Virus record (IMG/VR): IMGVR_UViG_3300036715_004471
Coordinates: 186,001-250,000 of that record
Length of the DNA stretch: 64,000 bases
Reading direction: 5' to 3' (one strand)
How positions within the stretch are numbered: the first letter of the stretch is position 1; each line of letters starts with the position of its first letter. Below the pieces are notes generated by a model. The model was not told the DNA's origin. It saw only the letters and a list, made by a program, of their open reading frames with translations, and ran no database searches. The position numbers and the translations under genes were made by a program. Positions 1-64,000 of the stretch are shown piece by piece.

Positions 1-971
1 TATTGAATTTGAACGTTGAAAATATCAGTTAGAGAAAAATTTGGATCTTCCAAAATTTTATCGCTAATTCTAATTTGATTATCATCCAGCAAAGAATAAT
101 CAAAAGAAAATTCTTGATCATATCTGGAATTCTTAATCTGATATCCATACTTAGCAATGTCATAAGTATATGACGGGCTTGCGGTGAGTAAGGTAAATAC
201 AATACTATTAACTTTAGTAATAGGAGATGTTGATAGATTTAGCACCAAACTATTAATATTAAAGTGACCAGCTTGATCAGTTGAGCTTGGTTTCAATTGT
301 TCTACATTACTTTGTCTCTGTAAAGTAATTGGATAATCGGGGAAATTATCAATAGGAAATACTAAATTAGCATTAGATGTACTAACGCCTCTACCAACTC
401 TAGTAATTTCGTAAGCACACTCTTGATTAAGTCTATCAGTTGGACCACTGCCCCTAGTTTTTTGTTCATCAGTAACAGTAAAACTTAGATAATTTTCATT
501 TTTAACTTGATTAATATCATACAAAGCCCTAGACAAAGACACTGATAAAGAGTCAATATATTTAGAGATTAACCCATTACTATCACTTAAATCATAAATG
601 TTGTTTTGAAAATATGATTTGAAATATTCTCTTACAATATTATCTGAAGGTAATGGACCAGTGATTAGATATTTGTTTTGCACTCCATCTTCAACTACCT
701 TAGCATCACCATTAACTGAAGTGAATGGGTTAGTTGGTGTAGAAGAGAATTTAATGAAATATGCAGCAAGCGCAGTTAATGGTTGACAAGTAATACTCAA
801 AATACTTCCAGTAATTTTAAGAATCAGTGGCTCTGAATCTGGAACGCCTGTAGTTTCTGATATGATAGCAACGTTAGATGTAACAAGACCCATTGTCAAG
901 TTTTCTGTAAAAGTGACATCAATATTTGAGCTGTCATTTATCTGTACGTTAACTATTCTGAGATTTTGCAT
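1..971 (-). CDS. Partial virion protein, probable baseplate wedge subunit (runs off the window edge; not in ORF track)
   Basis: ATG at 971 directly after the stop of the baseplate J-like gene; frame open to position 1 (MQNLRIVNVQINDSSNIDVTFTENL...). Position after a J-like gene is typical of a P2 gpI/T4 gp7-like subunit (synteny only). Confidence 0.6.
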   Translation of the reverse strand, partial: MQNLRIVNVQINDSSNIDVTFTENLTMGLVTSNVAIISETTGVPDSEPLILKITGSILSITCQPLTALAAYFIKFSSTPTNPFTSVNGDAKVVEDGVQNKYLITGPLPSDNIVREYFKSYFQNNIYDLSDSNGLISKYIDSLSVSLSRALYDINQVKNENYLSFTVTDEQKTRGSGPTDRLNQECAYEITRVGRGVSTSNANLVFPIDNFPDYPITLQRQSNVEQLKPSSTDQAGHFNINSLVLNLSTSPITKVNSIVFTLLTASPSYTYDIAKYGYQIKNSRYDQEFSFDYSLLDDNQIRISDKILEDPNFSLTDIFNVQIQ

Positions 972-972
972 A

Positions 973-3900
973 TTATCTAGTTTCTGTGTTGATAACTACA
1001 TTGTTAGGAATTAGATACTCATCTTGCTGTGCTTGAATACTTTGTACTTGACCTTGATTTCCAGTTTTATTAAAGTACAAAATTCTGGCTCTTGCAATAC
1101 CATTAACAGCTTGAGCTACATTAATCAATGTAGGTGCATCAACAATTTGCCCAAGTTTGGTAGGGGTCATGGCTGAGATTAACTGATCTCTCAAATTCTG
1201 TAACACAGTTGTTGTTGAAGAAAGAAAACTGTCAGCAATTACAACGTTGATAGTTAAATCTGTTAGCACTCTTTTTGATTGACGTACTAAAACATCAGCA
1301 TTAATAGGTCTTGTATTTTCTATACTGAAAGTTACATCAGTGATAATTTTATTGTAGTTGTACTTAACCACAATTCTTTCATTAGGTTTTGGTCCCAAAT
1401 AATTATAGAACACCTTATATCTAGAGCCCAAACTTGGTTGTGTGAAAGAAGCTCCGGTAAATTTCGTAGACTGAGAAGCCTTAAATCCGCTAGAAATATA
1501 GACCTTATTAATATGAGAGAATTTCTTGTTAGTATATAACGTACCGTTTTTGGTATAAGAAAGATTTTCAGAATCACCATCAACTGTATAATAAAAGGTG
1601 ATTCTAATTTTATCTCCTAGAGCTGGTAAATTATGAACACTGGTATTCAATGTATTATTACTGGTATTTGGCAGCACTATATCTAAATTATGAAGTGTCG
1701 GGTCGGCTAGTACTTCATTAGTATACAACAGATTATTTTGAATAGTAGTATTTTTCAAATCATATGTCGTTAATATTTGTAAGACTTCATCATTGCTGGC
1801 GCTAACTGTAATTACTTTTTCTAATTTAGTTATTCTGGCTATTTTTATATTGCTAGGTATTGTTGCTGCGCTAGAAATACCCAAAGCTTTTCTCAAAGCC
1901 TCGGCTATGTTTAATTTCAATCCAGTGTTAGTAGATGTAAAAACAATATCTTGAGCTTTGAATAAAGTGGTTCCAGCAACAGTAATAACACCAGTATTTA
2001 CTACTTGATCAACTGTAACACCAGTTATTTTGGTTGGAGTTTTTCTTAGATTGTTAAAATTAAACAACATGACATAAACTTTATCATTTGCACTAGTGAA
2101 ATTATTGTTTGATAATAGTAGCTTATTATTTTCTATATTAATGACGCCGCCATAATTCCAAACTTCTTTTCCATCTGCTATTCTAATAATACATATTTGA
2201 TCTGAAGTAATTTTATCAACGATATTTGTTATAGTGAGAGTATTTGATGTCAAATCATATCCAGTAATATCATATAGCCCATTATTAAATACACTAGAAG
2301 ATCCGGTAATACGAACTTTTTTATTTGTCAAATCTAATAGGGTAGAAAAAGATGTGGCACTTGTTAAAAACGCTGAAGTACCATTATCTGTTAATTGACC
2401 ATCAGATATAGTAAACAAAGCAATATCTGTATTTGGCTCTATTATGGTAAAATTAACCAACGATTGAGTGGTAAAACTATTTATTGGTACATAAAGTTTA
2501 TTGGTGCTAGAATCTACTTTTAGAGTATTAATTCTGCCATTAATCAAACTATTGTAATAACTAAATGGTTGAAATTTTCTCAAATCATAAGTGTAGTAGA
2601 TAACCAATACTTTGTCACCTACGGCTGGAGCATTAACACCATTCAAAATTAATTGATAATTACCCGAGTTACTAACTATAACACTACCAAGATTATCAGA
2701 ATTCCACAATTCTAGATTATCGGAAAGCCTAATAACTGAAATGATTTGTGAGGGCGCTAACGAAAAATCAACAATCAAAGCCGTTAAATCTATATAAAAT
2801 TGATTGCTGGTGTTTTTTTGAACAGATTGATTTTCTCTCCTGGACAAATTAACTGGACTAAAATTATTGAATCCAACATTAGAATTCAATATGAATCCAT
2901 TTCCAATTCTACTTACCGGCAAAGCAGTGGTTGCTAGAGAAAATAAATCAGAAATATTGGCAATGTAAGTTACTTTTAAGATGAGCGTGTTAGCAACTGT
3001 AGTAATCAAAACACTTGGAATAGTAATTTGTATACCACTGGAACTACCATTAATATCAGTGCTGTGAAACACATCAGTACTATTTAAGATAACAGTTACA
3101 TTATCTCCATCTTTTGCCACCGTATCATTTGGCAAAATGATACTTGTACTATACACAATATTGATACCCAATACCACCGCAACATTACTAAAACTTCCAT
3201 TATTTTGAGCAGTAGAATACAATTCTGAATTGTTATTCTTGAAAGTAATGCTATCAACGGATTGTGTTGGGCTGCTCAAATTATTGATTGTAACAGACAA
3301 TCTATTAACGAAAATTCCTGAAGTAATTTTAGATACTACACCATTTACTTCCAAAAATGTTTTAGCACTTAATACGGCGCTAACCGGATGACTAGCAGTA
3401 CCAATAAAAAACCCATTGGAAGGATCTTTGATGAAAGAAATTTTTTCATCATTCACCATTGATGCAAAACCCCAATCAATGCTATCAGTAACTGGTCTGG
3501 CATTTTGAGTATTATACAAACCGTCATAATCGGAATATTGATCGTAATTAACAATCCAACTGTAATCTACTTGTAATTGATCGCTGGGGGAAGGCAAGGT
3601 GTTACCAGAAATTTGAATCCTACCGCTTGTATTAAAAGTTCCCGTGTTGTCTATATTTTGATTTGTTACAATGTATCTTTCACCAGTGTGAACGTTGAAT
3701 ACTCTAGTAACATTTGTAGATGGCGTATGTAACAATTGAATAATAGATCTGTCAGAAGTAACAATACTATTTTCATTAGTAATGGAAATATTTTGTTGTA
3801 CCAGTGGTATTGTTAAAACATCTGTGAAAGTAACTGCATCTTGTCCATTTAGCTGACCCTTAATAATATCTTCACTAAATGAAATTTGGTTATTGATCCA

Positions 3901-5061
3901 AACAAATGTATCAAATCCCCATGGACTTCCACCATAAATACCAGTATCTTTAACTAAATCGTAGTTACCAGATACTCTTCCTAATAAATCAACAGATTTT
4001 GGCAAAAAATTGGATCCACTAATGGAGCCCGTGACTTCAAGAATGGCGTCAATAGGTTGTGCTGGTACTACGCCATTAGCAATATTATCAATTCTTTTTC
4101 TGTTGATAGTTTTATTAGCATCAGCCGCAATTTGTCCAAGAACAACATTGTTCTTAATACTAGTTGGATCATTACTGTTACTTTTATCTATGTAAATAAA
4201 GCTGTCTTTATTTTCTATTAGATTACTTCCCAAAACTACTACGTCTACTTTTCCTCCCGAACCCTCTGAAATAATAGTTCTAGAGCCATCACTATTTACT
4301 TTAACAATTGTGCCATCTCTAGTCATTAAAGGGTCGCCCGGCTCAACAATGTAAGCATCAGATACGCCAGTTGCACTCAAAGCTACATTTAAGTAACCTA
4401 AAGATGTTCCTACGCTAGAGCCGCTGAATGAAGCTAAAACACGATTTCTAAAAGATGAATCACTTTCTTGATCAGTACCGCCAGAAAATGGGTTAACGTT
4501 TGTAACGTTAGATACTCCTGGAGTTGTAGATCTAGAAAGAGAATAAGTTCCAATGTTACCAGCAGATCCAGCAGAGGTTGCTCTTAAAGTGACTTGAATT
4601 GCATATTGATCAGAAATACCAGCAGTAGTTAATTGATCGGCAAACTTACTTGCCACTGATTTATAAAAATTTGAATTAGCTGGAACTATAGCAACACCGG
4701 CAGTAATGGAATAAGAAATACCATTATTAGCGATAACCGTATCACCTTGATTGATATTGATCGGAGCATTAATGGATGCAAAAGTTAATAATGCTGTGCC
4801 AGTAGAGGGGGTTGATTGTTTTCTGATAATACCGAAGTTCTTAGCTAATTTATCTAAATCGGATCCTACTACTAATCGCATAGATTGCTTACTAGATATG
4901 TCACCCACTTGATCATAAAGAAGCGAAATTTGGCTGGCAGGAGCCTCAATGAACAAATCTCTGGCAACTGTACCTTGTTTGGTATCCAAGTCAGGTTGTG
5001 CCAGTCTGAAAAAGTCCACTAGACTTTGTATGATTTCATTTGCAGAGCGTATCGTGACCAT
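973..5061 (-). CDS. Baseplate J-like (P2 gpJ/T4 gp6-like) wedge protein with a very large internal insertion
   Basis: N-terminus has J-family features (DLDKLAKNFGIIRKQSTPSTG; SAGSAGNIG; VTNVNPFSGGTDQESDSSFRNRV); C-terminus is J-like; follows a gp25-like gene. Confidence 0.8.
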   Translation of the reverse strand: MVTIRSANEIIQSLVDFFRLAQPDLDTKQGTVARDLFIEAPASQISLLYDQVGDISSKQSMRLVVGSDLDKLAKNFGIIRKQSTPSTGTALLTFASINAPININQGDTVIANNGISYSITAGVAIVPANSNFYKSVASKFADQLTTAGISDQYAIQVTLRATSAGSAGNIGTYSLSRSTTPGVSNVTNVNPFSGGTDQESDSSFRNRVLASFSGSSVGTSLGYLNVALSATGVSDAYIVEPGDPLMTRDGTIVKVNSDGSRTIISEGSGGKVDVVVLGSNLIENKDSFIYIDKSNSNDPTSIKNNVVLGQIAADANKTINRKRIDNIANGVVPAQPIDAILEVTGSISGSNFLPKSVDLLGRVSGNYDLVKDTGIYGGSPWGFDTFVWINNQISFSEDIIKGQLNGQDAVTFTDVLTIPLVQQNISITNENSIVTSDRSIIQLLHTPSTNVTRVFNVHTGERYIVTNQNIDNTGTFNTSGRIQISGNTLPSPSDQLQVDYSWIVNYDQYSDYDGLYNTQNARPVTDSIDWGFASMVNDEKISFIKDPSNGFFIGTASHPVSAVLSAKTFLEVNGVVSKITSGIFVNRLSVTINNLSSPTQSVDSITFKNNNSELYSTAQNNGSFSNVAVVLGINIVYSTSIILPNDTVAKDGDNVTVILNSTDVFHSTDINGSSSGIQITIPSVLITTVANTLILKVTYIANISDLFSLATTALPVSRIGNGFILNSNVGFNNFSPVNLSRRENQSVQKNTSNQFYIDLTALIVDFSLAPSQIISVIRLSDNLELWNSDNLGSVIVSNSGNYQLILNGVNAPAVGDKVLVIYYTYDLRKFQPFSYYNSLINGRINTLKVDSSTNKLYVPINSFTTQSLVNFTIIEPNTDIALFTISDGQLTDNGTSAFLTSATSFSTLLDLTNKKVRITGSSSVFNNGLYDITGYDLTSNTLTITNIVDKITSDQICIIRIADGKEVWNYGGVINIENNKLLLSNNNFTSANDKVYVMLFNFNNLRKTPTKITGVTVDQVVNTGVITVAGTTLFKAQDIVFTSTNTGLKLNIAEALRKALGISSAATIPSNIKIARITKLEKVITVSASNDEVLQILTTYDLKNTTIQNNLLYTNEVLADPTLHNLDIVLPNTSNNTLNTSVHNLPALGDKIRITFYYTVDGDSENLSYTKNGTLYTNKKFSHINKVYISSGFKASQSTKFTGASFTQPSLGSRYKVFYNYLGPKPNERIVVKYNYNKIITDVTFSIENTRPINADVLVRQSKRVLTDLTINVVIADSFLSSTTTVLQNLRDQLISAMTPTKLGQIVDAPTLINVAQAVNGIARARILYFNKTGNQGQVQSIQAQQDEYLIPNNVVINTETR

Positions 5062-5074
5062 ATTTCCTCAGATC

Positions 5075-5506
5075 TTATATAGTAGAAACTTTAAAAGCTG
5101 TAGTAATTGGTTTTAATTTTTTAGTTATCGCTTTAATAACTACGTCAAACAGTCTAGGATCAATTTGATTTCTTACTATAGATATATCTGAAATAAAATT
5201 AATTTGTTCATCTGCACTAACTCTCTGAAATGATTGTGTTTGTGCATTTTGTAGATTCTTCAAATTATCTAATGCTGTGTTCAATTGTGATTTAGATACC
5301 TGTACCAAAACAGAAGTATAAGTGGGGTTGCCTATAATAGTTCTAGATAAAAAAGAACCATACCACGGTTGATAAGGGTTCGCCCCAGCCGTTGTTAAAC
5401 AAATTTTGAGTATATCTTGAATTAACTTTTCGCTATCTACAACGGTTTGTATTGCGCCGTTGCTAATAGCTAAATTACCATTTTTTATTTTAAGATCGAA
5501 TGACAT
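5075..5506 (-). CDS. gp25-like baseplate wedge / sheath initiator
   Basis: 143 aa; KLIQDILKICLTTAGANPYQPWYGSFL resembles the gp25/GPW motif (L.T..G..p..P.yGs.l); precedes the J-like gene. Confidence 0.7.
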   Translation of the reverse strand: MSFDLKIKNGNLAISNGAIQTVVDSEKLIQDILKICLTTAGANPYQPWYGSFLSRTIIGNPTYTSVLVQVSKSQLNTALDNLKNLQNAQTQSFQRVSADEQINFISDISIVRNQIDPRLFDVVIKAITKKLKPITTAFKVSTI

Positions 5507-5560
5507 CTATAATTCCTTTTAGATATGCGCAATTATAGACAAATAGCAAAATATCAAGTT

Positions 5561-7228
5561 TTATTGCAAACCATTATTTTGAGATTGATCCTGATAGATT
5601 TTGTCCATTAAGTTGTAATAACCTTTCACAGAGGAAATAAAGGATTTCATGGCAGTTTGAATTCCTGGACTAGATTGATTCAGTTGTAAAGATGTATTCA
5701 TTCTTTTAATGGCGTCATCATCTAAAAATCCCAATAAATCATTCTTAGGCATAATATAAAGAGCGCCCATAACTGCTATTATGTCACACAATCCAAGACC
5801 GCTAAATTCTCCCATGATTATTTCTATCGTTTTCAATGCATTACTGGATTTTTGCAAATCTACGTTTCTTTTGTTAGTTAAGTCCTGTAATGTCTGAACG
5901 CTGGTGTCACCCAAAGCAGCACTTGAATCTGGTCCAAAAGTTGTCTTGAAGTTATCAAAAGAAAATCCACCCACATCTGGAATACCCTGTACATTAGCAG
6001 TCTGAGCATTGATTTGATTAATTGTGGATCTAATTTTTGCTTCAATAATAGCCTGATCACGAGTTGTAATAAAATCGCTAGGAACGCTAGTAGAAAGAAA
6101 TACACCTTGTACCGAACACCCACCTTCAGGACCAAAAATAGATGGTACTGGAACCCAATAATATTTGGATTGTGCTGTAAAGACAGTAATCTGAGATTCT
6201 ACCAATTTAGTAATCATCGCCCTAATAATATTGATAAATTTTACGAACTGTGTTTGTTCTGCTAATTTATATACATCTCCGCTACTAATACTATTAATGA
6301 TTGCTTCATCTTGAATAGCGGGGATACTTTTAATATAATCAATAACTGATTTATCTGCTGTTCCTGTGGAATCAGTTTGGTTGGCAACAGTAAACCTATC
6401 TCTAATTACTTGTTCAATAATTGGTCTATTAACAAATACGCCATCTTTGACCATTAAATGATTCTTTGTGGGCGCAAATGGTACGGCTATAAGTTTAGAA
6501 GCATCATTAACAGTGAAATCAATAACAGGGTCTACTATAAATGGTTTTATGATATGAGTTCTCTGTGACCGTAATTGAGTTGGCGTATTTCCTGAAACGT
6601 CTACATACTCAGTTAATTTTTTGTCGTTAATTCCTACTAAACTACTAAAATCAATTTTATATTGTTGGCTTTTAGAATCCATATCAAAAGCGTCAGCACT
6701 ACTGATTATGGGTACAGCAAATTGTCTAATCTTAAATCCAGAAGACAATGCTAGGGTTGCCGCATCAATAGAACCAGGTGTGCTAAAAATACTAGCCATG
6801 CTAGTTACATAACTTTCTCTTTGTAAAGATAAGTTTCTAAATTTTGTTATTGGGCTAGCCGCAATATTTAATTTGGCTGCACTAATCGCTGCGCCTATAG
6901 ATCTAGACGAATCATAAACTATATCATGTCCAGGATTATAGATCTTATTGGCACTAGAAACAACTGGAAAGCCAATAATTCTAAAAAAAGCATGACATCT
7001 GCTTTCTTGAGGAGTTGTGCTAATAGTTGTTTGTTGTTTCAATTTTGATAACGTCAAATCTCCAGCCTGAAAAGCAGTGATGGCTGCTTGATCAGAGATC
7101 GCCGCACAATTAGTGTAGCTTCTAATTTTATCTATGGCAGAAATAAAGTCACTGTATACTTTGTCGATATCAATGTCAAAATTCTGTGCATCTTGATAAT
7201 TAGCTTGATTAGGAATTTGATCAGCCAT
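5561..7228 (-). CDS. Hypothetical baseplate-region protein (555 aa)
   Basis: Long ORF coupled to the upstream gene by a TAATG overlap; no recognisable family. Confidence 0.55.
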   Translation of the reverse strand: MADQIPNQANYQDAQNFDIDIDKVYSDFISAIDKIRSYTNCAAISDQAAITAFQAGDLTLSKLKQQTTISTTPQESRCHAFFRIIGFPVVSSANKIYNPGHDIVYDSSRSIGAAISAAKLNIAASPITKFRNLSLQRESYVTSMASIFSTPGSIDAATLALSSGFKIRQFAVPIISSADAFDMDSKSQQYKIDFSSLVGINDKKLTEYVDVSGNTPTQLRSQRTHIIKPFIVDPVIDFTVNDASKLIAVPFAPTKNHLMVKDGVFVNRPIIEQVIRDRFTVANQTDSTGTADKSVIDYIKSIPAIQDEAIINSISSGDVYKLAEQTQFVKFINIIRAMITKLVESQITVFTAQSKYYWVPVPSIFGPEGGCSVQGVFLSTSVPSDFITTRDQAIIEAKIRSTINQINAQTANVQGIPDVGGFSFDNFKTTFGPDSSAALGDTSVQTLQDLTNKRNVDLQKSSNALKTIEIIMGEFSGLGLCDIIAVMGALYIMPKNDLLGFLDDDAIKRMNTSLQLNQSSPGIQTAMKSFISSVKGYYNLMDKIYQDQSQNNGLQ

Positions 7229-9402
7229 TATGATCCATCCTTGCCACCAACATCACCCATAGTTGATAAGTCACCCTCATCTCTTCTTGGTTGGGTACCA
7301 TCAGAATTATCTCCAACAGGAGTAGAAATTTGACCGGGTGTATAAACAAATTGGTAGTCTAATGTTTGTAATGTATGTGATGGCGGATTAGTAGTATTAG
7401 TACAAAAGATATTATTATCAAAAGAAATCATAATTTGACCATTACCAGTAGTAGTACTTGTTAAATCAGCTGTAAAAAATTGATAACCATCATATGAAAA
7501 ATTAGATATTTCTCCAAAAGTTGGATATCCTTTAATTTTCTTCGCCATACTAAATGCAACATCTTCAGGGATACCGCTAATCAAAGATATGCCATTATTT
7601 TCATTTAAACTTACCTTTACAGCAATAGGTTTGCTTGTAAATTGTGATTTGGGTGTAATAGTAAAAGATGATTTACATGGATCAAATCCTAGTCCTATTA
7701 ATGAATCTAATGAAGATGTAGTGTCATCTTTTAATTTTTGCAAACATAAATTTGCAACAGTTTGAAATTCTGCCACACCTTGAGGTGTCAAATTTACTCT
7801 CAAAGCTGATAAAGCAGTAGATAAACATTGTTGAGTATCATTTGGATTAGGAAATCCAGCACCATTAACCAAATCTTTTAACAATTTTGTTTTTAATGCG
7901 ACGTCTCCAATTAATGCATTATTTACAAAATTTTTGTTAAAAGCCACTTCTGGTATACATCCTAATGTAATTAAATTTTTACTCATTAAGATGCCAGTAT
8001 TTGGTTTAAAAGTATATTCAATATCTGTAAATGTTTGACCATCTGTTATTGAAAAAACTGGACTGGTAGTATTAATATCTGGAGTATGTATAAAATTACC
8101 CAAGGTTGCTTGGCTAATACTTGGAGTAATACCATCGGATTCAAATCCTAATAAAGCAGTAGTTCCATCATCTTCATATCCTTTACCACCAGCTAATGTT
8201 AATACTCCATTAGGAATAATTTCACCACTATTATCAAATAGTTTTAATTCAAATGATGGAGCATTTGTGACTATACAATCTTTAAATCTAATAAATCTAG
8301 TGATACCAGACCTGCCCCATACAGAAGGATTATATAGCATTCTCATATCTACTGTATATGCAGCTTGCTTAGCCGCAGTTTGCCCATTATACAACACATC
8401 TGTTGGGAAAAATATTGGTTTAAAAAACGGGGGAGCTTCATCTAAAGAAATTGGAACATCATAAGCATTAATTATATTAATGAACTTTTGAGTAACTTCT
8501 TGGCTGCTATCAAATAGTTGCCATGATTCTGATCTAATTGCATAATTAAAATTACCAAATGGCGGCGGCAATACTACATCAGTTTGTGCCCCCACACCGT
8601 TTAAATATTGAAATGTTCCAGTTTGTCTAGTATAAACATTTTTAACAATACTTGGACACACATCTGTTGTACAACAGCCATCTTGGTTATCATCATCACA
8701 TGGTGGAATAGCAAATACTAAAGCCAAAATATCTTTTATCACCTGTATAATAGTTGCAAAAATAGATAATAATACAAATAGATTCTGAAAAATACACATC
8801 AAAGAACCTAATTTTTTTGCAATTGCCAAAACAGAATTAGAATTAGCTTCTTGAAAAGCATCAATCAACATTAGCACATTCTTCAATACCGCATTGATGA
8901 ATTTAAGAATTTGTGCCACCAAATATTCTATAAGTGTTAACAACAATAATAACAATGATATTAACATTATTATCAATGCAAACATAGGAAACATATTCAA
9001 AAATTCAGGAATACAGTCTCTAAATAATTTGATAACTGCTTTAACTAATTTTACTGGATTCGGAATAGCACAAATCACTTCAATAATACAAATAATAATA
9101 TTCAATATTGGTAAGAAAAATTTATACATCATTAAGAATGGCATAAATTGATCTAACAATTTCATTATACCATCAAATACATCTTTTCCAAAATTCAAAT
9201 TTAGCGGCGCTTTCAGCGCGCCTGGAGGAATCAATAATTTTAACTTGTCTAATAAATCTAATAAATCTTCCGGAAAACCTACTGGAAAAGGATTTGTGTT
9301 TGGTAAATTGATAGCAAATGGAACGCCAAACCCAGGAATGGAAGGACCACTAGGACTATCAGGAACATCTATCGAAACATCATTAGGAGAACAAGGACTC
9401 AT
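7228..9402 (-). CDS. Hypothetical spike-adjacent protein with several very hydrophobic helices and a Cys cluster (724 aa)
   Basis: Hydrophobic stretches at about aa 85-230 (FLPILNIIICIIEVICAI; FALIIMLISLLLLLLTLIEYLV; LFVLLSIFATIIQVIKDILALVFAI), then PPCDDDNQDGCCTTDVCP. Confidence 0.6.
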   Translation of the reverse strand: MSPCSPNDVSIDVPDSPSGPSIPGFGVPFAINLPNTNPFPVGFPEDLLDLLDKLKLLIPPGALKAPLNLNFGKDVFDGIMKLLDQFMPFLMMYKFFLPILNIIICIIEVICAIPNPVKLVKAVIKLFRDCIPEFLNMFPMFALIIMLISLLLLLLTLIEYLVAQILKFINAVLKNVLMLIDAFQEANSNSVLAIAKKLGSLMCIFQNLFVLLSIFATIIQVIKDILALVFAIPPCDDDNQDGCCTTDVCPSIVKNVYTRQTGTFQYLNGVGAQTDVVLPPPFGNFNYAIRSESWQLFDSSQEVTQKFINIINAYDVPISLDEAPPFFKPIFFPTDVLYNGQTAAKQAAYTVDMRMLYNPSVWGRSGITRFIRFKDCIVTNAPSFELKLFDNSGEIIPNGVLTLAGGKGYEDDGTTALLGFESDGITPSISQATLGNFIHTPDINTTSPVFSITDGQTFTDIEYTFKPNTGILMSKNLITLGCIPEVAFNKNFVNNALIGDVALKTKLLKDLVNGAGFPNPNDTQQCLSTALSALRVNLTPQGVAEFQTVANLCLQKLKDDTTSSLDSLIGLGFDPCKSSFTITPKSQFTSKPIAVKVSLNENNGISLISGIPEDVAFSMAKKIKGYPTFGEISNFSYDGYQFFTADLTSTTTGNGQIMISFDNNIFCTNTTNPPSHTLQTLDYQFVYTPGQISTPVGDNSDGTQPRRDEGDLSTMGDVGGKDGS

Positions 9403-9422
9403 TTGTTTTGGTATATATCAGC

Positions 9423-9797
9423 TTATTTTTCTCCGGGTAATTTAGGCTCAAATGGTCCTTTAATAGTATCTGTAATTTGTAATGTCTTTTCTAAATCATC
9501 AACCAATTTTTCAGCCCATGAAACTAAAGTTTTATCAATTTTCGATATATCCACGTTTTCTACATCATAATAAGCAACTAAAGTAGCAGCAATTTTCCAT
9601 AAATCTTTATGAACATTTTCACTCATCTCTTGAAATGAATATTGTGCTTGTTCTTTCTTATTTGTAAAAGGCGTTAAATTGCGTTTTTCATCTATAGCTG
9701 ATTCTACAGCTTTTGCTAATTTATTCATACCTTGTTCTTTAGCTTCATCAGCTTGTAATTTTATTTTATTATATACGGAGTTTTTTAATATAATCAT
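9423..9797 (-). CDS. Small helical hypothetical protein (124 aa)
   Basis: ATGA overlap with the spike gene stop; charged and helical. Confidence 0.6.
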   Translation of the reverse strand: MIILKNSVYNKIKLQADEAKEQGMNKLAKAVESAIDEKRNLTPFTNKKEQAQYSFQEMSENVHKDLWKIAATLVAYYDVENVDISKIDKTLVSWAEKLVDDLEKTLQITDTIKGPFEPKLPGEK

Positions 9798-11806
9798 ATA
9801 GAGCCTCCAAATTCTTTCAAAACCATTCTACCTTGCACCGTTAATGTTTCACACTCAACAGTAATATCAGAATCCGCAGATAATCTCATATTTTGACCGG
9901 CATGAATGGATAGATTTCCGGGCGTTAATATTTTTACACCCTCATCATCAATTCTAATCATAGTAACTCTAAGACCAGAATTAAAAACTCTTATATCTAA
10001 TGCCGCACCGATATGACCATTATTTTGCTTAACAAATCTACTATCTGTAGATACGCCCATGCCACCCACTTGAATAAATACATCACCATTCATAGATAAG
10101 GCGCCGCTCATATTATTCATATCTCTGCCCACATTTAATACCATACCTCCGGCTAAATCTGCCCATAAAGATTGTCTATCAGAAGTATTCGCCCCAATAT
10201 TCAAATCCAAAGATCCATCCAAACTAATAGATCCGCTGCGTCCGCCAGCATTAGCTTTATCTCCACTAATTGTAATAGTATCAAGAGCCACTTTGGTTAT
10301 CAAAGGAATTTTAGCTACTGCACTCTTACTAAATACAGGGTTTTGATCATCAGATACATATTGCAAAAAGTCTGATTTTTGATGAGCATAACATGTAGCT
10401 AAAACATCATGATAAGCTGTGCCATGTTTAATATGGGATTTTGTAATTCTATCTAGTGGGGCGCCATCAGCGCCGTCATCATTCAATTTAATAGATCCTT
10501 TATCGTCAGAAAATGAACCATTACTAATATTGAAAGCACTTGCTGCGAAACTATCTTGAAAAATATCTAGATTATCATCTCTAAAAATTAACTTATTCGG
10601 ATTGTTATTATCTTCTGAGCCAAATGAAGAATAGTTTTCATATCTAGTTAATAATGGTATATTTCCCGTTTCACTAGAAGCTGGAACATTCCATTTGAAA
10701 ACCCCCTCTTTATCAACATCTAAAAAGAAACGGCTTCTATTTCTTGCATAATCATCATTAGAAGTAATATCAGGTAATGTTATTTGTCCATTTTGACCAG
10801 TTAAATCTTTTCTAGCATTAATCTCAAAATGATAAGCTAAACTCTTTCTTTCTAAGGCTTTAATCAATTGAAAAGATTTAACTTTATCAGTACTAGTTGC
10901 GGCACGAAGAGTGTTTTGATCTTTTCCAATAGGAAGAGGAGCTCTATTCAAATCTAAAATGTTACCGAAAATATCAACAACTGTACCCTTAATAGTCTCC
11001 ATCAAATAATTAGGAGAAGCTAAGGTTAAACTCAAAGTATCTGATCTGCTTTTTCTACGATTTGGAAAAGTAAAAATGGTAGATGGTGGTTTAGTATTAC
11101 CATATAAAGTTGATTCAAACAAATCATCATTTATTTCTGATGAATATTGAAATTCATAAACCATCTCTCTTTTTTCTACAAAAGGAGGGTTCTTTCCCGA
11201 ACCCGTAATAATAGGATTTGGACTGACTGTTGGGTCCAATCCAATCAAATAAAACTTAGAATCATAACTATCATTTTCTAGTTTTGAATTTTGATCAAAA
11301 TTTGTATTTGGTTTCAAATCTCTTTTGATTAATCCATCTACTCTTCTTGATGCTTGTGTAAAATGATTTTCGTTGTAGAAATTAGTTGTAATTAAGTTAG
11401 ATTTTGCATTGATATGTATCTTGTTATTTGATCCGCCAATGTTAATATCTGTACTGGTATTTAGAGAAATTTTAGATTCGTCAGCAGCTCTGATTAACAA
11501 CTCTCCGTCTGTTAAAATAGGAACTACTGGTAGATTTTCTGCTAAAAATGAAACGAAATAATACTGTCCACCACTACCTTGTCCAACTACAACTGGTGTG
11601 CCGGTGGCGGGCTTAGTTCCAATAAACAAACCATTATTATAGAACATAGTATGTGGCGCCGGCACATCAATTGACTGTGCTTGTCCTCTGATAGACGAAA
11701 CTGTATTGAGTCTTACTTTAAGTAAACCTTTGCTAGAATCATATCCAATGATTGCTCCAGTTCTTAAAAGACCAACTTCTTCATCAAAAACATGATTATT
11801 TACCAT
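9794..11806 (-). CDS. Baseplate central spike (gpV/gp5-like); start revised to ATG 11806
   Basis: N-terminal OB-fold-like segment (GAIIGYDSSKGLLKVRL...KPATGTPVVVG); C-terminal beta-helix-like repeats (IRIDDEGVKILTPGNLSIHAGQNMRLSADSDITVE); follows the hub gene. Confidence 0.7.
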   Translation of the reverse strand: MVNNHVFDEEVGLLRTGAIIGYDSSKGLLKVRLNTVSSIRGQAQSIDVPAPHTMFYNNGLFIGTKPATGTPVVVGQGSGGQYYFVSFLAENLPVVPILTDGELLIRAADESKISLNTSTDINIGGSNNKIHINAKSNLITTNFYNENHFTQASRRVDGLIKRDLKPNTNFDQNSKLENDSYDSKFYLIGLDPTVSPNPIITGSGKNPPFVEKREMVYEFQYSSEINDDLFESTLYGNTKPPSTIFTFPNRRKSRSDTLSLTLASPNYLMETIKGTVVDIFGNILDLNRAPLPIGKDQNTLRAATSTDKVKSFQLIKALERKSLAYHFEINARKDLTGQNGQITLPDITSNDDYARNRSRFFLDVDKEGVFKWNVPASSETGNIPLLTRYENYSSFGSEDNNNPNKLIFRDDNLDIFQDSFAASAFNISNGSFSDDKGSIKLNDDGADGAPLDRITKSHIKHGTAYHDVLATCYAHQKSDFLQYVSDDQNPVFSKSAVAKIPLITKVALDTITISGDKANAGGRSGSISLDGSLDLNIGANTSDRQSLWADLAGGMVLNVGRDMNNMSGALSMNGDVFIQVGGMGVSTDSRFVKQNNGHIGAALDIRVFNSGLRVTMIRIDDEGVKILTPGNLSIHAGQNMRLSADSDITVECETLTVQGRMVLKEFGGSI

Positions 11807-11810
11807 AGTA

Positions 11811-14800
11811 TTAAGATTCGCTATTCTGTGTAAATACAAGCCAGCAATCCACTATATAACTAAATAAAGCCTTCCTTATTTTATCAGAACTTGCCGACGG
11901 GGTAGTAGAATCTGTAGAAACTGGCGTAATAGTACTAGTTGAAACTTGATTGCGGGCGGAATCTATAGCCTTTTGACTTGGGGATCTTCTATCATTTAAA
12001 TCATTCAAATTAACAGCTACAATGTTAACATTATCTGGAGAAAATGATTGGTTTTTGATTGGACTATTAGGGTCACCAGATTTTCCAGTTAAAATATCTT
12101 TTACGTCACTTGCAAAAGAACTCAATCCGCCGTCCGCACCACCACCATCATGATAAATTCTTAGTTCTACATTAGCCGTAATGTTATTTCCTTTAGTATT
12201 ATTTGCATTTACCGTATAGGCTGCTGTAAACATCATGTTGTTTAATGTTTGACTATTAAATGCACTGAAAGAATTAGGTGGAGCACTTTGTGAAGAAAGA
12301 GAAGCTAAACCACCAGAACTAGAAGGGTCCTTGATAACTACACCTAGATTATTTTCATTTCCAGAATTAGTTTGTCTTTGAATAGTATACCCGGCAACAT
12401 CTCTATTGTTGTAAATCATTTTGCCAATAATATCCAGTGTGGTTGGAATATATTCGCCAGGAGAATGACCATAAGATAAATCTAATGTAGTTGTAAATCC
12501 ACTTCCAAAAGTAAAATTATGTCTAACAGCAGTAACATAAAATAACATTTGTCTATCTTGCAAATAAACAATTTCGCCGGGCTGCATATACTCATTTCCT
12601 GAAATGGTAACATTTCCTCTAAGAATATTTTTTCTGTTACGACTTAAAATCATACTGGCATATGGAGCGCATTGTGAATTAGGATCACTTAAAAATGGCA
12701 CTCTAATAGTAGCGGCGTTTTTGAATCCATAATTTCTCCATGAATCATAGTCAACCGCCACTGCTGTTACTAACCCATTTCCATTATCTGGAAATGAATT
12801 TAATCCTTCAGGCAAAGCATTAGGCGCAAATGTATTTAATACTCCTTGTACTTCAACCATAGTAAAGTCGGGAGGATTAACTGAAATTTGCATATTTTTT
12901 ATTTGAGCTCTTTTTATGATGTATCTAGATCCTGAACCGGGACCATAATCATCATAAGTTTCATCTTCAATCATATGCTCATACACTTCTGGAACATGGG
13001 AGTTTCCAAAAATTCCTGGAGCTAATAATGAACTTCCAGTTACATTACTTTGATCATCCAATGATTTGAATTCTGTGGTATTTTTAATAGCTGAATAGAA
13101 AAGTTTGATAGCCTTTTGTCTATCTTGTATTTTTTCTTGCAATTCTTTAGTGACTTTGAATACATCAATAGTCTGACCTAACGGCAAAACAACATCTTTT
13201 TGACCGTCACTATTATTGGAAATGTAATCTTTTTTATCTATTCTTTGACCAGATTTAGTTTGTATTCTACTAATCAAAGTTTGAACATAACTGTTATTGT
13301 TAGTAGTAAATATATTTTGAACTGAATATCCTTGTAATCCTAAACCTTGTGCCATCAATTGTTTAACTATAGCTGAATATCTTTGCGAGTTAGAAAAAAC
13401 AATCTTAGTAGATTTAGCTTGACCCAATAATACAGAAGTTAAATCTTGCACTGAAGTATCTGAAGGATCCGTATTAGAAGATTTTATTAATTGATTGATG
13501 TCAGTAATTGCGCCAGTGTTATCTGAAATAAAACTAAACGAATCTCCGGTACCACTAGTTGCCCCACTAGATATAATAAATTGAGTTGCCGAATCATCAT
13601 TTCCATAGTTCAAAATGGCGCAGTCTAATCTAATCATATCTTCTACAATTTCAATTCTTTTTCTCAGAGTATCTATTTGGTCTCCGAAGATATCAGATAA
13701 GAATTGGGGGAATATTTGAATTCCATAAGCTTGTTTCAAATACATCATTTTATAGAATACTGAGCTTGGCATTCTATTATATTGTGGAGGACGAACTCTA
13801 ATATGACCCTGTGTATCAGCAAATACTTCTAAGTTCAATAAATCAGATGCTAAAGTAATTTTATCTCTAACAGAATTGAAATCGTTGTTGTATAATTTAA
13901 TACCATCTGTTAAAGATTGTTCATAAGCTAAAATATCGTAATCTTTATCGTAATAATCATCTACGATAAATAGATTTTTATCTTCATTTGCTCTGACATT
14001 ATAAGACATGCGGCGGGTCAGATAATTCAATTGTCTTCTTAATTCTCTTCTAGAATTTGCATTTGAAGAATTTGAAGGTCCATTAGCACTAAGATTTGAA
14101 TCACCACCACTATCAAATGTAGCATCTGGTCCAGAAGCTGCGGCTAATTGATTATAATCGCTATCTGCTTTTTGAATGTTGTCAATATCATTTTGAATAG
14201 ATTCTTGCAAACTATTTAGTTGTGCTTTAACTTCTAAAAACTGTGGATTAAAACTACTACCAACATCTGAAAAAGCGGAGGCTGCGCCAAATAAAGAAGC
14301 GTCTCTATTCAAATCTGCTAACTTTTGTAATTTAGCATCCAAGTCTTTATTTTTTTGTACAACTCTAAATTGAGATTGCATTGCCAAAGCAAAGCTTTGT
14401 TCATCTACAGATAAACTTTTGAATGGAATAAAGTTTCCCCATAAAGTATTGCTTTTAACTAATTCATTTCGTAATGATGAAATATATGAATGCGCAGCAT
14501 CTTGTTGGCTTTGAGGGTCTCTACCAAATCCATCTATATTTGATGCGGCTCTCCAATAATTAGCATAGTTATATGGTTTTCCAGTAATTAATAATGAAAT
14601 AACATTCATTACATCTTGTCCGGCAAAAGGCTCTTTAGCAATATTAGGATTTCCAACCTTATTTGGATCATTAAGATCGAGTGAGTTTCCAAATTGTACG
14701 AAAACTCCAATTCCCTCTTTCCATTTATAAACTAACCCGTCTGGTGCAAAAACTTCTTTACTTACATTTCCCGTATTTGGATCTACCAAAGTACCTTGAA

Positions 14801-16730
14801 AAAAAGTATCGCTTGTTACTTTTTGACCAGCAATTGGTCCGGCTTTAGCTTTTAATAAACCCTTTTTGTCTTGTGAGGTTCCAAGAATGGCTATATTTTC
14901 ATCCAATAGCTGTGGCGTATCATTTTTGGAATTACTAGTAATAGTATCAAAATTAGATTTGAATGGAGTTAATGTATCATAAATTGCACCATTAAAAGAA
15001 TCTACACCCGGTTTGAAGTTTACTTTGCCTTGATCAAAATAAGCAGTATTGTCTCTACCATTAACATTAACAATAAATTTGCCGTCTGACCATGAATCAG
15101 TAGCGTCACTTACCACGCCCGCAAAAACATGAGTTCCTTCTTTTTCATTAATGAACTGCCCTCTTAAAGCTGTCCATAAATAGTTAGGAAAATCTGCTCC
15201 AACATAAGCTGATTTTTCAGCCTGTAAACTAACATTTCCAGATGGATTGAATAATCCAGTAATAGAGTTAGTTAAGTTAGTAACTGTTTTATCTAAATTC
15301 TGAAGTAAACCAACACCAGTAAACATATTTTGTAAACCAGACAATAACTTATTATCATATCTACTTTTACTACTCATATAGATATGAACTACATCCATTG
15401 GTTGGATGATTAGCTGTCCGGAAAAATTGAATCTCAATTTCTTGCGGGCATAGTTAGTGGCTTTATTTGTTAATTGAAAAGCATTTCTAGAATTTCCTAG
15501 CAACTGCATTTTGTTAAATACAGAGTTTATTAAGTTAGAAAAAACGTTTAATTCTGTATCTGGAACTAACTGTTTAATATTTCCATTGCTACCAATTCCT
15601 ACGCCCTGCTTATCGCTTAAACCATCAAATCCAGCAATTGCTCCGCCTTGCAAATATTCGGGTGATACGTTTACACCACCACCAATACCACCAAATCCAC
15701 CATCATAAGTAAATATTAACTCTATTCCCAATCTATCAAGAACAGCAGTTACTCTTTTTCCAAGTAAAGTATCTGGGTCTATTTTTAATGAAATAGGGCT
15801 GGCGCCTCGAGCAGCTCTTAATTGGCTTAATCTATTTTGAGCATCATGAATGGCTTGATCCGCAGATTGAGTGGTAAATTGAAAAATACCATGATTGCTG
15901 AACATATTAGTAGCATCACTAATAGCTTTTTCAATATCCCAATCTGTAATCAACATCGATTCATATGGATCAACAATGGTTAAATTAAATGAACCTGGAT
16001 TCTTAATACCATCTACTGAAACATTAGTACTTAAATTAGTAAAGTTAGTAATTTCAATAACTCCGGTTCCTTGACCGAATTGTGATTGAAATAGATTGGT
16101 AGCATCTGTAACCCAAGTAGTAGATTTATTAGTGGTATTAAAACCATAAATTCTTCTAACCTTGTCCATAGTCTGTGATAATGTAGTGGCATCAGTAATA
16201 CCACCTGATCCGCCACCACTAATGGAATTAAATAAACTGCCACCAGAATTCGTGTTAATGATATCTGAAAAAGTAGAAATGATAGGCACTAATTGATCAC
16301 TGATATTACCAGCGGCAGAAGTAACCTGTTGAATTTTAGACAATCTTTCAAGGGCAGCAATAACATTGCATTTGTTCTGAAATAAAAATTTCATGGCTCG
16401 ATAATATAATTTTTCATCTTGATCCATGAAATCAGGTCTAAAGTTCTCTGCAATAGAAGAGAACATTCTTTTCTTTACAAACACAGTAGCATTAGGTTCT
16501 TGAAATAAAACTTCAAATTGTTTTGGATCAGCATTGTATGGATCAGTTCTTAAATAACCCTCTTCAATGTACCTGCGTTCTGATGATTGATCGAATTTAG
16601 ACGCAAAATCGCCTAAAGAACCATATTTGGTATTCTGTCCAAAAACTACAGTATCCAAAGTATGATTATTGTTTTCACCAGCAAAAAATTGGCTATTAAT
16701 TGCTCCTGCTAAATCGCCTAAAAAACCCAT
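11811..16730 (-). CDS. Baseplate hub protein (gp27/gpD-like), enlarged; start revised to ATG 16730
   Basis: Hub-like motifs (HVFAGVVSDATDSWSDGKFIVNVNGRD; EVFADTQGHIRVRPP; GNVTISGNEYMQPGEIVYL...FYVTAVRHNF...FTTTLDL); lies between tube initiator and spike. Confidence 0.7.
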   Translation of the reverse strand: MGFLGDLAGAINSQFFAGENNNHTLDTVVFGQNTKYGSLGDFASKFDQSSERRYIEEGYLRTDPYNADPKQFEVLFQEPNATVFVKKRMFSSIAENFRPDFMDQDEKLYYRAMKFLFQNKCNVIAALERLSKIQQVTSAAGNISDQLVPIISTFSDIINTNSGGSLFNSISGGGSGGITDATTLSQTMDKVRRIYGFNTTNKSTTWVTDATNLFQSQFGQGTGVIEITNFTNLSTNVSVDGIKNPGSFNLTIVDPYESMLITDWDIEKAISDATNMFSNHGIFQFTTQSADQAIHDAQNRLSQLRAARGASPISLKIDPDTLLGKRVTAVLDRLGIELIFTYDGGFGGIGGGVNVSPEYLQGGAIAGFDGLSDKQGVGIGSNGNIKQLVPDTELNVFSNLINSVFNKMQLLGNSRNAFQLTNKATNYARKKLRFNFSGQLIIQPMDVVHIYMSSKSRYDNKLLSGLQNMFTGVGLLQNLDKTVTNLTNSITGLFNPSGNVSLQAEKSAYVGADFPNYLWTALRGQFINEKEGTHVFAGVVSDATDSWSDGKFIVNVNGRDNTAYFDQGKVNFKPGVDSFNGAIYDTLTPFKSNFDTITSNSKNDTPQLLDENIAILGTSQDKKGLLKAKAGPIAGQKVTSDTFFQGTLVDPNTGNVSKEVFAPDGLVYKWKEGIGVFVQFGNSLDLNDPNKVGNPNIAKEPFAGQDVMNVISLLITGKPYNYANYWRAASNIDGFGRDPQSQQDAAHSYISSLRNELVKSNTLWGNFIPFKSLSVDEQSFALAMQSQFRVVQKNKDLDAKLQKLADLNRDASLFGAASAFSDVGSSFNPQFLEVKAQLNSLQESIQNDIDNIQKADSDYNQLAAASGPDATFDSGGDSNLSANGPSNSSNANSRRELRRQLNYLTRRMSYNVRANEDKNLFIVDDYYDKDYDILAYEQSLTDGIKLYNNDFNSVRDKITLASDLLNLEVFADTQGHIRVRPPQYNRMPSSVFYKMMYLKQAYGIQIFPQFLSDIFGDQIDTLRKRIEIVEDMIRLDCAILNYGNDDSATQFIISSGATSGTGDSFSFISDNTGAITDINQLIKSSNTDPSDTSVQDLTSVLLGQAKSTKIVFSNSQRYSAIVKQLMAQGLGLQGYSVQNIFTTNNNSYVQTLISRIQTKSGQRIDKKDYISNNSDGQKDVVLPLGQTIDVFKVTKELQEKIQDRQKAIKLFYSAIKNTTEFKSLDDQSNVTGSSLLAPGIFGNSHVPEVYEHMIEDETYDDYGPGSGSRYIIKRAQIKNMQISVNPPDFTMVEVQGVLNTFAPNALPEGLNSFPDNGNGLVTAVAVDYDSWRNYGFKNAATIRVPFLSDPNSQCAPYASMILSRNRKNILRGNVTISGNEYMQPGEIVYLQDRQMLFYVTAVRHNFTFGSGFTTTLDLSYGHSPGEYIPTTLDIIGKMIYNNRDVAGYTIQRQTNSGNENNLGVVIKDPSSSGGLASLSSQSAPPNSFSAFNSQTLNNMMFTAAYTVNANNTKGNNITANVELRIYHDGGGADGGLSSFASDVKDILTGKSGDPNSPIKNQSFSPDNVNIVAVNLNDLNDRRSPSQKAIDSARNQVSTSTITPVSTDSTTPSASSDKIRKALFSYIVDCWLVFTQNSES

Positions 16731-16732
16731 TG

Positions 16733-17584
16733 TTAAAACCCTGAATTGACACTTCCAGAAAATGATGGAGGTGTAGTATATTGGCTTGGACCATTTGTTG
16801 CACTCTTTGCCCAAGGAAAGTAATTAACTCTATATCCTCTTCTTTGAGTTGCAATAAATGTCATTTGATATTCCATTAAGAAATTTTCTGACTTCTCATT
16901 AACAGTCATGTTTTCAAAATATCCTCTGTATGCCCAACCATTATAATACATTTCTACAGTAAATGCTTGTTGTGCCAAAGAGGGAATATTTTGTGCAGCC
17001 AAATTACCGTTAGGAGAACTTGTGCCCAAAAGACCGCCAATGGCTCCACCGATAGCTCCACCAACCGAACCACCGATAGCCTCACCTACATTAGAAAATA
17101 CATTAGATAAAGCATTTGCAGAATTGTTTGCGGCTAAAGTTAAACCAGTAGCGTCAAAAGCATATTGTTCAGCTCTATATATTTCATACAAAACATTAAT
17201 ACCTTCAATGCCTGAACTACCTGTGGTACCAGAAATATTGATTATGTCTAAGTCTTCTCCCCAATACTGAAGAGTATAGCCGCCTTTAGTTCGATCTTTG
17301 TTAATTAATTTTCTATGAGTATAACTGATAGAAGATGGATTAACAAACATTCTTACTATTCCAAATTGAGGAACAAACCAAGTAATAATGTTTCTCTTAA
17401 GTTGAGAGTTTCTATATGTTTCAACTTTGCTGGAAGGCAAACCAGTACCATCTGGCGAGTATGTGGCTGGCAAAAGAAAACCATCAGATTTGAATTGACT
17501 TGCTTGATCAGCATTTAATGGCAAAGCGCCATTCAATGCACCTTGAACAGAATTAATACCATTGATTACATCAGCTAATGCCAT
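16733..17584 (-). CDS. Tail tube initiator-like protein (gp48/gp54-like)
   Basis: MFVNPSSISYTHRKLINKDRTKGGYTLQYWGEDLDIINISG and YRGYFENMTVNE resemble contractile-system tube initiators; directly follows the tape measure gene. Confidence 0.6.
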   Translation of the reverse strand: MALADVINGINSVQGALNGALPLNADQASQFKSDGFLLPATYSPDGTGLPSSKVETYRNSQLKRNIITWFVPQFGIVRMFVNPSSISYTHRKLINKDRTKGGYTLQYWGEDLDIINISGTTGSSGIEGINVLYEIYRAEQYAFDATGLTLAANNSANALSNVFSNVGEAIGGSVGGAIGGAIGGLLGTSSPNGNLAAQNIPSLAQQAFTVEMYYNGWAYRGYFENMTVNEKSENFLMEYQMTFIATQRRGYRVNYFPWAKSATNGPSQYTTPPSFSGSVNSGF

Positions 17585-17586
17585 AT

Positions 17587-19746
17587 TTAAGTCCTCATAC
17601 CTACAGGGTTAACTGAGGCTGCTTGAGATCCACCGTCAATTTCTTTCTTGCACTTGATACAATATCCATTTACATGTACTGTTAATTCGCCCAGCTTGGC
17701 AGGTGCAGATGGCGCCATATCCATTCTTGCTCCTGGACTTCCTGATGAGCCAGGTACATTGATTCTTTGTCTACCAGCACCTAAAACACCAGTTGCCTTA
17801 CCAGCAGCGTTACCAACTACACCAGAAGAAGAATAGTTATTATTTAAAATCTTGTCCCTTTCAATATCTTCTTTTAATTTTAATTCTTGAGATTTATTGC
17901 TTTTATTATTAACACCAATAGCTTTCTTCAAAGCATCAATGGGTGCCTGCAAACTTTGCGGAATATCTCCAAATAACTTATAAAATTCCATAACAGAAGA
18001 TGCTGCTCTCTTACCTGCATCAGCCATTGGAGCCCTAGTTTTGATGTCTCTGGCGTAATCCTGAGCTATGTTACCACCTTCTACTCCAGAGGTAGTCATG
18101 AATTGAGTTAAGTTGCCTTTAGATTTTCTCTGAGCCTCAGATAATTGACCTTGTTGTCCCATGCTGGCTGTCATACCTTGTTGCATGAATCCCAAATTAG
18201 ATACATCTGCTATACTTCTGCCACCTTCCAAGATGCCACGAATTCTACTTAATTCAGTATAAGATTTTTCTTGTATTGCAGTGCCTTTATCAACTGATTC
18301 TTGTACTACACCACCTGACAAATCTGTGGTTGTAACTCTTCCTTCTTGCTTTGCTTTGAATCCTTCTAAAATTCTCATAGCCTCTTGATCAGTTCTGGCA
18401 AATTGACCCATGGGTCCCTGTCTAAGAGACATCATTTGTTTAGTCATTTGTGCCGCAGCTTGTGGACTTTTAGCAGCTTCATCCAAGGAAACAATTTGTC
18501 CAAATTGTTTCTGCATTTGAGTTCTAACCTTCTCAAATACTTGATCCATTTTACCTTCACGAAGCATTTTTTCTATTTGAAATCCACCCATAAGACCACC
18601 GGGACCACCAGTTTGAGCAGACAAAAATGACTTTTGAGCTATGTTCAAATTAGCCACCGCATGAGTCATATTAGTTACTACATCTACAGCTGCATCACCA
18701 CTTAATCCAGTAGACTTCAAAGCACCAACATAGTTATTTAAGATTCTAGCTGATGCCTCAGCTTCATTACCAAACATCTTAAAAACATTAGCCGTACCTC
18801 TCAATGAATCTCTGATAACATCTAAATTAGTACCAAATTTATTGCTGACCTCGCCCATACGAGCAGTGAATTTTAAAGCATCTTCACCTGTTAAATTGTA
18901 ATCTTTGAAAGCAACTTTCAAATCATCAATTACATCAGCATAAGAACGACCAGTACCAGTCGCTAATTTAATAGTAGCAGTCAACATACTAATAGACTCA
19001 GAGGCACTTCCACTGCTTTTCACATTTGATTCTAAAGCCTTAGGAATTGTTCCAAGTTGAGCATAATAACTTTCTATTACTTCTGGTGCTAAACCAGTAG
19101 TTTTAACAGCGTTAGCTACTAATGCAGTCTGCTTTTCTAGCAATATATTTAAATTTTCTAAATTTGGTCCAGCAGCTTGAAATACTTGTGATAGATTGCC
19201 AGTTCTAGCAGATAATTGAATGTATGCATTTTGTACTCTCAATGCATTATCAGCACTTTGAGCCAAATTAAGTACAAAGTTTTTAACAGCAGAGATGCCT
19301 TGTTTAATTACTGCTTCTGGAACCATTTTTCCAAATGATTGTTGTGCAAAATTAACTAGCTGTCCAATTCCACTTTTAGCATCAGTAAAAGTAGATGTTA
19401 AATACTCTATTTGACTAGTAAGTGTACTGAGATTATTGGTATCTATATTATGAAGGTTTTGAAAAGATTCTCTGGTTCCTAATACAGCCGCACTTAATAA
19501 ACCAAACTGAGTAGTTTGTTTTTCAGTAAGAGCCATAGATTTGTTAAGAGAAATTCCATAGTCAGTTAAAGTATTATTAAAAGCACCTAAAGCATCTTTA
19601 GCACCTAAAGCGAAATTGCCTAAATTATTCAGTTTATCACCTGAATTTTTAGATGCCACCGATAAAGCATCAAGAGCTTGTGCAGTTTTATTAGCAGCAT
19701 CCGTTGTGTTATTTAGATCTGTAGATGTTGGGTTATCATTAACCAT
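17587..19746 (-). CDS. Tape measure protein
   Basis: 719 aa, helical, rich in Ala/Gln/Ser/Gly; follows the frameshifting chaperone pair. Confidence 0.75.
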   Translation of the reverse strand: MVNDNPTSTDLNNTTDAANKTAQALDALSVASKNSGDKLNNLGNFALGAKDALGAFNNTLTDYGISLNKSMALTEKQTTQFGLLSAAVLGTRESFQNLHNIDTNNLSTLTSQIEYLTSTFTDAKSGIGQLVNFAQQSFGKMVPEAVIKQGISAVKNFVLNLAQSADNALRVQNAYIQLSARTGNLSQVFQAAGPNLENLNILLEKQTALVANAVKTTGLAPEVIESYYAQLGTIPKALESNVKSSGSASESISMLTATIKLATGTGRSYADVIDDLKVAFKDYNLTGEDALKFTARMGEVSNKFGTNLDVIRDSLRGTANVFKMFGNEAEASARILNNYVGALKSTGLSGDAAVDVVTNMTHAVANLNIAQKSFLSAQTGGPGGLMGGFQIEKMLREGKMDQVFEKVRTQMQKQFGQIVSLDEAAKSPQAAAQMTKQMMSLRQGPMGQFARTDQEAMRILEGFKAKQEGRVTTTDLSGGVVQESVDKGTAIQEKSYTELSRIRGILEGGRSIADVSNLGFMQQGMTASMGQQGQLSEAQRKSKGNLTQFMTTSGVEGGNIAQDYARDIKTRAPMADAGKRAASSVMEFYKLFGDIPQSLQAPIDALKKAIGVNNKSNKSQELKLKEDIERDKILNNNYSSSGVVGNAAGKATGVLGAGRQRINVPGSSGSPGARMDMAPSAPAKLGELTVHVNGYCIKCKKEIDGGSQAASVNPVGMRT

Positions 19747-19749
19747 TTA

Positions 19750-20112
19750 TTATCCTTGTTTCACTGGACGGCGCTTCTTTCTTTTTACCTGCTTAATGTC
19801 CTTTTGTTTTTCTAATTGTTCGTTGATTTCTTTAACCATTCTGGTAGATTCTTCAAACTCTTCATCAGTAGAAGTATGAACATTACCATCTCCCAATAAC
19901 TGCTTAACAGCTTCTGGATTCCAGAATGATGCTAATAGATATGCGTGATTTTTAGCTAGTTCAGCCTGTTCATTCTGATCTGCTAACCAGTTTTCATACA
20001 TCCACATTTTTTGAACCGGATCCATATCTACTATTCTAGGATCATCTGGGGTAGTCTTAAAAATCTCTTTACACAAATACCATGCAAAGCGATGATCCGA
20101 TTCATGTATTAT
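19750..20112 (-). CDS. Tail assembly chaperone, downstream -1 frame part (lambda gpT-like)
   Basis: The -1 frame is open from the A7 slippery site (IIHESDHRFAWYLCKEIF...); the track's TTG start at 20076 has no obvious RBS. Confidence 0.7.
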   Translation of the reverse strand: MIHESDHRFAWYLCKEIFKTTPDDPRIVDMDPVQKMWMYENWLADQNEQAELAKNHAYLLASFWNPEAVKQLLGDGNVHTSTDEEFEESTRMVKEINEQLEKQKDIKQVKRKKRRPVKQG

Positions 20113-20777
20113 TTTTTTAAGTCGTCAATTATCTCCCTTGCTTCCATTTCATTTCTTATGGAATACTTGTTTCTAGCTACTTCTGCCATCTTCAAATATT
20201 CATCATACAATCTATTAAGCAAAGGCTCATGTAATTCATCAATAAATGATAATTTCATTTCTAGATCATCTGAACCAACAAATTGAGAGAAATTAACACC
20301 CGCAATTTCCACTAAAGAACGAGCTAAAAATTGTCTTCTAACTTCAAAAGGAGACTGTACAGTTCCATCGAATTCAGAGGCTGCCATAATGGCTTCTCTC
20401 ATTGACTTGCCTGGCAAAGTTTGTAAAACAAAGACATTTCCATCAATATTTACATCATGCGTAGTGCGAGTCATATTAAGAAGCATTTCAAGTCTTCTTT
20501 TAGCACCCTCATTTAATTTTTCTTTTCCAGAAATTTTAGCTTTTCTAGCCTCTCTAAATTCTCTTTCAAGTTCAGCAGGATCTCTTTCTGATTCTTGCAT
20601 TCTATGTTGAAAATTTTGAATATCCGTATCATCCAAAGGCGGTAATGCCGCTCTTCTTCTAACTATCGGATTTACCACATTTTCAGGTGTTAATCCACTT
20701 TCATCTGGAATATCAATTTCTCTCATTCCAGAACCACCAAACTTCTTATTTCCTAAAGGGCTATCAAAACCAGGCAT
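20109..20777 (-). CDS. Tail assembly chaperone (lambda gpG-like); start revised to ATG 20777
   Basis: Lies between tube and tape measure genes; GGAG RBS; ends TTA AAA AAA TAA. Confidence 0.7.
   Translation of the reverse strand: MPGFDSPLGNKKFGGSGMREIDIPDESGLTPENVVNPIVRRRAALPPLDDTDIQNFQHRMQESERDPAELEREFREARKAKISGKEKLNEGAKRRLEMLLNMTRTTHDVNIDGNVFVLQTLPGKSMREAIMAASEFDGTVQSPFEVRRQFLARSLVEIAGVNFSQFVGSDDLEMKLSFIDELHEPLLNRLYDEYLKMAEVARNKYSIRNEMEAREIIDDLKK
20112..20118 (-). other. Programmed -1 ribosomal frameshift slippery site A AAA AAA
   Basis: X XXY YYZ heptamer in the last codons of the chaperone gene; SD-like AGGGAG (20133-20138) 14 nt upstream. Confidence 0.7.
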
Positions 20778-20789
20778 TATAAACTCCAC

Positions 20790-20836
20790 AAAAAAAACTA
20801 TCCTATAACTGAATATATCAATTACAGGATAGTTTT
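20790..20836 (-). terminator. Intrinsic terminator after the sheath and tube genes
   Basis: Arms AAAACTATCCT / AGGATAGTTTT (extendable with G-U pairs), ending in a run of 8 T on the minus strand. Confidence 0.75.
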
Positions 20837-20865
20837 AGCTAACTAGGGATTTATGATAGCTTATA

Positions 20866-21564
20866 TTAGAACAAGTTGCCTGATGAACCGATATCAATCA
20901 AACCAGAAGCGTCAAGAGATCCTCTTCTGCCGTTAGAACCAGTATCAGTAAGTTGTTCGATGTTAACAATACCATCGCCGCTGGTGATATTAAGAATTCC
21001 GTTTGGACCTGCGCCCATGTGTAGAATTCCTCTTTCTCCACCAACTGCGGCAGGAACGCCTCCTGGAATTGGAGAAGAGCCGCCATTAAGTATACTGAAG
21101 ATATTTTCAGCTTCCCACTGCATAGAATCAGTAATGATCCAATCATTAGCCTGATAAGTGTAATCTAAACCAGAAATCCAAACATTCTTAATAACAGTGG
21201 ATATTTGACTGCCTTGATCTCTTTTTTGTTTATCTAGAATGACAATATCAAACGGATAAACTTGTGAGGCGGCATGTAAAAATCCCCTGCTAAATGCTTC
21301 GGTTATCCTTAATCTATCAAATCTAATTCTTTGGCAAGTTCCAGTAATGTTAGTGGAACTTATTGGTGCAGAATCAATATGACCGTCAGTTCCAACTTCA
21401 TCAACCATTTTGATTTGTCTCTTTTCAGAGATAGCCATAGATTGAATTGCCCCAACAGCAGTATTGTTGACCAAAATGATTATATTTGTTGATAAGGCTG
21501 TACTGGTCTTATTAACACCATTCGGTAGTGTTAACGTAGAACTAGTATTTGGTGCTGTAGCCAT
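20866..21564 (-). CDS. Tail tube protein
   Basis: Directly follows the sheath; tube-like pattern (VGAIQSMAISEKRQIKMVDEVG...ITGTCQRIRF...PFDIVILD...TVIKNVWISGLDYTY). Confidence 0.8.
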   Translation of the reverse strand: MATAPNTSSTLTLPNGVNKTSTALSTNIIILVNNTAVGAIQSMAISEKRQIKMVDEVGTDGHIDSAPISSTNITGTCQRIRFDRLRITEAFSRGFLHAASQVYPFDIVILDKQKRDQGSQISTVIKNVWISGLDYTYQANDWIITDSMQWEAENIFSILNGGSSPIPGGVPAAVGGERGILHMGAGPNGILNITSGDGIVNIEQLTDTGSNGRRGSLDASGLIDIGSSGNLF

Positions 21565-21578
21565 TTATATCTCCCTAA

Positions 21579-24341
21579 TTATATTTGTCCGACACTTACT
21601 TTGATGTAAATGAAGTTGACTGGATAGCTTGGTTGTACTCTTACAGAAATATTCCATTGTGTTGGATCTACATCATCTTGTACTACGCTTAGATCGGCGT
21701 AGTTAGTGATTAATCCTTGAGAAACCAAAGAGTTTAACAAGATAACTGCGCGAGTATTCAATACTGCTCCAGTGTTTTTATCTTGTGGTAAACCAATGTA
21801 ACCAGCAAAACCAGCTCTTAATGTCTTGGCAACTCTGTCTCTAATGAATACAATAGAGATTTCTTGTTCTTCAACAAAACCACTTTGAGAAGTGGTCAAT
21901 CCCCAGATTACTCTACCTCCACCAGCGACTGGTTGTAAGGTACAAACTCCAGCTGCTGCCAATTGTTCAAGTGTTGCTGTAGAAAGTGTCTTGTTTCTTA
22001 GAATTGTGAATCCAGATAACACTTTATTGGTTAAAGGATTTTGGATTTGCACATCTGCTGATTCATATCCGGCGGCGGCGGCTGCAAGATAGAATCCGTC
22101 AATTAAGACATTATCTGCACCGGCTTGTACCACAATTTGATCAGGATAGAAATACACACATCTATATGTATTGCCGAAAGCATTTGATACTGAATAGTTG
22201 GCAAGATCTTCTACGTTTCCAGCTAACACATCAGTAATAGTTTCTCCTTGAATTCCTTCTAGAGTACCTATGTCTTCAACTGCGGCAGGTTTAGTTCCAA
22301 TTAAGTTTTCAGGCAATAATCCATTGATTGCCCCAATAAACAATACTCTTTCTTTCTTGTTACGAATATTGCTCATGGATTTGCAATGTGATAATGCATT
22401 CTGAAAAATAACAGAGATAGTTTGTTTTGGTAGTGGCACCAAAATGTCACATTCTACTACTTCTAGAGAGGCTAGAGCATTAATCCATCCAGCATCATAG
22501 AAAGATGCTTCTTTTTCATCAACTATAGTAACTCTTAATCCATATCCCATTGGGACTACGTTATGATTAATGACTATATAGTTACTAACACTTGATGAAT
22601 CCAATACTTCATATCTTACACCAATTTCATTAACAAGTGTTTTGCTAATTGTAATAGTATTTGTTAAGCTATCATATCCGGTAATATCATACAAACCGTT
22701 GTTATCTGCTGATCCATTAATTTGTAATCTACGAGTAAGTATACTGGTAATTGTACTAAAATCTACCGCTGAAGAATTCAAAGTTGCCGTGGCTGTACCT
22801 ATTAAATTAACCAAAGTTCCATCAACACCAGAGCCACCGCTAATTGGAAGTCCAGTAGAAATATCAATTACTTCAAAAGTAACTGAAGACTCCGTGACGA
22901 AATCAGGGAATGTTTCATGAGTTACATACAATTGCCCATTACTTACGGCGTCAATAGTATAAGTACCAATATTGGCAACATTTACAGCATCAATAACTTT
23001 TAAGGTTTTTCCAACATGATAAGAATCAAATATAATAGATGCTCCGAACACACCTTTATCAAGGAAGGCGGGATTTCTACCAACATATCCATCTTCTCCG
23101 GTTGCCATAATTGCCAAACTTTCTTTGACAGTATAGAAATATGAGAAACCTGCTGGGGCTGAAGTATCATCAAAAATGAATTGATCAGTGGTTGGATTAC
23201 CAGATGTATCCAAAGTATAAAAATCCAATTTATTAGGAAGAATCTGATTTTCTACATTGGTAGAATTATTCTTAACAAAGAAATGGATATTAGAATCAAA
23301 ATCTGGAGTTACACCTAATGGTAGCGGGAAAATAAAATCATCCCCATTCAACGAAGCAGCATTTACTGCTTCTTCCAAAATGTAAGAACGTCTTGTTGGC
23401 ATTGGAGGAGCAGCTTGAACTGTAATCAAAGTTGGAGCATTATTAGCATAAGCTAATTGGGCGCCCAAAGCCAAATTATTAGTCAAACTTGGGAAACCAT
23501 GTCTGGTAACTACATCTCCCATACCTTGAGTTAAAACAGGATCATTCAAGAAAGTAGATGGAATGTAATTTGCAGTTAAAGAATCACTTCTAACTAATAC
23601 TCCGCTACTAATTTTAACAGTGAATGCGTCGCCCTCTCTAAATGGAGAGGTAACTACAGACATAACTTGAGTTTCTGAAATAGAGAATCTTAATATGCCG
23701 TTACTAACAAGTTGGTCATTAGCAACCCAAATAATTGGATTACCATTTGCATCAAGTTTAGATCCAGAAATAGAACCAATAGCTAAGAACTTAGCAGTTC
23801 CAGCAATTGGTTGATTCAAAACGTTTCTTTGAACAGATACGCATCTAATAGTCCAAATCTCTGGTGGAGCATTTGAGTCAACCAAAGATAAGTTATTGAC
23901 TGTTCCCAAACCAACGTTAGTAGATAGTGGAATATAAAAAGCGCCTCCCTGATCTACAAGGTGTGCTTTTTGTAATTCAACTTTTCCAGAAGAAATATCA
24001 ATTCTATAATCATAGTTATTGCTAAATGGGTTAGAATCAATAAGAGATTCTAAACCAACTAGTGGAATACCATTTTTGAAAATTCTTGTTCTGTTAGAAA
24101 TTAATGGGAAGTTTGATAGTTGAAAATGTCTACCGTCAGCGCCAGATGTAGATGAGTAGGAAGAATTCAAACCATCGCTACCACCACCATTTGCTTGTGA
24201 TACGAGCGTTTCATCAGTTGAACCTTCACCTATCATAGCGGCAACACGTGATCCTCCAGGAATTGACGTTCCACGTGATTGAGTAATTACGTCAGTTGTT
24301 ACTCCTGGTATTAAACCAGCTCCCCCAGGTTGATTTGCCAT
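21579..24341 (-). CDS. Contractile tail sheath protein with inserted domains
   Basis: Sheath C-terminus (EQLAAAGVCTLQPVAGGGRVIWGLTT...EISIVFIRDRVAKTLR...DPTQWNISVRVQPSYPVNFIYIKV); RBS AGAGGAG. Confidence 0.9.
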   Translation of the reverse strand: MANQPGGAGLIPGVTTDVITQSRGTSIPGGSRVAAMIGEGSTDETLVSQANGGGSDGLNSSYSSTSGADGRHFQLSNFPLISNRTRIFKNGIPLVGLESLIDSNPFSNNYDYRIDISSGKVELQKAHLVDQGGAFYIPLSTNVGLGTVNNLSLVDSNAPPEIWTIRCVSVQRNVLNQPIAGTAKFLAIGSISGSKLDANGNPIIWVANDQLVSNGILRFSISETQVMSVVTSPFREGDAFTVKISSGVLVRSDSLTANYIPSTFLNDPVLTQGMGDVVTRHGFPSLTNNLALGAQLAYANNAPTLITVQAAPPMPTRRSYILEEAVNAASLNGDDFIFPLPLGVTPDFDSNIHFFVKNNSTNVENQILPNKLDFYTLDTSGNPTTDQFIFDDTSAPAGFSYFYTVKESLAIMATGEDGYVGRNPAFLDKGVFGASIIFDSYHVGKTLKVIDAVNVANIGTYTIDAVSNGQLYVTHETFPDFVTESSVTFEVIDISTGLPISGGSGVDGTLVNLIGTATATLNSSAVDFSTITSILTRRLQINGSADNNGLYDITGYDSLTNTITISKTLVNEIGVRYEVLDSSSVSNYIVINHNVVPMGYGLRVTIVDEKEASFYDAGWINALASLEVVECDILVPLPKQTISVIFQNALSHCKSMSNIRNKKERVLFIGAINGLLPENLIGTKPAAVEDIGTLEGIQGETITDVLAGNVEDLANYSVSNAFGNTYRCVYFYPDQIVVQAGADNVLIDGFYLAAAAAGYESADVQIQNPLTNKVLSGFTILRNKTLSTATLEQLAAAGVCTLQPVAGGGRVIWGLTTSQSGFVEEQEISIVFIRDRVAKTLRAGFAGYIGLPQDKNTGAVLNTRAVILLNSLVSQGLITNYADLSVVQDDVDPTQWNISVRVQPSYPVNFIYIKVSVGQI

Positions 24342-24532
24342 TATTTTTCTCCTCTAAAGATTTCTTCTATTGCTTTCGTAGAGCGATTCAACATAATCGA
24401 AGTCCTATACATTTTTGTAGATTGTATCATTAAAATGTATTAATATTCCTATCAAAGCGGATATATTAGTGAGTTTTGTCTATTTATCAAGGCAACAAAA
24501 TTTATAGATTTGTACCACATAAATCATTTGAT

Positions 24533-25360
24533 TTATAATTCTAGCAATAAATCTGTGATGCTGACTGAGGTATTGATAGTCAAATTAGCAGCAGGAGGAC
24601 TATTGGGATTTGATAAATTAGCAAAATTTATGGTAAATAAAATGGTATCAACCACACTGTCAACTGGTATTTCTCTACGCCATTCCGTTCTTATATCTAA
24701 TGTTAAAGTTTGCCTAAATAACTTATCATTTCTATCATCTGTTTCAGAAGGGGCGCTAATATTTATTGGTTTAACTATAACTCCAACATCAACTAAAGTA
24801 TCAAAATTGATTTCAGTAAAACACATAGCTATTAATTCAGATAGATCATCTCTTGATCTTAAACTTCTAGTCATAACATCAATTATTATCGATCCTTCCC
24901 ATGCTCCTGCTGTAATGAAATATTTTGGTTTATGAATTACTTTTTGATTCCCATAGCCATCTTCAAATATCATGCTTTCATATTGAATACCGCTTTGATC
25001 TCTATTAATAGAAATAGGTACATATCTACTGCCACCACTTTTAACCAAAATAGCAGGATAATAAATACCATCATATCTATAGTTTTCTCCAATAAACACA
25101 CGAGTACTAAGATTTAGAGTATTATTTAGAGAAGGTTGCGCACCAAATCCAGAAGGCAAATTTGCCCCAGGTGGAAGATCAGTATGATCAGTTGTATTAG
25201 CAAACCCCCACTGATCTTTAGAATAATGGTAATAACTATCTTTAGAAAAAAAATCTTTCAAAGTAGAGATTATTATTTCTTTTGGATAAACAAGCATTGA
25301 AGCCTGTATGATATTATGTAGTGGAAACAAATCACTTTTGAAAAAATTACCAGAACTCAT
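24533..25360 (-). CDS. Tail completion/terminator-like protein
   Basis: Precedes the sheath; YPAILVKSGG...WEGSIIIDVMTRSLRSRDDLSELI fits the tail-terminator pattern. Confidence 0.55.
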   Translation of the reverse strand: MSSGNFFKSDLFPLHNIIQASMLVYPKEIIISTLKDFFSKDSYYHYSKDQWGFANTTDHTDLPPGANLPSGFGAQPSLNNTLNLSTRVFIGENYRYDGIYYPAILVKSGGSRYVPISINRDQSGIQYESMIFEDGYGNQKVIHKPKYFITAGAWEGSIIIDVMTRSLRSRDDLSELIAMCFTEINFDTLVDVGVIVKPINISAPSETDDRNDKLFRQTLTLDIRTEWRREIPVDSVVDTILFTINFANLSNPNSPPAANLTINTSVSITDLLLEL

Positions 25361-25371
25361 AAATTACTGCC

Positions 25372-28300
25372 TTACCAACGATACTTAATAGTTATAGGAG
25401 ATAATGAAACTGTAATAGTAGAAACTGCATCTTCTTGTGATGTAATAATATATAAACCTACATCATGCGTACCAGTATTTATAAAATTGTTGAAAGGAGA
25501 AATAACATTTGGAGAAGTAGAGTCTGAAATTTCCAATGTATATGGTCCAACAGAAGTTGTAAAATCACCAGATGGAGATTGGTTTAAAATTAAATTAGTT
25601 GTTGAGTTTGATTTATATAATACAGATTGAACGAATCCTGTTGTCGCAAATACACGATCTGATGCTATTGTGAAAGTTACGTATGTAACAAAAGTATTAA
25701 TTGGAAGTATCGATGATAATGGCAAATTCCATTCATAATTTATTCTTCCAGAAACTGTTGGTCCTATGTATTTTGATTTCACACTATCAAGATCGCCCGG
25801 TCCTGTAGAATTAACAGAAATAGAAAATCCGGCGGGAGTATCTCCAGCAATGACTCTGGATGAGCCAGCTAAACTAAATCTTTGTGACCCTTGATTAGAA
25901 CACAAATATAAAGTATTAGTTTGATTTATGTTTCTTTCTACAATCCATCTTGTCGTATTAACTGATGTGTTTGTTAAGTTAACTAATAATTCATTATTGT
26001 CTACTTCATTAGTATATGGACTATCAAAAAAATTCTCAGTAACTATTCCGTTTGATCCCGCGCCATCCCACAATGTTGAATCATAATTTTCAAAAGCAAT
26101 GTACGCAAAAATACTCTTAGTGTTTCTATAAATTTTATTGTGTGTTACAATATTATCATTTCCACCCAATAAAATTAATTTTCCTTGATTAAAGGTTTCA
26201 GAAACACCCTTTAAAATATTATTATGTATATTACATGATGATTGAGAATAAATATATCCCAAACTATAATTGTAACTAATAGGAGATGAAGAGAAATACT
26301 TCCAATAACCTGTATTAGTTGTATTGTTACTAATTATACAAGAAGAATTATTTCCTTCTCCAGGATTTTGAGAGTTAGAAGCCGTATGTTTGTTAGATCC
26401 AATAAATATAGCATAGTTGGCAAAAATAGCCGACGTATCTATTCCAAAATTAGATAAATAGTTAATATCATATGAAGAAAGAGTATTGTTTATAATCTTC
26501 AAAGAACTGTTATCTTCATATGAAATGCCTGAAAAAATCCAATTGATAGTATTGTTGTTAATAGAAACATGACCAGTAGCATAACTTACACTATTAGTAC
26601 TAACACCAAGTACCAATTTATCAAGTAAGAAATGTTTTCCCTTACTATCTACATTAACAATAAGATGACAGTTATTACTGTTAATATTTAAACCGAATTC
26701 TCTTTCAGTTAATTGATTGACATTAGGATCCACATTTGTATACTTAGCTCCTGATGATACCCAATATCCAATACTTCCGCAAATATTTTTTTCAATATGA
26801 CAGTTTTGACATGATATACCTGGATATACCATATTACTATTTGAATCAAATTTTGAAGTTATAATGATTGATTGATTTCTATTACAAATGTTATTTGTAA
26901 TATTGGCATTTAATAATATTGGTTGTTGATTTTTTGTAGTATTAAACAGTGAAAAAGGAGTAGTGTTTATAATAGATATAGCTGCCCTATAATCATCTGT
27001 TGAAGGACCTACAATAGACAAATTGTTAAACTTACAATTTGTAATATTAACATTTTTCAATATAGCTGAATTATATGATAACTCAAAATTTATGAAACTA
27101 TATCTGTTATTTGTATTAGATGATGGATTATAGTTAAAAACTACATTATTTATATCAATATCACTTAGTAATCCGCTTATATTTGAATATATATATCCTT
27201 GACCACTATTAACCAAATTAGAAGAATCATATGCAATTCCATTATAAGAATCTGCACTTGGATTATATGTTGATGTTACATTAGAATTATACAATTTTAT
27301 ATTGCTAGATGTAGAGATATCTAAACATTTATTAAAATTACCAGAGAGGCTGGAATCTATTATTGTAATATAGTTGCTGTTAGTTAATGTAAATACATTT
27401 CCTGGTGTTATTGTGCCTGGCACAATAACATAATTTGTAACTATATTGGTATTGTCTAGTTTAAAATTACTAGAATTGTTTAACTTAAATACTGATCCTC
27501 TAAATACAAAACCACTTCCAAAAGCAGAAGTATATTGAGCAGTTATATTGCAATTTCTTATTGTAATATTTGTGCCCCCACTTATATTAAAAATGATGTT
27601 GCTAGCAGGAGATGAAGCTGGAACATTAATTGTGATGTCGCAATTTTCTATTAAAATATTTTGACAATTTGAATTGAAAAATACATAGTCATTAAAAATG
27701 ATATCACAGTTTTTTATATTTACATTTGAGCCAAACGTAACTATATTATTAAATGTTAATAATGCATCTTTTTCACCATCAATAATAACGGTATTAGCAA
27801 AATCTAATGTAGTTGGCGAACTAATAGTTCCACTAGTTCCATTAGCACCTTTTACAATTGCTAAGCTATTAAATTGATTGTTATATTTGATCCAATTAAA
27901 TATTGACTCTATATTTTTGAAATTTCCTTGTGCTTCTGCAGAAGTTAATTTCAATGGCAAATTACTATCTGCATCATTAACATATTTTCTAACATCTGTT
28001 AATGATAAAGAGATTGTTGCGGGCACTACAAGTGTTGAAACAGTAGATGATACAATGTAAAGAGGTGTTAAATCTTTTCTCTTATTAACAACATTTGAAA
28101 AAGTAGTAGCATCTAAATTATAGTTTAATCCATTAGCAGCATTAAATGCTTTAAATAATCTTGTAGAATCATCAGGCGTGCCTAATGAACTATCAAAATC
28201 TAATAATGGTATTGGTTGATATTCTCCCTTATCATTTGCACATAACAACCAATTCACATCATGCAAAAAACCAAAATTTTCTTTAATTATAGGAATATTA

Positions 28301-31257
28301 ACTGTTTCATTATTTAATGGAATTATTTTTCCATTAACTAATACAACTCCGCCATTCAAATAAATTTGATCATTATTAGGATTAGTTATTGTATCTTTAT
28401 CTTGGAGATCGAATCCTCTAATAACACCATTAGTATGTAATAATTTTTCTGGCAGAGATATGAAATTTAAAGCCGATGTACTTAAATCTTTTTCACTTAT
28501 ATTTCCAAATTGTCTCTCATCTTTTATGAAATTAACTGTGTTATTTGTATCATTAAGTTGACACGTGCCAATTAACATTATTTCTTCATCTAATGAAAGG
28601 GTAGGAAATAATTGAAAATCAATAAATTGATTACTAAAATCAGACACAACAGTGTTTATGTCAAAAATAACATCAATGAAATCTATATTTGTTTCATCAT
28701 AAAATCTGGTTACTTGACCTTTTTTACCAGTAGTTATTGGTCCATTATGAGATAAGGTAATGCCATCATATGAAGCTAAGTTTCCAACATATGTTCCTGT
28801 AGCATCATTGTAACTTATCATATTTAAGGTTATTTTATTTACTGATCCAAATTGATAACCTCTTAATTTAGAAGATATTTTTACTATGTTTAATTTGATT
28901 AGTTCTGAAAATGTTAATAATGGTATACCGTTTATAGTAGTAGAAGAGCCCGCTCCAATCCTACCTCTTTCATGTGTAAATGTATGTCCATTTTGGTCTA
29001 TATAAACTTCGAAAAATCTTTTGAATGGAGATACATTAGTGAAATCTGTGGCACTTTCTTTATTAAATGACACGGAGTCTGAATTAAAATAAAGTGCTAC
29101 TTTACCACCAATTGCTAATGTTGGAGATGGAGATATACCAGTTGCATGTACAGCATCGTATACAGTAATATCTGTATACGCATCTGCTGGAGTTGGACAT
29201 GGATTAAGGAACGTTATATTTTCTATTATAAATCTGCCGTAATCTACCAAGTTGCCTTCGCCCGCTGATTGAACAACTACTGTCTTTCCTGCTTTTAAAT
29301 TAGAAGTAGATAAATCTAATAATACGCGATAAGTAACTTGTACTCTTCCACTAGGTCCAGGAAATATATTTACATTATGAACTGTGGCGTCCCAATAACC
29401 ATCACCATAAGTATCTAATAATTGATTTACTTCTAAAGTTAATTTTTCTTTTTCAATACCATTAACATAATAATTATTTCTTTTTAGTGGTAAAAAGATT
29501 TTAGTTGGAAGTAATGCTGCTTCCGCTGATCCATAAGAACTTTGGTATGGAGGGCTAGCATAATTAGATCCATTAGTCCCAAAACCCAATGCGTCTATAG
29601 CAGAAGTGCCGGCATCAGGAAAAACATCAACAACATTTTTTTGAAAATTAACGCTAGTTTCTACTTCATCATATGTTCCATCAGAAGCAACAATGCCGCT
29701 TAAAATGGAAAATCCTGAATTTCCATAAGAATCAGCCAACATAATTCCAAATTCACCTTGATATGAGAAGGCGATAAATCTATAATTGTAACCAACTTTT
29801 CTAAATGAATTATTAGTTGCTTCTACTACTGATTCTAAAGTGTATTGTCCTGGAGTTGTTCCTCTATTTCCAGTTACATCAATTGCTGGTAAAATCGTAT
29901 AACCATCCGCAGGAGATCCAGTTGGATATAAAGCAAGATATAAGAAATAATGTGTTCCATTTAATTGATCTGGATTAAATCCTATTCCTAATGCTTGTGC
30001 ACCACGTGGATTTCCAACTATTAAACTAGGAACTTCGGAAAAAGTATTATTAGCAGGAGCTACTGCCAATACACCATATTTATTATTATTGAATAATGGT
30101 TTATCTATTCTAGCTACTGCATTAACAGAATAAAATAAATTTTTACCATTTATTCGAACAATATATTTTTTATTACCACCACTTTGTATATACTTTTTTT
30201 CTTTGATAATAAATTGTACTTCAACAGATCCATAATTAATTCTAAGTACATCTCCTATTTTGACTAATGCAAATTTTTCATCAAATGAATTAGAGCTTAT
30301 ATCACCTGCTGATGGTTTAAACTCTATAATGTCATCTCCAAAATTAATATCATCAAAAGGCGAGCTATTAATGCCAGTATTTAAAAGATATGCGATAACA
30401 GGTGTGTTTGGAATAACTGGAGCGCCATATCCATCATTAATTAGACTTGTAGATCTTGATGATCTGGAAATACCATTGGAATACAAATTTTGCATTCTTG
30501 TACCAAGTAAAAATATACTGGAACTATCAATAAAATCCGCAAACTTCTGTAAATCAACAGCTGTTTGAGGTATGACGGCGAATCTACTTGTATTTAACCA
30601 AATTCCACTAGAAGTATGTCCATAATTAGAAGGATAAGTAGATCCATCTATTGTAGTAATCAATTGTACATTATTTTCAACTGAACCATCTGCAAGCTGA
30701 TGGTGCAAAAATTCATTATTAATGTCATTGATTAAAGTATAAGAATCATGATTGTCTCTTAAAGCATTGAATTTGTTTTTTAAATATTGATTTGGATCAT
30801 TGCTTACATCTATTTGATTTAAAGTGTGTCTATAGATGGCTCCCAAAAGATGTGGCTCTAACTTTATTCCTGTTAGTGAAATCCATCCGAAACTGGTATT
30901 TATACTATTAGATAAATCTTGAATGTAATTGAATAGATCTTGAGTTCTGTGATCTAATTTCAATTTAGATTCTGGTATTTCGGCAGAATTAGAAATTTGA
31001 TCGTTAGTGATTGGTAAGGTAACTAATCCTAAACTAGCAATGGCAGAAGGTTTAACTGTGCCATCAGGCTCTAATGAGATACCTAATCTTTCAGAAATAG
31101 AACCTGTAGTACCAGCGCCACCTAAACCCAAGTACTGTTCTACATTGAACATTGCATCACGCAATGCATTAATAGCTTCAGCCCCCAAATCCTGAATATT
31201 ATCATTGATTGGAGGTAAAGTTGTATCATCATCAAAATCGTTTGGGAAATTACTCAT
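25372..31257 (-). CDS. Large tail fibre/appendage protein with a right-handed beta-helix region (1961 aa)
   Basis: Fibre-type N-terminus (MSNFPNDFDDDTTLP...AINALRDAMFNVEQYLG); Asn/Ile-rich parallel beta-helix repeats (NITIRNCNI, NVNITNCKF, SCIISNNTT). Confidence 0.65.
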   Translation of the reverse strand: MSNFPNDFDDDTTLPPINDNIQDLGAEAINALRDAMFNVEQYLGLGGAGTTGSISERLGISLEPDGTVKPSAIASLGLVTLPITNDQISNSAEIPESKLKLDHRTQDLFNYIQDLSNSINTSFGWISLTGIKLEPHLLGAIYRHTLNQIDVSNDPNQYLKNKFNALRDNHDSYTLINDINNEFLHHQLADGSVENNVQLITTIDGSTYPSNYGHTSSGIWLNTSRFAVIPQTAVDLQKFADFIDSSSIFLLGTRMQNLYSNGISRSSRSTSLINDGYGAPVIPNTPVIAYLLNTGINSSPFDDINFGDDIIEFKPSAGDISSNSFDEKFALVKIGDVLRINYGSVEVQFIIKEKKYIQSGGNKKYIVRINGKNLFYSVNAVARIDKPLFNNNKYGVLAVAPANNTFSEVPSLIVGNPRGAQALGIGFNPDQLNGTHYFLYLALYPTGSPADGYTILPAIDVTGNRGTTPGQYTLESVVEATNNSFRKVGYNYRFIAFSYQGEFGIMLADSYGNSGFSILSGIVASDGTYDEVETSVNFQKNVVDVFPDAGTSAIDALGFGTNGSNYASPPYQSSYGSAEAALLPTKIFLPLKRNNYYVNGIEKEKLTLEVNQLLDTYGDGYWDATVHNVNIFPGPSGRVQVTYRVLLDLSTSNLKAGKTVVVQSAGEGNLVDYGRFIIENITFLNPCPTPADAYTDITVYDAVHATGISPSPTLAIGGKVALYFNSDSVSFNKESATDFTNVSPFKRFFEVYIDQNGHTFTHERGRIGAGSSTTINGIPLLTFSELIKLNIVKISSKLRGYQFGSVNKITLNMISYNDATGTYVGNLASYDGITLSHNGPITTGKKGQVTRFYDETNIDFIDVIFDINTVVSDFSNQFIDFQLFPTLSLDEEIMLIGTCQLNDTNNTVNFIKDERQFGNISEKDLSTSALNFISLPEKLLHTNGVIRGFDLQDKDTITNPNNDQIYLNGGVVLVNGKIIPLNNETVNIPIIKENFGFLHDVNWLLCANDKGEYQPIPLLDFDSSLGTPDDSTRLFKAFNAANGLNYNLDATTFSNVVNKRKDLTPLYIVSSTVSTLVVPATISLSLTDVRKYVNDADSNLPLKLTSAEAQGNFKNIESIFNWIKYNNQFNSLAIVKGANGTSGTISSPTTLDFANTVIIDGEKDALLTFNNIVTFGSNVNIKNCDIIFNDYVFFNSNCQNILIENCDITINVPASSPASNIIFNISGGTNITIRNCNITAQYTSAFGSGFVFRGSVFKLNNSSNFKLDNTNIVTNYVIVPGTITPGNVFTLTNSNYITIIDSSLSGNFNKCLDISTSSNIKLYNSNVTSTYNPSADSYNGIAYDSSNLVNSGQGYIYSNISGLLSDIDINNVVFNYNPSSNTNNRYSFINFELSYNSAILKNVNITNCKFNNLSIVGPSTDDYRAAISIINTTPFSLFNTTKNQQPILLNANITNNICNRNQSIIITSKFDSNSNMVYPGISCQNCHIEKNICGSIGYWVSSGAKYTNVDPNVNQLTEREFGLNINSNNCHLIVNVDSKGKHFLLDKLVLGVSTNSVSYATGHVSINNNTINWIFSGISYEDNSSLKIINNTLSSYDINYLSNFGIDTSAIFANYAIFIGSNKHTASNSQNPGEGNNSSCIISNNTTNTGYWKYFSSSPISYNYSLGYIYSQSSCNIHNNILKGVSETFNQGKLILLGGNDNIVTHNKIYRNTKSIFAYIAFENYDSTLWDGAGSNGIVTENFFDSPYTNEVDNNELLVNLTNTSVNTTRWIVERNINQTNTLYLCSNQGSQRFSLAGSSRVIAGDTPAGFSISVNSTGPGDLDSVKSKYIGPTVSGRINYEWNLPLSSILPINTFVTYVTFTIASDRVFATTGFVQSVLYKSNSTTNLILNQSPSGDFTTSVGPYTLEISDSTSPNVISPFNNFINTGTHDVGLYIITSQEDAVSTITVSLSPITIKYRW

Positions 31258-31284
31258 TTTATCACCGTATAAATATAACTTAAC

Positions 31285-31704
31285 TTATTCTTTATTGATT
31301 GATTCGCCAACGCGTTTAATTAAAGCGTCTGCGGTTGGATCTTCAACAGGAATAGTTCCTGGAGGCAAAGAGGCAACTAATTTTTGATTGAAAAGAGCTT
31401 TTACTATTCTATACAATAAAGTTGATAATAAACCAGCTACCAAACCAAATACAAATCTACCACCGGTTGCAGAGATACCTTCTGGATAAGGATATCCTTT
31501 GATGAAAACTGTAGAAACAGAACCTAAAACTACTGGCATAATTGGTAATATCAAATCATTCCATAATTTAGATTCTTTAGCCATAACTTTGACATTAGTT
31601 AATATGTATTCAACAACAGTTCTTAATACAGACGTTATTGCCACAATACCCAAACTAAAAATTATAAACTGCCAGCTCATTAATACTTGTAATATATTAT
31701 CCAT
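31285..31704 (-). CDS. Holin-like membrane protein
   Basis: 139 aa with three hydrophobic segments and a charged C-terminus; AGGAG RBS. No endolysin is visible in the window. Confidence 0.5.
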   Translation of the reverse strand: MDNILQVLMSWQFIIFSLGIVAITSVLRTVVEYILTNVKVMAKESKLWNDLILPIMPVVLGSVSTVFIKGYPYPEGISATGGRFVFGLVAGLLSTLLYRIVKALFNQKLVASLPPGTIPVEDPTADALIKRVGESINKE

Positions 31705-31741
31705 GATAATCTCCTGTACTAGATACTAATTAAGTAATATA

Positions 31742-33064
31742 TTAAGCGGCAACTATAGTCAATTTTATTATCACTGTCCATTTGATATTAGAAGCAGCTG
31801 AAGACCCAGTATATATATTCAAATTATTTCCAGCAATTGTAATATCTGGTGCTACCCAAGAAGATGCTGCGGCAGTATTTCTAGGATCAGTGCTTGTTAA
31901 AACGCCACCAATTATTTTAGGAGCGCTAGCAGTATCTCTTAAATATCCTACACTGTAATTATATTGCGCCGCCGCATCAGTTCCAACAATTTTTCCGATA
32001 TATTCCACATCTACTTTAGTTGCAGTATTATCTACCAAAAGATAACTTAAAGCCAATGCCGGATTTGGCGCAATAGATGTTGTAACAACTCTTAAAGAAT
32101 AAACTTGTCCAGATGAATTCCCCCATATATTTGGGTTCAATGAAGATCCTATTACAAAGTTATCTCCATCAGATTGTTTAATCCAAAGCTGACCCTTTTG
32201 AGAATATAAAATCGTTCCATTAACAGGAATACCAGTTACAGGTGGAACTTCAGTATCTCTTATATACATTACCATATCACCAGTATCAGCTGGCATGTCA
32301 GATGAAGTTAATGATACCGGATTTAATATTGACAATACTTTTTGTCCAGATGGTAAATTAGCTAATTGCAACATTTCAGTCGTATCACCAATTTGTAATG
32401 ATATTCCACCTAATTTACCACTTCCATCTTTATCTCCTCCTCTCAAAATAAGATTACCACCATTACCATCAGTAAATGTAGATGACTGAGCGGCAACAGT
32501 AAAATTACCAGCATTTGATGTTGTATTTGAATCTTGTGTAATTATGGGAATTGCTGATTCTATAAAATTAATAGAATCACAAGATGCTCTTAACACGCCA
32601 GCAACACCAGTAATGCCTATTACATTTTGAGATACATTATTACCATTTAAATCTCCAGAAGGATTAAAAATATTAACTGGTGGAGAAGGAGTCCATACAG
32701 TACCGTCCCATGTTAATACATCACCAGTAACTGGAATCGAGGCGCTAATAGATTTGCCTTGTATTTTTTTAACACTGATATTGGTAGCAATACCATCAAT
32801 ATCACCAGATATTTGAATTAAACCTTTATTAGATGTTGTTGCATCAGGTATTTCAGGAGCGGCAGTAATGATATTTAATTGTTCAATTGCATTTTGCAAA
32901 TTTGATACTACTACATTATTGGATAATTCAATAGGATTAGTCAGATCTATTTGCTCTGCTTTATGTCTAAAATTATAACCATCAATATGATTTTGAAAAT
33001 GAAATCTGTCAGTTACTAATCTACCAACATCTGTTTTATAATTCGGGACTAATGGTGTGGTCAT
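31742..33064 (-). CDS. Fibre-like virion protein (440 aa)
   Basis: Fibre-type segments (KIQGKSISASIPVTGDVLTWDGTVWTP; Gly-rich GNGGNLILRGG) and a beta-rich C-terminal domain. Confidence 0.55.
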   Translation of the reverse strand: MTTPLVPNYKTDVGRLVTDRFHFQNHIDGYNFRHKAEQIDLTNPIELSNNVVVSNLQNAIEQLNIITAAPEIPDATTSNKGLIQISGDIDGIATNISVKKIQGKSISASIPVTGDVLTWDGTVWTPSPPVNIFNPSGDLNGNNVSQNVIGITGVAGVLRASCDSINFIESAIPIITQDSNTTSNAGNFTVAAQSSTFTDGNGGNLILRGGDKDGSGKLGGISLQIGDTTEMLQLANLPSGQKVLSILNPVSLTSSDMPADTGDMVMYIRDTEVPPVTGIPVNGTILYSQKGQLWIKQSDGDNFVIGSSLNPNIWGNSSGQVYSLRVVTTSIAPNPALALSYLLVDNTATKVDVEYIGKIVGTDAAAQYNYSVGYLRDTASAPKIIGGVLTSTDPRNTAAASSWVAPDITIAGNNLNIYTGSSAASNIKWTVIIKLTIVAA

Positions 33065-33099
33065 AGGTTTCCTTGTGTTTTATATATGTTTTTATTAAC

Positions 33100-34785
33100 T
33101 TAAGGAGGAAGAATTATTTGATGAGTATGACCTAATACTTCCATAACGTTTCCATTTATTATTGGATGGTTATGACCTTGATTTACAGCTGTTGTTTGAT
33201 TAATTTGTATAACAGAAGTTATCTTTTCATTTATAACAATTTCATGAACATGTGGCGGAATGCCCGGCACAAAACTAACAGTGGTTGACAATTTTGTTGG
33301 AAACATAGATGTATTTCTAAAAACTCTAATTTGATAAGCTGGATCAAATTTTCTAATTCTCATTACTCTGAATAATTGACCGCCCTGTTGACCCAAAATA
33401 GTATTATTTCTAGTCACAGAAATAACTTCATATCTAAACTCTTCATTATCATCAATATCAAATAGAATTATAACATCTCTAGTTTTGATAGTTGGTACGG
33501 TCAGCGTCCATAGATTTAATGGAAACTCTGATTCTAATCCTGCCTCATACATTTTTGTTTGCTCATCTGTAGGAGATGGACGAACCATAATTCTACCGTC
33601 TGATTGTCTTGGATTGAAATATTGTTCATAACCAAATACAAACTTGGTACCATAACATAGCGGACATCTATCATCAGGATATTCACTACTAGCCAAATAA
33701 CAAGAACATGTAATACCTGTTTGAACCCTTCTGATTAATACTGCCGGTCTACCAGTAACAGATAATTCAACTTCTTGTCTTTGATCGTTATGATCTTGTA
33801 AATTGAAACCTCTCAAAATATTGTAATTGCCATAACCGTCTATACATCCTATTTCTCCGCCAATATAACTTCCAACGCATGTTCCATTTAATAATTGTAC
33901 TGGATCTGTTCTATGGTATCCTGCAAAATCATACATAGGAAAACCTACGTTAGCAGCATCAGAAGCGCTAAGATCTGTAGATAATAAATCTTTAGTTACT
34001 TGATGATAACCATCAATCAAAGTATATGGATAATTAGGATATTCAAATCTAGATTGGCATACAAAAATTCTATCAAATTGAGAAGATTCATCAATAGTGA
34101 ATTCAATAACTGAAGGGTTCCAAACCGTAATACCATCAAACCCCGCCACGGTATGGGGTTTAGCCACAGAGTTGTTATAACCTCTTTGTGATAAATCTAT
34201 TAAAATCAAATTCATATTAGCAGGATCAATAGAAGAATATTGTATTAATTCTCCGCCGATTTTAATTATTCCAGTTTCTGAAAAACCAGTAACATCTAAT
34301 AATGGAATGATTAAGTCATCTGCAAGAATATCTTGTCTTAAAATACTAAAAGGATATATTCTAAGGTTATCATAAGCAATAGGAAGTTGATTTAGATCAA
34401 AAGCCAATGGATCGTATTCTACTGGTCTTACACTAAAAAAATATTCTTGACCCGGAACAAGATCAATGATATTTGCTTCTAAAGTTCCATCCATAGAAAC
34501 ATATTTAACACCTTCAATAAAGATATCTTCTTTAATGGTAGAATAATAAAGATGATATGCTATTTGATTAGTTTTAATTGTAGGATAAACCTGATACCAT
34601 TTTATGTTAATAGTGTAACCATCACCAAGGCTGTGAACATGGTCTAATCCGGCTCTGATTGGGTTTAAGTAATATGGCATATCATTATTCAGATTTATTA
34701 GCCTCAAAATTTCACAATATCTAAAGTCTCGACAAAAACTTGGGGCTATATTATAGGGGAAGTAGTTATTATCTGATTGTAGCAC
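33100..34785 (-). CDS. Neck/head-closure-like protein with extra domains; true start may be ATG 34680
   Basis: Core TGRPAVLIRRVQTGITCSCY...RCPLCYGT...TIKTRDVII...FRYEVISV resembles head-closure proteins; FN3-like N-terminal segment; C-terminal HxH repeats. Confidence 0.55.
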   Translation of the reverse strand: MLQSDNNYFPYNIAPSFCRDFRYCEILRLINLNNDMPYYLNPIRAGLDHVHSLGDGYTINIKWYQVYPTIKTNQIAYHLYYSTIKEDIFIEGVKYVSMDGTLEANIIDLVPGQEYFFSVRPVEYDPLAFDLNQLPIAYDNLRIYPFSILRQDILADDLIIPLLDVTGFSETGIIKIGGELIQYSSIDPANMNLILIDLSQRGYNNSVAKPHTVAGFDGITVWNPSVIEFTIDESSQFDRIFVCQSRFEYPNYPYTLIDGYHQVTKDLLSTDLSASDAANVGFPMYDFAGYHRTDPVQLLNGTCVGSYIGGEIGCIDGYGNYNILRGFNLQDHNDQRQEVELSVTGRPAVLIRRVQTGITCSCYLASSEYPDDRCPLCYGTKFVFGYEQYFNPRQSDGRIMVRPSPTDEQTKMYEAGLESEFPLNLWTLTVPTIKTRDVIILFDIDDNEEFRYEVISVTRNNTILGQQGGQLFRVMRIRKFDPAYQIRVFRNTSMFPTKLSTTVSFVPGIPPHVHEIVINEKITSVIQINQTTAVNQGHNHPIINGNVMEVLGHTHQIILPP

Positions 34786-34918
34786 CTCTTTTCATAAAAG
34801 ACTTTATCATACAACCAAACTGTGATAGATAATTAAGCATTTCAGAGATTATCACATGACTATAGAAGTAGTTTTAAGTTAAGAGCGAGGCTTGGTCTAT
34901 CCTTAGTAACCTAAGAAT

Positions 34919-35440
34919 TTATACCTTTGCCATTAAAGTTTCTTTTTTATCTTTCTTCTCTTTTTTGTCATCTATTTCGTGATGATCTAAAAGCTGATCA
35001 ACATATTCTTCGGCTTCTTGGTCTCCGAAATTATCAGCAATATATTGAACTTGATTTTGAAAACCTTCTTGCTCAAAAGGATTATCTAGATAACTTCCTT
35101 CATCTGAACTTTGTGTTGGTTTGGTGCCAGTTGTTTGTTGTAACCAATGAGTAATTTCATGTACACCGTAAGAGAAATCTTCAAAAAAGTCACCATCACA
35201 CAATAACTTATAATTGAAAACAATAACTCCATGATCAGTTTTGGCGGATACATCAAGATTTCCAAATCTCATAGGAATGAAATCTATTTCTTCTATTTCT
35301 ACACCATATTCTTTAAACATATCTTTAGTAGTATCATCTTGCTTTAAGAATTCTCTTAACTTTTTGATCATTCTATTTAGAGATTGATATGGTAATTTTT
35401 TAACTTGCGTTAATGATAGTTTTTTCTCTTTGGCAGGCAT
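34919..35440 (-). CDS. Zincin-like metallopeptidase (HExxH)
   Basis: VHEITHWLQQ followed by YLDNPFEQEG (candidate third ligand Glu). Confidence 0.65.
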   Translation of the reverse strand: MPAKEKKLSLTQVKKLPYQSLNRMIKKLREFLKQDDTTKDMFKEYGVEIEEIDFIPMRFGNLDVSAKTDHGVIVFNYKLLCDGDFFEDFSYGVHEITHWLQQTTGTKPTQSSDEGSYLDNPFEQEGFQNQVQYIADNFGDQEAEEYVDQLLDHHEIDDKKEKKDKKETLMAKV

Positions 35441-35505
35441 GTTTATATGACTAAATAGTCGTTGTGTGCCTATTAGATATGAAAATGTTTATACTGGAAG
35501 AATGC

Positions 35506-36405
35506 TTAAATTATTTGTCTTGCACGTAAATGTCTCAAACGTTTGAATGCTGGATTCATGCCACTTGTCATCCCAAATACGCCGAGACCGCGTGGAGCAG
35601 GGCGTAGACTCGCTTTAATCATTTTTAGTTTTTCCCAATAATGAGTTAAAAGAGTACTATATTGTGTATTCATCAATTCGCTAACAGTTGGTGGATTAAA
35701 ATTTAATCCATTATCAGTAAATTGAAATTCGCGTCCACGTTCAATCAATGCTTTGGAGGCTAAAGAATAAAGAGTAGCGCCTTCTACCAAGATTTCTCCA
35801 AATTGCTCCACAAAATAATCATCATCAAAAGTAAAGAAAGTAAAATAGGGTACTTGATTAAAATCCCACAAAGCAGTTGCTACGAAAGTTGTTAACATAT
35901 CTATAGAGAAAATATCACAGTCCACATAAACAACATTACCAAAAGAATCAGTTGCTTTTGCTTTTCCCGAACTATTTAATCTGTTTTTCAATGATTTAAT
36001 TAACTTATTGATATTTTTAGTGGCACATTGAGAATAATTAAAACCGGGGTCATCACCTAAATGAACATATCCATCAGTATTAATTCCTGGCATTTGAGTA
36101 TGTGCTACTACAAAAGAAAATGTAGTTTCTATTCTAAACCCATTAATGAAACCGGTCCACACATCATTAAAAACACCATAGGGTCCATTGATTGGAATAG
36201 TGTAAATGAAAGAGTATTTGCCAGGAGCTATTTTAGATACTCCCGCTGAAGTTGGTAATAAAGCAACTAGACCACTAGGCTGAATTATAGAAATTTGAGG
36301 AAAAGAATCTGTATCAACAGCATTTCCTGATGAGTCTTTGAATTGTACTGTTAAATTAACTTGGTCTGTAACATCAATTAATTCACCACGTGCCTTAATA
36401 GTCAT
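35506..36405 (-). CDS. Head-tail adaptor/neck protein with N-terminal Ig-like domain
   Basis: Ig-like start (VNLTVQFKDSSG...GKYSFIY); helical C-terminal half (ALIERGREFQFTDNGLNFNPP) resembles neck adaptors; synteny. Confidence 0.5.
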   Translation of the reverse strand: MTIKARGELIDVTDQVNLTVQFKDSSGNAVDTDSFPQISIIQPSGLVALLPTSAGVSKIAPGKYSFIYTIPINGPYGVFNDVWTGFINGFRIETTFSFVVAHTQMPGINTDGYVHLGDDPGFNYSQCATKNINKLIKSLKNRLNSSGKAKATDSFGNVVYVDCDIFSIDMLTTFVATALWDFNQVPYFTFFTFDDDYFVEQFGEILVEGATLYSLASKALIERGREFQFTDNGLNFNPPTVSELMNTQYSTLLTHYWEKLKMIKASLRPAPRGLGVFGMTSGMNPAFKRLRHLRARQII

Positions 36406-36407
36406 AA

Positions 36408-36740
36408 TTATCCTATTGTAGTGCTAAAGTTTCCAAACGGAGCACTTACTGTTATTTGATATCCACGAGTATTAAGAATATCCTGATAGTTAGTGAAAGA
36501 TACGTCGACTAAATAACTTCCTACGGAAATCGCTCCTGTAGGCAAATCAAACTGATAATAATACAAACCAGTATCTAATGGTATCATTGGTTGAGGATAC
36601 CCAGTAGCCAAGGTTAATCCTGGAAAAATAATTCTGTCTACAGTTGGTACAGTTGTACTATCTACACGAACACCATATCCGTCAGTTGTCTCTAGAAAAA
36701 TTGTTACTTTTTGCCCCGGAAAATAAGACAGTATTTGCAC
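36408..36740 (-). CDS. Small Ig-like virion protein (110 aa)
   Basis: GAGG RBS with GTG start; resembles the N-terminal domain of the next gene (TGLYYYQFDLP vs PGKYSFIYTIP). Confidence 0.55.
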   Translation of the reverse strand: MQILSYFPGQKVTIFLETTDGYGVRVDSTTVPTVDRIIFPGLTLATGYPQPMIPLDTGLYYYQFDLPTGAISVGSYLVDVSFTNYQDILNTRGYQITVSAPFGNFSTTIG

Positions 36741-36810
36741 ATAAACCTCACTCTTAATGTATATCCTAATATCAACTAAAAATTATGAATATACACACAT
36801 TACAATTAGA

Positions 36811-37200
36811 ATGAAAAATAAAGAAACTTTTTGGATAACCAATATTTCTAAAATGAATGTCAGTTTATCTGATCTTAATGTGACTATTAAAGCATTGAGT
36901 TCAGTCAATTTACTTGATGACAAACATTATTCATTGAATAAAGAGCAACTTTTGAAATCTGCAAAAGATGGCTCTTTGTTTAATAAGAGAAATAAGCTGT
37001 TTATTCGTAAGATGCCTCCAGAAAGCGAAAAACCTAAAACTTTATTTAATCGTGAAAGTGCAATACCATCAAGAGAAAGATCAATATACGCGATTAAAGA
37101 AGAACAATATGAAGAACTTCATATGAGTGATACTGAGTTTGCTTCCGAAAATGCTGATTTAGCAGAAATGGATGCGCAACCACTTTTGAAAAAGGTATAA
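36811..37200 (+). CDS. Hypothetical protein, paralogous to the N-terminus of 46105..46755
   Basis: First gene of the only plus-strand island; start taken as ATG 36811 (track uses 36757). Confidence 0.6.
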   Translation: MKNKETFWITNISKMNVSLSDLNVTIKALSSVNLLDDKHYSLNKEQLLKSAKDGSLFNKRNKLFIRKMPPESEKPKTLFNRESAIPSRERSIYAIKEEQYEELHMSDTEFASENADLAEMDAQPLLKKV

Positions 37201-37202
37201 TC

Positions 37203-37382
37203 ATGGAACATCGCAAACAAATAACAAATATTGTAAATAAAATCATAGCTAGTGAATGGATAAATGAAGAAACTGATTCTGTAGATGAATTAGTACAAAG
37301 CTATGAAGAATTGAATAAAAAAGTTGATTTGGTGATGTCTAAAATTAAAGATAGAAAAGAAAAAGAGAAAAAGAAAAAATAA
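37203..37382 (+). CDS. Small hypothetical protein with a Lys-rich tail (59 aa; below track cutoff)
   Basis: ATG 2 nt after the previous stop; MEHRKQITNIVNKIIASEW...KEKEKKKK. Confidence 0.55.
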   Translation: MEHRKQITNIVNKIIASEWINEETDSVDELVQSYEELNKKVDLVMSKIKDRKEKEKKKK

Positions 37383-37403
37383 ACTTAACAAGGAGTGTAT
37401 ACC

Positions 37404-37694
37404 GTGCCAGAAAATACTTTGAATGAGCAACTTAACAAGAGGGATTTAGAAGTATTTTTGGAAGTCAATAGAAAGTCTGTTGAAATAGAAACAGAAGTTG
37501 CTGAACAAAATGAAGAAATCATCTCACTACTTAATGATAACAAAAAGAAGCAAGATGATTTGGATGTCAAAGTTGACAAACTTATCAAACAAACTGAAGA
37601 GATCAATAAGGACATCTTTAAGATTCAGGTTCTTTTCATCACAGGAATTTTGTCCTTAGTAATTCAAATTATTCAGATGTTCATTAAGAAATAA
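37404..37694 (+). CDS. Coiled-coil protein with a C-terminal membrane anchor
   Basis: AAGGAG RBS before GTG 37404; heptad-like region then IQVLFITGILSLVIQIIQMF. Confidence 0.6.
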   Translation: MPENTLNEQLNKRDLEVFLEVNRKSVEIETEVAEQNEEIISLLNDNKKKQDDLDVKVDKLIKQTEEINKDIFKIQVLFITGILSLVIQIIQMFIKK

Positions 37695-37925
37695 TCAGTG
37701 TTTTAACACAGTTACATCAGTGGCTTTAGGATCTCCGCGCTTGTTAGTACCGAGACCGAAAGTCACTTTTTGACTTTTATAGAGAGTCTTAAAACCTTCA
37801 CAAGATACATCTGAGAAGTGAACAAACAAATCTTTTTGTTGTACTCCTTCTTTTTCCCAACCAACAAATCCATATCCACGCTTTGGATCAAACCATAATA
37901 CTTCGCCAAAAAACTTATCACTCAT
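37695..37925 (-). CDS. csp: Cold-shock domain protein
   Basis: GEVLWFDPKRGYGFV (RNP1) and DLFVHFSDV (RNP2), GFKTL...KVTF...KATDV. Confidence 0.9.
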   Translation of the reverse strand: MSDKFFGEVLWFDPKRGYGFVGWEKEGVQQKDLFVHFSDVSCEGFKTLYKSQKVTFGLGTNKRGDPKATDVTVLKH

Positions 37926-37926
37926 T

Positions 37927-38205
37927 TTAATCATCCTTTGCTACTAACTGTCCGTTAATAAACAATTCTCCACCGCCACCTAATAATTTGTAAACATCTA
38001 CTGCGCCCAACTGAGAAATATCTAATCTCTCTTTTTCATTAGTACAGTTTTTCATTAGTTTATCATACTTAGCAAAAATCAACAACATATCTTTCTCACA
38101 ACCAACCATGCGGGCATGAGTCAATAAACGACGACGAGTTTCGCGTTCGGTCAATACTTTGTCACTCAGATTATTAGGATCTAAGGCGTCAATCTTATAG
38201 CTCAT
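37927..38205 (-). CDS. Hypothetical protein (92 aa)
   Basis: Tightly packed with neighbours; AAGGTG RBS. Confidence 0.6.
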   Translation of the reverse strand: MSYKIDALDPNNLSDKVLTERETRRRLLTHARMVGCEKDMLLIFAKYDKLMKNCTNEKERLDISQLGAVDVYKLLGGGGELFINGQLVAKDD

Positions 38206-38220
38206 TTATACTTTCACCTT

Positions 38221-38535
38221 TCATATCTTAAATGATTTGTTTTTGAAATTAATGTATGGAATCTCAATATCTAGATTTCTCTTTCCATCTAGCTCATATA
38301 CCAATGTCCTATTATTAGGTAGTTTAGTAGATGGAAAAATTCCAATAATTTTAAGTCTTCCAGAATGTACCATGGCGTGATGATTTGCACAAATAACAGC
38401 TAAGTTAAATATATGATTGGTTGTATTAATTTCGGTTCTTTCTATAATGTGATGTAAATGCAACGCTTCCGGAACATTTACATCACACCCTTCAATTTCA
38501 CATTGGTTTTTGATTATTTTTTTTACTTTCTTCAT
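38221..38535 (-). CDS. Small HNH endonuclease; start revised to ATG 38535
   Basis: CEIEGC...LHLHHIIE...NHIFNLAVICANHHAMVH. Confidence 0.8.
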   Translation of the reverse strand: MKKVKKIIKNQCEIEGCDVNVPEALHLHHIIERTEINTTNHIFNLAVICANHHAMVHSGRLKIIGIFPSTKLPNNRTLVYELDGKRNLDIEIPYINFKNKSFKI

Positions 38536-38548
38536 GAAAATCGTTATA

Positions 38549-38881
38549 TCACCTTGTTGCCCAAGCTTCAATTCTCACTACACCAGAACCCCTAAACCAT
38601 ATTTTAGAAATTACTCTATTCTCAAAGACAAGACTGGCGCTTGCTTTTCCAACAACCATATCACCATGAACTGTGGTTCCATTGAAACTGTATTCTACAG
38701 GACCGCCACTCTCTAGTTGAAAAGTAACTGTTTGAGTAGGGAATGTAATAATCATATCAGGTTGTTCACCGCTAATAGATTGATCGCCAAATTCAGTTGC
38801 AACAACAGTAAACTTGTTGTAAAAATTGAAATCCTTTCCATTGGTAGTAAATCCTATATTTGGAAAATTATTAGTTGGCAT
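38549..38881 (-). CDS. Small beta-rich hypothetical (probably virion) protein
   Basis: GGGGAG RBS; beta-strand pattern. Confidence 0.6.
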   Translation of the reverse strand: MPTNNFPNIGFTTNGKDFNFYNKFTVVATEFGDQSISGEQPDMIITFPTQTVTFQLESGGPVEYSFNGTTVHGDMVVGKASASLVFENRVISKIWFRGSGVVRIEAWATR

Positions 38882-38914
38882 TTGTGTCTCCCCTATAATG
38901 TATTATTATGTAGC

Positions 38915-40138
38915 TCATAATGAATTAACAAAAATTAACAATAACTGCTTGGCTTGTTCTGGAGTTAATCCTGATTTAGAAATTGCTTCACCAATACTTC
39001 CAGATATTAAATGATTTGAATTTGGTTCATCTAAAATTGCATTAGTAATAGATAATGGGTTTAACAAAAATGAATCATTAACAACCGCTGATCCAGTACT
39101 ATTATTTATTAGTTCTCCAACGCCTCTTATAATAATATTTCCATTGGTTACAGTGCTATCTAATGTAACTTGTCCGGCATCAAGATCTATTGTTATTGGT
39201 TCAGATTGATTTTTATTAATTATAGATAACCTACCATCATATCCTCTTACAGCAAGAGCGGACGCGCTATTATTGAAATCAATAACGGGGTGATGTGTTG
39301 GAATATCGCTCCAACAATCCAAAAATATAGCATCTCCAGCAAGCATTATCGTATCACTTAAAATTGATGACTCTATTATACCATTTACATAATTTAAATC
39401 TAATATCTTGCAATCTTTAATGGTAGATCCTCCATCAAGAGTGCCTTGAATAGTAGCATCATGAAATTCACATCCTTGAACCTGTGCTAACGAATCAATA
39501 GTTAATATGGATTTTGTAATACTTTCGCCATAAAATACTTTTCCAGCATAATTTAATCCACTATCAATTAATGCACTACCCAAAATAAATAGTTTAGAAA
39601 AACCTCTTGTATTAGCAATAGATAGCGCATCATTAAAATTATTTACTGGCTGTCTTGGCGTTCCAATAGGATAAGCCGTTCCAGTATATAATGAAAGTAA
39701 ATCTACAGTTACGCCATTACTAAAGCTACTATATTGAATATCTTTTAGTTCTTGTAATGTGGAGCTAGATGAAGATGTTCTAACTACCTGGGTATATGCT
39801 GTAGTTAAAATTGGATCTATATTGTTATTATTAGTATCTATCGCTACTAAATTTCCTCCTTGTACATTACATTGTACGAAGGTTGGTCCGGGACGAGCCT
39901 CAAAAGCTAATAAAGCATTTTGTAATGTGGCAGTAATACCAACGAATACTCCGCCGCCCAAACTATCTTTACCATTAGCGTTAATTATTTTTGAATATGA
40001 TAAATTGTATATTTGTTCTTCTTCTACGCGACAAGTATCAACCAAATCCTGTATTGTAATATCTACTGATGGAGACAACACAGTTATAATACGCGGAGAG
40101 CTAATCCAATCAAATTGTAAATCATTTCTTATTGCCAT
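38915..40138 (-). CDS. Fibre/appendage-like protein with beta-helix segment; start revised to ATG 40138
   Basis: Beta-helix-like repeats (QGCEFHDATIQGTLDGGSTIKDCKIL); N-terminus resembles that of 40499..42925. Confidence 0.55.
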   Translation of the reverse strand: MAIRNDLQFDWISSPRIITVLSPSVDITIQDLVDTCRVEEEQIYNLSYSKIINANGKDSLGGGVFVGITATLQNALLAFEARPGPTFVQCNVQGGNLVAIDTNNNNIDPILTTAYTQVVRTSSSSSTLQELKDIQYSSFSNGVTVDLLSLYTGTAYPIGTPRQPVNNFNDALSIANTRGFSKLFILGSALIDSGLNYAGKVFYGESITKSILTIDSLAQVQGCEFHDATIQGTLDGGSTIKDCKILDLNYVNGIIESSILSDTIMLAGDAIFLDCWSDIPTHHPVIDFNNSASALAVRGYDGRLSIINKNQSEPITIDLDAGQVTLDSTVTNGNIIIRGVGELINNSTGSAVVNDSFLLNPLSITNAILDEPNSNHLISGSIGEAISKSGLTPEQAKQLLLIFVNSL

Positions 40139-40490
40139 TTTTTTCCAAGTATTCAATCATGCAGGCTTCGCGTTTTATTGAGGCTTGCTCTTCAATTATA
40201 GCTTGTCTTAACAACAAGATTGTTGACATTCTTTTTTGTATAGTAGATTTGATTTTTGGCAAATCACTTAGTATCCAATTATATTCAGTATCATCAAGTT
40301 TAGATATGCCAAAATTATGTAATCTGATTTTAGTTTCTAAACTTGATGATGCAACTTCTTCTTGAAAAGAAGCTTCTTTTTCGGAGTCAATTGATTTTTC
40401 AAAAAGAAGTATATTATTTTTTCTTTTTTCTTGCAAATTTATTAAAGAATCAAGATCATATTTAATAGCTTCTTTTTCAATATCATTCAT
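40122..40490 (-). CDS. Coiled-coil hypothetical protein (possible fibre chaperone)
   Basis: 122 aa, helical, charged; AAGGA RBS; chaperone role is inference from position. Confidence 0.55.
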   Translation of the reverse strand: MNDIEKEAIKYDLDSLINLQEKRKNNILLFEKSIDSEKEASFQEEVASSSLETKIRLHNFGISKLDDTEYNWILSDLPKIKSTIQKRMSTILLLRQAIIEEQASIKREACMIEYLEKNGNKK

Positions 40491-40498
40491 ATAAATCC

Positions 40499-42925
40499 TT
40501 ATGCAAAGATTGTATCTGGAGTTCTAATAACGCTAACATCCATTCCAGTTGATGTTACTGTTGATTCAGTTTCAAATGGTAAGATTTGTCCAGCTTGACG
40601 GGCTCTAACCAAAACTGGAATGTTAGATACATAAGTTGCATTAGAATTTTCATTTCCAGGAGTTCCACTTGAACCAGTTGTTTCATAACTATCTACTAAT
40701 GGTACATAAACTGTATCAGATGTAGTAGTGGCGACTGGCAAAGTATTAATTTCATATGAATCGCCAGTCCAATCTGTAACCGCATTAGTTACCAAATGAG
40801 TTTCATCAGTAATAGCTGTAACATAAGCTGAAACACCTTCTGTAAGATTATTAACAAGATCCCCAACTTTAATTCCCCATGTTACTAAGGTCGCCGCAGC
40901 ATCAAATAATATTGTGCTTGTTGAGCCCGCATCCGCTGTTAATCCGGCGCGACTTGCTAATGTAAATGTAGAACCTGCATAAGAATTATATCTTAATCTA
41001 TATTCAACAGAAGCACTAACGTCAACTAATCTAACAATACCACCTAAAGATTTGCCGGGAGTGTCACTTGATATTGCAGATCCTACAATTAATGTGGTGG
41101 CGCTTGCAGATTGTGCGGTTCCTAAATATTCTGATTTATTTATAATACCACCAGCAGCAGTTAATCTAAATACAGCCACACGATCTCCAGCTCTAGTATT
41201 GCTAACTTGAATAGTTACTTTAGTTGGAGCTAATACTGTATTTCCAGCATCATCAGTTAATTGAAATCTATTAGTATCACCTACAAGATAATTTGTTAAT
41301 ACTACACCTGGTGCCGTAAACCAAGTGCCTCCTGCAAACAATCCGAATGGAGCTGCGCTTACTGGCGTAATTTGTGTAGGAACAATTGCTGATACTTCAT
41401 TGCTAGCAGCTCTGCGTAAAATTTCTCCACTAGAAAAAGTGCCTCTGCTATTTCTTAATACAATTATTTTTGCAGAAGTATTATGAGATACAACAGTTCC
41501 AGTAGCTCCGCTAGTAACTCCAGTAACAACCGTTCCTTCTGCTATACTTCCAGTTAAAGTCGTATATGTCATTCTATAATCAGATCCTATGTATTGCTCG
41601 CCCTCAATACCATCTGTATTTGTTGTTGCGGTAGAACCACGTCTAGTTAAAAACTGAGTCCATTTATAACCTTCCAATACAGTATATGTATTATTAAGAT
41701 CTACAGTAATAGAGTAGTTTTCATTAGCACCATTCTCATCTATATCGGCAGTTGTATGTGCATGCACAATAGATGATGTATATGAAACTATTGCTGTATT
41801 AGATGGCGCAGCGGCGGTACATGTTGCAGTTGATGTATTACCTTTAATTGTATCAGTATTTACAAAATCAGTCAAATCACCAATTACATAATAAGTTAAT
41901 GTTGGCGTTGTTCCTGGTGAGCCTGAAACAGCGGTTACGACAGCTTTTGCAGTTGCTGCGGCTAAAGCGCCAGCAGCAGGCGTATAAATAATTTCACCAA
42001 CTACAAATGTTCCAGATCCAGAACTTCCAGTAAAAGTCCTATATCCAATATTTGAATTATTTAGATCCGAGGATGTCTGCAAAGGAATAGGATTTCTTCC
42101 TCCGGAGCTTAATCCTGTTATAAAGTGACCATATGTAGTATCTGGTTGTCTTGCAAAAACTGTAATGTACCCACTATCTATTAGTGTACCAACATCTTTA
42201 ACTAAAATTAAAACATCGAATGTTCCTGCTGGCCACCAAGAGAATGTTCCTTTATAAGAACTTAATTTAGCACCATTTTGATGAACATATAATGTAGTAT
42301 TTGCCACTAAAGTAGCGATACCAGTATTGTAAATATTAGCCCACAACATTTCACCGCTAACAGCAGCAGTTGCTTGTGTTACTGATGCTGCGGATCCGCC
42401 AGTAACTGTAATAGTTCCAGTGGTTGAATCCCAATCATTTGCAGCAGCGGATGTTGTTGGTCTTATCCAAGCATATTTGGTTGCTCCAACAGTAGCAAAA
42501 TCCAATAAAGTACCAGTATCGCCGCCAGTTGCATTAGTAACAGTCTTCCCAATATCACCAGTAATAAAATTTGTACCAGTAGTGTATGTTATTCTAACTA
42601 TACCAGTATTTGTACCAGTAACTCTAGCCCAGCCATTTGTTTTTAATGCACCACCAGTTAAGTGCTCCACAGTTGTTCTATCTATAAACCATGGATCTTT
42701 ATCTGACGGATCGATAATACCAATTGTATATTCAGTAGGAGTTTGCGCGCTAATAACGCTACCATCATCCATTTGATTTAATTCATCTAATAGATCGGCT
42801 AATGCAGAATATAATTCATTTACAGTCCTAGTACCTGCTGCGCTACCAGTCCATGTAACAGTTTTTTGCCTATTTTCTGCTAAATAAGAAACAGTAAAAT
42901 CGCCACCAAGAATTGTATTAGACAT
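40499..42925 (-). CDS. Thr/Gly/Ala-rich virion appendage protein (808 aa)
   Basis: Repeated small beta modules (GTFVVGEIIY; GSIAEGTVVTGVTSGATGTVV; GTFSSGEILR). Confidence 0.55.
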   Translation of the reverse strand: MSNTILGGDFTVSYLAENRQKTVTWTGSAAGTRTVNELYSALADLLDELNQMDDGSVISAQTPTEYTIGIIDPSDKDPWFIDRTTVEHLTGGALKTNGWARVTGTNTGIVRITYTTGTNFITGDIGKTVTNATGGDTGTLLDFATVGATKYAWIRPTTSAAANDWDSTTGTITVTGGSAASVTQATAAVSGEMLWANIYNTGIATLVANTTLYVHQNGAKLSSYKGTFSWWPAGTFDVLILVKDVGTLIDSGYITVFARQPDTTYGHFITGLSSGGRNPIPLQTSSDLNNSNIGYRTFTGSSGSGTFVVGEIIYTPAAGALAAATAKAVVTAVSGSPGTTPTLTYYVIGDLTDFVNTDTIKGNTSTATCTAAAPSNTAIVSYTSSIVHAHTTADIDENGANENYSITVDLNNTYTVLEGYKWTQFLTRRGSTATTNTDGIEGEQYIGSDYRMTYTTLTGSIAEGTVVTGVTSGATGTVVSHNTSAKIIVLRNSRGTFSSGEILRRAASNEVSAIVPTQITPVSAAPFGLFAGGTWFTAPGVVLTNYLVGDTNRFQLTDDAGNTVLAPTKVTIQVSNTRAGDRVAVFRLTAAGGIINKSEYLGTAQSASATTLIVGSAISSDTPGKSLGGIVRLVDVSASVEYRLRYNSYAGSTFTLASRAGLTADAGSTSTILFDAAATLVTWGIKVGDLVNNLTEGVSAYVTAITDETHLVTNAVTDWTGDSYEINTLPVATTTSDTVYVPLVDSYETTGSSGTPGNENSNATYVSNIPVLVRARQAGQILPFETESTVTSTGMDVSVIRTPDTIFA

Positions 42926-42937
42926 TCAAACCCCATA

Positions 42938-45739
42938 TTATGTTGCAACACTATCAGTAATCATAGTTATTGTAGATGTTAGTCCTGAGCTAGTTATAGT
43001 TCCAGCAGAATCGTTATTAAGATATCTTGTGCCAGTAGATGATTTTCTCACTCTTATATATACTGTAGTATTAGATAAATATTCTACACTTTTTGTTGCG
43101 ATACCGCTGGCATTAGTTAAAACATTCATAATTTCTGTATTATCACTGGTTTTATATATTGCAACTCTAGCATTTTGAATAGGCGCACTAAGATTATCTT
43201 GAACAGTAATAGTTATAGTTGCATAATCTAAAGGATATTGAGTTGTTTGACTAACAGCATCTGTAGTTCCAGTACAATAAATACCAGTAATAGTATTTGA
43301 TGTGCTTCCAGTTGTACATTTTGCTCTTATTTTTAATTTAAATCCAAGAGTTGCGCTAATGCTTGTTTCTCCATTTAAAGCACTAACTATAAAAGTTAAT
43401 GATCCGGCAGTAGCTGTTGAGTTTGCTGACATAGTTACTTGAGTGGCGCTATCTACAGTTAATACTCTAGTACCAGCGGGAATATTTGCATGATAAATAC
43501 GATCGCCAGCAGCTATGCCAGTAGTAGATGTCATTGTTACAGTTGCAGACCCATTAGTTGTTACTCCACCAGTACGCTCATAATAGAAGTTTTTATATGA
43601 TCCATTGAATTCATTTGAATCATTTTTATCTATTTGATATTCATACCAATGATTAGCGGCAGCATTGATTCCAGTAACTGTAGAAGCAATTGCTGTAAAG
43701 CCAGTGTATCCTAATACATAGTGTGGCCACTCCCATATGATATAATCATTTGTAGTCGCCATAACAACCGATCCAGTAGATGTAAATCCAGAACCTGTAG
43801 CCATACTTGTCGTAACATATGCAGATGTAGCGCTGGTTGCTTCATTTAAAAATAATCCAATATTTCCAGATGTTGATGAAACAAATGTATCATAAAAATG
43901 TGTTCCATAAACACTTGTAAATGATGTTGGGATTGCTCCGCCAGCATACATACTTTTATAAATTGTATCTTGGCTTCCAACTGGAATAGTATCAGCAGCA
44001 GCACCCCAGCAACTTTCAAGAGTTACTCCATCATCAATAGATTGTGAATTTACAAATTTACCACCTCTTAAATTGCTTACATATATTCTTTGCAATTTAA
44101 TATTTGTGCTATCACCATTTTGTCCGCTTACTACTCCAAGTAAAACATAGTTACAAGCATTTGCCGATCCTAAACTCAAAGGAGATGCTGATGTTCCTAT
44201 ATTTCTCATAGTTATACCTGTTGATTCGGCTATTCCAAATAAAGCTTCATAAGGATGTGCATTAGTTTGACTTCCAAAAGTTATTCCATTTACTAAAGCT
44301 GTAGTACATTTATCAAAACCTAAAGCAGTTAAACCATTTGATGATGTTGTTGCTCCTGTAATTAGATCACAATAAACTAAATTTGTAACAGTAGTATTTA
44401 CACAAGAAAGAAAAATTACGCTTCCACCTATAAATGTACAATTTGTTAATACTACATTTGTTCCAATTGACTGCTGATATGATTGACCAACAGTTGATGC
44501 CCTATTTAACATTGCATAAAATTTACAATTTGAATAAGTTAAATTAAAAATACCAGCAGCCGGCATACTTAACACTCCGGGAGAATATTGGTATCTTATA
44601 AATGAACTATTTGAAATTGTTCCACCATTAAATGTATAGTTGAAGTTAAAAGCAGCACTCACATTTACGTTTGTCCCAATTCCAACACCAAGATTATCTA
44701 TACTTACTGGCGAAAGATGAGATCCTAAATAAAAAGAATCTACAAATCCGCAATTAGAGAATGTAATTGAGTAAGCGCCAGTAAATTTTGCAAACCAAAT
44801 TAAAATACCTTTCGAAACATTAGCCAAACCACCACCAGAAAAATCAAATGTAAATCTTGAAGCTGGAGCAACGTTATATGAATTTGTTGACTGTGCAGCA
44901 GATGTACATGTAACGCAAATAACATTTGGCACTCTAACTTTTAAACCTGTTACAGGAAGATATCCTCCAAATGATGTTTTGGATATTACACAAGATCCTT
45001 GAGCAGAAATCCAAACAACTTTGCCACGTATAGCGTCTGTTGCAAATACTGTAGTAGCAGAACCAGCATTACCATAAAATTCATATGTTCCAGAACCAAC
45101 AGCGGTTTCTATCCAAACTCCAGGATAATATGTGTTTGTTAAACTAGCTGGTAATTGAATAGTTTGATTTGCAGAGCCGCTAGTGGTTCCGGCTTCAAAC
45201 CATTCACCAGCAATTTGTGTAGTTCCTAATCTAGGGCATGTTATTCTGCCACCGTCTACACCAACTACTTCAATCCATCCAACTACATCTGCGCCTGTTG
45301 AGGTTGCGCCTATACCGCTCAACGCTCCCGAGGTAAAGGCACCTGTAGTATTTTTAACTTTGATATACCCTGATGCAGGCATTGCTGCTCCAGCAGCCGT
45401 AGGGGCAACATTTAAAGCCGAATAAACACCTAATAAATATCCTGTATAGCCGCCAGAGCTATTAGTAATAGTGGTTCCAATAGCTGGTACGTTTCCAGAG
45501 CCAGTATTATAAGGTATTAATTTAACTTTTGATCCATCAAGTAATATTTTACCACCTAACGTTGCAGAAATAGTAACTGTTCCTAAATTTCCTTTAGCAG
45601 CAGTGGAGTTTGCGCAATATCTTGTGTCAGTATCTATTGTTAATGTAGCTCCGTTTAAATTGTATGTGTCATTTCCTGCACGAGTAGAAAATGAAGCATC
45701 ATCAAAATTAACACTACTATTTACGGTAAATGTTGCCAT
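42938..45739 (-). CDS. Virion appendage protein with beta-helix core and C-terminal Ig-like domain (933 aa)
   Basis: Parallel beta-helix repeats; C-terminal ITITVQDNLSAPIQNARVAIY domain. Confidence 0.55.
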   Translation of the reverse strand: MATFTVNSSVNFDDASFSTRAGNDTYNLNGATLTIDTDTRYCANSTAAKGNLGTVTISATLGGKILLDGSKVKLIPYNTGSGNVPAIGTTITNSSGGYTGYLLGVYSALNVAPTAAGAAMPASGYIKVKNTTGAFTSGALSGIGATSTGADVVGWIEVVGVDGGRITCPRLGTTQIAGEWFEAGTTSGSANQTIQLPASLTNTYYPGVWIETAVGSGTYEFYGNAGSATTVFATDAIRGKVVWISAQGSCVISKTSFGGYLPVTGLKVRVPNVICVTCTSAAQSTNSYNVAPASRFTFDFSGGGLANVSKGILIWFAKFTGAYSITFSNCGFVDSFYLGSHLSPVSIDNLGVGIGTNVNVSAAFNFNYTFNGGTISNSSFIRYQYSPGVLSMPAAGIFNLTYSNCKFYAMLNRASTVGQSYQQSIGTNVVLTNCTFIGGSVIFLSCVNTTVTNLVYCDLITGATTSSNGLTALGFDKCTTALVNGITFGSQTNAHPYEALFGIAESTGITMRNIGTSASPLSLGSANACNYVLLGVVSGQNGDSTNIKLQRIYVSNLRGGKFVNSQSIDDGVTLESCWGAAADTIPVGSQDTIYKSMYAGGAIPTSFTSVYGTHFYDTFVSSTSGNIGLFLNEATSATSAYVTTSMATGSGFTSTGSVVMATTNDYIIWEWPHYVLGYTGFTAIASTVTGINAAANHWYEYQIDKNDSNEFNGSYKNFYYERTGGVTTNGSATVTMTSTTGIAAGDRIYHANIPAGTRVLTVDSATQVTMSANSTATAGSLTFIVSALNGETSISATLGFKLKIRAKCTTGSTSNTITGIYCTGTTDAVSQTTQYPLDYATITITVQDNLSAPIQNARVAIYKTSDNTEIMNVLTNASGIATKSVEYLSNTTVYIRVRKSSTGTRYLNNDSAGTITSSGLTSTITMITDSVAT

Positions 45740-45748
45740 ATAATCTCA

Positions 45749-46105
45749 TTAACTATACGTTTCTAGTGCCCTATTATCCCAGATTGCTGATGTAGTAGAC
45801 CATTGTGTAGAAACAGGATTACCACCAGATAAGGTTACTTTTTTTATTAGCCATGCTGCCGATGAAGATAAAGTACCCATAGAGGCTGTACCTATATATA
45901 TTATCGGATCTCCAATATCATATAATACCTTTTTTTGTATCAAAGAAGATTGAGATATTATTGGATTTGTTAATGTTCCTAATGTTGCATAACCATCCGT
46001 TAATTTTGCATCTACCTGTAAACGATAAATAGATCCATCAAGTATTACGCCAACTGGATGACCTAATGCATCATAAATAATTGCTGCTGGAGATTCATTT
46101 GACAT
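45749..46105 (-). CDS. Small virion-associated protein (118 aa)
   Basis: Motif YIGTASMG...AAWLIKKV...WDNRALETY, which I recall from phage structural accessory proteins; TAATG coupling. Confidence 0.55.
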   Translation of the reverse strand: MSNESPAAIIYDALGHPVGVILDGSIYRLQVDAKLTDGYATLGTLTNPIISQSSLIQKKVLYDIGDPIIYIGTASMGTLSSSAAWLIKKVTLSGGNPVSTQWSTTSAIWDNRALETYS

Positions 46106-46755
46106 TAAGTTATAATCCTATTTCTAGAAACTTCAAAAGGTCCACTATAAATAATAGAGTCAGTAACAATAGCTAATAATGTAATTCCGTCTATATCATA
46201 CATTTTCCATGAAATAACTATTGGGTTATTAGATGCGTCCCATACCATATTTTTCTCCACAATTTTTTTCGATTTAGAGGGAGAAGTCCACCAAATAATT
46301 GATGTTGGAAATGGAGAACTCGGGGGTAATGTTTCACGATAAGCTCCTGATGTAAAACCCTCCATGGGTCCACCAACGCCATCAGCTAAATGTATAAGTT
46401 GTCTGAGTGTTTTATGTTGATCTTCAGTTAATCCGCCACTAAAAGCAGTTACATCTAATCCAATAGTTACACCAGCATTTTGTAAAAATACTTTTTGAGC
46501 ATTATTAAATTGTAATAAATCAATATCACTACATTCAATAATAATATCTCCAGCTCTTATTTTGTGATTTAATTCACCTTTCAAAAGAGAGGCTCTAATA
46601 TCTGACTCAGAAACTCCAGGTATTTGTAATAGGTCTCTTGTGGTATTAAAATTGATTGGATAATTGAATATTTTGATTGTCTTATTTCTATCAGGCGTAA
46701 TATTTCGAACCACAAAACAACCATTTAATTTTGTGTAGGGTGCAAATTCATTCAT
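46105..46755 (-). CDS. Hypothetical virion-associated protein; start revised to ATG 46755
   Basis: GGAG RBS; two-domain protein. Confidence 0.6.
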   Translation of the reverse strand: MNEFAPYTKLNGCFVVRNITPDRNKTIKIFNYPINFNTTRDLLQIPGVSESDIRASLLKGELNHKIRAGDIIIECSDIDLLQFNNAQKVFLQNAGVTIGLDVTAFSGGLTEDQHKTLRQLIHLADGVGGPMEGFTSGAYRETLPPSSPFPTSIIWWTSPSKSKKIVEKNMVWDASNNPIVISWKMYDIDGITLLAIVTDSIIYSGPFEVSRNRIIT

Positions 46756-46759
46756 ACTT

Positions 46760-47458
46760 TCACTCCACAAATTTGTCTTTAATTGTAATAGTAATGGTTC
46801 TTTCTACTTCTGGATGATCTTTGGAGGCTTTGACTCCTCCAAATAATTTATCTAACAAAGTATCATATGTCTGTGTTGCGACATCATTTTTACTAATATG
46901 CAAAGCATCATGAACATCTTTATGAATTAACTCTTCATCTTTGGCAAGAATAATTTTTTTCAACTCTGAGGATCCTAATTTATTCAAATCTTCAAAACCT
47001 AATCTATATCTAACTTGTAACAATTCTTCTATATAATCAATGCTTGCCATAGATGGTTGAGAATCAGAAAAATCACCATCATCGATGCCAGTTCTTAATC
47101 CCTTATTCAAAGTAGATAATAAAACGCGGGCGTTACTATCTTGCCATTCGTGCTCTTTACCGTATTGATCTTTTAAATCTGTTAACACATCTTTAAGTTT
47201 AGCAAAACTTTTTATCTTTTGCCCCAGAGCCTCTGAAACAAATTGTTCGCTACGATTATAATTTTGAAGACCTCTTCTAGGATTAAAATCACTCTCTTGA
47301 TCTATACGACGAGTATCAAAAGCATTTTTAATGAGGGATTTAGAAATGGCATTATTGAGCGCTTTTTTTCTTACAGAAAAAGCTCTTTTTCTCAATGGGA
47401 TCTCAGAAATTCCATTGGAAACTAAATCGTATATTTCTAAAACAGTTTCAATTTTCAT
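46760..47458 (-). CDS. Hypothetical protein (232 aa)
   Basis: Helical, charged; carries LRKRAF and LIKNAF motifs. Confidence 0.6.
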   Translation of the reverse strand: MKIETVLEIYDLVSNGISEIPLRKRAFSVRKKALNNAISKSLIKNAFDTRRIDQESDFNPRRGLQNYNRSEQFVSEALGQKIKSFAKLKDVLTDLKDQYGKEHEWQDSNARVLLSTLNKGLRTGIDDGDFSDSQPSMASIDYIEELLQVRYRLGFEDLNKLGSSELKKIILAKDEELIHKDVHDALHISKNDVATQTYDTLLDKLFGGVKASKDHPEVERTITITIKDKFVE

Positions 47459-47490
47459 AAGTCACATCCTATATGTCTTATTATAGACGC

Positions 47491-48099
47491 TCATTTTGTG
47501 ATATTTGCTTTGAATTTGATGATATCAGCTTTGTTAATAGGTAAATTTCCTTTAACCATGACGTGATTAACGTAAGCAAATATCAAAGGATGCTCTTCAT
47601 CTTCTTTACTTTTGGCAAAATACTTAACTGTGGCGGTTGGTATAAATTGTGTTTCTTTGTAAGTTTTAGGATTCAATTTTTTGTAGGCATCGGCTTTGCG
47701 CGGAGACTTATTATCATCGTATAAACACATTTCAAAATCTTCTAGATCATTAATATCAAATCTGAATATTTCTACATCTTCGCTTTGTTTATATCCCGGA
47801 ATTCCTAACAACTCTTCTAATTGAAATATCTTAATAGGATTTAAGGTAGAAAGATTTACGCAATCTTTCCATTGAGCATCAAGCATATTAATCTTGATAT
47901 TAGGGTGAGTGTTTCTATCTTTGTATTTTTTTATTTCTTGCCTATAAATATCAGGATAGATATCTTGTAATTCAGATAATGGATAAATGTATTTGCCTTT
48001 GAATTTGTGACTTTTAATATGATATACATATTGATGATCTGATTTGAGTTTTTCTTCAAATTTTTTAGCTATCGTCAAAAGTTGGTTGTGAGCGTACAT
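47491..48099 (-). CDS. Hypothetical protein; start revised to ATG 48099
   Basis: The track's longer start falls inside the terminator hairpin. Confidence 0.6.
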   Translation of the reverse strand: MYAHNQLLTIAKKFEEKLKSDHQYVYHIKSHKFKGKYIYPLSELQDIYPDIYRQEIKKYKDRNTHPNIKINMLDAQWKDCVNLSTLNPIKIFQLEELLGIPGYKQSEDVEIFRFDINDLEDFEMCLYDDNKSPRKADAYKKLNPKTYKETQFIPTATVKYFAKSKEDEEHPLIFAYVNHVMVKGNLPINKADIIKFKANITK

Positions 48100-48129
48100 A
48101 TCATGATGATGTTTTATGCTTATTGAAAC

Positions 48130-48164
48130 GCAAAAAGCCACAGTCAAAGACTGTGGCTTTTTGC
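48130..48164 (-). terminator. Intrinsic terminator after the major capsid gene (potentially bidirectional)
   Basis: Perfect 16-bp inverted repeat GCAAAAAGCCACAGTC-AAA-GACTGTGGCTTTTTGC. Confidence 0.85.
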
Positions 48165-48203
48165 TTATCCTACATTAAAGAGGACAATTAGTTTATTGTG
48201 ATA

Positions 48204-49217
48204 TTAGGCACCGATTACGACAGACTTACGACCAGCAGCAACACCGCGAGGGTTGACGATGGCGATACCAATTTCTTCGCTTACTACCCAACCAAGCTTC
48301 AATTGCTTTGGCTCGTCGGCTGGAAGAACTTCGATATCTTGTCTAATTGGCATAACACCAACGAACTCAGGATCGGCAGCTCCGTAGATGGTTCCTGGTG
48401 GAACAATCTTGCTTACCATGATGTCAGTACCCCAGATGTGAGCATAAAGACCGGTTTGTAGAACTTCTCTCATTGTGACAGGATCGAAATCACCACCACC
48501 AACGCCTTGTCCACCACCGCTACCCCACTTTAGAATATCAGTGAATTCATTGATATTCATGAAGTACTTAGTTATAACCAAGTCCCAACGATCGATTTGT
48601 TGCTTGATTTCAACAAGGTCTCTCTTCAAAAGACCGGCATCAGCGATGTCAGTTAGGGTGTTTTCAACAGAAGCTGCGGCATCAAGTGCTGCGAAAATGT
48701 TGGCATCTTCTTGAGCCATGATTTCTTGACGAGCCTTCTGTACAGATCTGTCAATTACATTGAATCTACGACGTCTAACTTCGTTAATTCTGACAGTTGG
48801 GTTTGCGTAGATTTCGAAGGTAGGTACTACTACTCTATCACCGAATACTCTGGATTCTGGACCAGTACCGTTAGAGGAAATAACAACGGCTGAAACATCG
48901 ATATCTCTATCATATGTTGGTTGAGCACCTTGAGGTAGAGGATCTACAACTAAGGCTCTACGTGCGATACCATGGTAATCCAAGTTTCTACGAATTGGGT
49001 TTGCCATAGCTTGAGCTAGAGCAATTTTACCGTCTTGAGTCATAATAGCACGAGAGATCAACTCGTCGCGTCTGTCATCACTCAAGGCTACTTGACCGGC
49101 TAATCCCATATTAGCTGGTTGATTCTCTTCCAAAATTGCTGCATACTTAACTAATTGCTGCAACATATCCTTCAAAGAGGATGCGTTCATTGCGCCTTGG
49201 TTGTTGAACATATTCAT
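48204..49217 (-). CDS. Major capsid protein (HK97-like fold)
   Basis: IALAQAMANPIRRNLDY...VVVPTFEIYANPTV...QKARQEIMAQEDANIFAAL...GWVVSEEIGIAIVNP; strong RBS AGGAG; follows a cement gene and is followed by a terminator. Confidence 0.85.
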   Translation of the reverse strand: MNMFNNQGAMNASSLKDMLQQLVKYAAILEENQPANMGLAGQVALSDDRRDELISRAIMTQDGKIALAQAMANPIRRNLDYHGIARRALVVDPLPQGAQPTYDRDIDVSAVVISSNGTGPESRVFGDRVVVPTFEIYANPTVRINEVRRRRFNVIDRSVQKARQEIMAQEDANIFAALDAAASVENTLTDIADAGLLKRDLVEIKQQIDRWDLVITKYFMNINEFTDILKWGSGGGQGVGGGDFDPVTMREVLQTGLYAHIWGTDIMVSKIVPPGTIYGAADPEFVGVMPIRQDIEVLPADEPKQLKLGWVVSEEIGIAIVNPRGVAAGRKSVVIGA

Positions 49218-49244
49218 ATAAAGTTTCTCCTAAATGGAATTTTT

Positions 49245-49328
49245 GCCAGTTTTACCAGCGAAACATATTCTAAAAGATGAGGGGTCTCCCCGAAGAGAGT
49301 TAAAAATCCCAGCCCCTCGACTGGGATT
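49245..49328 (-). promoter_or_regulatory. Structured RNA leader of the capsid gene (three hairpins, possible pseudoknot)
   Basis: AATCCCAG/CTGGGATT stem with GAGGGG in its loop, CTCTC-TTCG-GGGAG hairpin, downstream CCCCTC, and GCTGGT-AAA-ACTGGC. Confidence 0.5.
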
Positions 49329-49335
49329 AAATCAA

Positions 49336-50007
49336 TTAAGCTGATGGTGGATTGAAGTAGAAAGTTGCGAAAGCAAAAGTGTTATTCAATGCAGTAACTA
49401 GAGAGTTTGGAGTAGTGACAAGAGAACCATTGGTCTCAAAGTCAATGAAACGTCCAACAACTACGCTGTTACCTGCGGCAGCAGTGCTTCCAACTGGAGT
49501 CAATTGACCACCAGAAGCGCTAGCTGGTACCCAAGTCAATGCAGCGCCAGTATCTAGAGTGGTATTAGTTGGTTGTAGACCGTCCACAGAAGCAGTGTCA
49601 CATGCATCCAAAGATACGGCGTAAATACCTGGCTTCTCCCACAAAGTAACTTTACCAGAACCCAAAGCAGTGTGAGGTCCTAGAACCACACCACCAGTAA
49701 TTTGTTGACCAACAGTACCACCAACAACTGAACCAAACAAGGTTCCATATCCAGAAATACCATCATCACACAACATAAGTGGTCTCTTGGTAGTAGCAAC
49801 GTTTCTGGTTACAGCAACCCTCTTGACAACTGAAGAAGGATCTACATATCCATCAAATACATCATGAGATGCTTTGTCGGTTGCAGAAGTTGCAACAACT
49901 GAAGTGAAGGTAACGATTTCTCCACCCTTCAAAGTCAAAAATTCTGTATCAAGACCATCGTATTGACCCAAAGGTTGTACGCCTGGTTGTAATAGTTTTA
50001 ATGCCAT
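49336..50007 (-). CDS. Capsid decoration/cement protein
   Basis: Directly precedes the MCP; about 220 aa, beta-rich, with GSGKVTLW and VVGRF motifs typical of cement proteins. Confidence 0.65.
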   Translation of the reverse strand: MALKLLQPGVQPLGQYDGLDTEFLTLKGGEIVTFTSVVATSATDKASHDVFDGYVDPSSVVKRVAVTRNVATTKRPLMLCDDGISGYGTLFGSVVGGTVGQQITGGVVLGPHTALGSGKVTLWEKPGIYAVSLDACDTASVDGLQPTNTTLDTGAALTWVPASASGGQLTPVGSTAAAGNSVVVGRFIDFETNGSLVTTPNSLVTALNNTFAFATFYFNPPSA

Positions 50008-50084
50008 TTGTTTTTCCTATAATCTTTAATGCCGTATAAATACAATCGGCACGATAACTTACACCTAAACTTACTAAATCACTA

Positions 50085-50147
50085 ACATATTTTCTTATTG
50101 ATATAATCAAAGCAAAATATGCGAAAGTTAACTACATATTTTCTTAT
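50085..50147. repeat. 14-bp direct repeat ACATATTTTCTTAT x2 with an inverted core between them
   Basis: Copies at 50085-50098 and 50134-50147; AAAATATG at 50114-50121. Confidence 0.7.
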
Positions 50148-50155
50148 GCCTAGAA

Positions 50156-51409
50156 TTATAATCCGTCTGATAAATCTTTTTCTAGATCAGCAACTTCATC
50201 ATCAATGCTTTTTGGTTTACCTGGTGCTTTACCTTTTCCATTTGTTGGAGCAGATGGTGCTTCAGTAGCTTTTTCTCCAGTTAATTCCGCAGTATCAGCA
50301 GCCGCGTCCTGTATTTTTTGTTGAGCAGATTTCTCAATAGATTCTGCGTTTTTTAATAGAGATACCATTTCAGCAACAGATTTTTTGTAAGGAGCGATAG
50401 CTCTAACTACATCATCAAAATCATCTGCTACTAGTCCTTTTCCACCATGAAAAATTTGAGTTTTATCAACCAAAGATGACATAAAACCCTTATCTTCTAT
50501 TTGTCTAGCTTTATAGCTTTCAGAAGAAAAATTCTTTTCTACAGCCACAATGTATGGCAACATGTTGCTAGCTGCTGATTTTAATGTTCCATAAGCTTTA
50601 ACTACTGAATTAGTTGCCGGAGCTTTAGACAATGCTATTAAATCCTTAGCAGTTCTTGGTCTTTCCAGATCAGTAATAAGTGGCTCTACTTTATCGTATA
50701 AATCATGAAAACTAACTAACTTACTTTTAAAATCTTGTACCATATCTTTGAATTCTGATTTGTAGTCATACCCAACTCCCCATGAAGCACTGGCAGTTAA
50801 CAAATCATCAATTTCTGCAATCAACTTATTATGATTTTTATCAAAACCTTCATTGATAAAAGACATGTGTTGTTGTACGTATAATGATCCTAAAAGAATT
50901 GGAATGGCAATTAATACGGCAGTTTGAACGAAAGCTTTCTTTTGTAATTGTGGTTGCGCAACTTGCATCAAACAAGTATCGGCTAAAGCTCTAAGCTTAT
51001 CTTCACTTCTATTATCTAGATCGTTACCCAATCTAACTAATGATAATATCAAATCTTTTTCAGCATATTTATGTTGTGTTAAATGACCATCTGGAATTTT
51101 ATTTACAATGTTAATAATAATGTTTTGTCTTTCTATATTATTCTCTACCAAACCATTTAGTTTATCATGAGATGGTGCGGCAATATAAGATGTAGGATGA
51201 GCATCTTCCATAATGTTCTTTTTATACTCATTTCCTTTTGCCATTTCAACTTTAATACCATAAAGCTTAGCAATATCCTCTTCACTCAAAGAATCTGCCC
51301 TATGAGTTCTTTCAAGTATTTTCTTTGCTTTTTCAGGAGCATCTTCAGAAATCAATCCCTTTTCTTGGGCTATTTTGAAAAAGTTTTCTAAAACGTTATT
51401 GTTGCTCAT
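50156..51409 (-). CDS. Putative internal head/ejection protein (417 aa)
   Basis: Lies between protease and MCP; hydrophobic helix after LQKKA; N-terminus paralogous to 55269..56381. Confidence 0.5.
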   Translation of the reverse strand: MSNNNVLENFFKIAQEKGLISEDAPEKAKKILERTHRADSLSEEDIAKLYGIKVEMAKGNEYKKNIMEDAHPTSYIAAPSHDKLNGLVENNIERQNIIINIVNKIPDGHLTQHKYAEKDLILSLVRLGNDLDNRSEDKLRALADTCLMQVAQPQLQKKAFVQTAVLIAIPILLGSLYVQQHMSFINEGFDKNHNKLIAEIDDLLTASASWGVGYDYKSEFKDMVQDFKSKLVSFHDLYDKVEPLITDLERPRTAKDLIALSKAPATNSVVKAYGTLKSAASNMLPYIVAVEKNFSSESYKARQIEDKGFMSSLVDKTQIFHGGKGLVADDFDDVVRAIAPYKKSVAEMVSLLKNAESIEKSAQQKIQDAAADTAELTGEKATEAPSAPTNGKGKAPGKPKSIDDEVADLEKDLSDGL

Positions 51410-51449
51410 TCAATTCTCTCTATGGCTGAAATTATACGATAATACCAAC

Positions 51450-52526
51450 TTATGTAGTCCTATCAGCTACATCATCAATGAAGTAGTCGACAATTTGCTT
51501 TTTAGATCCAAAATATCTTGGCAGCCAAATCATGGGTGATTCGGGACTGGAATGATTATATTGAACAATTCTATCTTTGACAACTTGAAATGCTGGAGAA
51601 CTTTTAATAAGACTCTCTTTCCCGTCTAAACCATCATATACTGTTTTAGCAAAATTGACTAACATATATTCTATAGAGCCAGAATTATTAGTTACTCTTT
51701 CCATCCAAAGAGAATCTCCAACATTGTATTTCTCTGGAGCATAACCAGATTTAACTGGAAACTTCTTTTGTTTAGATACATTGACTGGAATAGCACTTTG
51801 AGATGATTGATCAATCGGCTCTCCCTTCTGCATTGTTCCGTCAAGTGCGTTAGGTCTATTTAAGAATTTGTTAACTACATCGCCGGCTACCACGAGCCCG
51901 GCAGACGCCAAAGCAACCTTAAAAATCCAACTTAAAACCCTGGTTAAAATAAATGCTGTTCTGGATTTTCTAGCACTAAACATTTCAAAAAATCCAGCCT
52001 CTTTTTTAAAGGCTCCACTTTGATAACTAATCATTGCAATCTTAACGAATTTAGCATCTCTTATCATTTTAGATGCAGATTTAGTTTTAGATGCTTGATC
52101 AGCCTCATCTTGAGTGGCAGGCGTGTAATTTTCTTGAACAGCTTCTTGCACAAAAGAATCTACTTGAGAAGAAGAAACTGGTTTATCACCAACAGTTACA
52201 GATTTAATCTTACTCCAAATAGAATTAATTATATTTTTAACATTGATATTGAAAACTCTCATTGATAATCCAATAAGCGCTCCTAACCAACCTAATCCCA
52301 TACTAGAAAAAGCAACAGAAATAACACCAGGTCCTAAAATATTGATTAAACTGCCTACTTTATCTTCTGGATTAACGTGACCGCTTACATAGTTCTTAAC
52401 TTTTTCTGTAAGTGTCGCCACCATACCACCAACTTGAGCTTGCTTAAATAGCTGCTCATCTTTTAAGATGGTTTCTACAATAATGCTATCAACGTAGAAA
52501 TTTATTTCGCTACTATTACTTCTCAT
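51450..52526 (-). CDS. Putative internal head/ejection protein with hydrophobic helices (358 aa)
   Basis: GVISVAFSSMGLGWLGALIGL and LSWIFKVALASAGLVVAG segments; ATGA overlap. Confidence 0.5.
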   Translation of the reverse strand: MRSNSSEINFYVDSIIVETILKDEQLFKQAQVGGMVATLTEKVKNYVSGHVNPEDKVGSLINILGPGVISVAFSSMGLGWLGALIGLSMRVFNINVKNIINSIWSKIKSVTVGDKPVSSSQVDSFVQEAVQENYTPATQDEADQASKTKSASKMIRDAKFVKIAMISYQSGAFKKEAGFFEMFSARKSRTAFILTRVLSWIFKVALASAGLVVAGDVVNKFLNRPNALDGTMQKGEPIDQSSQSAIPVNVSKQKKFPVKSGYAPEKYNVGDSLWMERVTNNSGSIEYMLVNFAKTVYDGLDGKESLIKSSPAFQVVKDRIVQYNHSSPESPMIWLPRYFGSKKQIVDYFIDDVADRTT

Positions 52527-54085
52527 TGTTTACCTAGGGCTGCTTGAAAATTAGCCATTAATGATTGAACATCTCTTAAGTTTTGAGAATAAATAGAATT
52601 TGGACCCAAATATTGAGCCTCAACTAATGATTTCTGTTCACCATTTAATGTAACTCTATCTTGAGAGTATTGAGTTCTTGCAAATTCATTATAGAAGGCT
52701 CCCAAAACTTTTCCAACCTCTACTATTACTTGTTGTAATGCATATATAAATTGCAAGCCATTATTACCAGCAGGTGGTCTAAGCCAGGCGGCAGCCTCTT
52801 GTACGTTTCTAGTTATTCTGAAATTTTGTTGACTTCCTGTTAAAGTCAAAGAAGATGCTGTAGTCATAGCTTGCAAAGCTGTACCCATAGCACCAATAGC
52901 AGATTGAGCATTATCATGAGAAGTTATACGTACATATAAGGTAAAGAAATTCTTAATTCTGTTGAAATCTATATCTTGAGGATCAAGTGGCAAAGTTTGA
53001 ACCATTTGCTCCATGATTTGACCAGTTACTGATCTATCAGGCGCTCCGCCTCCACCTTGAGGGCTCATAAAGTAATGTTTATTGCTGACGTTTGAGTCTA
53101 CAGATGAACCAATAGAACAAGCCTTGCCCCAAGGATCAGTAAATGCTGGTCCTAATTGAGAAATTTTGTTCAAATAGAAACTGTATTTTTTAGTGTCATC
53201 GGGAGAAGCTGCTGTCCTAGCAAGATTATAAGCCCTCTTATATAAAACATTGACAATGTTACAGTGGTTTGCTTCTGGATCCGTAAACTTATTGTGAGTT
53301 TGTCCAGAAACTATTGTGGCTTCAGGCGCCTGTCTCATCCAAGAATTCAATGATTCCTTACTTGATAAATCCTTAGCTGTCAAAACCAATGGACCTTTGT
53401 CAGTATAAGGATTATTGACATCGAAAACCTTAGTTCCAAAACTATCAACAACTGTATCAAATGGCATTTCATTTGGTTTATCTGGTCTAGATTTTGGTGC
53501 TCTAGATAAGCCGGAATCAGGCTTGATAGCATTAACTGAATCTATTAACTTACCAATCATTACTTCTAAAACTCTGCCTTGAACATCACCATTTCTTTTT
53601 AGTTCTTGAGCTTTGTCTTGTAAATGAGAAACGTATTTTATCAAAATTGGCAAATGAGTATAAAAATCAGCCGTAGTCCATTTCCTAGATGTTTCATCTC
53701 TTGAAACGTTCACGGAAACAGGTGCTAATTTATTTCTTTCCTCTTCATTTAAAGTATTTGATTCCGCTTCTGGGTAAACAACACGAATACCATCAATTTT
53801 GATTTTATTGGTAGCCATGAATTGTAATAACCTACCTAATGACTGAAGTTGGTTGACTCCTAAATCAATAGATCCTGCTGTGTCAGCAGAAATATTAATT
53901 GGCTCGACAGCCCCTGCAAATTCTCTAGATAATTTGCTAACTAGTTTTTTAGCAACATCATTTGGTGATAATGGTTGTTCACCGCGTGGGGATGCCGTTG
54001 GCGCCTCTTGAGCATTCTTCTTCAAAATCTTATTAAGAAGACCTTGATAAATAGCTTCATCATATATTTCGTGTAGAAAAGACAT
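52523..54085 (-). CDS. Putative internal head protein (520 aa)
   Basis: Short N-terminal helix ending LKKNA, then a Pro-rich linker. Confidence 0.5.
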   Translation of the reverse strand: MSFLHEIYDEAIYQGLLNKILKKNAQEAPTASPRGEQPLSPNDVAKKLVSKLSREFAGAVEPINISADTAGSIDLGVNQLQSLGRLLQFMATNKIKIDGIRVVYPEAESNTLNEEERNKLAPVSVNVSRDETSRKWTTADFYTHLPILIKYVSHLQDKAQELKRNGDVQGRVLEVMIGKLIDSVNAIKPDSGLSRAPKSRPDKPNEMPFDTVVDSFGTKVFDVNNPYTDKGPLVLTAKDLSSKESLNSWMRQAPEATIVSGQTHNKFTDPEANHCNIVNVLYKRAYNLARTAASPDDTKKYSFYLNKISQLGPAFTDPWGKACSIGSSVDSNVSNKHYFMSPQGGGGAPDRSVTGQIMEQMVQTLPLDPQDIDFNRIKNFFTLYVRITSHDNAQSAIGAMGTALQAMTTASSLTLTGSQQNFRITRNVQEAAAWLRPPAGNNGLQFIYALQQVIVEVGKVLGAFYNEFARTQYSQDRVTLNGEQKSLVEAQYLGPNSIYSQNLRDVQSLMANFQAALGKQ

Positions 54086-54092
54086 AACACCC

Positions 54093-55262
54093 TTAAATTG
54101 TTGCTATTTTAGGCTTGATGATCTTATTAAAGATATCTACAGCAGCTGACTCTGCATTACCAGCATAGTTAACCATCCACTTAATATATTCATCTTTGCT
54201 ACTTAAAGCTTTGAGTGGAATATAGTTTAATTTCTTATTTGGTAAACCAGGTGCAGGATACGTTACATCAATTGGTATCTTAACAGCATCTGATTTACTC
54301 ATTTGTATTTCTTGAGGAGTTAAAGTATCTTTATTACTGCCCTGCGCAGAGTATCTATCAAACGATCTTTTACCCTCTATAGTTGGTCTGAATTCTGGTC
54401 TAGCTAAAACTTGTTGTCTAAAATGACCATATAACTTAGTAATAGCTTTCAAATGCTTTGAAATAGCAGATGCCCTTACAGCTTTTTGTACAGTAGGTAG
54501 TTTAACTAATCCATTTTCTAGTTTATAACCCGTCAAAGCTTGATTAAACTTTTGCCAATTATCGAAAGTATATATGTTATTTTCTAATCCAAAGTCACCT
54601 TCTAATTGTAACAAAGCATAAGCAAAACCCATAATGTTTCTCAAAGCATTATCAGTTCTAAAATCCCATTTACCATCTACTACAAACTCTTTAGTACTTG
54701 CACCAATTCTACGAAGTGTGTCCATAACAACATCTAATTCGTAAATATCAGTTTGTGTTTTTTGTTTACCAGGAAGTGTTGTGACTTGTTTATTAGTTGT
54801 CCACTCAACACCTTTCTTATCTTCATCTAATCCGCCCAAATATTGTTCAGCAATGAAATCATTGAAGCTCTTTTTGGCGGTCTTCTGCTCTCCTGTAGCT
54901 CCTGGTTGTTGAGCATCTCTTGGTTTAGCTGCCATTGTTCCAGATTCTGCATCTGTAATAACAGCTTGAGCAAGAGTTTGCATAGCCGTTTGCATTTCTT
55001 TAACAGCAGCAATGGCGTTAGCAATTTGTTGTGGAGAATTACCAGGCTGTACTTTACCTTTATTCAAAGCAGGTACTCTTCTTCTTATTTCGGGTCCAAG
55101 CTTTCTAGCTAAAGGTACCCCAGAAGACGGGGTAGCAGGAGTAGGGGCGGCAGGCGCGCTAGGATCAGCAGGTTTGGTTTTTTTAGGACTTTTTCTTACT
55201 GGAACAGGAACATCACCTGGCTCATCGGCATATTTTTTAATCAAATCTAATTTCTCAGACAT
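54093..55262 (-). CDS. Putative internal head protein (389 aa)
   Basis: IKKYA then a Pro-rich linker; VDGKWDFRTDNAL resembles a peptidoglycan-binding motif. Confidence 0.5.
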   Translation of the reverse strand: MSEKLDLIKKYADEPGDVPVPVRKSPKKTKPADPSAPAAPTPATPSSGVPLARKLGPEIRRRVPALNKGKVQPGNSPQQIANAIAAVKEMQTAMQTLAQAVITDAESGTMAAKPRDAQQPGATGEQKTAKKSFNDFIAEQYLGGLDEDKKGVEWTTNKQVTTLPGKQKTQTDIYELDVVMDTLRRIGASTKEFVVDGKWDFRTDNALRNIMGFAYALLQLEGDFGLENNIYTFDNWQKFNQALTGYKLENGLVKLPTVQKAVRASAISKHLKAITKLYGHFRQQVLARPEFRPTIEGKRSFDRYSAQGSNKDTLTPQEIQMSKSDAVKIPIDVTYPAPGLPNKKLNYIPLKALSSKDEYIKWMVNYAGNAESAAVDIFNKIIKPKIATI

Positions 55263-55268
55263 ATTTCC

Positions 55269-56381
55269 TCAATCTATCCAGTTAGATTTGAATTCGCTGA
55301 AAGAAGGGGTAGTAATCTTCTTTAGATTTCCCAACAATATAGATGCATTTTGTTCTTTTTCTTCGTCTTCCATGCCCTCTAATTGTGCTTTAACACCTTG
55401 TACTTGATTCATTTTAGCAGAAATCCATTGATTAGCTTGTTTTTTTTCAGCATCTTCTAAATCCGGATCTGTAGCTATTTTAGCTTGAAATCCTTTCAAT
55501 ACAGAAAAAGCATTTCCTAACCACTTGTTAAGAATGTTTAATTGCGAAGCTACTTTAGGGGCGGCGGCAGCCGGTTCGGATAAAGCTTTCTGTATTGTAC
55601 CTAAAGCAGTATTGGCTTTAGCAAATAATGATGTCATTCCTGCCCAAGTTTCATTAGGCACCCCGCCAATAATTGTTCCTGGCTTAAAAGCACTATAGAA
55701 ACTATCTAATCCTAATTTGATCATTGGCAGAATTCGTTCTAATGAGGAAGGATTGCCAGCGTTACTAATGGCTTGATTAATATAATTAATTAAAGTGTCT
55801 TTACCAGAAGCGATTGGTCTAGTTAGGAAGCTTTGATCTTCGTGTAATACAAAAATAGTTTGAACAGAATTCAACACAATATTCAAATTTTGAACTATTG
55901 TTGGATTGGCGGCTTGTGCTAAAACAATTTTAACAGATCTTAAAATATCTTTATTTGAAGCTAATTTACCAGTAGGTTTCTTTTCAGTAAGTTTAATGCC
56001 AGCAAGGTGTTGATCAATAATCGTTTCGATAACGTTATCTCCATCCATATCAGTTAATTTATGAGAACCTTTTGGATGAGCCGCATCAACTAAATCTTCG
56101 TCCTTCTCTTTGGAAGTTTCATAAAGAGTTTGTGCACTCTTATAAGACATGAATTTAGACTCAACATCATCAGCATATTTATCTAAACCTGATGCTCTTA
56201 AACCTGAACATAGCTTCATAATATTTTCTGTTAGGTTAACAGAAATAGATAAATCAGTCTCATTAAGAGAGGCAATTTTAGACAAAGATTTTACTGGAGG
56301 AAGCCAGCCCTTATCTCTTGCTACTCTTTCTAAAGAGCGCATGGTAACAGAATCTTCGAATTTTACATGCTTAAAAGTCAT
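55269..56381 (-). CDS. Putative internal head protein (370 aa)
   Basis: GAGG RBS; N-terminus paralogous to the 417-aa protein. Confidence 0.5.
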   Translation of the reverse strand: MTFKHVKFEDSVTMRSLERVARDKGWLPPVKSLSKIASLNETDLSISVNLTENIMKLCSGLRASGLDKYADDVESKFMSYKSAQTLYETSKEKDEDLVDAAHPKGSHKLTDMDGDNVIETIIDQHLAGIKLTEKKPTGKLASNKDILRSVKIVLAQAANPTIVQNLNIVLNSVQTIFVLHEDQSFLTRPIASGKDTLINYINQAISNAGNPSSLERILPMIKLGLDSFYSAFKPGTIIGGVPNETWAGMTSLFAKANTALGTIQKALSEPAAAAPKVASQLNILNKWLGNAFSVLKGFQAKIATDPDLEDAEKKQANQWISAKMNQVQGVKAQLEGMEDEEKEQNASILLGNLKKITTPSFSEFKSNWID

Positions 56382-56455
56382 TGGTGAGCCTCAAAAAGTG
56401 CTATGATTTTATATATAGAATGGTTCTACTATATGAAAAGATATGCAGTTACGAC

Positions 56456-56623
56456 TCAATAGAATATAAGATAGGTTATGATTTTGTCAGCTGTCACATC
56501 AAATGGTAACAGTGAGTTTATCAAAGGATCACCATCTATATAGGTTTTATTTTCTCTAATTGAAATATTGATATGATGTGAGCCTACACGAAATTTTACA
56601 GTCTATATATCACGTGATCTCAA
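56456..56623 (-). pseudogene. Small ORF interrupted by one TAG (pseudogene, readthrough or sequence error)
   Basis: TAAGGA RBS, TTG at 56623, TAG at 56605-56603, then 48 open codons to TGA. Confidence 0.3.
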
Positions 56624-56631
56624 ATTGTTCC

Positions 56632-57318
56632 TTAATACCAAAGAACTTCAATCATTGGGTTCATAGTTGTAGGGGGAGCTGTGACCATACCTACAGCGGG
56701 ATGAATAATACTAGGTCTACGAGTAGTTAAAAATCCAACTTCACTAACATACAAATTAGCTTTAACAGGATATTGCTGATTGGTTTCATATTGATCAGTT
56801 TGAAAAAACATTCTATTAAACCAAACAGTTACTCTACCAGATCCCTGAGTGCTATCATCTCCGGGAATATTGGCAACTTGATAAGTATAATTCACAATTG
56901 TTTTAATACCATTTGGTTGCCCTGTACCCATGATATCTATATTTAAAGGCGTACCAGCCAAAAAAGTAATAACTCCGTTAACTGGATTCAAAGTAACTTT
57001 AACTGTAGATGAAAAACTGGTTGAAACAATATTTGGTCTTCTTAATTCGGCTTTAATATCAATTGGTGTAACTAATATACCACCAGATGCCACTCCAACC
57101 GCAGGCACAATTACTTCTTCATTCCACGAAACATTGGTAAAAGCCCTGGTTTTAATATCATCAATAATGCCAAGAGGCGCCGTGCCATTACTGACAGTTG
57201 CCATTACTTGGTTTCCTAATACTGTTAATTCTGCTATTTGTCCCGGCTGAAATTCAGCTGAAGGATCGCAAATAAAACTGGCAGGAAGAGTATTTCCAAC
57301 TTGAACTAATCTAAGCAT
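56632..57318 (-). CDS. Second cement/decoration-like protein (paralog of 49336..50007)
   Basis: Shared motifs MLRLVQVG/MALKLLQPG, PLGIIDD/PLMLCDD, GSGRVTVW/GSGKVTLW. Confidence 0.55.
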   Translation of the reverse strand: MLRLVQVGNTLPASFICDPSAEFQPGQIAELTVLGNQVMATVSNGTAPLGIIDDIKTRAFTNVSWNEEVIVPAVGVASGGILVTPIDIKAELRRPNIVSTSFSSTVKVTLNPVNGVITFLAGTPLNIDIMGTGQPNGIKTIVNYTYQVANIPGDDSTQGSGRVTVWFNRMFFQTDQYETNQQYPVKANLYVSEVGFLTTRRPSIIHPAVGMVTAPPTTMNPMIEVLWY

Positions 57319-57375
57319 GAGTATCCTTTGTGTACACCACTCTATACAACTCTCATACTTAATATAACAGTTGAA

Positions 57376-57780
57376 TTAATCTCTTTCCTCTTCAAAATCG
57401 TGTAATTCTATACCCATATCTCCATCAGATACTTCTAATGTATCCTCTACATCAACATCAAGTAAATTATTTGCTTCACCATCATCTGATAAATTCATTG
57501 GATGACCATGGTCCTTCAAATTATTAACCATTTTTTCAGGAGTTAATCCATTGGTATGACGATCACTTGGGACTTGGGTTTTGTTAGCAATCTTTTCCAA
57601 AATGTTAACAATTTTCTCGGCATTTCTACTCATACCAAGATTTTCAAAAATCTCGGCAGCTGAATTTAAATAATCCACAGCCTGCTCAAGATTATCACAA
57701 TCTTGTTGAGTAGCTTGCTTCACCAATTGGCGATGCATACCAGAGATCAATTCTTCTTCAAAAACACTTTTTTTGATCAT
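57376..57780 (-). CDS. Small head-associated protein, helical-module family (134 aa)
   Basis: Paralog of 57791..58021; acidic tail. Confidence 0.6.
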   Translation of the reverse strand: MIKKSVFEEELISGMHRQLVKQATQQDCDNLEQAVDYLNSAAEIFENLGMSRNAEKIVNILEKIANKTQVPSDRHTNGLTPEKMVNNLKDHGHPMNLSDDGEANNLLDVDVEDTLEVSDGDMGIELHDFEEERD

Positions 57781-57790
57781 GGTTTCTGCC

Positions 57791-58021
57791 TTATTTAACT
57801 GAAGTCTTACCTAATTGTTTTGATAAACCTTGCAAGACTTCCGTTACCTCAGCTGCCTCACTATACATACCTGCTTTGTCAAATAATGACGCAGCAGCGT
57901 TTAAGTAATCGGCAGCTTTGGAGATCTTATCAAAGCTGAATTTGTTTTCCAATTGGTTAGAAACCAATTTAGTTTCCATCGAACGATAAATTTCGTCTTC
58001 AAAGCTGCCGGTCTTAAACAT
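57791..58021 (-). CDS. Small head-associated protein, helical-module family (76 aa)
   Basis: FEDEIYRSMETKLV and AADYLNAAASLFDKAGM match the neighbour's FEEELISGMHRQLV and AVDYLNSAAEIFENLGM. Confidence 0.6.
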   Translation of the reverse strand: MFKTGSFEDEIYRSMETKLVSNQLENKFSFDKISKAADYLNAAASLFDKAGMYSEAAEVTEVLQGLSKQLGKTSVK

Positions 58022-58023
58022 GA

Positions 58024-58725
58024 TTATTTCTTCTTAGCAAAAGGGAATGGTTTCTTGGAACCTGAACCCGAAGATTTTGAACTGCTGCTGGAACTAGAAG
58101 AAGATGGCTTCTTTTTTGCTCTAGCATCATTAGAATCTGATTTCTTTCCAGAAGAACTGCTCTTCTTTTTATCATCTTCCTTCTTTTTCTTGGCTCTGGC
58201 ATCATTAGAATCTTTGCTGCTCTTCTTAGGATCGCTCTTCTTCTTAGAATCACTTTTCTTCTTTTCATCCTTCTTCTTGGCTTCAACAACCAAGGAAGCT
58301 AGTTTCAAGCTTAATGAGGATCCCTTTTCAAGACCTGCACGGTCAAGAGCTGCGGAAGCAGTCAAAAGACTGTCAATTGCAACATCTAAAGCAGAGGATT
58401 CTAGATCTTCTGAATCATCGGCACAAGACTTATCTTCTTCTTCCATGTCGGAAGCATTGTGCTCGTCAACAGCACCATCAAAGGCGCTGCTAGAATCTTC
58501 AGAATCGTCCTTCTTCTTTTTTCTAGCATCATTATCATCATATGCGCTATGTGAATCGCTAGAACAGCCATCCTTTACGCCGTGAGTTGGACATATAGTG
58601 TCATTCGCAAAACTTTCGTCAGATGCAAATTTGTATGTACCACCGAACAATGATTGGTGAGCTTGGCTCTTTAATACTGCATCCATTGTTGCAGCAACAA
58701 AATCTGATACGCTTTTATTTCTCAT
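58024..58725 (-). CDS. Low-complexity Lys/Ser/Asp-rich head protein; start revised to ATG 58725
   Basis: AGAGGA RBS; acidic middle, very basic C-terminus with NDAR(A/K)KKK repeats. Confidence 0.65.
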   Translation of the reverse strand: MRNKSVSDFVAATMDAVLKSQAHQSLFGGTYKFASDESFANDTICPTHGVKDGCSSDSHSAYDDNDARKKKKDDSEDSSSAFDGAVDEHNASDMEEEDKSCADDSEDLESSALDVAIDSLLTASAALDRAGLEKGSSLSLKLASLVVEAKKKDEKKKSDSKKKSDPKKSSKDSNDARAKKKKEDDKKKSSSSGKKSDSNDARAKKKPSSSSSSSSSKSSGSGSKKPFPFAKKK

Positions 58726-58750
58726 TTGTTTCCTCTTGGTGTCTAAAACT

Positions 58751-61700
58751 TTAGAACATTCTCTTGGAAGTCTTATTGAATGCTGCGGACAATAATGACC
58801 AGTCATCTTCCACTTGTGCTACGTTATTTTCACCAGAACCAAGTATTCCTACTTGAGGCATACGACCAGCTTCTTTACGCATTGTTGGGCTGTGTTTTGC
58901 AACTACTCTCTTCAAAGTATCGAAACTGTCGTCGTTAAACTTCATGATTTCATCAACTTGTGAGGCGATAGCGATCTTATCGCTGTGGCATAAACCACGG
59001 TCAACCATATCGTAAGCTACTTCGTAAGCTCTTGCAAGCTTGACTTTGTATTTGTTCAACTCATCTTCCATTTGAGCCTTGACATGTTCTTTGACTAATT
59101 CACTGGCGAATTCACCACCACCGTCAACTTGACTGAAGTATTTCTTGTAATAAGAAACAGCATCCTTATCTAGACCTTCTGATACTAGAGCATCAAGATC
59201 AGCTGGGTCAAGTTTACCTTCACTAATTAATCTGTGAATGGCTTCGGCTTCTTTACGAACCTTTGGTGGAGCTTTTGCAAGATCCATCATAGCCTTGTTA
59301 ACTTCTGAAAGGGTTTCTACATAACCCATGTTATCAGATGGCTTGGTATCAAGACCCTTGACTTGACCGTCGGCTAGATTATCGGCTGTATCCATAATGT
59401 CGAAGAATTTAGCTCTAGACATATCTTGAAGTTGTCCGTCATCTTGCTTACCAGTTGGATCAAAAGCGAACTTTCCTAAAGCTTCAGCAGCCAACTTAGC
59501 ACGCATTACGTTGCGCCTTGATCTGTTATCAAAACCAGCAGTTACTTGAACTGTTGTTCCTGGCTTGACATTCAAGTCTTTCAACTCTTCTTTGTTAGCC
59601 ATTAGATCATTGTCATCAGCAAGTGCTGAACCATCAAAAACTTGATCTTGACCGTCAGGACCTTCTTCACCCAAATCTGGGAAACTTTCATCTTCTCCTA
59701 AGCCTTCGCCCAAATCTTCGGAACCGACAGAACCTTCATCCAAATCTTCAAGAGTTGGATCCGCATCACCATCTGTCATGTGAGCGTTATCATCATCGTC
59801 CATCATTTCTTTGACGGAACCTAAATCCCTATTTGTATCTTCAATAAGAGCCATTAAGCTGTCATCGCCACTACCACTCATAGATTCTCCCTCAGCCTCA
59901 GCAAGTGCTTCAAGTTCTGCTTCGATTTCAGCACGTTTGACGATAGCTTTGGTGCCACGAGCATATTTAACGAAGGCAGTCATTAGTCTGAAACCATCTG
60001 CAACGGCAGTCTTGGCTTCGTTTGTTGCATCTTCTAAGATAGAATTAACTAGATCTTCATTGGAGCCAGTAACCGCTCCCTTGTCATATAATCCTACAAT
60101 AGTGCTCAATTCTTCTTCGTGATCGTTAAGCTCAGCAATTACTTCCTTCATGGCGCTAGTCATAGACTCATTCAATTCGCCTCTCAAGGAATTCATTTGC
60201 TCTGTGCTAAAGTCTGAGGCAGTAGCACCCATTTCGGCACCACTAGCACCAATGTCAGCGCCCATTTCAGCTTGTTCACCAGTCAAAGCTCTTACAGCCT
60301 CTACTAGATCAGAGGAAAGGTCTCTAACTTTTTCAGCCAACTCAACTGCGGATTCTTTTGGATCACCAGTTTTACCAGTATCTTCTCCAGTAGGAGCAGC
60401 ACCGGCACTAGGATCAACTGGAGGGGCAGCGGGAACTGCGGCGCCAGCAGAAGGATCAGCAGGAGGTGGGGTTTGAGCATTTTTTACCAAATCACGGACT
60501 CTATCAGCACCGTAAACTTTAACTTTTTCAAGTAATCTTTGACCGAATTCAGCGGTATTAATGGTATCGTACATCATTTCAGAACGACCACCGGAAAGTT
60601 CTCTAACAGAGGCAGACAATAATAGTTTGTCTCCTAAACGAATTTCCCATGCGCTGTTTTCTAGATCTCTGGTTCCATCATTTCTAGAAGCTCTAACGAA
60701 TCTACCATGTAGAGTATTAGCTCTACGTAGCATTTCTTTACGCTTTAATTCATCAGAAGTGTCTGCTGATTCTGGGCTTGGGTGTAAGCCGTCTACTTTG
60801 CCTACATCTGGGAATGGCTTTTGACCATGCATGTGCTTATCATCTTCGTAAGCCATGTGACCCTTATCAGCTGGATACTTTGGTTTACCCGGAGTTGGAG
60901 CGCCCGGATTCTTATCGTCTCCATTTAAGAAGTAAGCCTTTTTCTCTTCCAAAGCTTGCTTGGCAAGGTTTACAATTGCTTGACGACGCAAAGCCTTTTC
61001 TTCTGCATCGGCACGAGCAAGCATTCTCTTACGCTCTAGCTCGGAGACTCCGGAGCTTTCAACACCAGGGTGCATACCATCAACTGGTCCTATATCTGGG
61101 AATGGCTTTTGTCCATGAAGATGCTTGTCCTCTTCATAAGCCATGTGACCTGGATCCTTTGGATATTTAGGTTGACCAGGGGTAGGTTCTTCCGTTCCTT
61201 GGTAGTAACCTTGTTTATTCATTTCTCTTGAAGACATAGTTTCCTCGTGTATATTTGTAGACTTTGCTAACTTATCCAAACTTTGTTTCATATGATTCAA
61301 TTTTGCTTCGATTGCTGCTGTAACTTCACGCAGCTCTTCAATTGAAGTCGTTTCAATTTTAGATGAAGCAAATCTTGCATGTGGTGGAGCTAATCCAGAA
61401 TCAGTATTAGGAGTTTCTATCTCATCATTTATAGAGATAGAACCTGAAGATTGATTAAATGCAAGATCATTAGTATCTTTTTCAGAATTTTCTACAGAAC
61501 TATTTATATCCTGTAATTTTCTGAATGCTGTCTCGATATCTTTTTTGAATTCTTCGAAGGCACTTTGAGATGATAATTTGCCAAATTCCTTAGATTTATT
61601 CTCAAGATAAGTATTCAGAGTATGAGCAGAAGCAATAATGTGTTTAATATTTGCTTTAGGATCGGCGCCATTAACTACAATGGATAATTCAATTGGATTC

Positions 61701-62371
61701 AAATCCACATTGATTTCACCATAACCAGTCTTACGCCTCATGTGTTCACAAAAATCTGCCTCAGCTCTAGCTACAGTAGCACAATCACTACAAATGGCTC
61801 TACCTACAGCGGTACCCATAGATACGCAGTTAGAATAACCAGTAGAAACCTTTCTAGCTAAATCTGGATAATTATGTTTGTCTAAAGCACAAAGAGCAAT
61901 TACTCTTTTCAAATTACGATCATAATAAGTATCAACAATAAAACCTCTTACATGATCGACTGAGCTTGATTTATGATCTATGCAAAGAGGCTTGTGAACC
62001 CATTTTTTATAAGCTTTTACTAATTCTTCTTCCGGAAAAATATCTCCATTAGAATTCTTATATGGCTTGATGCTTGGATCATTAGATGTCCAGCGCCAAG
62101 TGCCACCTCTTTTATCCCAACCAACTTGTACTTGTTCTCCTCTAGCATTTAGCTTGAGAGTACCATCATCGTTGAGAGAAGATGCCTCAGCAGCATGCAT
62201 CATAACAGCTGAGAAATACAAAAAGTCTTCAGCCTTAGGAGCTATCTTCTTAAGATTAGCGGCTGTTTTTCTAAAATTTTCCAATACTTCAGCACTGACT
62301 GCCGGAATACAAGATTCTGTATTCTCAATTCTGCTGATTTCAATAAGTTCACCCAATTTGACAAATGGCAT
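58751..62371 (-). CDS. Prohead protease-scaffold fusion (HK97/assemblin-type protease domain)
   Basis: N-terminal domain with PLCIDH (His), CVSMG (Ser) and IELSIVVNGADP; remainder acidic and coiled-coil, scaffold-like. Confidence 0.75.
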   Translation of the reverse strand: MPFVKLGELIEISRIENTESCIPAVSAEVLENFRKTAANLKKIAPKAEDFLYFSAVMMHAAEASSLNDDGTLKLNARGEQVQVGWDKRGGTWRWTSNDPSIKPYKNSNGDIFPEEELVKAYKKWVHKPLCIDHKSSSVDHVRGFIVDTYYDRNLKRVIALCALDKHNYPDLARKVSTGYSNCVSMGTAVGRAICSDCATVARAEADFCEHMRRKTGYGEINVDLNPIELSIVVNGADPKANIKHIIASAHTLNTYLENKSKEFGKLSSQSAFEEFKKDIETAFRKLQDINSSVENSEKDTNDLAFNQSSGSISINDEIETPNTDSGLAPPHARFASSKIETTSIEELREVTAAIEAKLNHMKQSLDKLAKSTNIHEETMSSREMNKQGYYQGTEEPTPGQPKYPKDPGHMAYEEDKHLHGQKPFPDIGPVDGMHPGVESSGVSELERKRMLARADAEEKALRRQAIVNLAKQALEEKKAYFLNGDDKNPGAPTPGKPKYPADKGHMAYEDDKHMHGQKPFPDVGKVDGLHPSPESADTSDELKRKEMLRRANTLHGRFVRASRNDGTRDLENSAWEIRLGDKLLLSASVRELSGGRSEMMYDTINTAEFGQRLLEKVKVYGADRVRDLVKNAQTPPPADPSAGAAVPAAPPVDPSAGAAPTGEDTGKTGDPKESAVELAEKVRDLSSDLVEAVRALTGEQAEMGADIGASGAEMGATASDFSTEQMNSLRGELNESMTSAMKEVIAELNDHEEELSTIVGLYDKGAVTGSNEDLVNSILEDATNEAKTAVADGFRLMTAFVKYARGTKAIVKRAEIEAELEALAEAEGESMSGSGDDSLMALIEDTNRDLGSVKEMMDDDDNAHMTDGDADPTLEDLDEGSVGSEDLGEGLGEDESFPDLGEEGPDGQDQVFDGSALADDNDLMANKEELKDLNVKPGTTVQVTAGFDNRSRRNVMRAKLAAEALGKFAFDPTGKQDDGQLQDMSRAKFFDIMDTADNLADGQVKGLDTKPSDNMGYVETLSEVNKAMMDLAKAPPKVRKEAEAIHRLISEGKLDPADLDALVSEGLDKDAVSYYKKYFSQVDGGGEFASELVKEHVKAQMEDELNKYKVKLARAYEVAYDMVDRGLCHSDKIAIASQVDEIMKFNDDSFDTLKRVVAKHSPTMRKEAGRMPQVGILGSGENNVAQVEDDWSLLSAAFNKTSKRMF

Positions 62372-62374
62372 TAT

Positions 62375-62536
62375 TTATCTCCCTGATTTCTTCTCTATTG
62401 AAGTATCAGCACTGTCGTCCTCAGACTGCTTAGTTAATTTCTTTGACAAGTCATTAACAGATTGTTTTTGTTGTTCTGTTAATTCTTCTTCATCAAGAAC
62501 AGTCATTATTTTTCCATCACCATGTTTTATAAACAT
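62375..62536 (-). CDS. Small charged hypothetical protein (53 aa); start revised to ATG 62536
   Basis: GGAG RBS; stop 3 nt before the protease ATG. Confidence 0.5.
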   Translation of the reverse strand: MFIKHGDGKIMTVLDEEELTEQQKQSVNDLSKKLTKQSEDDSADTSIEKKSGR

Positions 62537-62640
62537 CTTAACTCTCCGTCTGAGAGAATCATAATAAGTACAATTACTATAAGGAATTATTGCTATAACG
62601 TGCAACTTACTCTCTCGTATACAACATTATTACCAAATTT

Positions 62641-63288
62641 TTAACCTACTTGTGTTCTCTCTTTTATTATTTCGTTTAGTTGATCTTGTCTTTTATTGAA
62701 AAGATCTAGTATCAAAGGCGTTTTCTTCTGCACTCGCATTTGTAAATCGTCACTAACAGTATCAACCCAGCTTTTAGCCAAAATGTTGGATTGAATGTGA
62801 GATTTGATTCTTTCATCAATGATCTCATCTATTTCTTCACACTGTTTTTGAATATTTTCAATTGAAGTTACTACAGTTTTGGCAAATTCTTTTGATTCCA
62901 AATCATTAAAAACATCTGCAAAACTATTAACTTTTACTTCTAAATCATCAATTGAAGATATGAAAGACTTCATTAATTTTAGTGTTTGAGTATCTGAAGA
63001 AAAAACTTGCATTACATTAATACATTTGAATGCCGCAACCTTAAATTCATTAAAATTCTCAATTGATTTGTCTCTAAATCTTCTAATAGCTGCACGTGCC
63101 TTTTGAACATCATCGGGAGACATTTCTGGATTATCTTTGAATGGAGTTTTCATAATATCCAAATGATTGGATGCCATGTCTAACATTTTCAATGAATGAT
63201 TAAAACATAATAAGGCTCGTTCTGCCTGCATCTTTTCAGAATCAGAAACATCATATGTCATTTGAACAGAATAGCCCTTTTTAATCAT
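62641..63288 (-). CDS. Helical hypothetical protein; start revised to ATG 63288
   Basis: ATG overlaps the phosphatase stop (TATGATTAA). Confidence 0.6.
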   Translation of the reverse strand: MIKKGYSVQMTYDVSDSEKMQAERALLCFNHSLKMLDMASNHLDIMKTPFKDNPEMSPDDVQKARAAIRRFRDKSIENFNEFKVAAFKCINVMQVFSSDTQTLKLMKSFISSIDDLEVKVNSFADVFNDLESKEFAKTVVTSIENIQKQCEEIDEIIDERIKSHIQSNILAKSWVDTVSDDLQMRVQKKTPLILDLFNKRQDQLNEIIKERTQVG

Positions 63289-64000
63289 AGAAAAACCCGC
63301 CATAATTCTCAGTTGGACCAAAACCTCTAGCACCAGCATCATTATCAAATGTTCCAACTTGAGGAATTGCGTCTTCTGAAGGATGTTCTTTTATTGGCTT
63401 ATTGGGATGGTAATTTTCTCTGGTAGGAGATTGGTCGTCAATATAATTATATACAGCGTCCATTGGATTTTGTCTAGTTTGACTTAAATATGGAGCAAAT
63501 GATCCTTGATGTCCTTCATCTAAAAAAGAGTCTCTATTATCACTCTTATATTCTCTCTCGTTCGAGACAATATCAGCTTGATTAACATCTTTAATAGGTT
63601 TGCAATTTCTAATAAGCTTTTTATAAGTATTTATTACATGTGGCGGTAACCCAACTCCAAATCCTAATGATTCTGCTTCTTGAATAGCCTTTTCAGAATC
63701 TTTACCCAAAAATTTACACTCTATAAGCGCACAAGCTAATCCCGTACGATCTTTACCATGTAAACAATGGATAAAAGTTGGACCACCTGTTAGAAATAAC
63801 TTATTAAAATCATGACTTAAAAAATCTAATAATGATTTACGAGTATAGTCTATTGGAACCATTACATGAATAATGCCGACCGCTTTACAAATACGATCTA
63901 TCTTGTCTCCCGATTCTTTATCTAGGGAAACAATCTTTTTGATACCAAATTTTTTTAGATTAGCTACATCTTGAGGAGAAGGGGCGCTGCCACGATATAA
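63281..64000 (-). CDS. Cys-based (CX5R) tyrosine/dual-specificity phosphatase, 5-prime partial
   Basis: FIHCLHGKDRTG signature; frame stays open to the window edge, adding LYRGSAPSPQDVANLKKFGIKKIVSL, typical of the DSP N-terminus. Confidence 0.85.
   Translation of the reverse strand, partial: LYRGSAPSPQDVANLKKFGIKKIVSLDKESGDKIDRICKAVGIIHVMVPIDYTRKSLLDFLSHDFNKLFLTGGPTFIHCLHGKDRTGLACALIECKFLGKDSEKAIQEAESLGFGVGLPPHVINTYKKLIRNCKPIKDVNQADIVSNEREYKSDNRDSFLDEGHQGSFAPYLSQTRQNPMDAVYNYIDDQSPTRENYHPNKPIKEHPSEDAIPQVGTFDNDAGARGFGPTENYGGFFYD

What the first reader, a model, noticed from the sequence alone, without database searches (positions are those of the whole stretch)
50880..52440. Hydrophobic helices begin right after predicted cleavage sites in two internal proteins
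417-aa: LQKKA then FVQTAVLIAIPILLGSLYV. 358-aa: FKKEA then GFFEMF...ILTRVLSWIFKVALASAGLVVAG, with another Gly-rich hydrophobic helix after LFKQA. Processing would expose membrane-inserting segments, as expected for ejected proteins that form a DNA-entry channel. Such machinery is best known from podoviruses.
Basis: inference. Interest (0 to 1): 0.6.

Follow-up and report, generated by a model that had tools for sequence, protein, structure and literature searches.

The report
Cleavage-primed hydrophobic head proteins of a megaphage
Two conserved orphan proteins in the head-gene block of an uncultivated 447-kb contractile-tailed phage carry membrane-like helices just downstream of motifs that look like capsid-protease cutting sites, which suggests (unproven) that they are injected with the DNA and act on the host envelope, as proposed for gp47 of giant phage SPN3US.

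Summary
In the 417-aa protein (50156-51409, minus strand) a 19-residue hydrophobic helix starts directly after LQKKA (aa 155-159). In the 358-aa protein (51450-52526) the hydrophobic cores lie about 20 and 27 residues after FKKEA and LFKQA, not right after them.

The motif [LIVMF]-x-K-x-A is real. It occurs in the first 40 residues of 10 of 16 head-module ORFs against 41 of 593 elsewhere in the genome. It is about threefold above composition-matched shuffles, specific for K and A, and conserved in about 175 homologues of each protein. It falls in low-confidence linkers of the AlphaFold models. In distant relatives it marks the exact end of a shared ~155-aa N-terminal module.

One positional orthologue of the 417-aa protein carries a peptidoglycan peptidase (M23) domain.

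No homology to any named family was found. The closest analogue is SPN3US gp47, which the prohead protease cuts so that the mature fragment begins with a transmembrane helix.

The phage has a tail sheath, and a tail-module protein has much stronger membrane segments, so a DNA-channel role is unproven.

Verdict: plausible processed, ejected, envelope-active head proteins. This is a new variant of a known kind, of moderate interest.

The parts
50156..51409 (-). p417, a 417-aa orphan head-module protein. Layout: N-terminal module, linker motif, hydrophobic helix, long helical bundle, charged tail, conserved C-terminal helix.
   Evidence: ORF. No Pfam, PHROG, phage tblastn or PDB match. 401 homologues by word search and 557 representatives by profile search. 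AlphaFold model.
50933..51409 (-). N-terminal module of p417 (aa 1-159). Candidate targeting or propeptide domain that ends at the LQKKA motif.
   Evidence: It is homologous to the N-terminus of p370 (hhalign 94%, E 8.5e-8). It occurs alone in front of other C-terminal parts in 12 listed representatives, and in 11 of those it ends exactly at the motif.
51368..51382 (-). FFKIA (aa 10-14), the N-terminal motif copy of p417.
   Evidence: K is 95% and A is 90% conserved in 63 homologues.
50933..50947 (-). LQKKA (aa 155-159), the candidate maturation cleavage site of p417.
   Evidence: K157 is invariant in alignment A2, inside an otherwise variable linker. pLDDT is below 50 at aa 153-164. 172 of 175 homologues have the motif here.
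50876..50932 (-). Hydrophobic helix of p417 (aa 160-178).
   Evidence: KD 2.07, apparent insertion energy +2.3. In homologues the sequence varies but the segment stays hydrophobic, with median +2.35.
50300..50902 (-). Long helical-bundle core of p417 (aa ~170-370).
   Evidence: AlphaFold helices and higher pLDDT. Only generic bundle matches, VIA Z up to 11.6.
51450..52526 (-). p358, a 358-aa basic (pI 9.2) orphan head-module protein.
   Evidence: ORF. 165 homologues. No named family. Model. pI.
52437..52451 (-). LFKQA (aa 26-30), the N-terminal motif of p358.
   Evidence: K is 100% and A is 95% conserved. pLDDT is below 50 at aa 24-33.
52251..52358 (-). Gly-rich hydrophobic region of p358 (aa 57-92).
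   Evidence: Best window at aa 69-87, +1.9. Conserved hydrophobic profile.
51996..52010 (-). FKKEA (aa 173-177), the internal motif of p358.
   Evidence: K is 81% conserved. P1 is A in 56% of homologues, with G or S in others. pLDDT is below 50 at aa 175-180.
51879..51968 (-). Second hydrophobic helix of p358 (aa 187-216). It includes the near-invariant Ala/Gly-rich core.
   Evidence: Best window at aa 197-215, +2.8. A209, G210, G215 and D216 are invariant.
58751..62371 (-). 1206-aa protein with a head-maturation-protease domain (aa ~106-216) and a long acidic C-terminal part that carries 11 motif copies.
   Evidence: phrog_18299 at E 2.6e-14. Its family HMM hits phage G gp19 and gp21. Motif count. 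pI 4.9.
48204..49217 (-). Major capsid protein, with LVKYA at aa 22-26 (nt 49140-49154).
   Evidence: phrog_2522 at E 1e-77. 54% identical to phage G gp27, which lacks the first ~40 residues. The motif is 94% conserved.
55269..56381 (-). p370, a paralogue that shares the N-terminal module of p417 but has no hydrophobic helix.
   Evidence: hhalign. Minimum insertion energy +7.7.

Best explanation
p358 and p417 are internal head proteins of a clade of uncultivated ~450-kb contractile-tailed phages whose capsid protein is related to that of Bacillus phage G.

Proposed sequence of events:
1. They are built into the prohead together with a protease-domain protein.
2. The protease is inferred to cut after [LIVMF]-x-K-x-A. 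In p417 this would remove a ~159-residue N-terminal targeting or propeptide module. The mature fragment would then begin with a marginally hydrophobic helix in front of a helical bundle.
3. In p358 a 30-residue leader would be removed. A second cut after residue 177 may split the protein into two basic fragments, each with a Gly/Ala-rich hydrophobic segment.
4. The fragments stay in the DNA-filled head, leave through the tail at infection, and use the hydrophobic segments to engage the host cytoplasmic membrane or envelope.

What is shown: gene position, motif enrichment and conservation, conserved hydrophobicity, domain modularity, and one orthologue with a cell-wall peptidase.

What is inferred: cleavage, retention in the virion, ejection and membrane insertion. 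Whether they line a DNA channel, only anchor or open the membrane, or depolarise it is open.
For: Head-module context and conserved gene order in 79 related loci.

Motif evidence:
- It occurs in the first 40 residues of 10 of 16 head ORFs against 41 of 593 others (Fisher p 4e-8).
- There are 31 copies against 9.6 +/- 3.0 in composition-preserving shuffles, and 10 N-terminal copies against 1.06 +/- 0.97. Control patterns (K to R, reversed, shifted) stay at background.
- K and A are conserved inside variable linkers.
- The sites coincide with pLDDT dips.
- The N-terminal module ends exactly at the motif in 11 of 12 distant relatives whose C-terminal parts differ. A Gly/Ala-rich hydrophobic segment follows in each.

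Architecture and function hints:
- The layout is kept in divergent loci binned with Bacteroidota MAGs, even where sequence similarity of the p358 counterpart is lost.
- The positional orthologue P0372 (gene order p358-like, then P0372, then decoration-like) has Peptidase_M23 at 89 bits.
- p358 is basic, like DNA-associated internal proteins.

Precedent: SPN3US gp47 is cut by the prohead protease, and a transmembrane helix follows the site by 8 residues (PMC5694885). In SPN3US, 13 of 14 mapped cuts remove N-terminal propeptides (PMC10052503). By analogy, the helix-bearing C-terminal part would be the mature virion component here.
Against: - There is no proteomic, structural or functional data for any member, because the phage is uncultivated.
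- The hydrophobic segments are only marginal (+1.9 to +2.8 kcal/mol) and could be buried in a protein core.
- In p358 they are 20-27 residues away from the motifs.
- p417 is acidic, largely helical and sits near the capsid gene, like a scaffold.
- The M23 fusion is a single cluster on one 4.4-kb contig.
- The motif was generalised after looking at these same proteins, so the genome statistics are post hoc.
- The phage has a sheath and a tail-module protein with far stronger membrane segments, so head proteins are not needed to explain DNA entry.
- No fold or sequence link to any known ejection protein.
Confidence: 0.5

Rival explanations
1. Assembly-only role. p417, and perhaps p358, are scaffold or core proteins. 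Their hydrophobic helices drive oligomerisation of the prohead core, or hold it transiently at the inner face of the membrane. The protease cuts them so that the fragments leave the shell before DNA packaging, and nothing is ejected into the host.
For: - p417 lies two genes upstream of the capsid gene.
- It is acidic (pI 5.5) and made of long helices, with a disordered charged tail and a conserved terminal helix.
- T4 and SPN3US proheads are membrane-bound until the protease acts (PMC5694885; PMC10052503).
- Both proteins evolve fast relative to the capsid protein (42-44% against 93% identity).
Against: - The 1206-aa protease-fusion protein is a better scaffold candidate. It has an acidic ~1000-residue C-terminal part with 11 motif copies. 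I note from memory that this resembles the fused protease-scaffold of phage P2.
- p417 and p358 each have only 2-4 motif copies and well conserved globular parts, so they are unlikely to be chopped into small peptides.
- A single hydrophobic helix between two large domains gives an awkward membrane topology in the producing cell (inference).
- A scaffold would not be expected to acquire an M23 peptidase.
- p358 is basic.
Confidence: 0.25
2. The motif is not a cleavage site. [LIVMF]-x-K-x-A is a binding or targeting element, for example recognised by the core or portal. Alternatively, in p417 it is simply the positively charged flank of a hydrophobic helix. The proteins remain full-length and the hydrophobic helices are never unmasked.
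For: - Residues after the N-terminal motif of p417 and p370 are as conserved as the motif itself, as in a structured recognition helix.
- Lysines commonly flank membrane helices.
- No cleavage data exist.
- The motif is not conserved in the capsid proteins of the more distant cultured phages Lu11 and Motura.
Against: - K is almost never replaced by R, and control patterns with R are at background. A mere charge flank would tolerate R.
- The motif sits in flexible linkers and at a domain boundary.
- It precedes the region where phage G's shorter capsid protein begins.
- A protease-domain gene heads the module.
Confidence: 0.15
3. The two proteins are not virion components. They are late membrane proteins of the infected cell, for example for lysis timing or exclusion of other phages, and merely lie inside the head-gene block.
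For: They have hydrophobic segments and no homology to any structural protein.
Against: - Strict synteny inside the head module in dozens of phages.
- The same N-terminal motif as the capsid protein and the other head proteins.
- The N-terminal module is shared with p370.
- The segments are too weakly hydrophobic for typical integral membrane proteins.
- No signal peptide-like N-terminus (sequence).
Confidence: 0.05

Closest known systems
Salmonella giant myovirus SPN3US gp47 (PMC5694885)
   Same: It is a head protein of a giant contractile-tailed phage. The prohead protease cuts it at internal sites that remove an N-terminal propeptide of about 110 residues. The mature fragment begins with a predicted transmembrane helix, and the authors infer that it is an ejection protein touching the host membrane. 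In the annotated sequence the helix starts 8 residues after the ALE site. This is the same layout as p417.
   Different: There is no detectable sequence similarity. The protease motif differs (A-x-E against [LIVMF]-x-K-x-A). The gp47 helix is clearly hydrophobic (-1.2 kcal/mol) whereas p417 is marginal (+2.3). gp47 has genetic and mass-spectrometry support, and p417 and p358 have none.
Podovirus ejection (core) proteins: T7 gp14, gp15, gp16 and P22 gp7, gp20, gp16 (review PMC8954989)
   Same: They are internal virion proteins that are soluble and folded in the capsid yet carry predicted membrane helices. They refold into an envelope-spanning conduit. T7 gp16 also carries a cell-wall hydrolase domain, which parallels the M23 domain in one p417 orthologue.
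   Different: No homology was found. Those phages have short tails and need a tail extension, whereas this phage has a sheath. I know of no role for prohead-protease activation in T7. The gene position also differs.
T4 internal proteins and Alt, with their capsid-targeting sequence (described in PMC5694885)
   Same: Each has a short N-terminal leader that ends in the protease motif, is removed during maturation, and leaves the protein in the head for injection. The 14- to 37-residue leaders ending in the motif in p417, p358, p389, p370 and the capsid protein look analogous.
   Different: The T4 motif is L/I-x-E. The T4 internal proteins have no hydrophobic helices. There is no homology.
Maturation-primed membrane-active capsid peptides of animal viruses, such as adenovirus protein VI (from my own knowledge, not tested here)
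   Same: The principle is the same. A capsid maturation protease frees or unmasks a hydrophobic or amphipathic segment that later attacks a host membrane at entry.
   Different: These are unrelated proteins and hosts. This is an analogy of mechanism only.
Tape measure proteins with Gly-rich hydrophobic segments
   Same: Distant relatives of the p417 module give weak PHROG matches to tape-measure segments over their Gly/Ala-rich hydrophobic parts (phrog_2335, E 5.7e-6). Tape measures are established candidates for membrane channels in long-tailed phages.
   Different: The matches are weak and compositionally biased. The genes lie in the head module, not the tail module, and the proteins are much shorter.

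Membership tests
Protease-processed ejection proteins of giant myoviruses (SPN3US gp47 type) | Encoded among head genes and present in the virion | tested here: inconclusive
   Head-module position and synteny are met. Virion presence cannot be tested without particles.
Protease-processed ejection proteins of giant myoviruses (SPN3US gp47 type) | Cut by the prohead protease at the phage's own consensus motif | tested here: inconclusive
   The motif is enriched, specific, conserved, and located in linkers and at a domain boundary. There is no cleavage data.
Protease-processed ejection proteins of giant myoviruses (SPN3US gp47 type) | Mature fragment starts with a predicted membrane helix | tested here: met
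   In p417 the helix starts at P1'. In p358 it is met only loosely, 20-27 residues downstream.
Protease-processed ejection proteins of giant myoviruses (SPN3US gp47 type) | Sequence homology to gp47 | tested here: not met
   No tblastn hit in the phage collection. Family HMMs score about 0 bits on gp47.
T7/P22-type ejection (core) proteins | Homology to the gp14, gp15, gp16 or gp7, gp20, gp16 families | tested here: not met
   No Pfam or PHROG family. No PDB sequence or fold match.
T7/P22-type ejection (core) proteins | Internal protein with cryptic membrane segments, sometimes with a cell-wall hydrolase | tested here: inconclusive
   Marginal hydrophobic segments are present. An M23 peptidase is present only in the single orthologue P0372.
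Scaffolding proteins | Gene next to the capsid gene; acidic, helical; binds the capsid protein | tested here: inconclusive
   p417 is near the capsid gene but separated from it by p223. It is acidic and helical. The co-folding test with the capsid protein gave no verdict. p358 is basic, so it does not fit.
Scaffolding proteins | Degraded into small fragments at many protease sites | tested here: not met
   p417 and p358 have 4 motif copies each, of which 2-3 are conserved with a hydrophobic P5. The 1206-aa protease-fusion protein has 11.
Tape measure proteins | Long protein in the tail module between the tube or chaperone genes and the baseplate genes | tested here: not met
   The genes lie in the head module, about 27 kb from the sheath gene.

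The most novel reading that the evidence does not exclude
The ~155-residue N-terminal module, the [LIVMF]-x-K-x-A site and a hydrophobic segment together form a previously unrecognised, widespread 'load-and-arm' cassette of megaphage heads. The module would load varied cargo into the prohead and mask the hydrophobic segment. A prohead protease with a new specificity (cutting after Ala, with Lys at P3) would arm it. The armed proteins would pass through a contractile tail and assemble in the host inner membrane as the conduit or gate for a ~450-kb genome.
Probability: 0.2. Interest if true: 0.7.

Novelty: new variant of a known kind. Interest (0 to 1): 0.45.

Why it matters
How giant phages move half a megabase of DNA and many proteins across the cell envelope is poorly understood, and almost all megaphages are uncultivated.

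If correct, this finding gives three things:
- A sequence rule ([LIVMF]-x-K-x-A) that predicts which head proteins of this clade are processed.
- A portable N-terminal module that marks capsid cargo in hundreds of metagenomic protein clusters.
- Two conserved candidates for membrane-active injected proteins. These can be tested by expression in the laboratory without culturing the phage.

It would also show that the 'cut, then expose a membrane helix' layout of SPN3US gp47 arose independently in an unrelated giant-phage lineage.

Tried and rejected
- Pfam and PHROG scans of both proteins found nothing.
- tblastn against 50,697 phage records found nothing.
- Profile searches of PDB sequences gave only chance hits.
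- ESM Atlas look-alikes gave nothing usable.
- Foldseek against PDB gave nothing significant. ClyA at E 0.06 for p417 is a lead only.
- VIA wide search:
  - p358 reached at most Z 4.6.
  - The p417 bundle reached at most Z 11.6, against generic helical bundles. These included alpha-pore-forming toxins (AhlB Z 9.8, SmhA, MakB, NheA) among many unrelated proteins. That is below the level the tool calls meaningful for helical bundles, so I rejected it as evidence.
- BFVD returned only an uncharacterised homologue.
- Family HMMs against the phage G head region gp7-gp40 matched only the protease (gp19, part of gp21) and the capsid protein. There is no p358 or p417 counterpart.
- Co-folding of the capsid protein with p417 residues 160-417 gave no verdict. 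I do not use it either way.
- The search for more M23 fusions failed. There was no close relative of P0372 in IMG/VR, and the 29 other M23 proteins found lack the p417 module.
- The capsid N-terminal motif is not conserved in the cultured phages Lu11 and Motura, so no published proteomics could be borrowed.
- The protease domain gave no PDB or Pfam assignment beyond the PHROG hit.
Full report
**Context**

The window is bases 186001-250000 of a 446,541-bp virus record. Almost all of its genes are on the minus strand.
- The 337-aa ORF at 48204-49217 is a major capsid protein (phrog_2522, E 1e-77). Its best cultured relative is Bacillus phage G gp27 at 54% identity.
- The 1206-aa ORF at 58751-62371 has a head-maturation-protease domain near its N-terminus (phrog_18299, E 2.6e-14). 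Its family HMM also matches phage G gp19 and part of gp21. PMC12484599 calls gp19 the head maturation protease.
- A tail sheath (21579-24341) and a baseplate wedge protein (973-5061) lie downstream, so the virion is of the contractile-tail type.

The transcription order of the head block is: protease-fusion (p1206), p260, p76/p134, p228, p370, p389, p520, p358, p417, p223 (decoration-like), capsid protein, p232, p221. This order recurs in related contigs.

**Observation**

Both ORFs and all quoted peptides are present.

In p417, LQKKA is residues 155-159. The next 19 residues form the most hydrophobic window of the protein, with Kyte-Doolittle mean 2.07 and summed Hessa-scale energy +2.3 kcal/mol.

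In p358 the windows straight after LFKQA (26-30) and FKKEA (173-177) are not hydrophobic (KD 0.07 and 0.04). The hydrophobic parts are elsewhere:
- A Gly-rich region at residues 57-92, with its best window at 69-87 (+1.9).
- A core at residues 197-215 (+2.8) that contains a conserved Lys.

AlphaFold does place a helix from 179 to 208, so a helix begins right after FKKEA, but its first third is basic and amphipathic. Among the 16 head-module ORFs, only these two proteins have any window below +4.

**Is the motif real?**

- It occurs within the first 40 residues of 10 of 16 head-module ORFs, against 41 of 593 other ORFs of the genome (Fisher p 4e-8). Its density is 0.58 against 0.13 per 100 residues.
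- Two paralogue pairs, p76/p134 and p370/p417, are among the ten.
- The pattern was defined after looking at these proteins, so the p-value is post hoc.
- Shuffles that keep each protein's composition give 9.6 +/- 3.0 copies against 31 observed. They give 1.06 +/- 0.97 N-terminal occurrences against 10 observed.
- Eight control patterns (K to R or E, A to S, G or L, reversed, register-shifted) stay at 6-13 copies and 1-3 N-terminal occurrences.

Conservation in homologues from 79 IMG/VR loci:

| Protein | Site | K conserved | P1 small residue conserved |
|---|---|---|---|
| Capsid protein | L-V-K-Y-A (22-26) | 94% | 94% |
| p417 | F-x-K-I-A (10-14) | 95% | 90% |
| p417 | K157-x-A159 | 90% | 79% A, plus G |
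| p358 | K28-x-A30 | 100% | 95% |
| p358 | K175-x-A177 | 81% | 56% A, plus G or S |

Further observations on the sites:
- K157 of p417 and K28/A30 of p358 are invariant or nearly so, inside stretches where neighbouring columns vary freely in sequence and length.
- Arg hardly ever replaces Lys.
- In both AlphaFold models, the stretches with pLDDT below 50 include 24-33 and 175-180 in p358 and 153-164 in p417. The sites therefore lie in predicted flexible linkers.
- Phage G's capsid protein lacks the first ~40 residues that carry the motif.

Together this makes a protease recognition site the best reading, but no cleavage has been observed.

**Conservation of the architecture**

- Of 175 unique p417 homologues, 172 have the motif within 25 residues upstream of the hydrophobic window. 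In 149 the uncharged run begins at P1 or P1'. The median window energy is +2.35.
- The hydrophobic stretch drifts in sequence but stays hydrophobic. It ends in a conserved G-x-[IL]-Y-x-Q-H. That drift is more typical of a lipid-facing or loosely packed helix than of a tightly packed core.
- For p358, 171 of 177 homologues keep the first motif and 170 of 177 keep the second. The second lies about 20 residues before the hydrophobic core.
- In a divergent locus binned with a Bacteroidia MAG, the p417 homologue has IKKKA followed by a +1.1 helix. The ORF in the p358 position no longer matches the p358 HMM. It still has an N-terminal motif and a second motif 14 residues before a Gly/Ala-rich hydrophobic segment.
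- In this genome alone, only 4 of 53 hydrophobic segments have a motif within 12 residues upstream. The case therefore rests on conservation rather than on the single genome.

**Modularity**

- hhalign links the first ~110 residues of p417 to those of p370 (probability 94%, E 8.5e-8), with shared motifs before and after the N-terminal K-[IV]-A.
- A profile of the p417 family found 557 representative proteins at E <= 0.001 among 1.84 billion.
- Twelve of the listed hits match only profile positions 1 to about 155. In 11 of these the match ends exactly at a [LIVMF]-x-K-x-[AS] motif, and a Gly/Ala-rich hydrophobic segment follows 25-40 residues later. The remaining C-terminal parts are unrelated.
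- The N-terminal part thus behaves as a portable module bounded by the motif. This resembles the long propeptides of SPN3US head proteins, where 13 of 14 mapped cuts remove N-terminal propeptides of 20 to 254 residues (PMC10052503).

**A functional hint**

One of these relatives, P0372 (586 aa), carries a Peptidase_M23 domain at residues 422-515 (89 bits against a cut-off of 28.7).
- On its 4.4-kb contig it sits between a p358 homologue (E 3e-34) and a p223 homologue (E 5e-79). It is therefore the positional orthologue of p417.
- M23 enzymes cut peptidoglycan cross-links. In phages they are typical of virion-associated lysins that act at entry (my knowledge, consistent with the PHROG names).
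- This fits a protein that leaves the capsid and works on the envelope. It does not fit a scaffold.
- It is a single case. No close relative exists in IMG/VR, and other M23 proteins found lack the module.

**Comparison with known systems**

No sequence or fold relation to any named family was found.

The closest published analogue is SPN3US gp47. It is an essential head protein cut by the prohead protease at AVE-79 and ALE-111. [quoted passage not shown] In the annotated sequence the helix (-1.2 kcal/mol) starts 8 residues after ALE.

T7 gp14 and gp16 and P22 gp16 are internal proteins with cryptic membrane regions (PMC8954989). So the kind of thing is known, and it is known in a giant myovirus. 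What is new here:
- Two unrelated protein families.
- A different and previously undescribed candidate protease motif.
- The portable N-terminal module.

**Rivals**

An assembly-only role is the main alternative. p417 is acidic, helical and near the capsid gene. T4 and SPN3US proheads stay on the membrane until the protease acts. Four points argue against it:
- The protease-fusion protein, with its long acidic tail and 11 motif copies, is the better scaffold candidate.
- The cut would leave the hydrophobic helix on the larger, conserved fragment.
- A single helix between two large domains would force one domain across the membrane in the producing cell.
- One orthologue carries the M23 domain.

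The co-folding test of p417 with the capsid protein gave no verdict.

The motif could instead be a binding element rather than a cut site. The strong conservation after the N-terminal copy keeps that open.

The specific claim of a DNA-entry channel is weakest. The phage has a sheath. The 724-aa protein at 7228-9402 in the tail and baseplate region has three strongly hydrophobic segments (down to -6.4 kcal/mol), which makes it at least as good a candidate for a membrane conduit.

**Host**

Capsid relatives occur on contigs binned as Bacteroidia, Chitinophagales and 'Candidatus Berkiella' MAGs. The G+C content is about 33%. A Bacteroidota host, and hence a two-membrane envelope, is possible but unproven, because binning of phage contigs is unreliable.

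**Verdict**

- Most likely (about 0.5): these are processed internal head proteins that are injected and act on the host membrane or envelope.
- A channel role specifically: perhaps 0.2.
- Novelty: a new variant of a known kind.
- Interest: 0.45.

Noticed in passing
window 58751-62371 (-): This 1206-aa protein has a protease domain at the N-terminus, followed by ~1000 acidic residues (pI 4.9) that carry 11 copies of the motif, several of them 97-100% conserved. A stretch (HMM positions 904-961) resembles phage G gp21. It looks like a fused protease-scaffold and is the likeliest true scaffold of this phage.
   Followed up: partly
window 7228-9402 (-): This 724-aa protein lies in the tail and baseplate region. 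It has three strongly hydrophobic segments between residues ~89 and 232 (minimum -6.4 kcal/mol) and a Cys-rich stretch after them. It has no Pfam or PHROG match. It is a candidate membrane-inserting tail component and a competitor for any DNA-channel role.
   Followed up: partly
window 55269-56381 (-) and 50156-51409 (-): p370 and p417 share a homologous ~110-residue N-terminal module (hhalign 94%). The same module heads many otherwise unrelated metagenomic proteins.
   Followed up: yes
window 57376-58021 (-): p134 and p76 are paralogues (hhalign 99.5%). In related loci they occur as alternating tandem copies (p134, p76, p134, p76). They are small, acidic and helical, and each carries the motif.
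   Followed up: no
window 56632-57318 (-): p228 is 82% identical across related loci, close to the capsid protein's 93%, while the neighbouring internal proteins are only 25-45% identical. It has no motif and no family match. It may be a second shell or vertex protein.
   Followed up: no
G000:C1:415822-416244 (-), locus L002: A 165-aa ORF elsewhere in the genome is 45% identical to residues 53-184 of the capsid protein. It is a partial capsid-protein paralogue or remnant.
   Followed up: no
L086:7984-10462: In the Chitinophagales-binned contig the capsid gene appears split. A 90-aa N-terminal piece (7984-8256) is followed by an unrelated 403-aa ORF (8686-9897). The capsid match then resumes at query residue 94 (from 10001). 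This suggests an intron, intein or mobile insertion in the capsid gene.
   Followed up: no
loci L084-L086: Capsid relatives (76-93% identity) lie on contigs binned as Bacteroidia, Chitinophagales and 'Candidatus Berkiella' MAGs. This hints at Bacteroidota hosts for the clade. IMG/VR labels the window's own record a provirus, although it is a 447-kb phage-like genome.
   Followed up: partly
window 52523-52526: The p358 start codon overlaps the p520 stop by 4 nt (ATGA), which suggests translational coupling within the internal-protein gene run.
   Followed up: no

What the first reader, a model, noticed from the sequence alone, without database searches (positions are those of the whole stretch)
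50156..58725. Shared ~35-aa helical module on unrelated head proteins: possible capsid-targeting tag
A pattern like L-x2-(A/L)-x2-(L/F)-(D/E/R)-x2-G-(L/M)-x3-A recurs: AVDYLNSAAEIFENLGMSRNAEKI (134 aa), AADYLNAAASLFDKAGMYSEAAEV (76 aa), AIDSLLTASAALDRAGLEKGSSL (233 aa), ENIMKLCSGLRASGLDKYADDV (370 aa), more weakly ILSLVRLGNDLDNRSEDKLRALAD (417 aa) and NKIKLQADEAKEQGMNKLAKAV (124 aa, 9423..9797). It usually lies near a K-x-A site. Together they suggest a modular loading system: the module docks cargo on the scaffold and the protease then removes it. This would be analogous to the T4 capsid-targeting sequence but domain-sized, and could be useful for engineering.
Basis: partly seen in the sequence, partly recalled or inferred. 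Interest (0 to 1): 0.75.

Follow-up and report, generated by a model that had tools for sequence, protein, structure and literature searches.

The report
Paralogous helical-hairpin head proteins of a megaphage
Three neighbouring small genes in the head-assembly block of an uncultivated 446-kb phage share a real, widespread but unnamed 70-residue N-terminal helical hairpin; the other three proposed copies are not copies, and its role as a cleavable capsid-loading tag is plausible but untested.

Summary
All six quoted peptides are in the sequence, but they do not form one significant profile. In a leave-one-out test only the 76-aa and 134-aa proteins recover each other.

- **76 aa and 134 aa:** certain paralogs (BLASTP 2e-11; profile comparison 99.3%).
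- **233/260 aa:** a probable third paralog, with the module split by an acidic insert. It aligns colinearly (P 3e-4, above all 150 column shuffles).
- **370 aa and 417 aa:** paralogs of each other (95.5%) over a different N-terminal region of about 130 aa. Only a 13-column stretch of the 370-aa hairpin weakly resembles the module.
- **The quoted 417-aa segment and the 124-aa protein:** not supported.

The module is a long helix, a glycine turn and a short helix, with a TPR-like sequence. It starts at or next to the first residue in nearly all family members seen. C-terminal extensions run from 0 to 324 aa. The family has 737 clusters in metagenomes, no Pfam or PHROG family, and no homologue in phage G or any GenBank phage.

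Complex prediction gives weak support for hairpin-to-hairpin pairing of p76 with p134.

My best reading is a co-assembly domain of small prohead-core proteins encoded next to the protease-scaffold gene. Targeting and proteolytic removal remain untested.

The parts
57376..57780 (-). p134 (134 aa). Residues 1-70 (57571-57780) are the N-terminal hairpin module; the quoted peptide is at 57610-57681. Residues 71-134 hold the conserved D-x-H-T-K-G-L-T-P-E-K-M-V...H-G motif and an acidic tail (net charge -15) that ends in FE-E/D-E.
   Evidence: BLASTP against p76, E 2e-11. 65 metagenomic homologues. AF2 model has helices 4-47 and 51-67, with pLDDT 85-87 over residues 31-60. Charges.
57791..58021 (-). 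p76 (76 aa): the module alone. The quoted peptide is at 57845-57916.
   Evidence: hhalign against the p134 family 99.3%, E 7.5e-21. Orthologs in other loci carry C-terminal extensions of up to about 194 aa.
58024..58725 (-). p260, whose true start is Met28, giving 233 aa. Helix 1 lies at 58633-58725. An acidic low-complexity insert with [DES]ND[AV][KR] repeats lies at 58396-58626 (net -18). The conserved hairpin lies at 58237-58410, with the quoted peptide at 58312-58380. A basic K/S-rich tail lies at 58027-58254 (net +17).
   Evidence: Ortholog alignment. Spliced colinear hhalign to the module, P 3e-4, 0 of 150 shuffles. 76 of 80 p260 orthologs are the main sub-threshold hits of the module HMM. 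Charges; repeat motif.
55269..56381 (-). p370. The conserved N-terminal 160 aa lie at 55902-56381 and comprise helix 12-23, a hairpin at residues 50-89 (56115-56234, quoted peptide 56163-56228), and a disordered region carrying the invariant AHP-x-GS (56061-56087) and KKPTGKL (55962-55982) motifs. The C-terminal helical bundle (55272-55904) is hypervariable.
   Evidence: hhalign against p417 95.5%, E 1.4e-8. Conservation profile. AF2 mean pLDDT 78, above 90 for residues 160-370. Only 13 columns match the module.
50156..51409 (-). p417. The N-terminal 135 aa (51005-51409) are homologous to the p370 N-terminal region and contain FFKIAQEKGLIS (51347-51382) and EDAHP (51185-51208).
   Evidence: Shuffle tests are not significant: 30 of 150 for residues 1-45 and 114 of 150 for residues 110-160.
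58751..62371 (-). p1206, a prohead protease-scaffold fusion. The protease part is at about 61616-62272. A segment at 59264-59431 weakly resembles the p370 AHP...VET region. An internal 80-aa tandem repeat lies at 60947-61186 and 60644-60898.
   Evidence: phrog_18299 head maturation protease, E 2.6e-14. Phage G gp19 matches the N-terminal part (E 8.5e-33) and gp21 matches the C-terminal part (E 5.8e-6). hhalign against p370 P 1.7e-4, 0 of 100 shuffles. Repeat 56% identical, E 2e-31.
9423..9797 (-). p124, which lies far from the head block. I do not count it as a copy of the module.
   Evidence: It has orthologs. The module HMM aligns NKLAKAVE to module positions 28-36, not to the Gly turn. Leave-one-out rank is 45 of 682. 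It resembles the first helix of p370 weakly (P 9e-4).
48204..49217 (-). Major capsid protein, which marks the end of the head-assembly block.
   Evidence: phrog_2522, E 1e-77. 54% identical to phage G gp27.

Best explanation
The finding merges three different things.

1. **A real, unnamed protein family.** It is a roughly 70-residue N-terminal alpha-helical hairpin (long helix, Gly turn, short helix) whose hairpin sequence is TPR-like. Three adjacent genes just downstream of the protease-scaffold fusion gene carry it: p260/233, p76 and p134. These are tandem paralogs, not unrelated proteins. p76 is the bare domain, p134 adds an acidic tail, and p260 has the domain split by an acidic insert and adds a strongly basic K/S-rich tail.
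2. **A second paralog pair, p370 and p417.** They share a different conserved N-terminal region: a helix ending in KG-hydrophobic, then disordered conserved motifs E-x-AHP, G-x-VE(T/N) and K-x-P-x-G-x-L. Divergent C-terminal domains follow.
3. **Generic amphipathic-helix look-alikes.** These are the quoted p417 segment and p124.

**Inferred mechanism.** The hairpins pack against one another as homo- or hetero-oligomeric helical bundles. The small proteins would then co-assemble with each other, and probably with the scaffold core, inside the prohead. Whatever C-terminal part they carry would ride in with them. Homology, N-terminal position, conserved gene order and variable C-termini are shown. 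Oligomerisation has weak computational support. Prohead location, scaffold contact and proteolytic removal are inferred only.
For: - **p76 and p134:** BLASTP 2e-11; hhalign 99.3%.
- **p260:** colinear profile match over 67 columns, P 3e-4, above all 150 column shuffles. 76 of 80 p260 orthologs are the sub-threshold hits of the module HMM, in two colinear stretches. Reciprocal best non-self hit is p134.
- **p370 and p417:** 95.5%, E 1.4e-8; reciprocal HMM hits.
- **Gene order:** protease-scaffold, p260, p76, p134, p228, p370..., p417, decoration-like protein, capsid protein, conserved in 86 related loci.
- **Module position:** it starts within the first 10 residues in 156 of 166 locus ORFs, and within the first 7 residues in 148 of the 150 best of 737 metagenomic clusters, in proteins of 69-390 aa.
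- **TPR-like hairpin:** TPR_12 repeat proteins match module positions 25-54 eight to nine times. The best PDB sequence hits are TPR proteins, none significant.
- **Fold:** the AF2 model is a helical hairpin.
- **Pairing:** complex prediction of p134(1-75) with p76 gave weak support. Score 0.40 against a best control of 0.00. The mark was reached by 58 of 80 solved complexes and 2 of 110 mismatched pairs, but at 0.60 or under by only 7 of those 80 and by both mismatches that passed. The interface is formed by the two hairpins.
- **Tails:** p260 +17 and p134 -15.
Against: - There is no experimental or proteomic evidence that any of these proteins is in proheads or virions.
- Phage G and every GenBank phage lack the family.
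- The p260 link has only 39.6% hhalign probability, and the p76 to p370 link is marginal (P 0.004).
- Helical hairpins pack promiscuously in structure predictors. The complex score falls in the range the tool itself calls more often wrong than right without a strong prior.
- The AF2 monomer model is only moderately confident (mean pLDDT 67.7).
- Position in a head block does not prove a structural role. An assembly chaperone or a regulator of the protease would fit equally well.
Confidence: 0.5

Rival explanations
1. The module is a portable capsid-targeting tag that docks otherwise unrelated cargo proteins on the scaffold, and the prohead protease removes it during maturation. This would be a domain-sized analogue of the T4 capsid-targeting sequence.
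For: - The module sits at or next to the N-terminus in nearly all family members, with C-terminal parts of 0-324 aa, including DUF5661 in one relative.
- The genes lie beside the protease-scaffold gene.
- p370 has a conserved N-terminal 160 aa with invariant motifs in a predicted disordered stretch, then a hypervariable, confidently folded C-terminal bundle. This is the layout of a propeptide plus a mature cargo.
- [DES]ND[AV][KR] repeats lie in the linkers of p260 and of p134 orthologs and could be processing sites.
- There is precedent for long propeptides on paralogous head proteins of giant phages, with a proposed targeting role (PMC10052503).
Against: - The carriers are paralogs, not unrelated proteins.
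- p76 has no cargo at all.
- Only three, at most four, genes in 446 kb carry the module.
- The six quoted copies fail a leave-one-out profile test.
- These proteins share no short N-terminal peptide.
- No cleavage motif is known for this protease lineage, and K-x-A is explained by composition.
Confidence: 0.2
2. The hairpin is a generic TPR-like protein-binding element. These small proteins would be non-structural assembly chaperones or adaptors, for example holding the capsid protein, portal or protease before assembly. They would not end up in the particle and would not load cargo.
For: - The module hairpin is sequence-similar to TPR_12 repeats, and p134 hits ComR_TPR weakly.
- The best PDB sequence hits are Rap phosphatase TPR, FliS (a flagellin chaperone) and alpha-SNAP. 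All are non-significant.
- One relative (L036) carries true TPR repeats upstream of a partial module.
- p76 is only a binding domain.
Against: - There is a single hairpin, not a tandem TPR array.
- No Pfam TPR model reaches its cut-off on the window proteins.
- The strongly basic tail of p260 and the hypervariable tail of p370 fit packaged internal proteins better than chaperones.
- The strictly conserved position next to the scaffold gene fits prohead-core components.
Confidence: 0.2
3. Apart from the p76/p134 pair, the resemblances, including p260, are chance matches between amphipathic, Ala/Leu/Lys/Glu-rich helices. No wider module exists.
For: - Leave-one-out ranks are 45 to 371 of 682 for four of the six copies.
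- The literal pattern has 0 matches, and the loose pattern is at the chance level.
- hhalign probabilities for p260 and p370 against the module are below 40%.
Against: - The p260 match is colinear over two separated segments, beats all 150 column shuffles, is reciprocal, and recurs in 76 of 80 orthologs.
- p260 lies directly next to p76 and p134, as expected for a tandem duplication.
Confidence: 0.1

Closest known systems
T4 capsid-targeting sequence of internal proteins IPI-III and Alt (Mullaney and Black 1996, as cited in PMC10052503)
   Same: An N-terminal element shared by several proteins encoded with the head genes. It is proposed to bring variable C-terminal parts into the prohead core.
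   Different: The T4 signal is a peptide of about 10 residues on otherwise unrelated proteins, and gp21 cleaves it off after L/I-x-E. Here the element is a folded 70-residue hairpin on paralogs. No shared short N-terminal peptide was found, and cleavage is unknown.
Paralogous head and ejection proteins with long propeptides in giant phages SPN3US, phiKZ and 201phi2-1 (PMC10052503, PMC5694885)
   Same: Families of paralogous head-block proteins in a very large phage, with conserved N-terminal regions of 70-160 aa and divergent C-terminal parts. A targeting role for such N-terminal regions has been suggested.
   Different: No sequence relationship was found (no PHROG or Pfam hits). The capsid lineage is different (phage G-like). 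Cleavage was shown by mass spectrometry for SPN3US but has not been tested here.
P22 scaffolding protein C-terminal helix-turn-helix, the coat-binding domain used to load cargo into P22 particles (PMC9965877, PMC9962691)
   Same: A small helix-turn-helix element that mediates incorporation into a procapsid and that can carry fused cargo.
   Different: The P22 element is C-terminal and basic, and it binds coat protein. The module here is N-terminal and slightly acidic (net -1 to -3). Its partner is unknown, and the only computational hint is pairing with its own paralog.
Tetratricopeptide repeats (Pfam TPR_12 and related)
   Same: The helix-Gly-turn-helix sequence pattern (A-x-x-Y-L-x-x-A-x-x-I-F-x-x-x-G-x-x-x-x-A) is TPR-like. 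Genuine TPR_12 proteins match the module profile repeatedly.
   Different: There is one hairpin preceded by a long helix, not a tandem array. No TPR model passes its cut-off on the window proteins.
T4 small prohead core proteins gp67 and gp68 (recalled from memory, not tested by sequence)
   Same: Small proteins of about 80 and 140 aa, encoded beside the protease and scaffold genes, that are minor components of the prohead core.
   Different: No detectable sequence similarity (no PHROG hit). The comparison rests only on size and gene position.

Membership tests
T4-type capsid-targeting sequence | Located at the extreme N-terminus of the carrier | tested here: met
   The module starts within the first 10 residues in 156 of 166 locus ORFs. 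Most later starts look like over-called upstream start codons; one is a true internal partial copy in L036. It starts within the first 7 residues in 148 of the 150 best cluster representatives; the other two are TPR-repeat proteins.
T4-type capsid-targeting sequence | A short shared peptide carried by otherwise unrelated proteins | tested here: not met
   The carriers are paralogs. A helix-1-only HMM does not find p370, p260 or p417 among the top 25 N-termini of 682 genes.
T4-type capsid-targeting sequence | Removed by the prohead protease at a defined motif | not testable with these tools
   No proteomics exists for this lineage. Phage G lacks the family. Candidate motifs ([DES]ND[AV][KR], AHP, KKPTGKL) are only conserved, not shown to be cut.
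T4-type capsid-targeting sequence | Necessary and sufficient to package a foreign protein | not testable with these tools
   This needs a fusion and packaging experiment.
TPR repeat proteins (Pfam clan TPR) | Score above the gathering cut-off of a TPR model | tested here: not met
   The only hit is ComR_TPR at 18 bits, against a cut-off of 26.5, on p134. There is none on p76, p260, p370 or p417.
TPR repeat proteins (Pfam clan TPR) | Tandem array of 34-residue helix-turn-helix repeats | tested here: not met
   The AF2 model has a single hairpin (H4-47, H51-67). No ORF holds more than one module.
Scaffolding-protein coat-binding helix-turn-helix (P22 type) | C-terminal, basic helix-turn-helix that binds coat protein | tested here: not met
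   The module is N-terminal with net charge -1 to -3. Binding to the capsid protein was not tested.
Giant-phage paralog families with propeptides (SPN3US gp53/gp54 type) | Sequence homology to those families | tested here: not met
   No PHROG or Pfam family was hit. tblastn of p134 and p370 against 50,697 GenBank phages found nothing.
Giant-phage paralog families with propeptides (SPN3US gp53/gp54 type) | Paralogous head-block proteins with a conserved N-terminal region and a divergent C-terminal region | tested here: met
   p260/p76/p134 and p370/p417. In p370 the N-terminal 160 aa are 50-80% conserved against 17-31% for the C-terminal part.

The most novel reading that the evidence does not exclude
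The N-terminal hairpin would be a true domain-sized loading and co-assembly signal, used across a large clade of uncultivated phage G-like megaphages. Hairpins would bundle with each other and with the scaffold core, carrying very different C-terminal payloads into the prohead: none, acidic tails, protamine-like basic tails, DUF5661, or inserts of up to about 300 aa. The protease would release them at conserved linker motifs. p370 and p417 would use a second, related N-terminal loading region.
Probability: 0.2. Interest if true: 0.7.

Novelty: new variant of a known kind. Interest (0 to 1): 0.4.

Why it matters
Megaphages with genomes over 400 kb are known almost entirely from metagenomes, and nothing is known about how their very large heads are built or loaded.

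This work defines an unannotated domain family with a fixed N-terminal position and a fixed genomic place beside the protease-scaffold gene. The family has 737 clusters at 50% identity and no Pfam, PHROG, PDB or GenBank-phage relative.

If the domain proves to be a co-assembly or loading signal, it would give a handle for finding the internal and ejected proteins of uncultivated megaphages, and a possible tag for loading engineered capsids. If it does not, the result still corrects the initial claim: the similarity is tandem paralogy plus a generic TPR-like pattern, not one tag spread over six unrelated head proteins.

Tried and rejected
0 matches for the literal form, and 3 against 2.56 expected for the loose form. 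It is no use as a test.
- **Two-sequence and deep module HMMs against all ORFs of the genome:** no further significant carrier. The best extra hit is a 73-aa ORF outside the window, E 0.023.
- **A shared short N-terminal peptide (M-x-K-x-x-x-F-E-D/E-E) as a T4-like signal:** a helix-1 HMM does not find p370, p260, p417, p520 or p358. Rejected.
- **K-x-A as a cleavage site near the module:** explained by Lys/Ala-rich composition, with no fixed position. Rejected as evidence.
- **p124 as a copy:** the best alignment is in another register. A relative-locus scan using p124 found nothing in viral contigs.
- **Sequence searches:** Pfam, PHROGs, PDB sequence search, Foldseek against PDB and BFVD, and ESM Atlas gave no informative relative for p134 or p370.
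- **Phage G and GenBank phages:** no homologue, so published phage G virion proteomics (PMC12484599) cannot be used.
- **DNA-level search of the p134-p260 region against phages:** no match.
- **A weak hit of one long p134 ortholog to the T7 capsid assembly protein:** E 0.007, below the cut-off. I did not rely on it.
- **Complex prediction:** only p134 N-domain with p76 was run (weak support). Module with scaffold and module with capsid protein were not tested because the cap was one job.
Full report
**Context**

The window is bases 186001-250000 of a single 446,541-bp virus record with 38.7% G+C. Its major capsid protein (48204-49217, minus strand) matches phrog_2522 (E 1e-77) and is 54% identical to gp27 of Bacillus phage G. 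The phage therefore belongs to the phage G-like megaphages.

The finding spans a run of minus-strand genes between a 1206-aa protein and the capsid gene. The 1206-aa protein is a protease-scaffold fusion:
- Its N-terminal part matches a head maturation protease family and phage G gp19 (E 8.5e-33).
- A C-terminal segment matches phage G gp21 (E 5.8e-6).

**The observation**

All six quoted peptides are present in the named ORFs. The 233-aa form of the third protein (start at 58725) is the true one, because every ortholog starts at the matching Met.

The pattern as written matches nothing in the genome. A loosened version gives 3 matches against 2.56 in shuffled proteins.

I built a profile from the six 24-aa segments and tested it by leaving each one out:

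| Left out | Rank of 682 genes |
|---|---|
| p76 | 6 (E 0.009) |
| p134 | 11 |
| p124 | 45 |
| p260 | 111 |
| p417 | 142 |
| p370 | 371 |

Only p76 and p134 are recovered, through each other.

**Related loci**

Homologues of p134 are common in metagenomes (65 proteins). I fetched 86 related loci. All keep the same gene order: protease-scaffold, p260, p76, p134, p228, p370, p389, p520, p358, p417, a decoration-like protein, then the capsid protein. I built ortholog alignments of 32-71 sequences per gene and compared them profile against profile.

**What is really related**

- **p76 and p134** are certain paralogs (BLASTP 2e-11; hhalign 99.3%).
- **p260** is a probable third paralog.
  - Its most conserved stretch (VAIDSLLTASAALD-x-x-G...LSLKLASLV) aligns to module helices 2-3, and its N-terminal helix aligns to module helix 1. 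An acidic low-complexity insert lies between them.
  - With the insert spliced out, the two parts align colinearly over 67 columns (P 3e-4, probability 39.6%). The score is above all 150 column-shuffled controls.
  - 76 of 80 p260 orthologs are the sub-threshold hits of the module HMM.
  - The best non-self hit of a p260 HMM in the genome is p134 (E 0.012).
- **p370 and p417** are paralogs of each other (95.5%, E 1.4e-8). The shared part is a different N-terminal region of about 130 aa: a helix ending in KG-hydrophobic, then E-x-AHP, G-x-VE(T/N) and K-x-P-x-G-x-L.
  - That hairpin matches the module over only 13 columns (0 of 150 and 2 of 150 shuffles).
- **The quoted p417 segment** is conserved within its family but unrelated to the module (114 of 150 shuffles reach its score).
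- **p124** lies far from the head block, and the module HMM aligns it in a different register.

A weak similarity also links p370 residues 86-136 to p1206 residues 981-1036 (P 1.7e-4, 0 of 100 shuffles).

**Nature of the module**

A profile of 59 diverse modules was searched against 1.84 billion cluster representatives. It found 737 clusters at E up to 1e-3, and 413 at E up to 1e-10.

- In 148 of the 150 best hits the module starts within the first 7 residues, in proteins of 69-390 aa.
- In the fetched loci it starts within the first 10 residues in 156 of 166 ORFs. Most later starts look like over-called upstream start codons, and one is a true internal partial copy in L036.
- C-terminal extensions run from 0 to 324 aa.

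The two exceptions among the 150 best hits are TPR_12 repeat proteins, which match the hairpin eight to nine times. The best PDB sequence hits are TPR-type proteins, none significant. p134 gives a sub-threshold ComR_TPR hit.

AlphaFold2 models p134 as a long helix (4-47), a turn at Gly49, a second helix (51-67), a short helix in the conserved HTKGLTPEKMV motif, and a disordered acidic tail. Mean pLDDT is 67.7, rising to 85-87 over residues 31-60. Fold searches gave nothing specific.

No Pfam or PHROG family covers any of these proteins. Phage G has no copy, and no GenBank phage has a p134 or p370 homologue.

**Architecture of the carriers**

- **p76** is the bare module.
- **p134** adds a variable linker, a conserved D-x-HTKGLTPEKMV-x-NLK-x-HG motif and an acidic tail (net -15) ending in FEDE-x-D. 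Relatives carry up to about 200 extra residues in the linker, often with ND(A/V)(K/R) followed by a basic stretch.
- **p260** has an acidic insert (net -18) with three [DES]ND[AV][KR] repeats, the only three in the genome. It ends in a K/S-rich tail (net +17).
- **Some p76 orthologs** carry C-terminal extensions of about 70-190 aa. One relative's module-bearing protein (L036) has DUF5661 plus true TPR repeats.
- **p370** has a conserved N-terminal 160 aa (50-80% majority-residue frequency) followed by a hypervariable C-terminal part (17-31%). The C-terminal part is nevertheless modelled as a confident helical bundle, with pLDDT above 90. The invariant AHP-x-GS and KKPTGKL motifs lie in predicted disordered segments.

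**Mechanism**

The design is an N-terminal conserved helical element with a variable C-terminal part, encoded beside the protease-scaffold gene. It fits proteins that are incorporated into the prohead through their N-terminal domain.

One complex prediction was allowed, and I used it for p134(1-75) with p76. The result was weak support:
- The score was 0.40 against a best control of 0.00.
- The mark was reached by 58 of 80 solved complexes and 2 of 110 mismatched pairs. At 0.60 or under it was reached by only 7 of those 80 and by both mismatches that passed.
- The interface is formed by the two hairpins.

I therefore favour a co-assembly or oligomerisation domain of small prohead-core proteins (confidence 0.5). 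A non-structural TPR-like chaperone role is the other serious rival (0.2). None of these can be separated without experiments, because no cultured phage carries the family.

**Comparison with known systems**

The closest concepts are:
- the T4 capsid-targeting sequence;
- the long propeptides on paralogous head proteins of SPN3US and phiKZ-like phages, for which a targeting role has been suggested (PMC10052503);
- the P22 scaffolding helix-turn-helix used for cargo loading (PMC9965877, PMC9962691).

The present family belongs to none of these by sequence, and it fails their defining features where those could be tested. It is a folded 70-aa hairpin rather than a 10-aa peptide. It sits on paralogs, not unrelated proteins. 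It is N-terminal and slightly acidic, not C-terminal and basic.

**Verdict**

- I rate it a new variant of a known kind, with moderate interest.

Noticed in passing
window 58751-62371 (minus strand): The 1206-aa protein fuses a prohead protease domain to a scaffold-like region; phage G encodes these as separate genes (gp19 and gp21). It also holds an internal tandem repeat of about 80 aa (residues 396-475 and 492-576, 56% identical, E 2e-31). Each copy carries GHMAYE-x-DKH-x-HGQKPFPD...DG-x-HP.
   Followed up: partly
window 58027-58626 (p260); linkers of p134 orthologs, e.g. P0022, P0026, P0029, P0064: The motif [DES]ND[AV][KR], followed by lysines, occurs three times in p260 and nowhere else in the 446-kb genome. 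It recurs in the linkers of p134 orthologs of other phages. It may be a processing or binding site.
   Followed up: partly
L002:11207-12124, L003:4155-5096, L004:3087-4061, L005:10282-11241, L007:10435-11271 and 12104-12877: Relatives carry GIY-YIG or LAGLIDADG homing-endonuclease genes between the p134, p228 and p370 orthologs. The window has none there, only a 250-bp gap at 56382-56631.
   Followed up: no
window 56632-57318 (minus strand): The 228-aa protein between p134 and p370 is very strongly conserved: 75-84% identity to the window protein in the first six loci, and 81-94% majority-residue frequency over 71 sequences. That is more than any other head-block protein here except the capsid protein. 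It has no Pfam or PHROG match.
   Followed up: no
window 51450-52526 (p358) and 50156-51409 (p417): Both proteins contain a hydrophobic stretch that looks like a membrane helix (p358 GPGVISVAFSSMGLGWLGALIGL; p417 AVLIAIPILLGSLYV). This is unusual for head-block proteins and would fit ejected, membrane-active internal proteins.
   Followed up: no
window 55272-55904 (p370 C-terminal domain): This part is hypervariable among orthologs (17-31% majority-residue frequency), yet it is modelled with pLDDT above 90 as a bundle of long helices. No informative fold match was found in PDB or BFVD.
   Followed up: partly
genome coordinates 296611-296832, minus strand (outside the window): A 73-aa ORF is the best extra hit of the module HMM in the whole genome (E 0.023; KAIENILLAKKIFTDLELQGEIRSITEVL). 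It may be a further diverged hairpin protein.
   Followed up: no
L036:3791-4939: A 382-aa protein in the p76 position combines true TPR repeats (TPR_2 E 1e-10), a partial module (HMM positions 33-68) and a DUF5661 domain (E 4e-11).
   Followed up: partly
window 48204-49217 (capsid protein): The capsid protein has about 44 N-terminal residues that are conserved in relatives and have no counterpart in the annotated phage G gp27 (282 aa). They may be a propeptide.
   Followed up: no

What the first reader, a model, noticed from the sequence alone, without database searches (positions are those of the whole stretch)
63281..64000. CX5R phosphatase translationally coupled into the head-assembly operon
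An intact HCLHGKDRTG active site is followed by a roughly 95-aa low-complexity tail after DVNQAD (a possible Ala cleavage site), and the stop overlaps the next start. A phosphatase here may be packaged and injected to counter host kinase-based defence, or may control assembly. GKDRTG-type enzymes also act on phosphoinositides and inositol pyrophosphates, so the substrate is open.
Basis: partly seen in the sequence, partly recalled or inferred. Interest (0 to 1): 0.6.

Follow-up and report, generated by a model that had tools for sequence, protein, structure and literature searches.

The report
Megaphage head-module phosphatase with conserved tail
A giant environmental phage encodes, between its portal and head-protease genes, a small cysteine phosphatase fused to a very conserved, predicted-disordered 105-residue tail. 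The tail, not the enzyme, is the part no related phage has lost, so the protein is probably a head-associated carrier with an optional enzyme cargo.

Summary
A 250-aa minus-strand gene (window 63281 to 33 nt past the window end) encodes an atypical dual-specificity (CX5R) phosphatase with an intact HCLHGKDRTG loop, and its start and stop both overlap the neighbouring genes.

It lies in the head module of a 446.5-kb phage distantly related to Bacillus phage G: terminase, portal, four genes, phosphatase, two genes, prohead protease/scaffold, and further on the major capsid protein. This order is the same in all 80 related loci fetched.

The "low-complexity tail" is mis-described. It has normal complexity, is acidic and is predicted disordered, yet it is more conserved than the catalytic domain. 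It occurs almost nowhere else among 1.84 billion representative proteins.

Some natural relatives have lost the phosphatase domain (three lineages) or its catalytic Cys/Arg (two lineages). All of them keep the tail, and in some it is fused to the upstream or downstream neighbour.

Best reading (confidence about 0.4): the tail is a head-assembly or encapsidation module, and the phosphatase is a dispensable cargo that acts in the host. Packaging, substrate and binding partner are untested. The one complex prediction gave no verdict.

This is a new variant of a known enzyme kind and is of moderate interest.

The parts
63281..64000 (-). Phosphatase-plus-tail gene. The window holds residues 12-250. 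The true ATG lies 33 nt past the window end, at genome position C1:250033.
63599..64000 (-). Catalytic atypical-DSP domain (residues 1-145; residues 12-145 lie in the window). AlphaFold2 pLDDT is about 90. Closest folds are TpbA, Siw14 and AtPFA-DSP1.
63740..63769 (-). P-loop HCLHGKDRTG, with Cys90 as nucleophile and Arg96. H, C, G, K, D, R, T and G are invariant in 120 relatives.
63848..63850 (-). Asp62 codon, at the position of the general acid (28 residues before Cys90). It is present here but variable in the family: D 68, E 24, N 18, G 5, others 2, out of 120.
63284..63598 (-). Conserved tail, residues 146-250. It is acidic (pI 4.5, net charge -10), rich in aromatic residues and predicted disordered (pLDDT under 52). 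It has three conserved blocks separated by one variable linker (residues 209-222).
63281..63288 (-). ATGATTAA: the phosphatase stop TAA overlaps the start of the next gene.
62641..63288 (-). Downstream 215-aa helical protein of unknown function ('u215'). It is always next to the tail and is fused to it in three lineages.
62375..62536 (-). Small conserved 53-aa gene between u215 and the protease gene.
58751..62371 (-). 1206-aa prohead protease fused to a long scaffold-like region. The protease domain is about residues 106-216 and is 34% identical to phage G gp19.
48204..49217 (-). Major capsid protein, 337 aa (phrog_2522; 54% identical to Bacillus phage G gp27).

Best explanation
The gene encodes a two-part protein.

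Residues 1-145 are a minimal cysteine-dependent atypical dual-specificity phosphatase. Cys90 is the nucleophile, Arg96 binds phosphate, and Asp62 is the candidate general acid.

Residues 146-250 are an acidic, intrinsically disordered but strongly conserved module that is specific to this phage clade.

I propose that the tail is the anchoring part. It would tie the protein into a head-assembly complex, probably with the products of the two flanking genes (u246 and u215), inside the prohead. The phosphatase domain would be an accessory cargo carried into the capsid and released into the next host with the DNA, where it would hydrolyse a host phospho-substrate.

Shown:
- the enzyme fold and an intact active site;
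- the position in the head module and the coupling to both neighbours;
- conservation of the locus;
- a tail more conserved than the enzyme;
- natural fusions to both neighbours;
- repeated loss of the enzyme with the tail kept.

Inferred and untested:
- binding of the tail to head components;
- encapsidation and ejection;
- the substrate.

The general-acid position is variable. That hints at a substrate with a good leaving group, such as a phosphoanhydride, rather than only phosphotyrosine.
For: (1) Enzyme:
- Pfam Y_phosphatase3 scores above its cut-off; Y_phosphatase2, PTP-SAK and Tc-R-P score just below.
- PDB sequence hits: TpbA at E 1e-8 with the single protein and 8e-10 with the family profile, and Siw14 at 4e-8.
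- The AlphaFold2 model has pLDDT about 90 over residues 1-145.
- Foldseek finds TpbA, Siw14, AtPFA-DSP1, SsoPTP and VHZ.
- The P-loop is invariant in 120 relatives.
- dN/dS is about 0.1-0.18.

(2) Context:
- The gene order is terminase, portal, u434, glucosaminidase, u130, u246, phosphatase, u215, u53, prohead protease/scaffold and, further on, the capsid protein.
- The order is the same in 80 of 80 IMG/VR loci and in a 462-kb GenBank genome.
- The upstream ATGA overlap is present in 38 of 67 distinct loci.
- No promoter or terminator signal above chance lies inside the block.

(3) Tail:
- It is more conserved than the enzyme.
- It is predicted disordered both in this protein and in a natural u246-tail fusion.
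- It is found in only 50 representative clusters of 1.84 billion, all from this locus type.
- It has no second copy in the genome.

(4) Modularity:
- u246+phosphatase+tail fusions: P0135, P0141, P0151.
- Phosphatase+tail+u215 fusions: P0136, P0163, P0166.
- u246+tail proteins with no phosphatase domain: P0138 (9 contigs; the three shown come from three samples), P0140, P0157.
- Dead active sites: P0126 (Cys and Arg lost, 8 contigs) and P0136 (Arg to Cys).
- All of these sit at the same head-module slot.
- On a portal tree, one phosphatase-less lineage (L090) is nested among phosphatase-bearing phages, sister to L065 with SH-aLRT 95. That is a secondary loss.

(5) Precedent:
- Baculovirus BmNPV PTP is a virion structural protein whose activity is dispensable for the phenotype studied (PMC3320614).
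- From my own knowledge, not checked here: vaccinia VH1 phosphatase is encapsidated; T4 Alt and the T4 internal proteins are loaded by a targeting sequence; the C-terminal tail of the HK97 protease and encapsulin cargo peptides target proteins to the inside of HK97-fold shells.
Against: - There are no proteomic or expression data. No RNA run holds the locus.
- Head modules of this lineage can hold non-structural late genes. Phage G has its endolysin and holin between protease and capsid genes. Position alone therefore does not prove a virion protein, and the neighbouring glucosaminidase may simply be the endolysin.
- The tail shows no similarity to any other protein of the genome, so it is not a shared targeting signal.
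- The tail-u215 complex prediction gave no verdict, and the tail does not pack on u246 in the model of a natural fusion.
- u246, u215 and u434 have no recognisable fold or family. Their role in the head is itself inferred from position.
- The tail search was seeded with the tail, so phosphatase-only variants would not have been seen.
Confidence: 0.4

Rival explanations
1. A late-expressed cytoplasmic enzyme that is never packaged. It is co-transcribed with head genes only because the late operon is long. It acts in the infected cell, for example on host phosphoproteins, polyphosphate or nucleotide alarmones. The tail would be a regulatory or localising region that binds u246 and u215.
For: - Phage G carries lysis genes inside its head module, so non-structural genes do sit in such modules.
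- The enzyme is dispensable in some lineages, as expected for an accessory host-manipulation gene.
- Nothing here shows encapsidation.
Against: - This reading does not explain why the tail outlives the enzyme and is the most conserved part.
- It does not explain why the tail is fused to both conserved neighbours that lie directly upstream of the prohead protease gene.
- If the tail only regulated the enzyme, it should be lost together with it.
Confidence: 0.27
2. An assembly regulator. The phosphatase would dephosphorylate phage head proteins (scaffold, portal or capsid protein) to time prohead assembly or maturation, and the tail would dock it on its substrate.
For: - It lies in the head module next to the protease/scaffold gene and is translationally coupled.
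- From my own knowledge: vaccinia VH1 also acts on viral structural proteins.
Against: - Catalytic residues or the whole domain are lost in at least five lineage representatives that keep an otherwise intact head module.
- One of these losses is clearly secondary.
- No phage kinase gene lies nearby.
- Phage G, with a related portal, protease and capsid protein, has no such gene.
Confidence: 0.13
3. Essentially a structural protein. The whole polypeptide would be a minor head or assembly component, and the phosphatase fold would be retained as a scaffold whose enzymatic activity is irrelevant, as in the baculovirus BmNPV PTP case.
For: - One lineage keeps a pseudo-phosphatase domain with a destroyed P-loop (P0126).
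- The tail is always kept.
- Precedent: PMC3320614.
Against: - The P-loop is invariant in 120 of 120 close relatives and intact in 34 of 39 full-length deep representatives.
- The catalytic domain is under purifying selection.
- That pattern is hard to explain without selection on catalysis in most lineages.
Confidence: 0.12

Closest known systems
TpbA of Pseudomonas aeruginosa (PDB 2M3V, 4R0S), a periplasmic dual-specificity phosphatase
   Same: It is the best sequence and fold match (E 1e-8 to 8e-10; Foldseek E 2e-8). It shares the N-terminal YR(S/G)xxP motif, the HCxHGxxRTG loop and a conserved GFG after the fifth helix.
   Different: Identity is only about 23%. The phage protein has no signal peptide, since it starts directly with the first strand. 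It carries the 105-residue tail, is phage-encoded and sits in a head module.
Siw14 / plant-fungal atypical DSPs (PFA-DSP, Pfam PF03162), inositol-pyrophosphate phosphatases
   Same: The fold and the N-terminal motif are shared (profile E 4e-8). A UniProt clade member is auto-named 'SIW14-like'. As in these enzymes, the general-acid position is not strictly conserved.
   Different: The P-loop is GKDRTG, not GKHR(T/V)G. This protein scores 26.0 bits against the cut-off of 27. Bacteria are not known to make inositol pyrophosphates (my own knowledge), so the substrate must differ.
MptpB-type phosphatases (Pfam PF13350, Y_phosphatase3)
   Same: It has the same P-loop signature, HCxAGKDRTG-like. This is the only Pfam family above its cut-off (31.9 bits against 22.2).
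   Different: The match covers only 36 residues around the P-loop (profile positions 125-159 of 240). The larger domain, with its lid, is absent.
Virion-associated phosphatases of eukaryotic DNA viruses (baculovirus PTP; vaccinia VH1)
   Same: Each is a small DSP-fold enzyme of a large dsDNA virus tied to the particle. For BmNPV PTP the structural role does not need catalysis (PMC3320614). Baculovirus and poxvirus DSPs appear among the fold matches.
   Different: These are independent acquisitions in eukaryotic viruses. Packaging of the phage protein is not shown. Nothing like the tail is known in them. That VH1 is encapsidated is my own knowledge, not checked here.
Phage head cargo systems (T4 internal proteins and Alt with a capsid-targeting sequence; MuF-domain polymorphic toxins next to portal genes; HK97 protease C-terminal tail; encapsulin cargo-loading peptides)
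   Same: The logic is the same: an enzyme joined to a separate module that places it inside an HK97-fold shell, encoded beside portal and protease genes.
   Different: No MuF domain is present, and the tail shows no similarity to any described targeting sequence. At 105 residues with three conserved blocks, the tail is far longer than known targeting peptides. The comparison rests on my own knowledge of those systems.

Membership tests
Cysteine-dependent PTP/DSP superfamily | P-loop HCX5R(S/T) with a nucleophilic Cys and a phosphate-binding Arg | tested here: met
   HCLHGKDRTG at residues 89-98. It is invariant in 120 relatives.
Cysteine-dependent PTP/DSP superfamily | DSP alpha/beta fold, with the P-loop between a central strand and a helix | tested here: met
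   AlphaFold2 pLDDT is about 90 over residues 1-145. More than 200 PDB phosphatase chains match at E<=1e-3.
Cysteine-dependent PTP/DSP superfamily | General-acid Asp on the loop about 30 residues before the Cys | tested here: inconclusive
   Asp62 is present here, 28 residues before Cys90. The column reads D 68, E 24, N 18, G 5 of 120, and this is the most variable stretch of the domain.
Cysteine-dependent PTP/DSP superfamily | Phosphatase activity | not testable with these tools
   Needs a recombinant enzyme assay.
PFA-DSP / Siw14 (PF03162) | Score above the Pfam gathering cut-off | tested here: inconclusive
   This protein scores 26.0 bits against 27. More distant clade members score 50-51 bits.
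PFA-DSP / Siw14 (PF03162) | Basic P-loop GKHR(T/V)G that binds inositol pyrophosphate | tested here: not met
   The loop is GKDRTG, with Asp at the position where Siw14 has His in the alignment.
Y_phosphatase3 / MptpB-like (PF13350) | Full-length match to the roughly 240-position domain | tested here: not met
   Only profile positions 125-159 are matched. MptpB matches over the P-loop only.
TpbA-like periplasmic DSP | Signal peptide and periplasmic location | tested here: not met
   The first strand starts at about residue 6, so there is no room for a signal peptide (sequence).
Virion-packaged or ejected phage protein | Presence in purified particles | not testable with these tools
   There is no cultured member and no proteome. 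No RNA runs hold the locus.
Virion-packaged or ejected phage protein | Gene located among head-assembly genes and conserved there | tested here: met
   It lies between portal and prohead protease in 80 of 80 loci.
MuF-type polymorphic toxin / polyvalent protein | MuF (SPP1 gp7-like) anchoring domain in the same polypeptide | tested here: not met
   No such domain was found by Pfam or PHROGs. PTP-SAK and Tc-R-P hits are below their cut-offs.

The most novel reading that the evidence does not exclude
A large clade of uncultured megaphages (about 380-495 kb) uses a conserved, disordered, roughly 100-residue acidic module as a handle that loads proteins into the capsid. With it, they deliver a cysteine phosphatase into the host together with the DNA. 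This would be the first virion-delivered protein or phosphoanhydride phosphatase of a bacteriophage and a new kind of capsid-targeting sequence, a bacterial-virus counterpart of poxvirus VH1.
Probability: 0.3. Interest if true: 0.72.

Novelty: new variant of a known kind. Interest (0 to 1): 0.5.

Why it matters
Cysteine phosphatases are rare in phages. In the viral structure library, the only phage match among the 50 matches listed was a member of this same clade. None is known to travel in a phage particle.

Here the enzyme is a near-universal gene of the head module in a widespread group of environmental megaphages. Its partner module, a highly conserved disordered tail, has outlived the enzyme wherever the enzyme was lost.

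If the tail is an encapsidation handle, it would be a simple, transferable tag for loading cargo into very large HK97-type capsids. The phosphatase would then be a new class of injected host-takeover or counter-defence enzyme.

If it is not packaged, the finding is still a clean example of a conserved intrinsically disordered region under stronger constraint than the enzyme it is attached to.

Tried and rejected
- Complex prediction of the tail (residues 146-250) with u215 gave ipSAE 0.01, which is no verdict. It is not evidence either way.
- I folded a natural u246-tail fusion (P0138) to see whether the tail packs on u246. The tail stayed below pLDDT 50.
- Fold searches for u246 gave only generic helical bundles: Foldseek E above 0.1 and VIA-align Z at or below 9.7.
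- ESM Atlas look-ups of u215 and u246 gave no lead.
- Profile searches of u434 and u215 against PDB sequences found nothing.
- hhalign against phage G gp15 and gp17 found no relation.
- A tail HMM against all six frames of the phage's own genome found no second copy, so the tail is not a shared signal.
- Phage collections: megablast found no match. tblastn hit only 'Acinetobacter phage MD-2021a', whose locus is bacterial chromosome with secA and trpA, so it is not a phage precedent.
- The kinase search of the genome found only a sub-threshold kinase-like ORF at the record end. No PPK2 was found.
- Literature searches for packaged phage phosphatases found nothing relevant. The Rhodanese-phosphatase superfamily paper was not held.
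- The ESM Atlas fold library was unavailable.
- I considered deriving a protease cleavage motif from the capsid protein's N-terminal extension and dropped the idea.
- Read laying was not used. Only DNA contigs hold the locus and no RNA run does.

Full report
**What is there.** The finding lies on the minus strand. The open frame runs off the window. The window is bases 186001-250000 of a 446,541-bp virus record. In that record the gene is 250 codons long and starts 33 nt beyond the window end. Its ATG overlaps the TGA of the upstream 246-aa gene (ATGA). An AAGGA lies 8 nt upstream of that ATG. Its TAA (window 63281-63283) sits inside ATGATTAA, which carries the ATG of the next gene. The N-terminus of that gene, MIKKxYSVQM(T/S)Y, is conserved in relatives, so the start is real. 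The loop HCLHGKDRTG is residues 89-98 (window 63740-63769, read).

**The enzyme.** Pfam gives Y_phosphatase3 above its cut-off, although that match covers only the P-loop region. Y_phosphatase2, Tc-R-P, PTP-SAK and DSPc fall just below their cut-offs. Among solved structures, the nearest by sequence are P. aeruginosa TpbA (E 1e-8 with the single protein, 8e-10 with a family profile) and yeast Siw14 (4e-8). Arabidopsis PFA-DSP1, LSF2 and MptpB are weaker. An AlphaFold2 model built on 120 relatives has pLDDT about 90 for residues 1-145, with the strand/helix order of a minimal DSP. Foldseek returns TpbA, Siw14, PFA-DSP1, a DUF442 phosphatase, SsoPTP, VHZ, Cdc14 and a baculovirus PTP-2.

In 120 relatives H89, C90, G93, K94, D95, R96, T97 and G98 never vary. 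The residue at the general-acid position, Asp62, is present here. It sits, however, in the most variable stretch of the domain: D 68, E 24, N 18, G 5 of 120. Siw14 also has no acid at the aligned place. From what is known of cysteine phosphatases that hydrolyse phosphoanhydrides (Siw14/PFA-DSPs, RNA triphosphatases; my own knowledge), a dispensable general acid points to a substrate with a good leaving group. This is an inference, not a result. There is no signal peptide.

**The tail.** After helix 131-142 the model falls to pLDDT 40-52 through to the C-terminus. The stretch is not low-complexity. It uses 18 residue types and has compositional entropy of 4.01 bits, against 4.05 for the domain. 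It is acidic (pI 4.5, net charge -10, against pI 9.4 for the domain), hydrophilic and rich in aromatic residues.

It is also the best conserved part of the protein. Three blocks are nearly invariant across relatives and are separated by one variable linker (residues 209-222):
- ADIVSNEREY..DNRDSFLDE..QGSFAPYL
- TRQNPMDAVYN...DQSPTRENY
- VP.VG.F(D/N)NDAG.RGFGPTEN.GGF(F/I)YD

. Mean pairwise identity is 71% for the tail and 63% for the domain, and the tail is higher in 88% of 7140 pairs. For the closest pairs dN/dS is about 0.08-0.18 in both parts.

A profile of the tail finds no second copy in any frame of the genome. An exhaustive search of 1.84 billion representative proteins with the tail alone finds only 50 clusters. 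I used the costly search because the claim rests on absence elsewhere. Nearly all of the hits have the same roughly 250-aa architecture or are fragments of it.

**The surroundings.** All genes from C1:217 kb to 285 kb lie on the minus strand, and coding density under the standard code is 88%. The order in the direction of transcription is:
- large terminase (626 aa);
- portal (615 aa);
- a 434-aa protein of unknown function (u434);
- a 325-aa glucosaminidase;
- u130;
- u246;
- the phosphatase;
- u215;
- u53;
- a 1206-aa protein whose residues 106-216 match head-maturation proteases;
- a run of proteins of unknown function;
- a 337-aa major capsid protein

. No promoter-like or terminator-like signal exceeds chance within the 4 kb around the gene.

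The capsid protein is 54% identical to gp27 of Bacillus phage G. The portal and the protease domain are 34% identical to G's gp14 and gp19. Phage G itself has no homologue of the phosphatase or of u434, u246 or u215. The sequence occurs in microbial-mat, aquatic and sediment metagenomes. No RNA run holds it.

**Conservation at the locus.** The word search found 557 relatives. The best 120 are 249-266 aa long, 62-85% identical over the whole length, and many lie on contigs of 380-495 kb. In IMG/VR, 152 loci encode a relative. All 80 that were fetched (44-100% identity) show the same gene order wherever the contig reaches far enough, and so does a 462-kb GenBank genome. The phosphatase diverges at about the same rate as its structural neighbours. 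The upstream 4-nt overlap is seen in 38 of 67 distinct loci, and a 1-nt overlap or a 1-nt gap in 20 more. The distance to u215 ranges from -8 to a few tens of nt.

**The informative exceptions.** The tail search turned up three kinds of natural variant:
- u246 fused to phosphatase plus tail: P0135, P0141, P0151.
- Phosphatase plus tail fused to u215: P0136, P0163, P0166, and fragment P0170.
- u246, or part of it, fused directly to the tail with no phosphatase domain: P0138, P0140, P0157.

. Two further lineages keep the domain but not the chemistry. In P0126 the loop reads HGQKDEDISK, so both Cys and Arg are gone. In P0136 the Arg is replaced by Cys.

Each of these variants sits at the same slot between portal and protease. 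P0138 is on 9 contigs, and the three shown come from three samples. P0126 is on 8 contigs. They are therefore not assembly accidents.

I built a portal tree (a quick IQ-TREE search, with phage G as a very long outgroup branch, so the root is uncertain). In it, the phosphatase-less L090 is nested within the crown group, sister to a phosphatase-bearing phage with SH-aLRT 95. That is a secondary loss. The other exceptions lie on deep or long branches, next to lineages with an intact enzyme.

Of 39 full-length deep representatives, 34 keep CX5R. One caveat applies: the search was seeded with the tail, so it cannot reveal phosphatase-only variants.

**What this means.** The fusions tie u246, the tail and u215 together functionally. 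The losses show that catalysis is not needed to build a particle. Retention of the tail in every case shows that it has a function of its own.

The simplest model is a head-associated anchor (the tail, working with u246 and u215) that carries an optional enzyme. By analogy with the genes that lie between portal and protease in other phages (T4 gp67/gp68, Mu gpF, SPP1 gp7; my own knowledge), I take the complex to be a prohead-internal component and the phosphatase to be delivered to the next host.

This last step is inference. It is weakened by the fact that phage G keeps its endolysin and holin inside its head module. Non-structural genes can therefore live there, and the adjacent glucosaminidase need not be an ejected enzyme. 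One relative has an SLT lysozyme at that slot instead. I could not find a partner for the tail: the one complex prediction gave no verdict, and the tail does not dock on u246 in a modelled natural fusion.

**Comparison with what is known.** As an enzyme it is an atypical DSP that lies between the TpbA and PFA-DSP/Siw14 types and carries an MptpB-like GKDRTG loop. It fails a defining test for each of those three families: no signal peptide, Asp instead of His in the loop, and only a partial PF13350 match.

As a viral gene, its nearest functional parallels are the particle-associated phosphatases of baculoviruses and poxviruses. For BmNPV PTP, the structural role does not require activity (PMC3320614). 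A UniProt entry of the clade is auto-annotated 'SIW14-like'. No study of the family was found.

**Verdict.** This is a real, intact, strongly conserved head-module phosphatase with a novel conserved disordered C-terminal module.

Noticed in passing
window 58751-62371 (-); repeats at 60780-60898 and 61068-61186: The 1206-aa prohead protease/scaffold gene contains an internal duplication: 119 nt at 76% identity, 288 nt apart. It encodes two copies of a P/G/H-rich segment (..PKYP.D.GHMAYE.DKH.HGQKPFPD.G.VDG.HP..). The rest of the protein is long, acidic and predicted helical.
   Followed up: partly
window 58024-58806 (-): The 260-aa ORF just after the protease/scaffold gene is extremely rich in K, S and D, with true low-complexity runs of KKK, SSSS and 'NDARAKKK' repeats. 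Its listed start overlaps the end of the protease gene by 56 nt. It may be an internal DNA-binding head protein. No family hit was found.
   Followed up: no
L002:1170-2144 (genome C1:251167-252144) and L091:6571-7380: The peptidoglycan-hydrolase slot between portal and phosphatase holds a glucosaminidase (PF01832) in this phage and most relatives, but an SLT/lysozyme in one relative (L091). It is empty in the P0138 lineage, which has an SLT gene upstream of the terminase. This is non-orthologous replacement at a fixed position.
   Followed up: partly
L003:1580-4501; L086:1955-4078; L090:2141-5128; L092:276-4352: Terminase and portal genes of several relatives are enlarged by inteins or LAGLIDADG homing endonucleases (portal up to 1358 aa, terminase up to 973 aa). 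This genome's copies (626 and 615 aa) are intein-free.
   Followed up: no
L093:1480-2139 (genome C1:445882-446541, minus strand): A 220-aa ORF that runs to the very end of the record has a sub-threshold match to the protein-kinase catalytic-loop region (Pkinase 20.5 bits, and Kdo/APH-like). It is the only kinase-like sequence in the genome and lies about 196 kb from the phosphatase.
   Followed up: partly
whole record G000: IMG/VR labels the 446.5-kb record a 'provirus', but the same protein lies on a 465.8-kb contig. The record shows one long co-directional structural block and 88% coding density. The label may come from automatic trimming rather than from a real integrated state.
   Followed up: no
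L094 (CAKLQH020000002.1, 'Acinetobacter phage MD-2021a'): The only hit in the phage collection lies on a record whose neighbourhood is plainly bacterial chromosome (secA, trpA, accD, folC, ahpC). The record appears to be mislabelled as a phage.
   Followed up: yes
window 48204-49217 (-): The major capsid protein has about 45 extra N-terminal residues compared with phage G gp27, whose annotated start aligns to residue 45. This may be a propeptide removed by the prohead protease.
   Followed up: no
L002:2149-3450 (genome C1:252146-253450): The 434-aa protein that follows the portal has a conserved N-terminal part of about 250 aa, a proline-rich linker of very variable length, and a conserved C-terminal part of about 60 aa. 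No family or structure match was found.
   Followed up: partly
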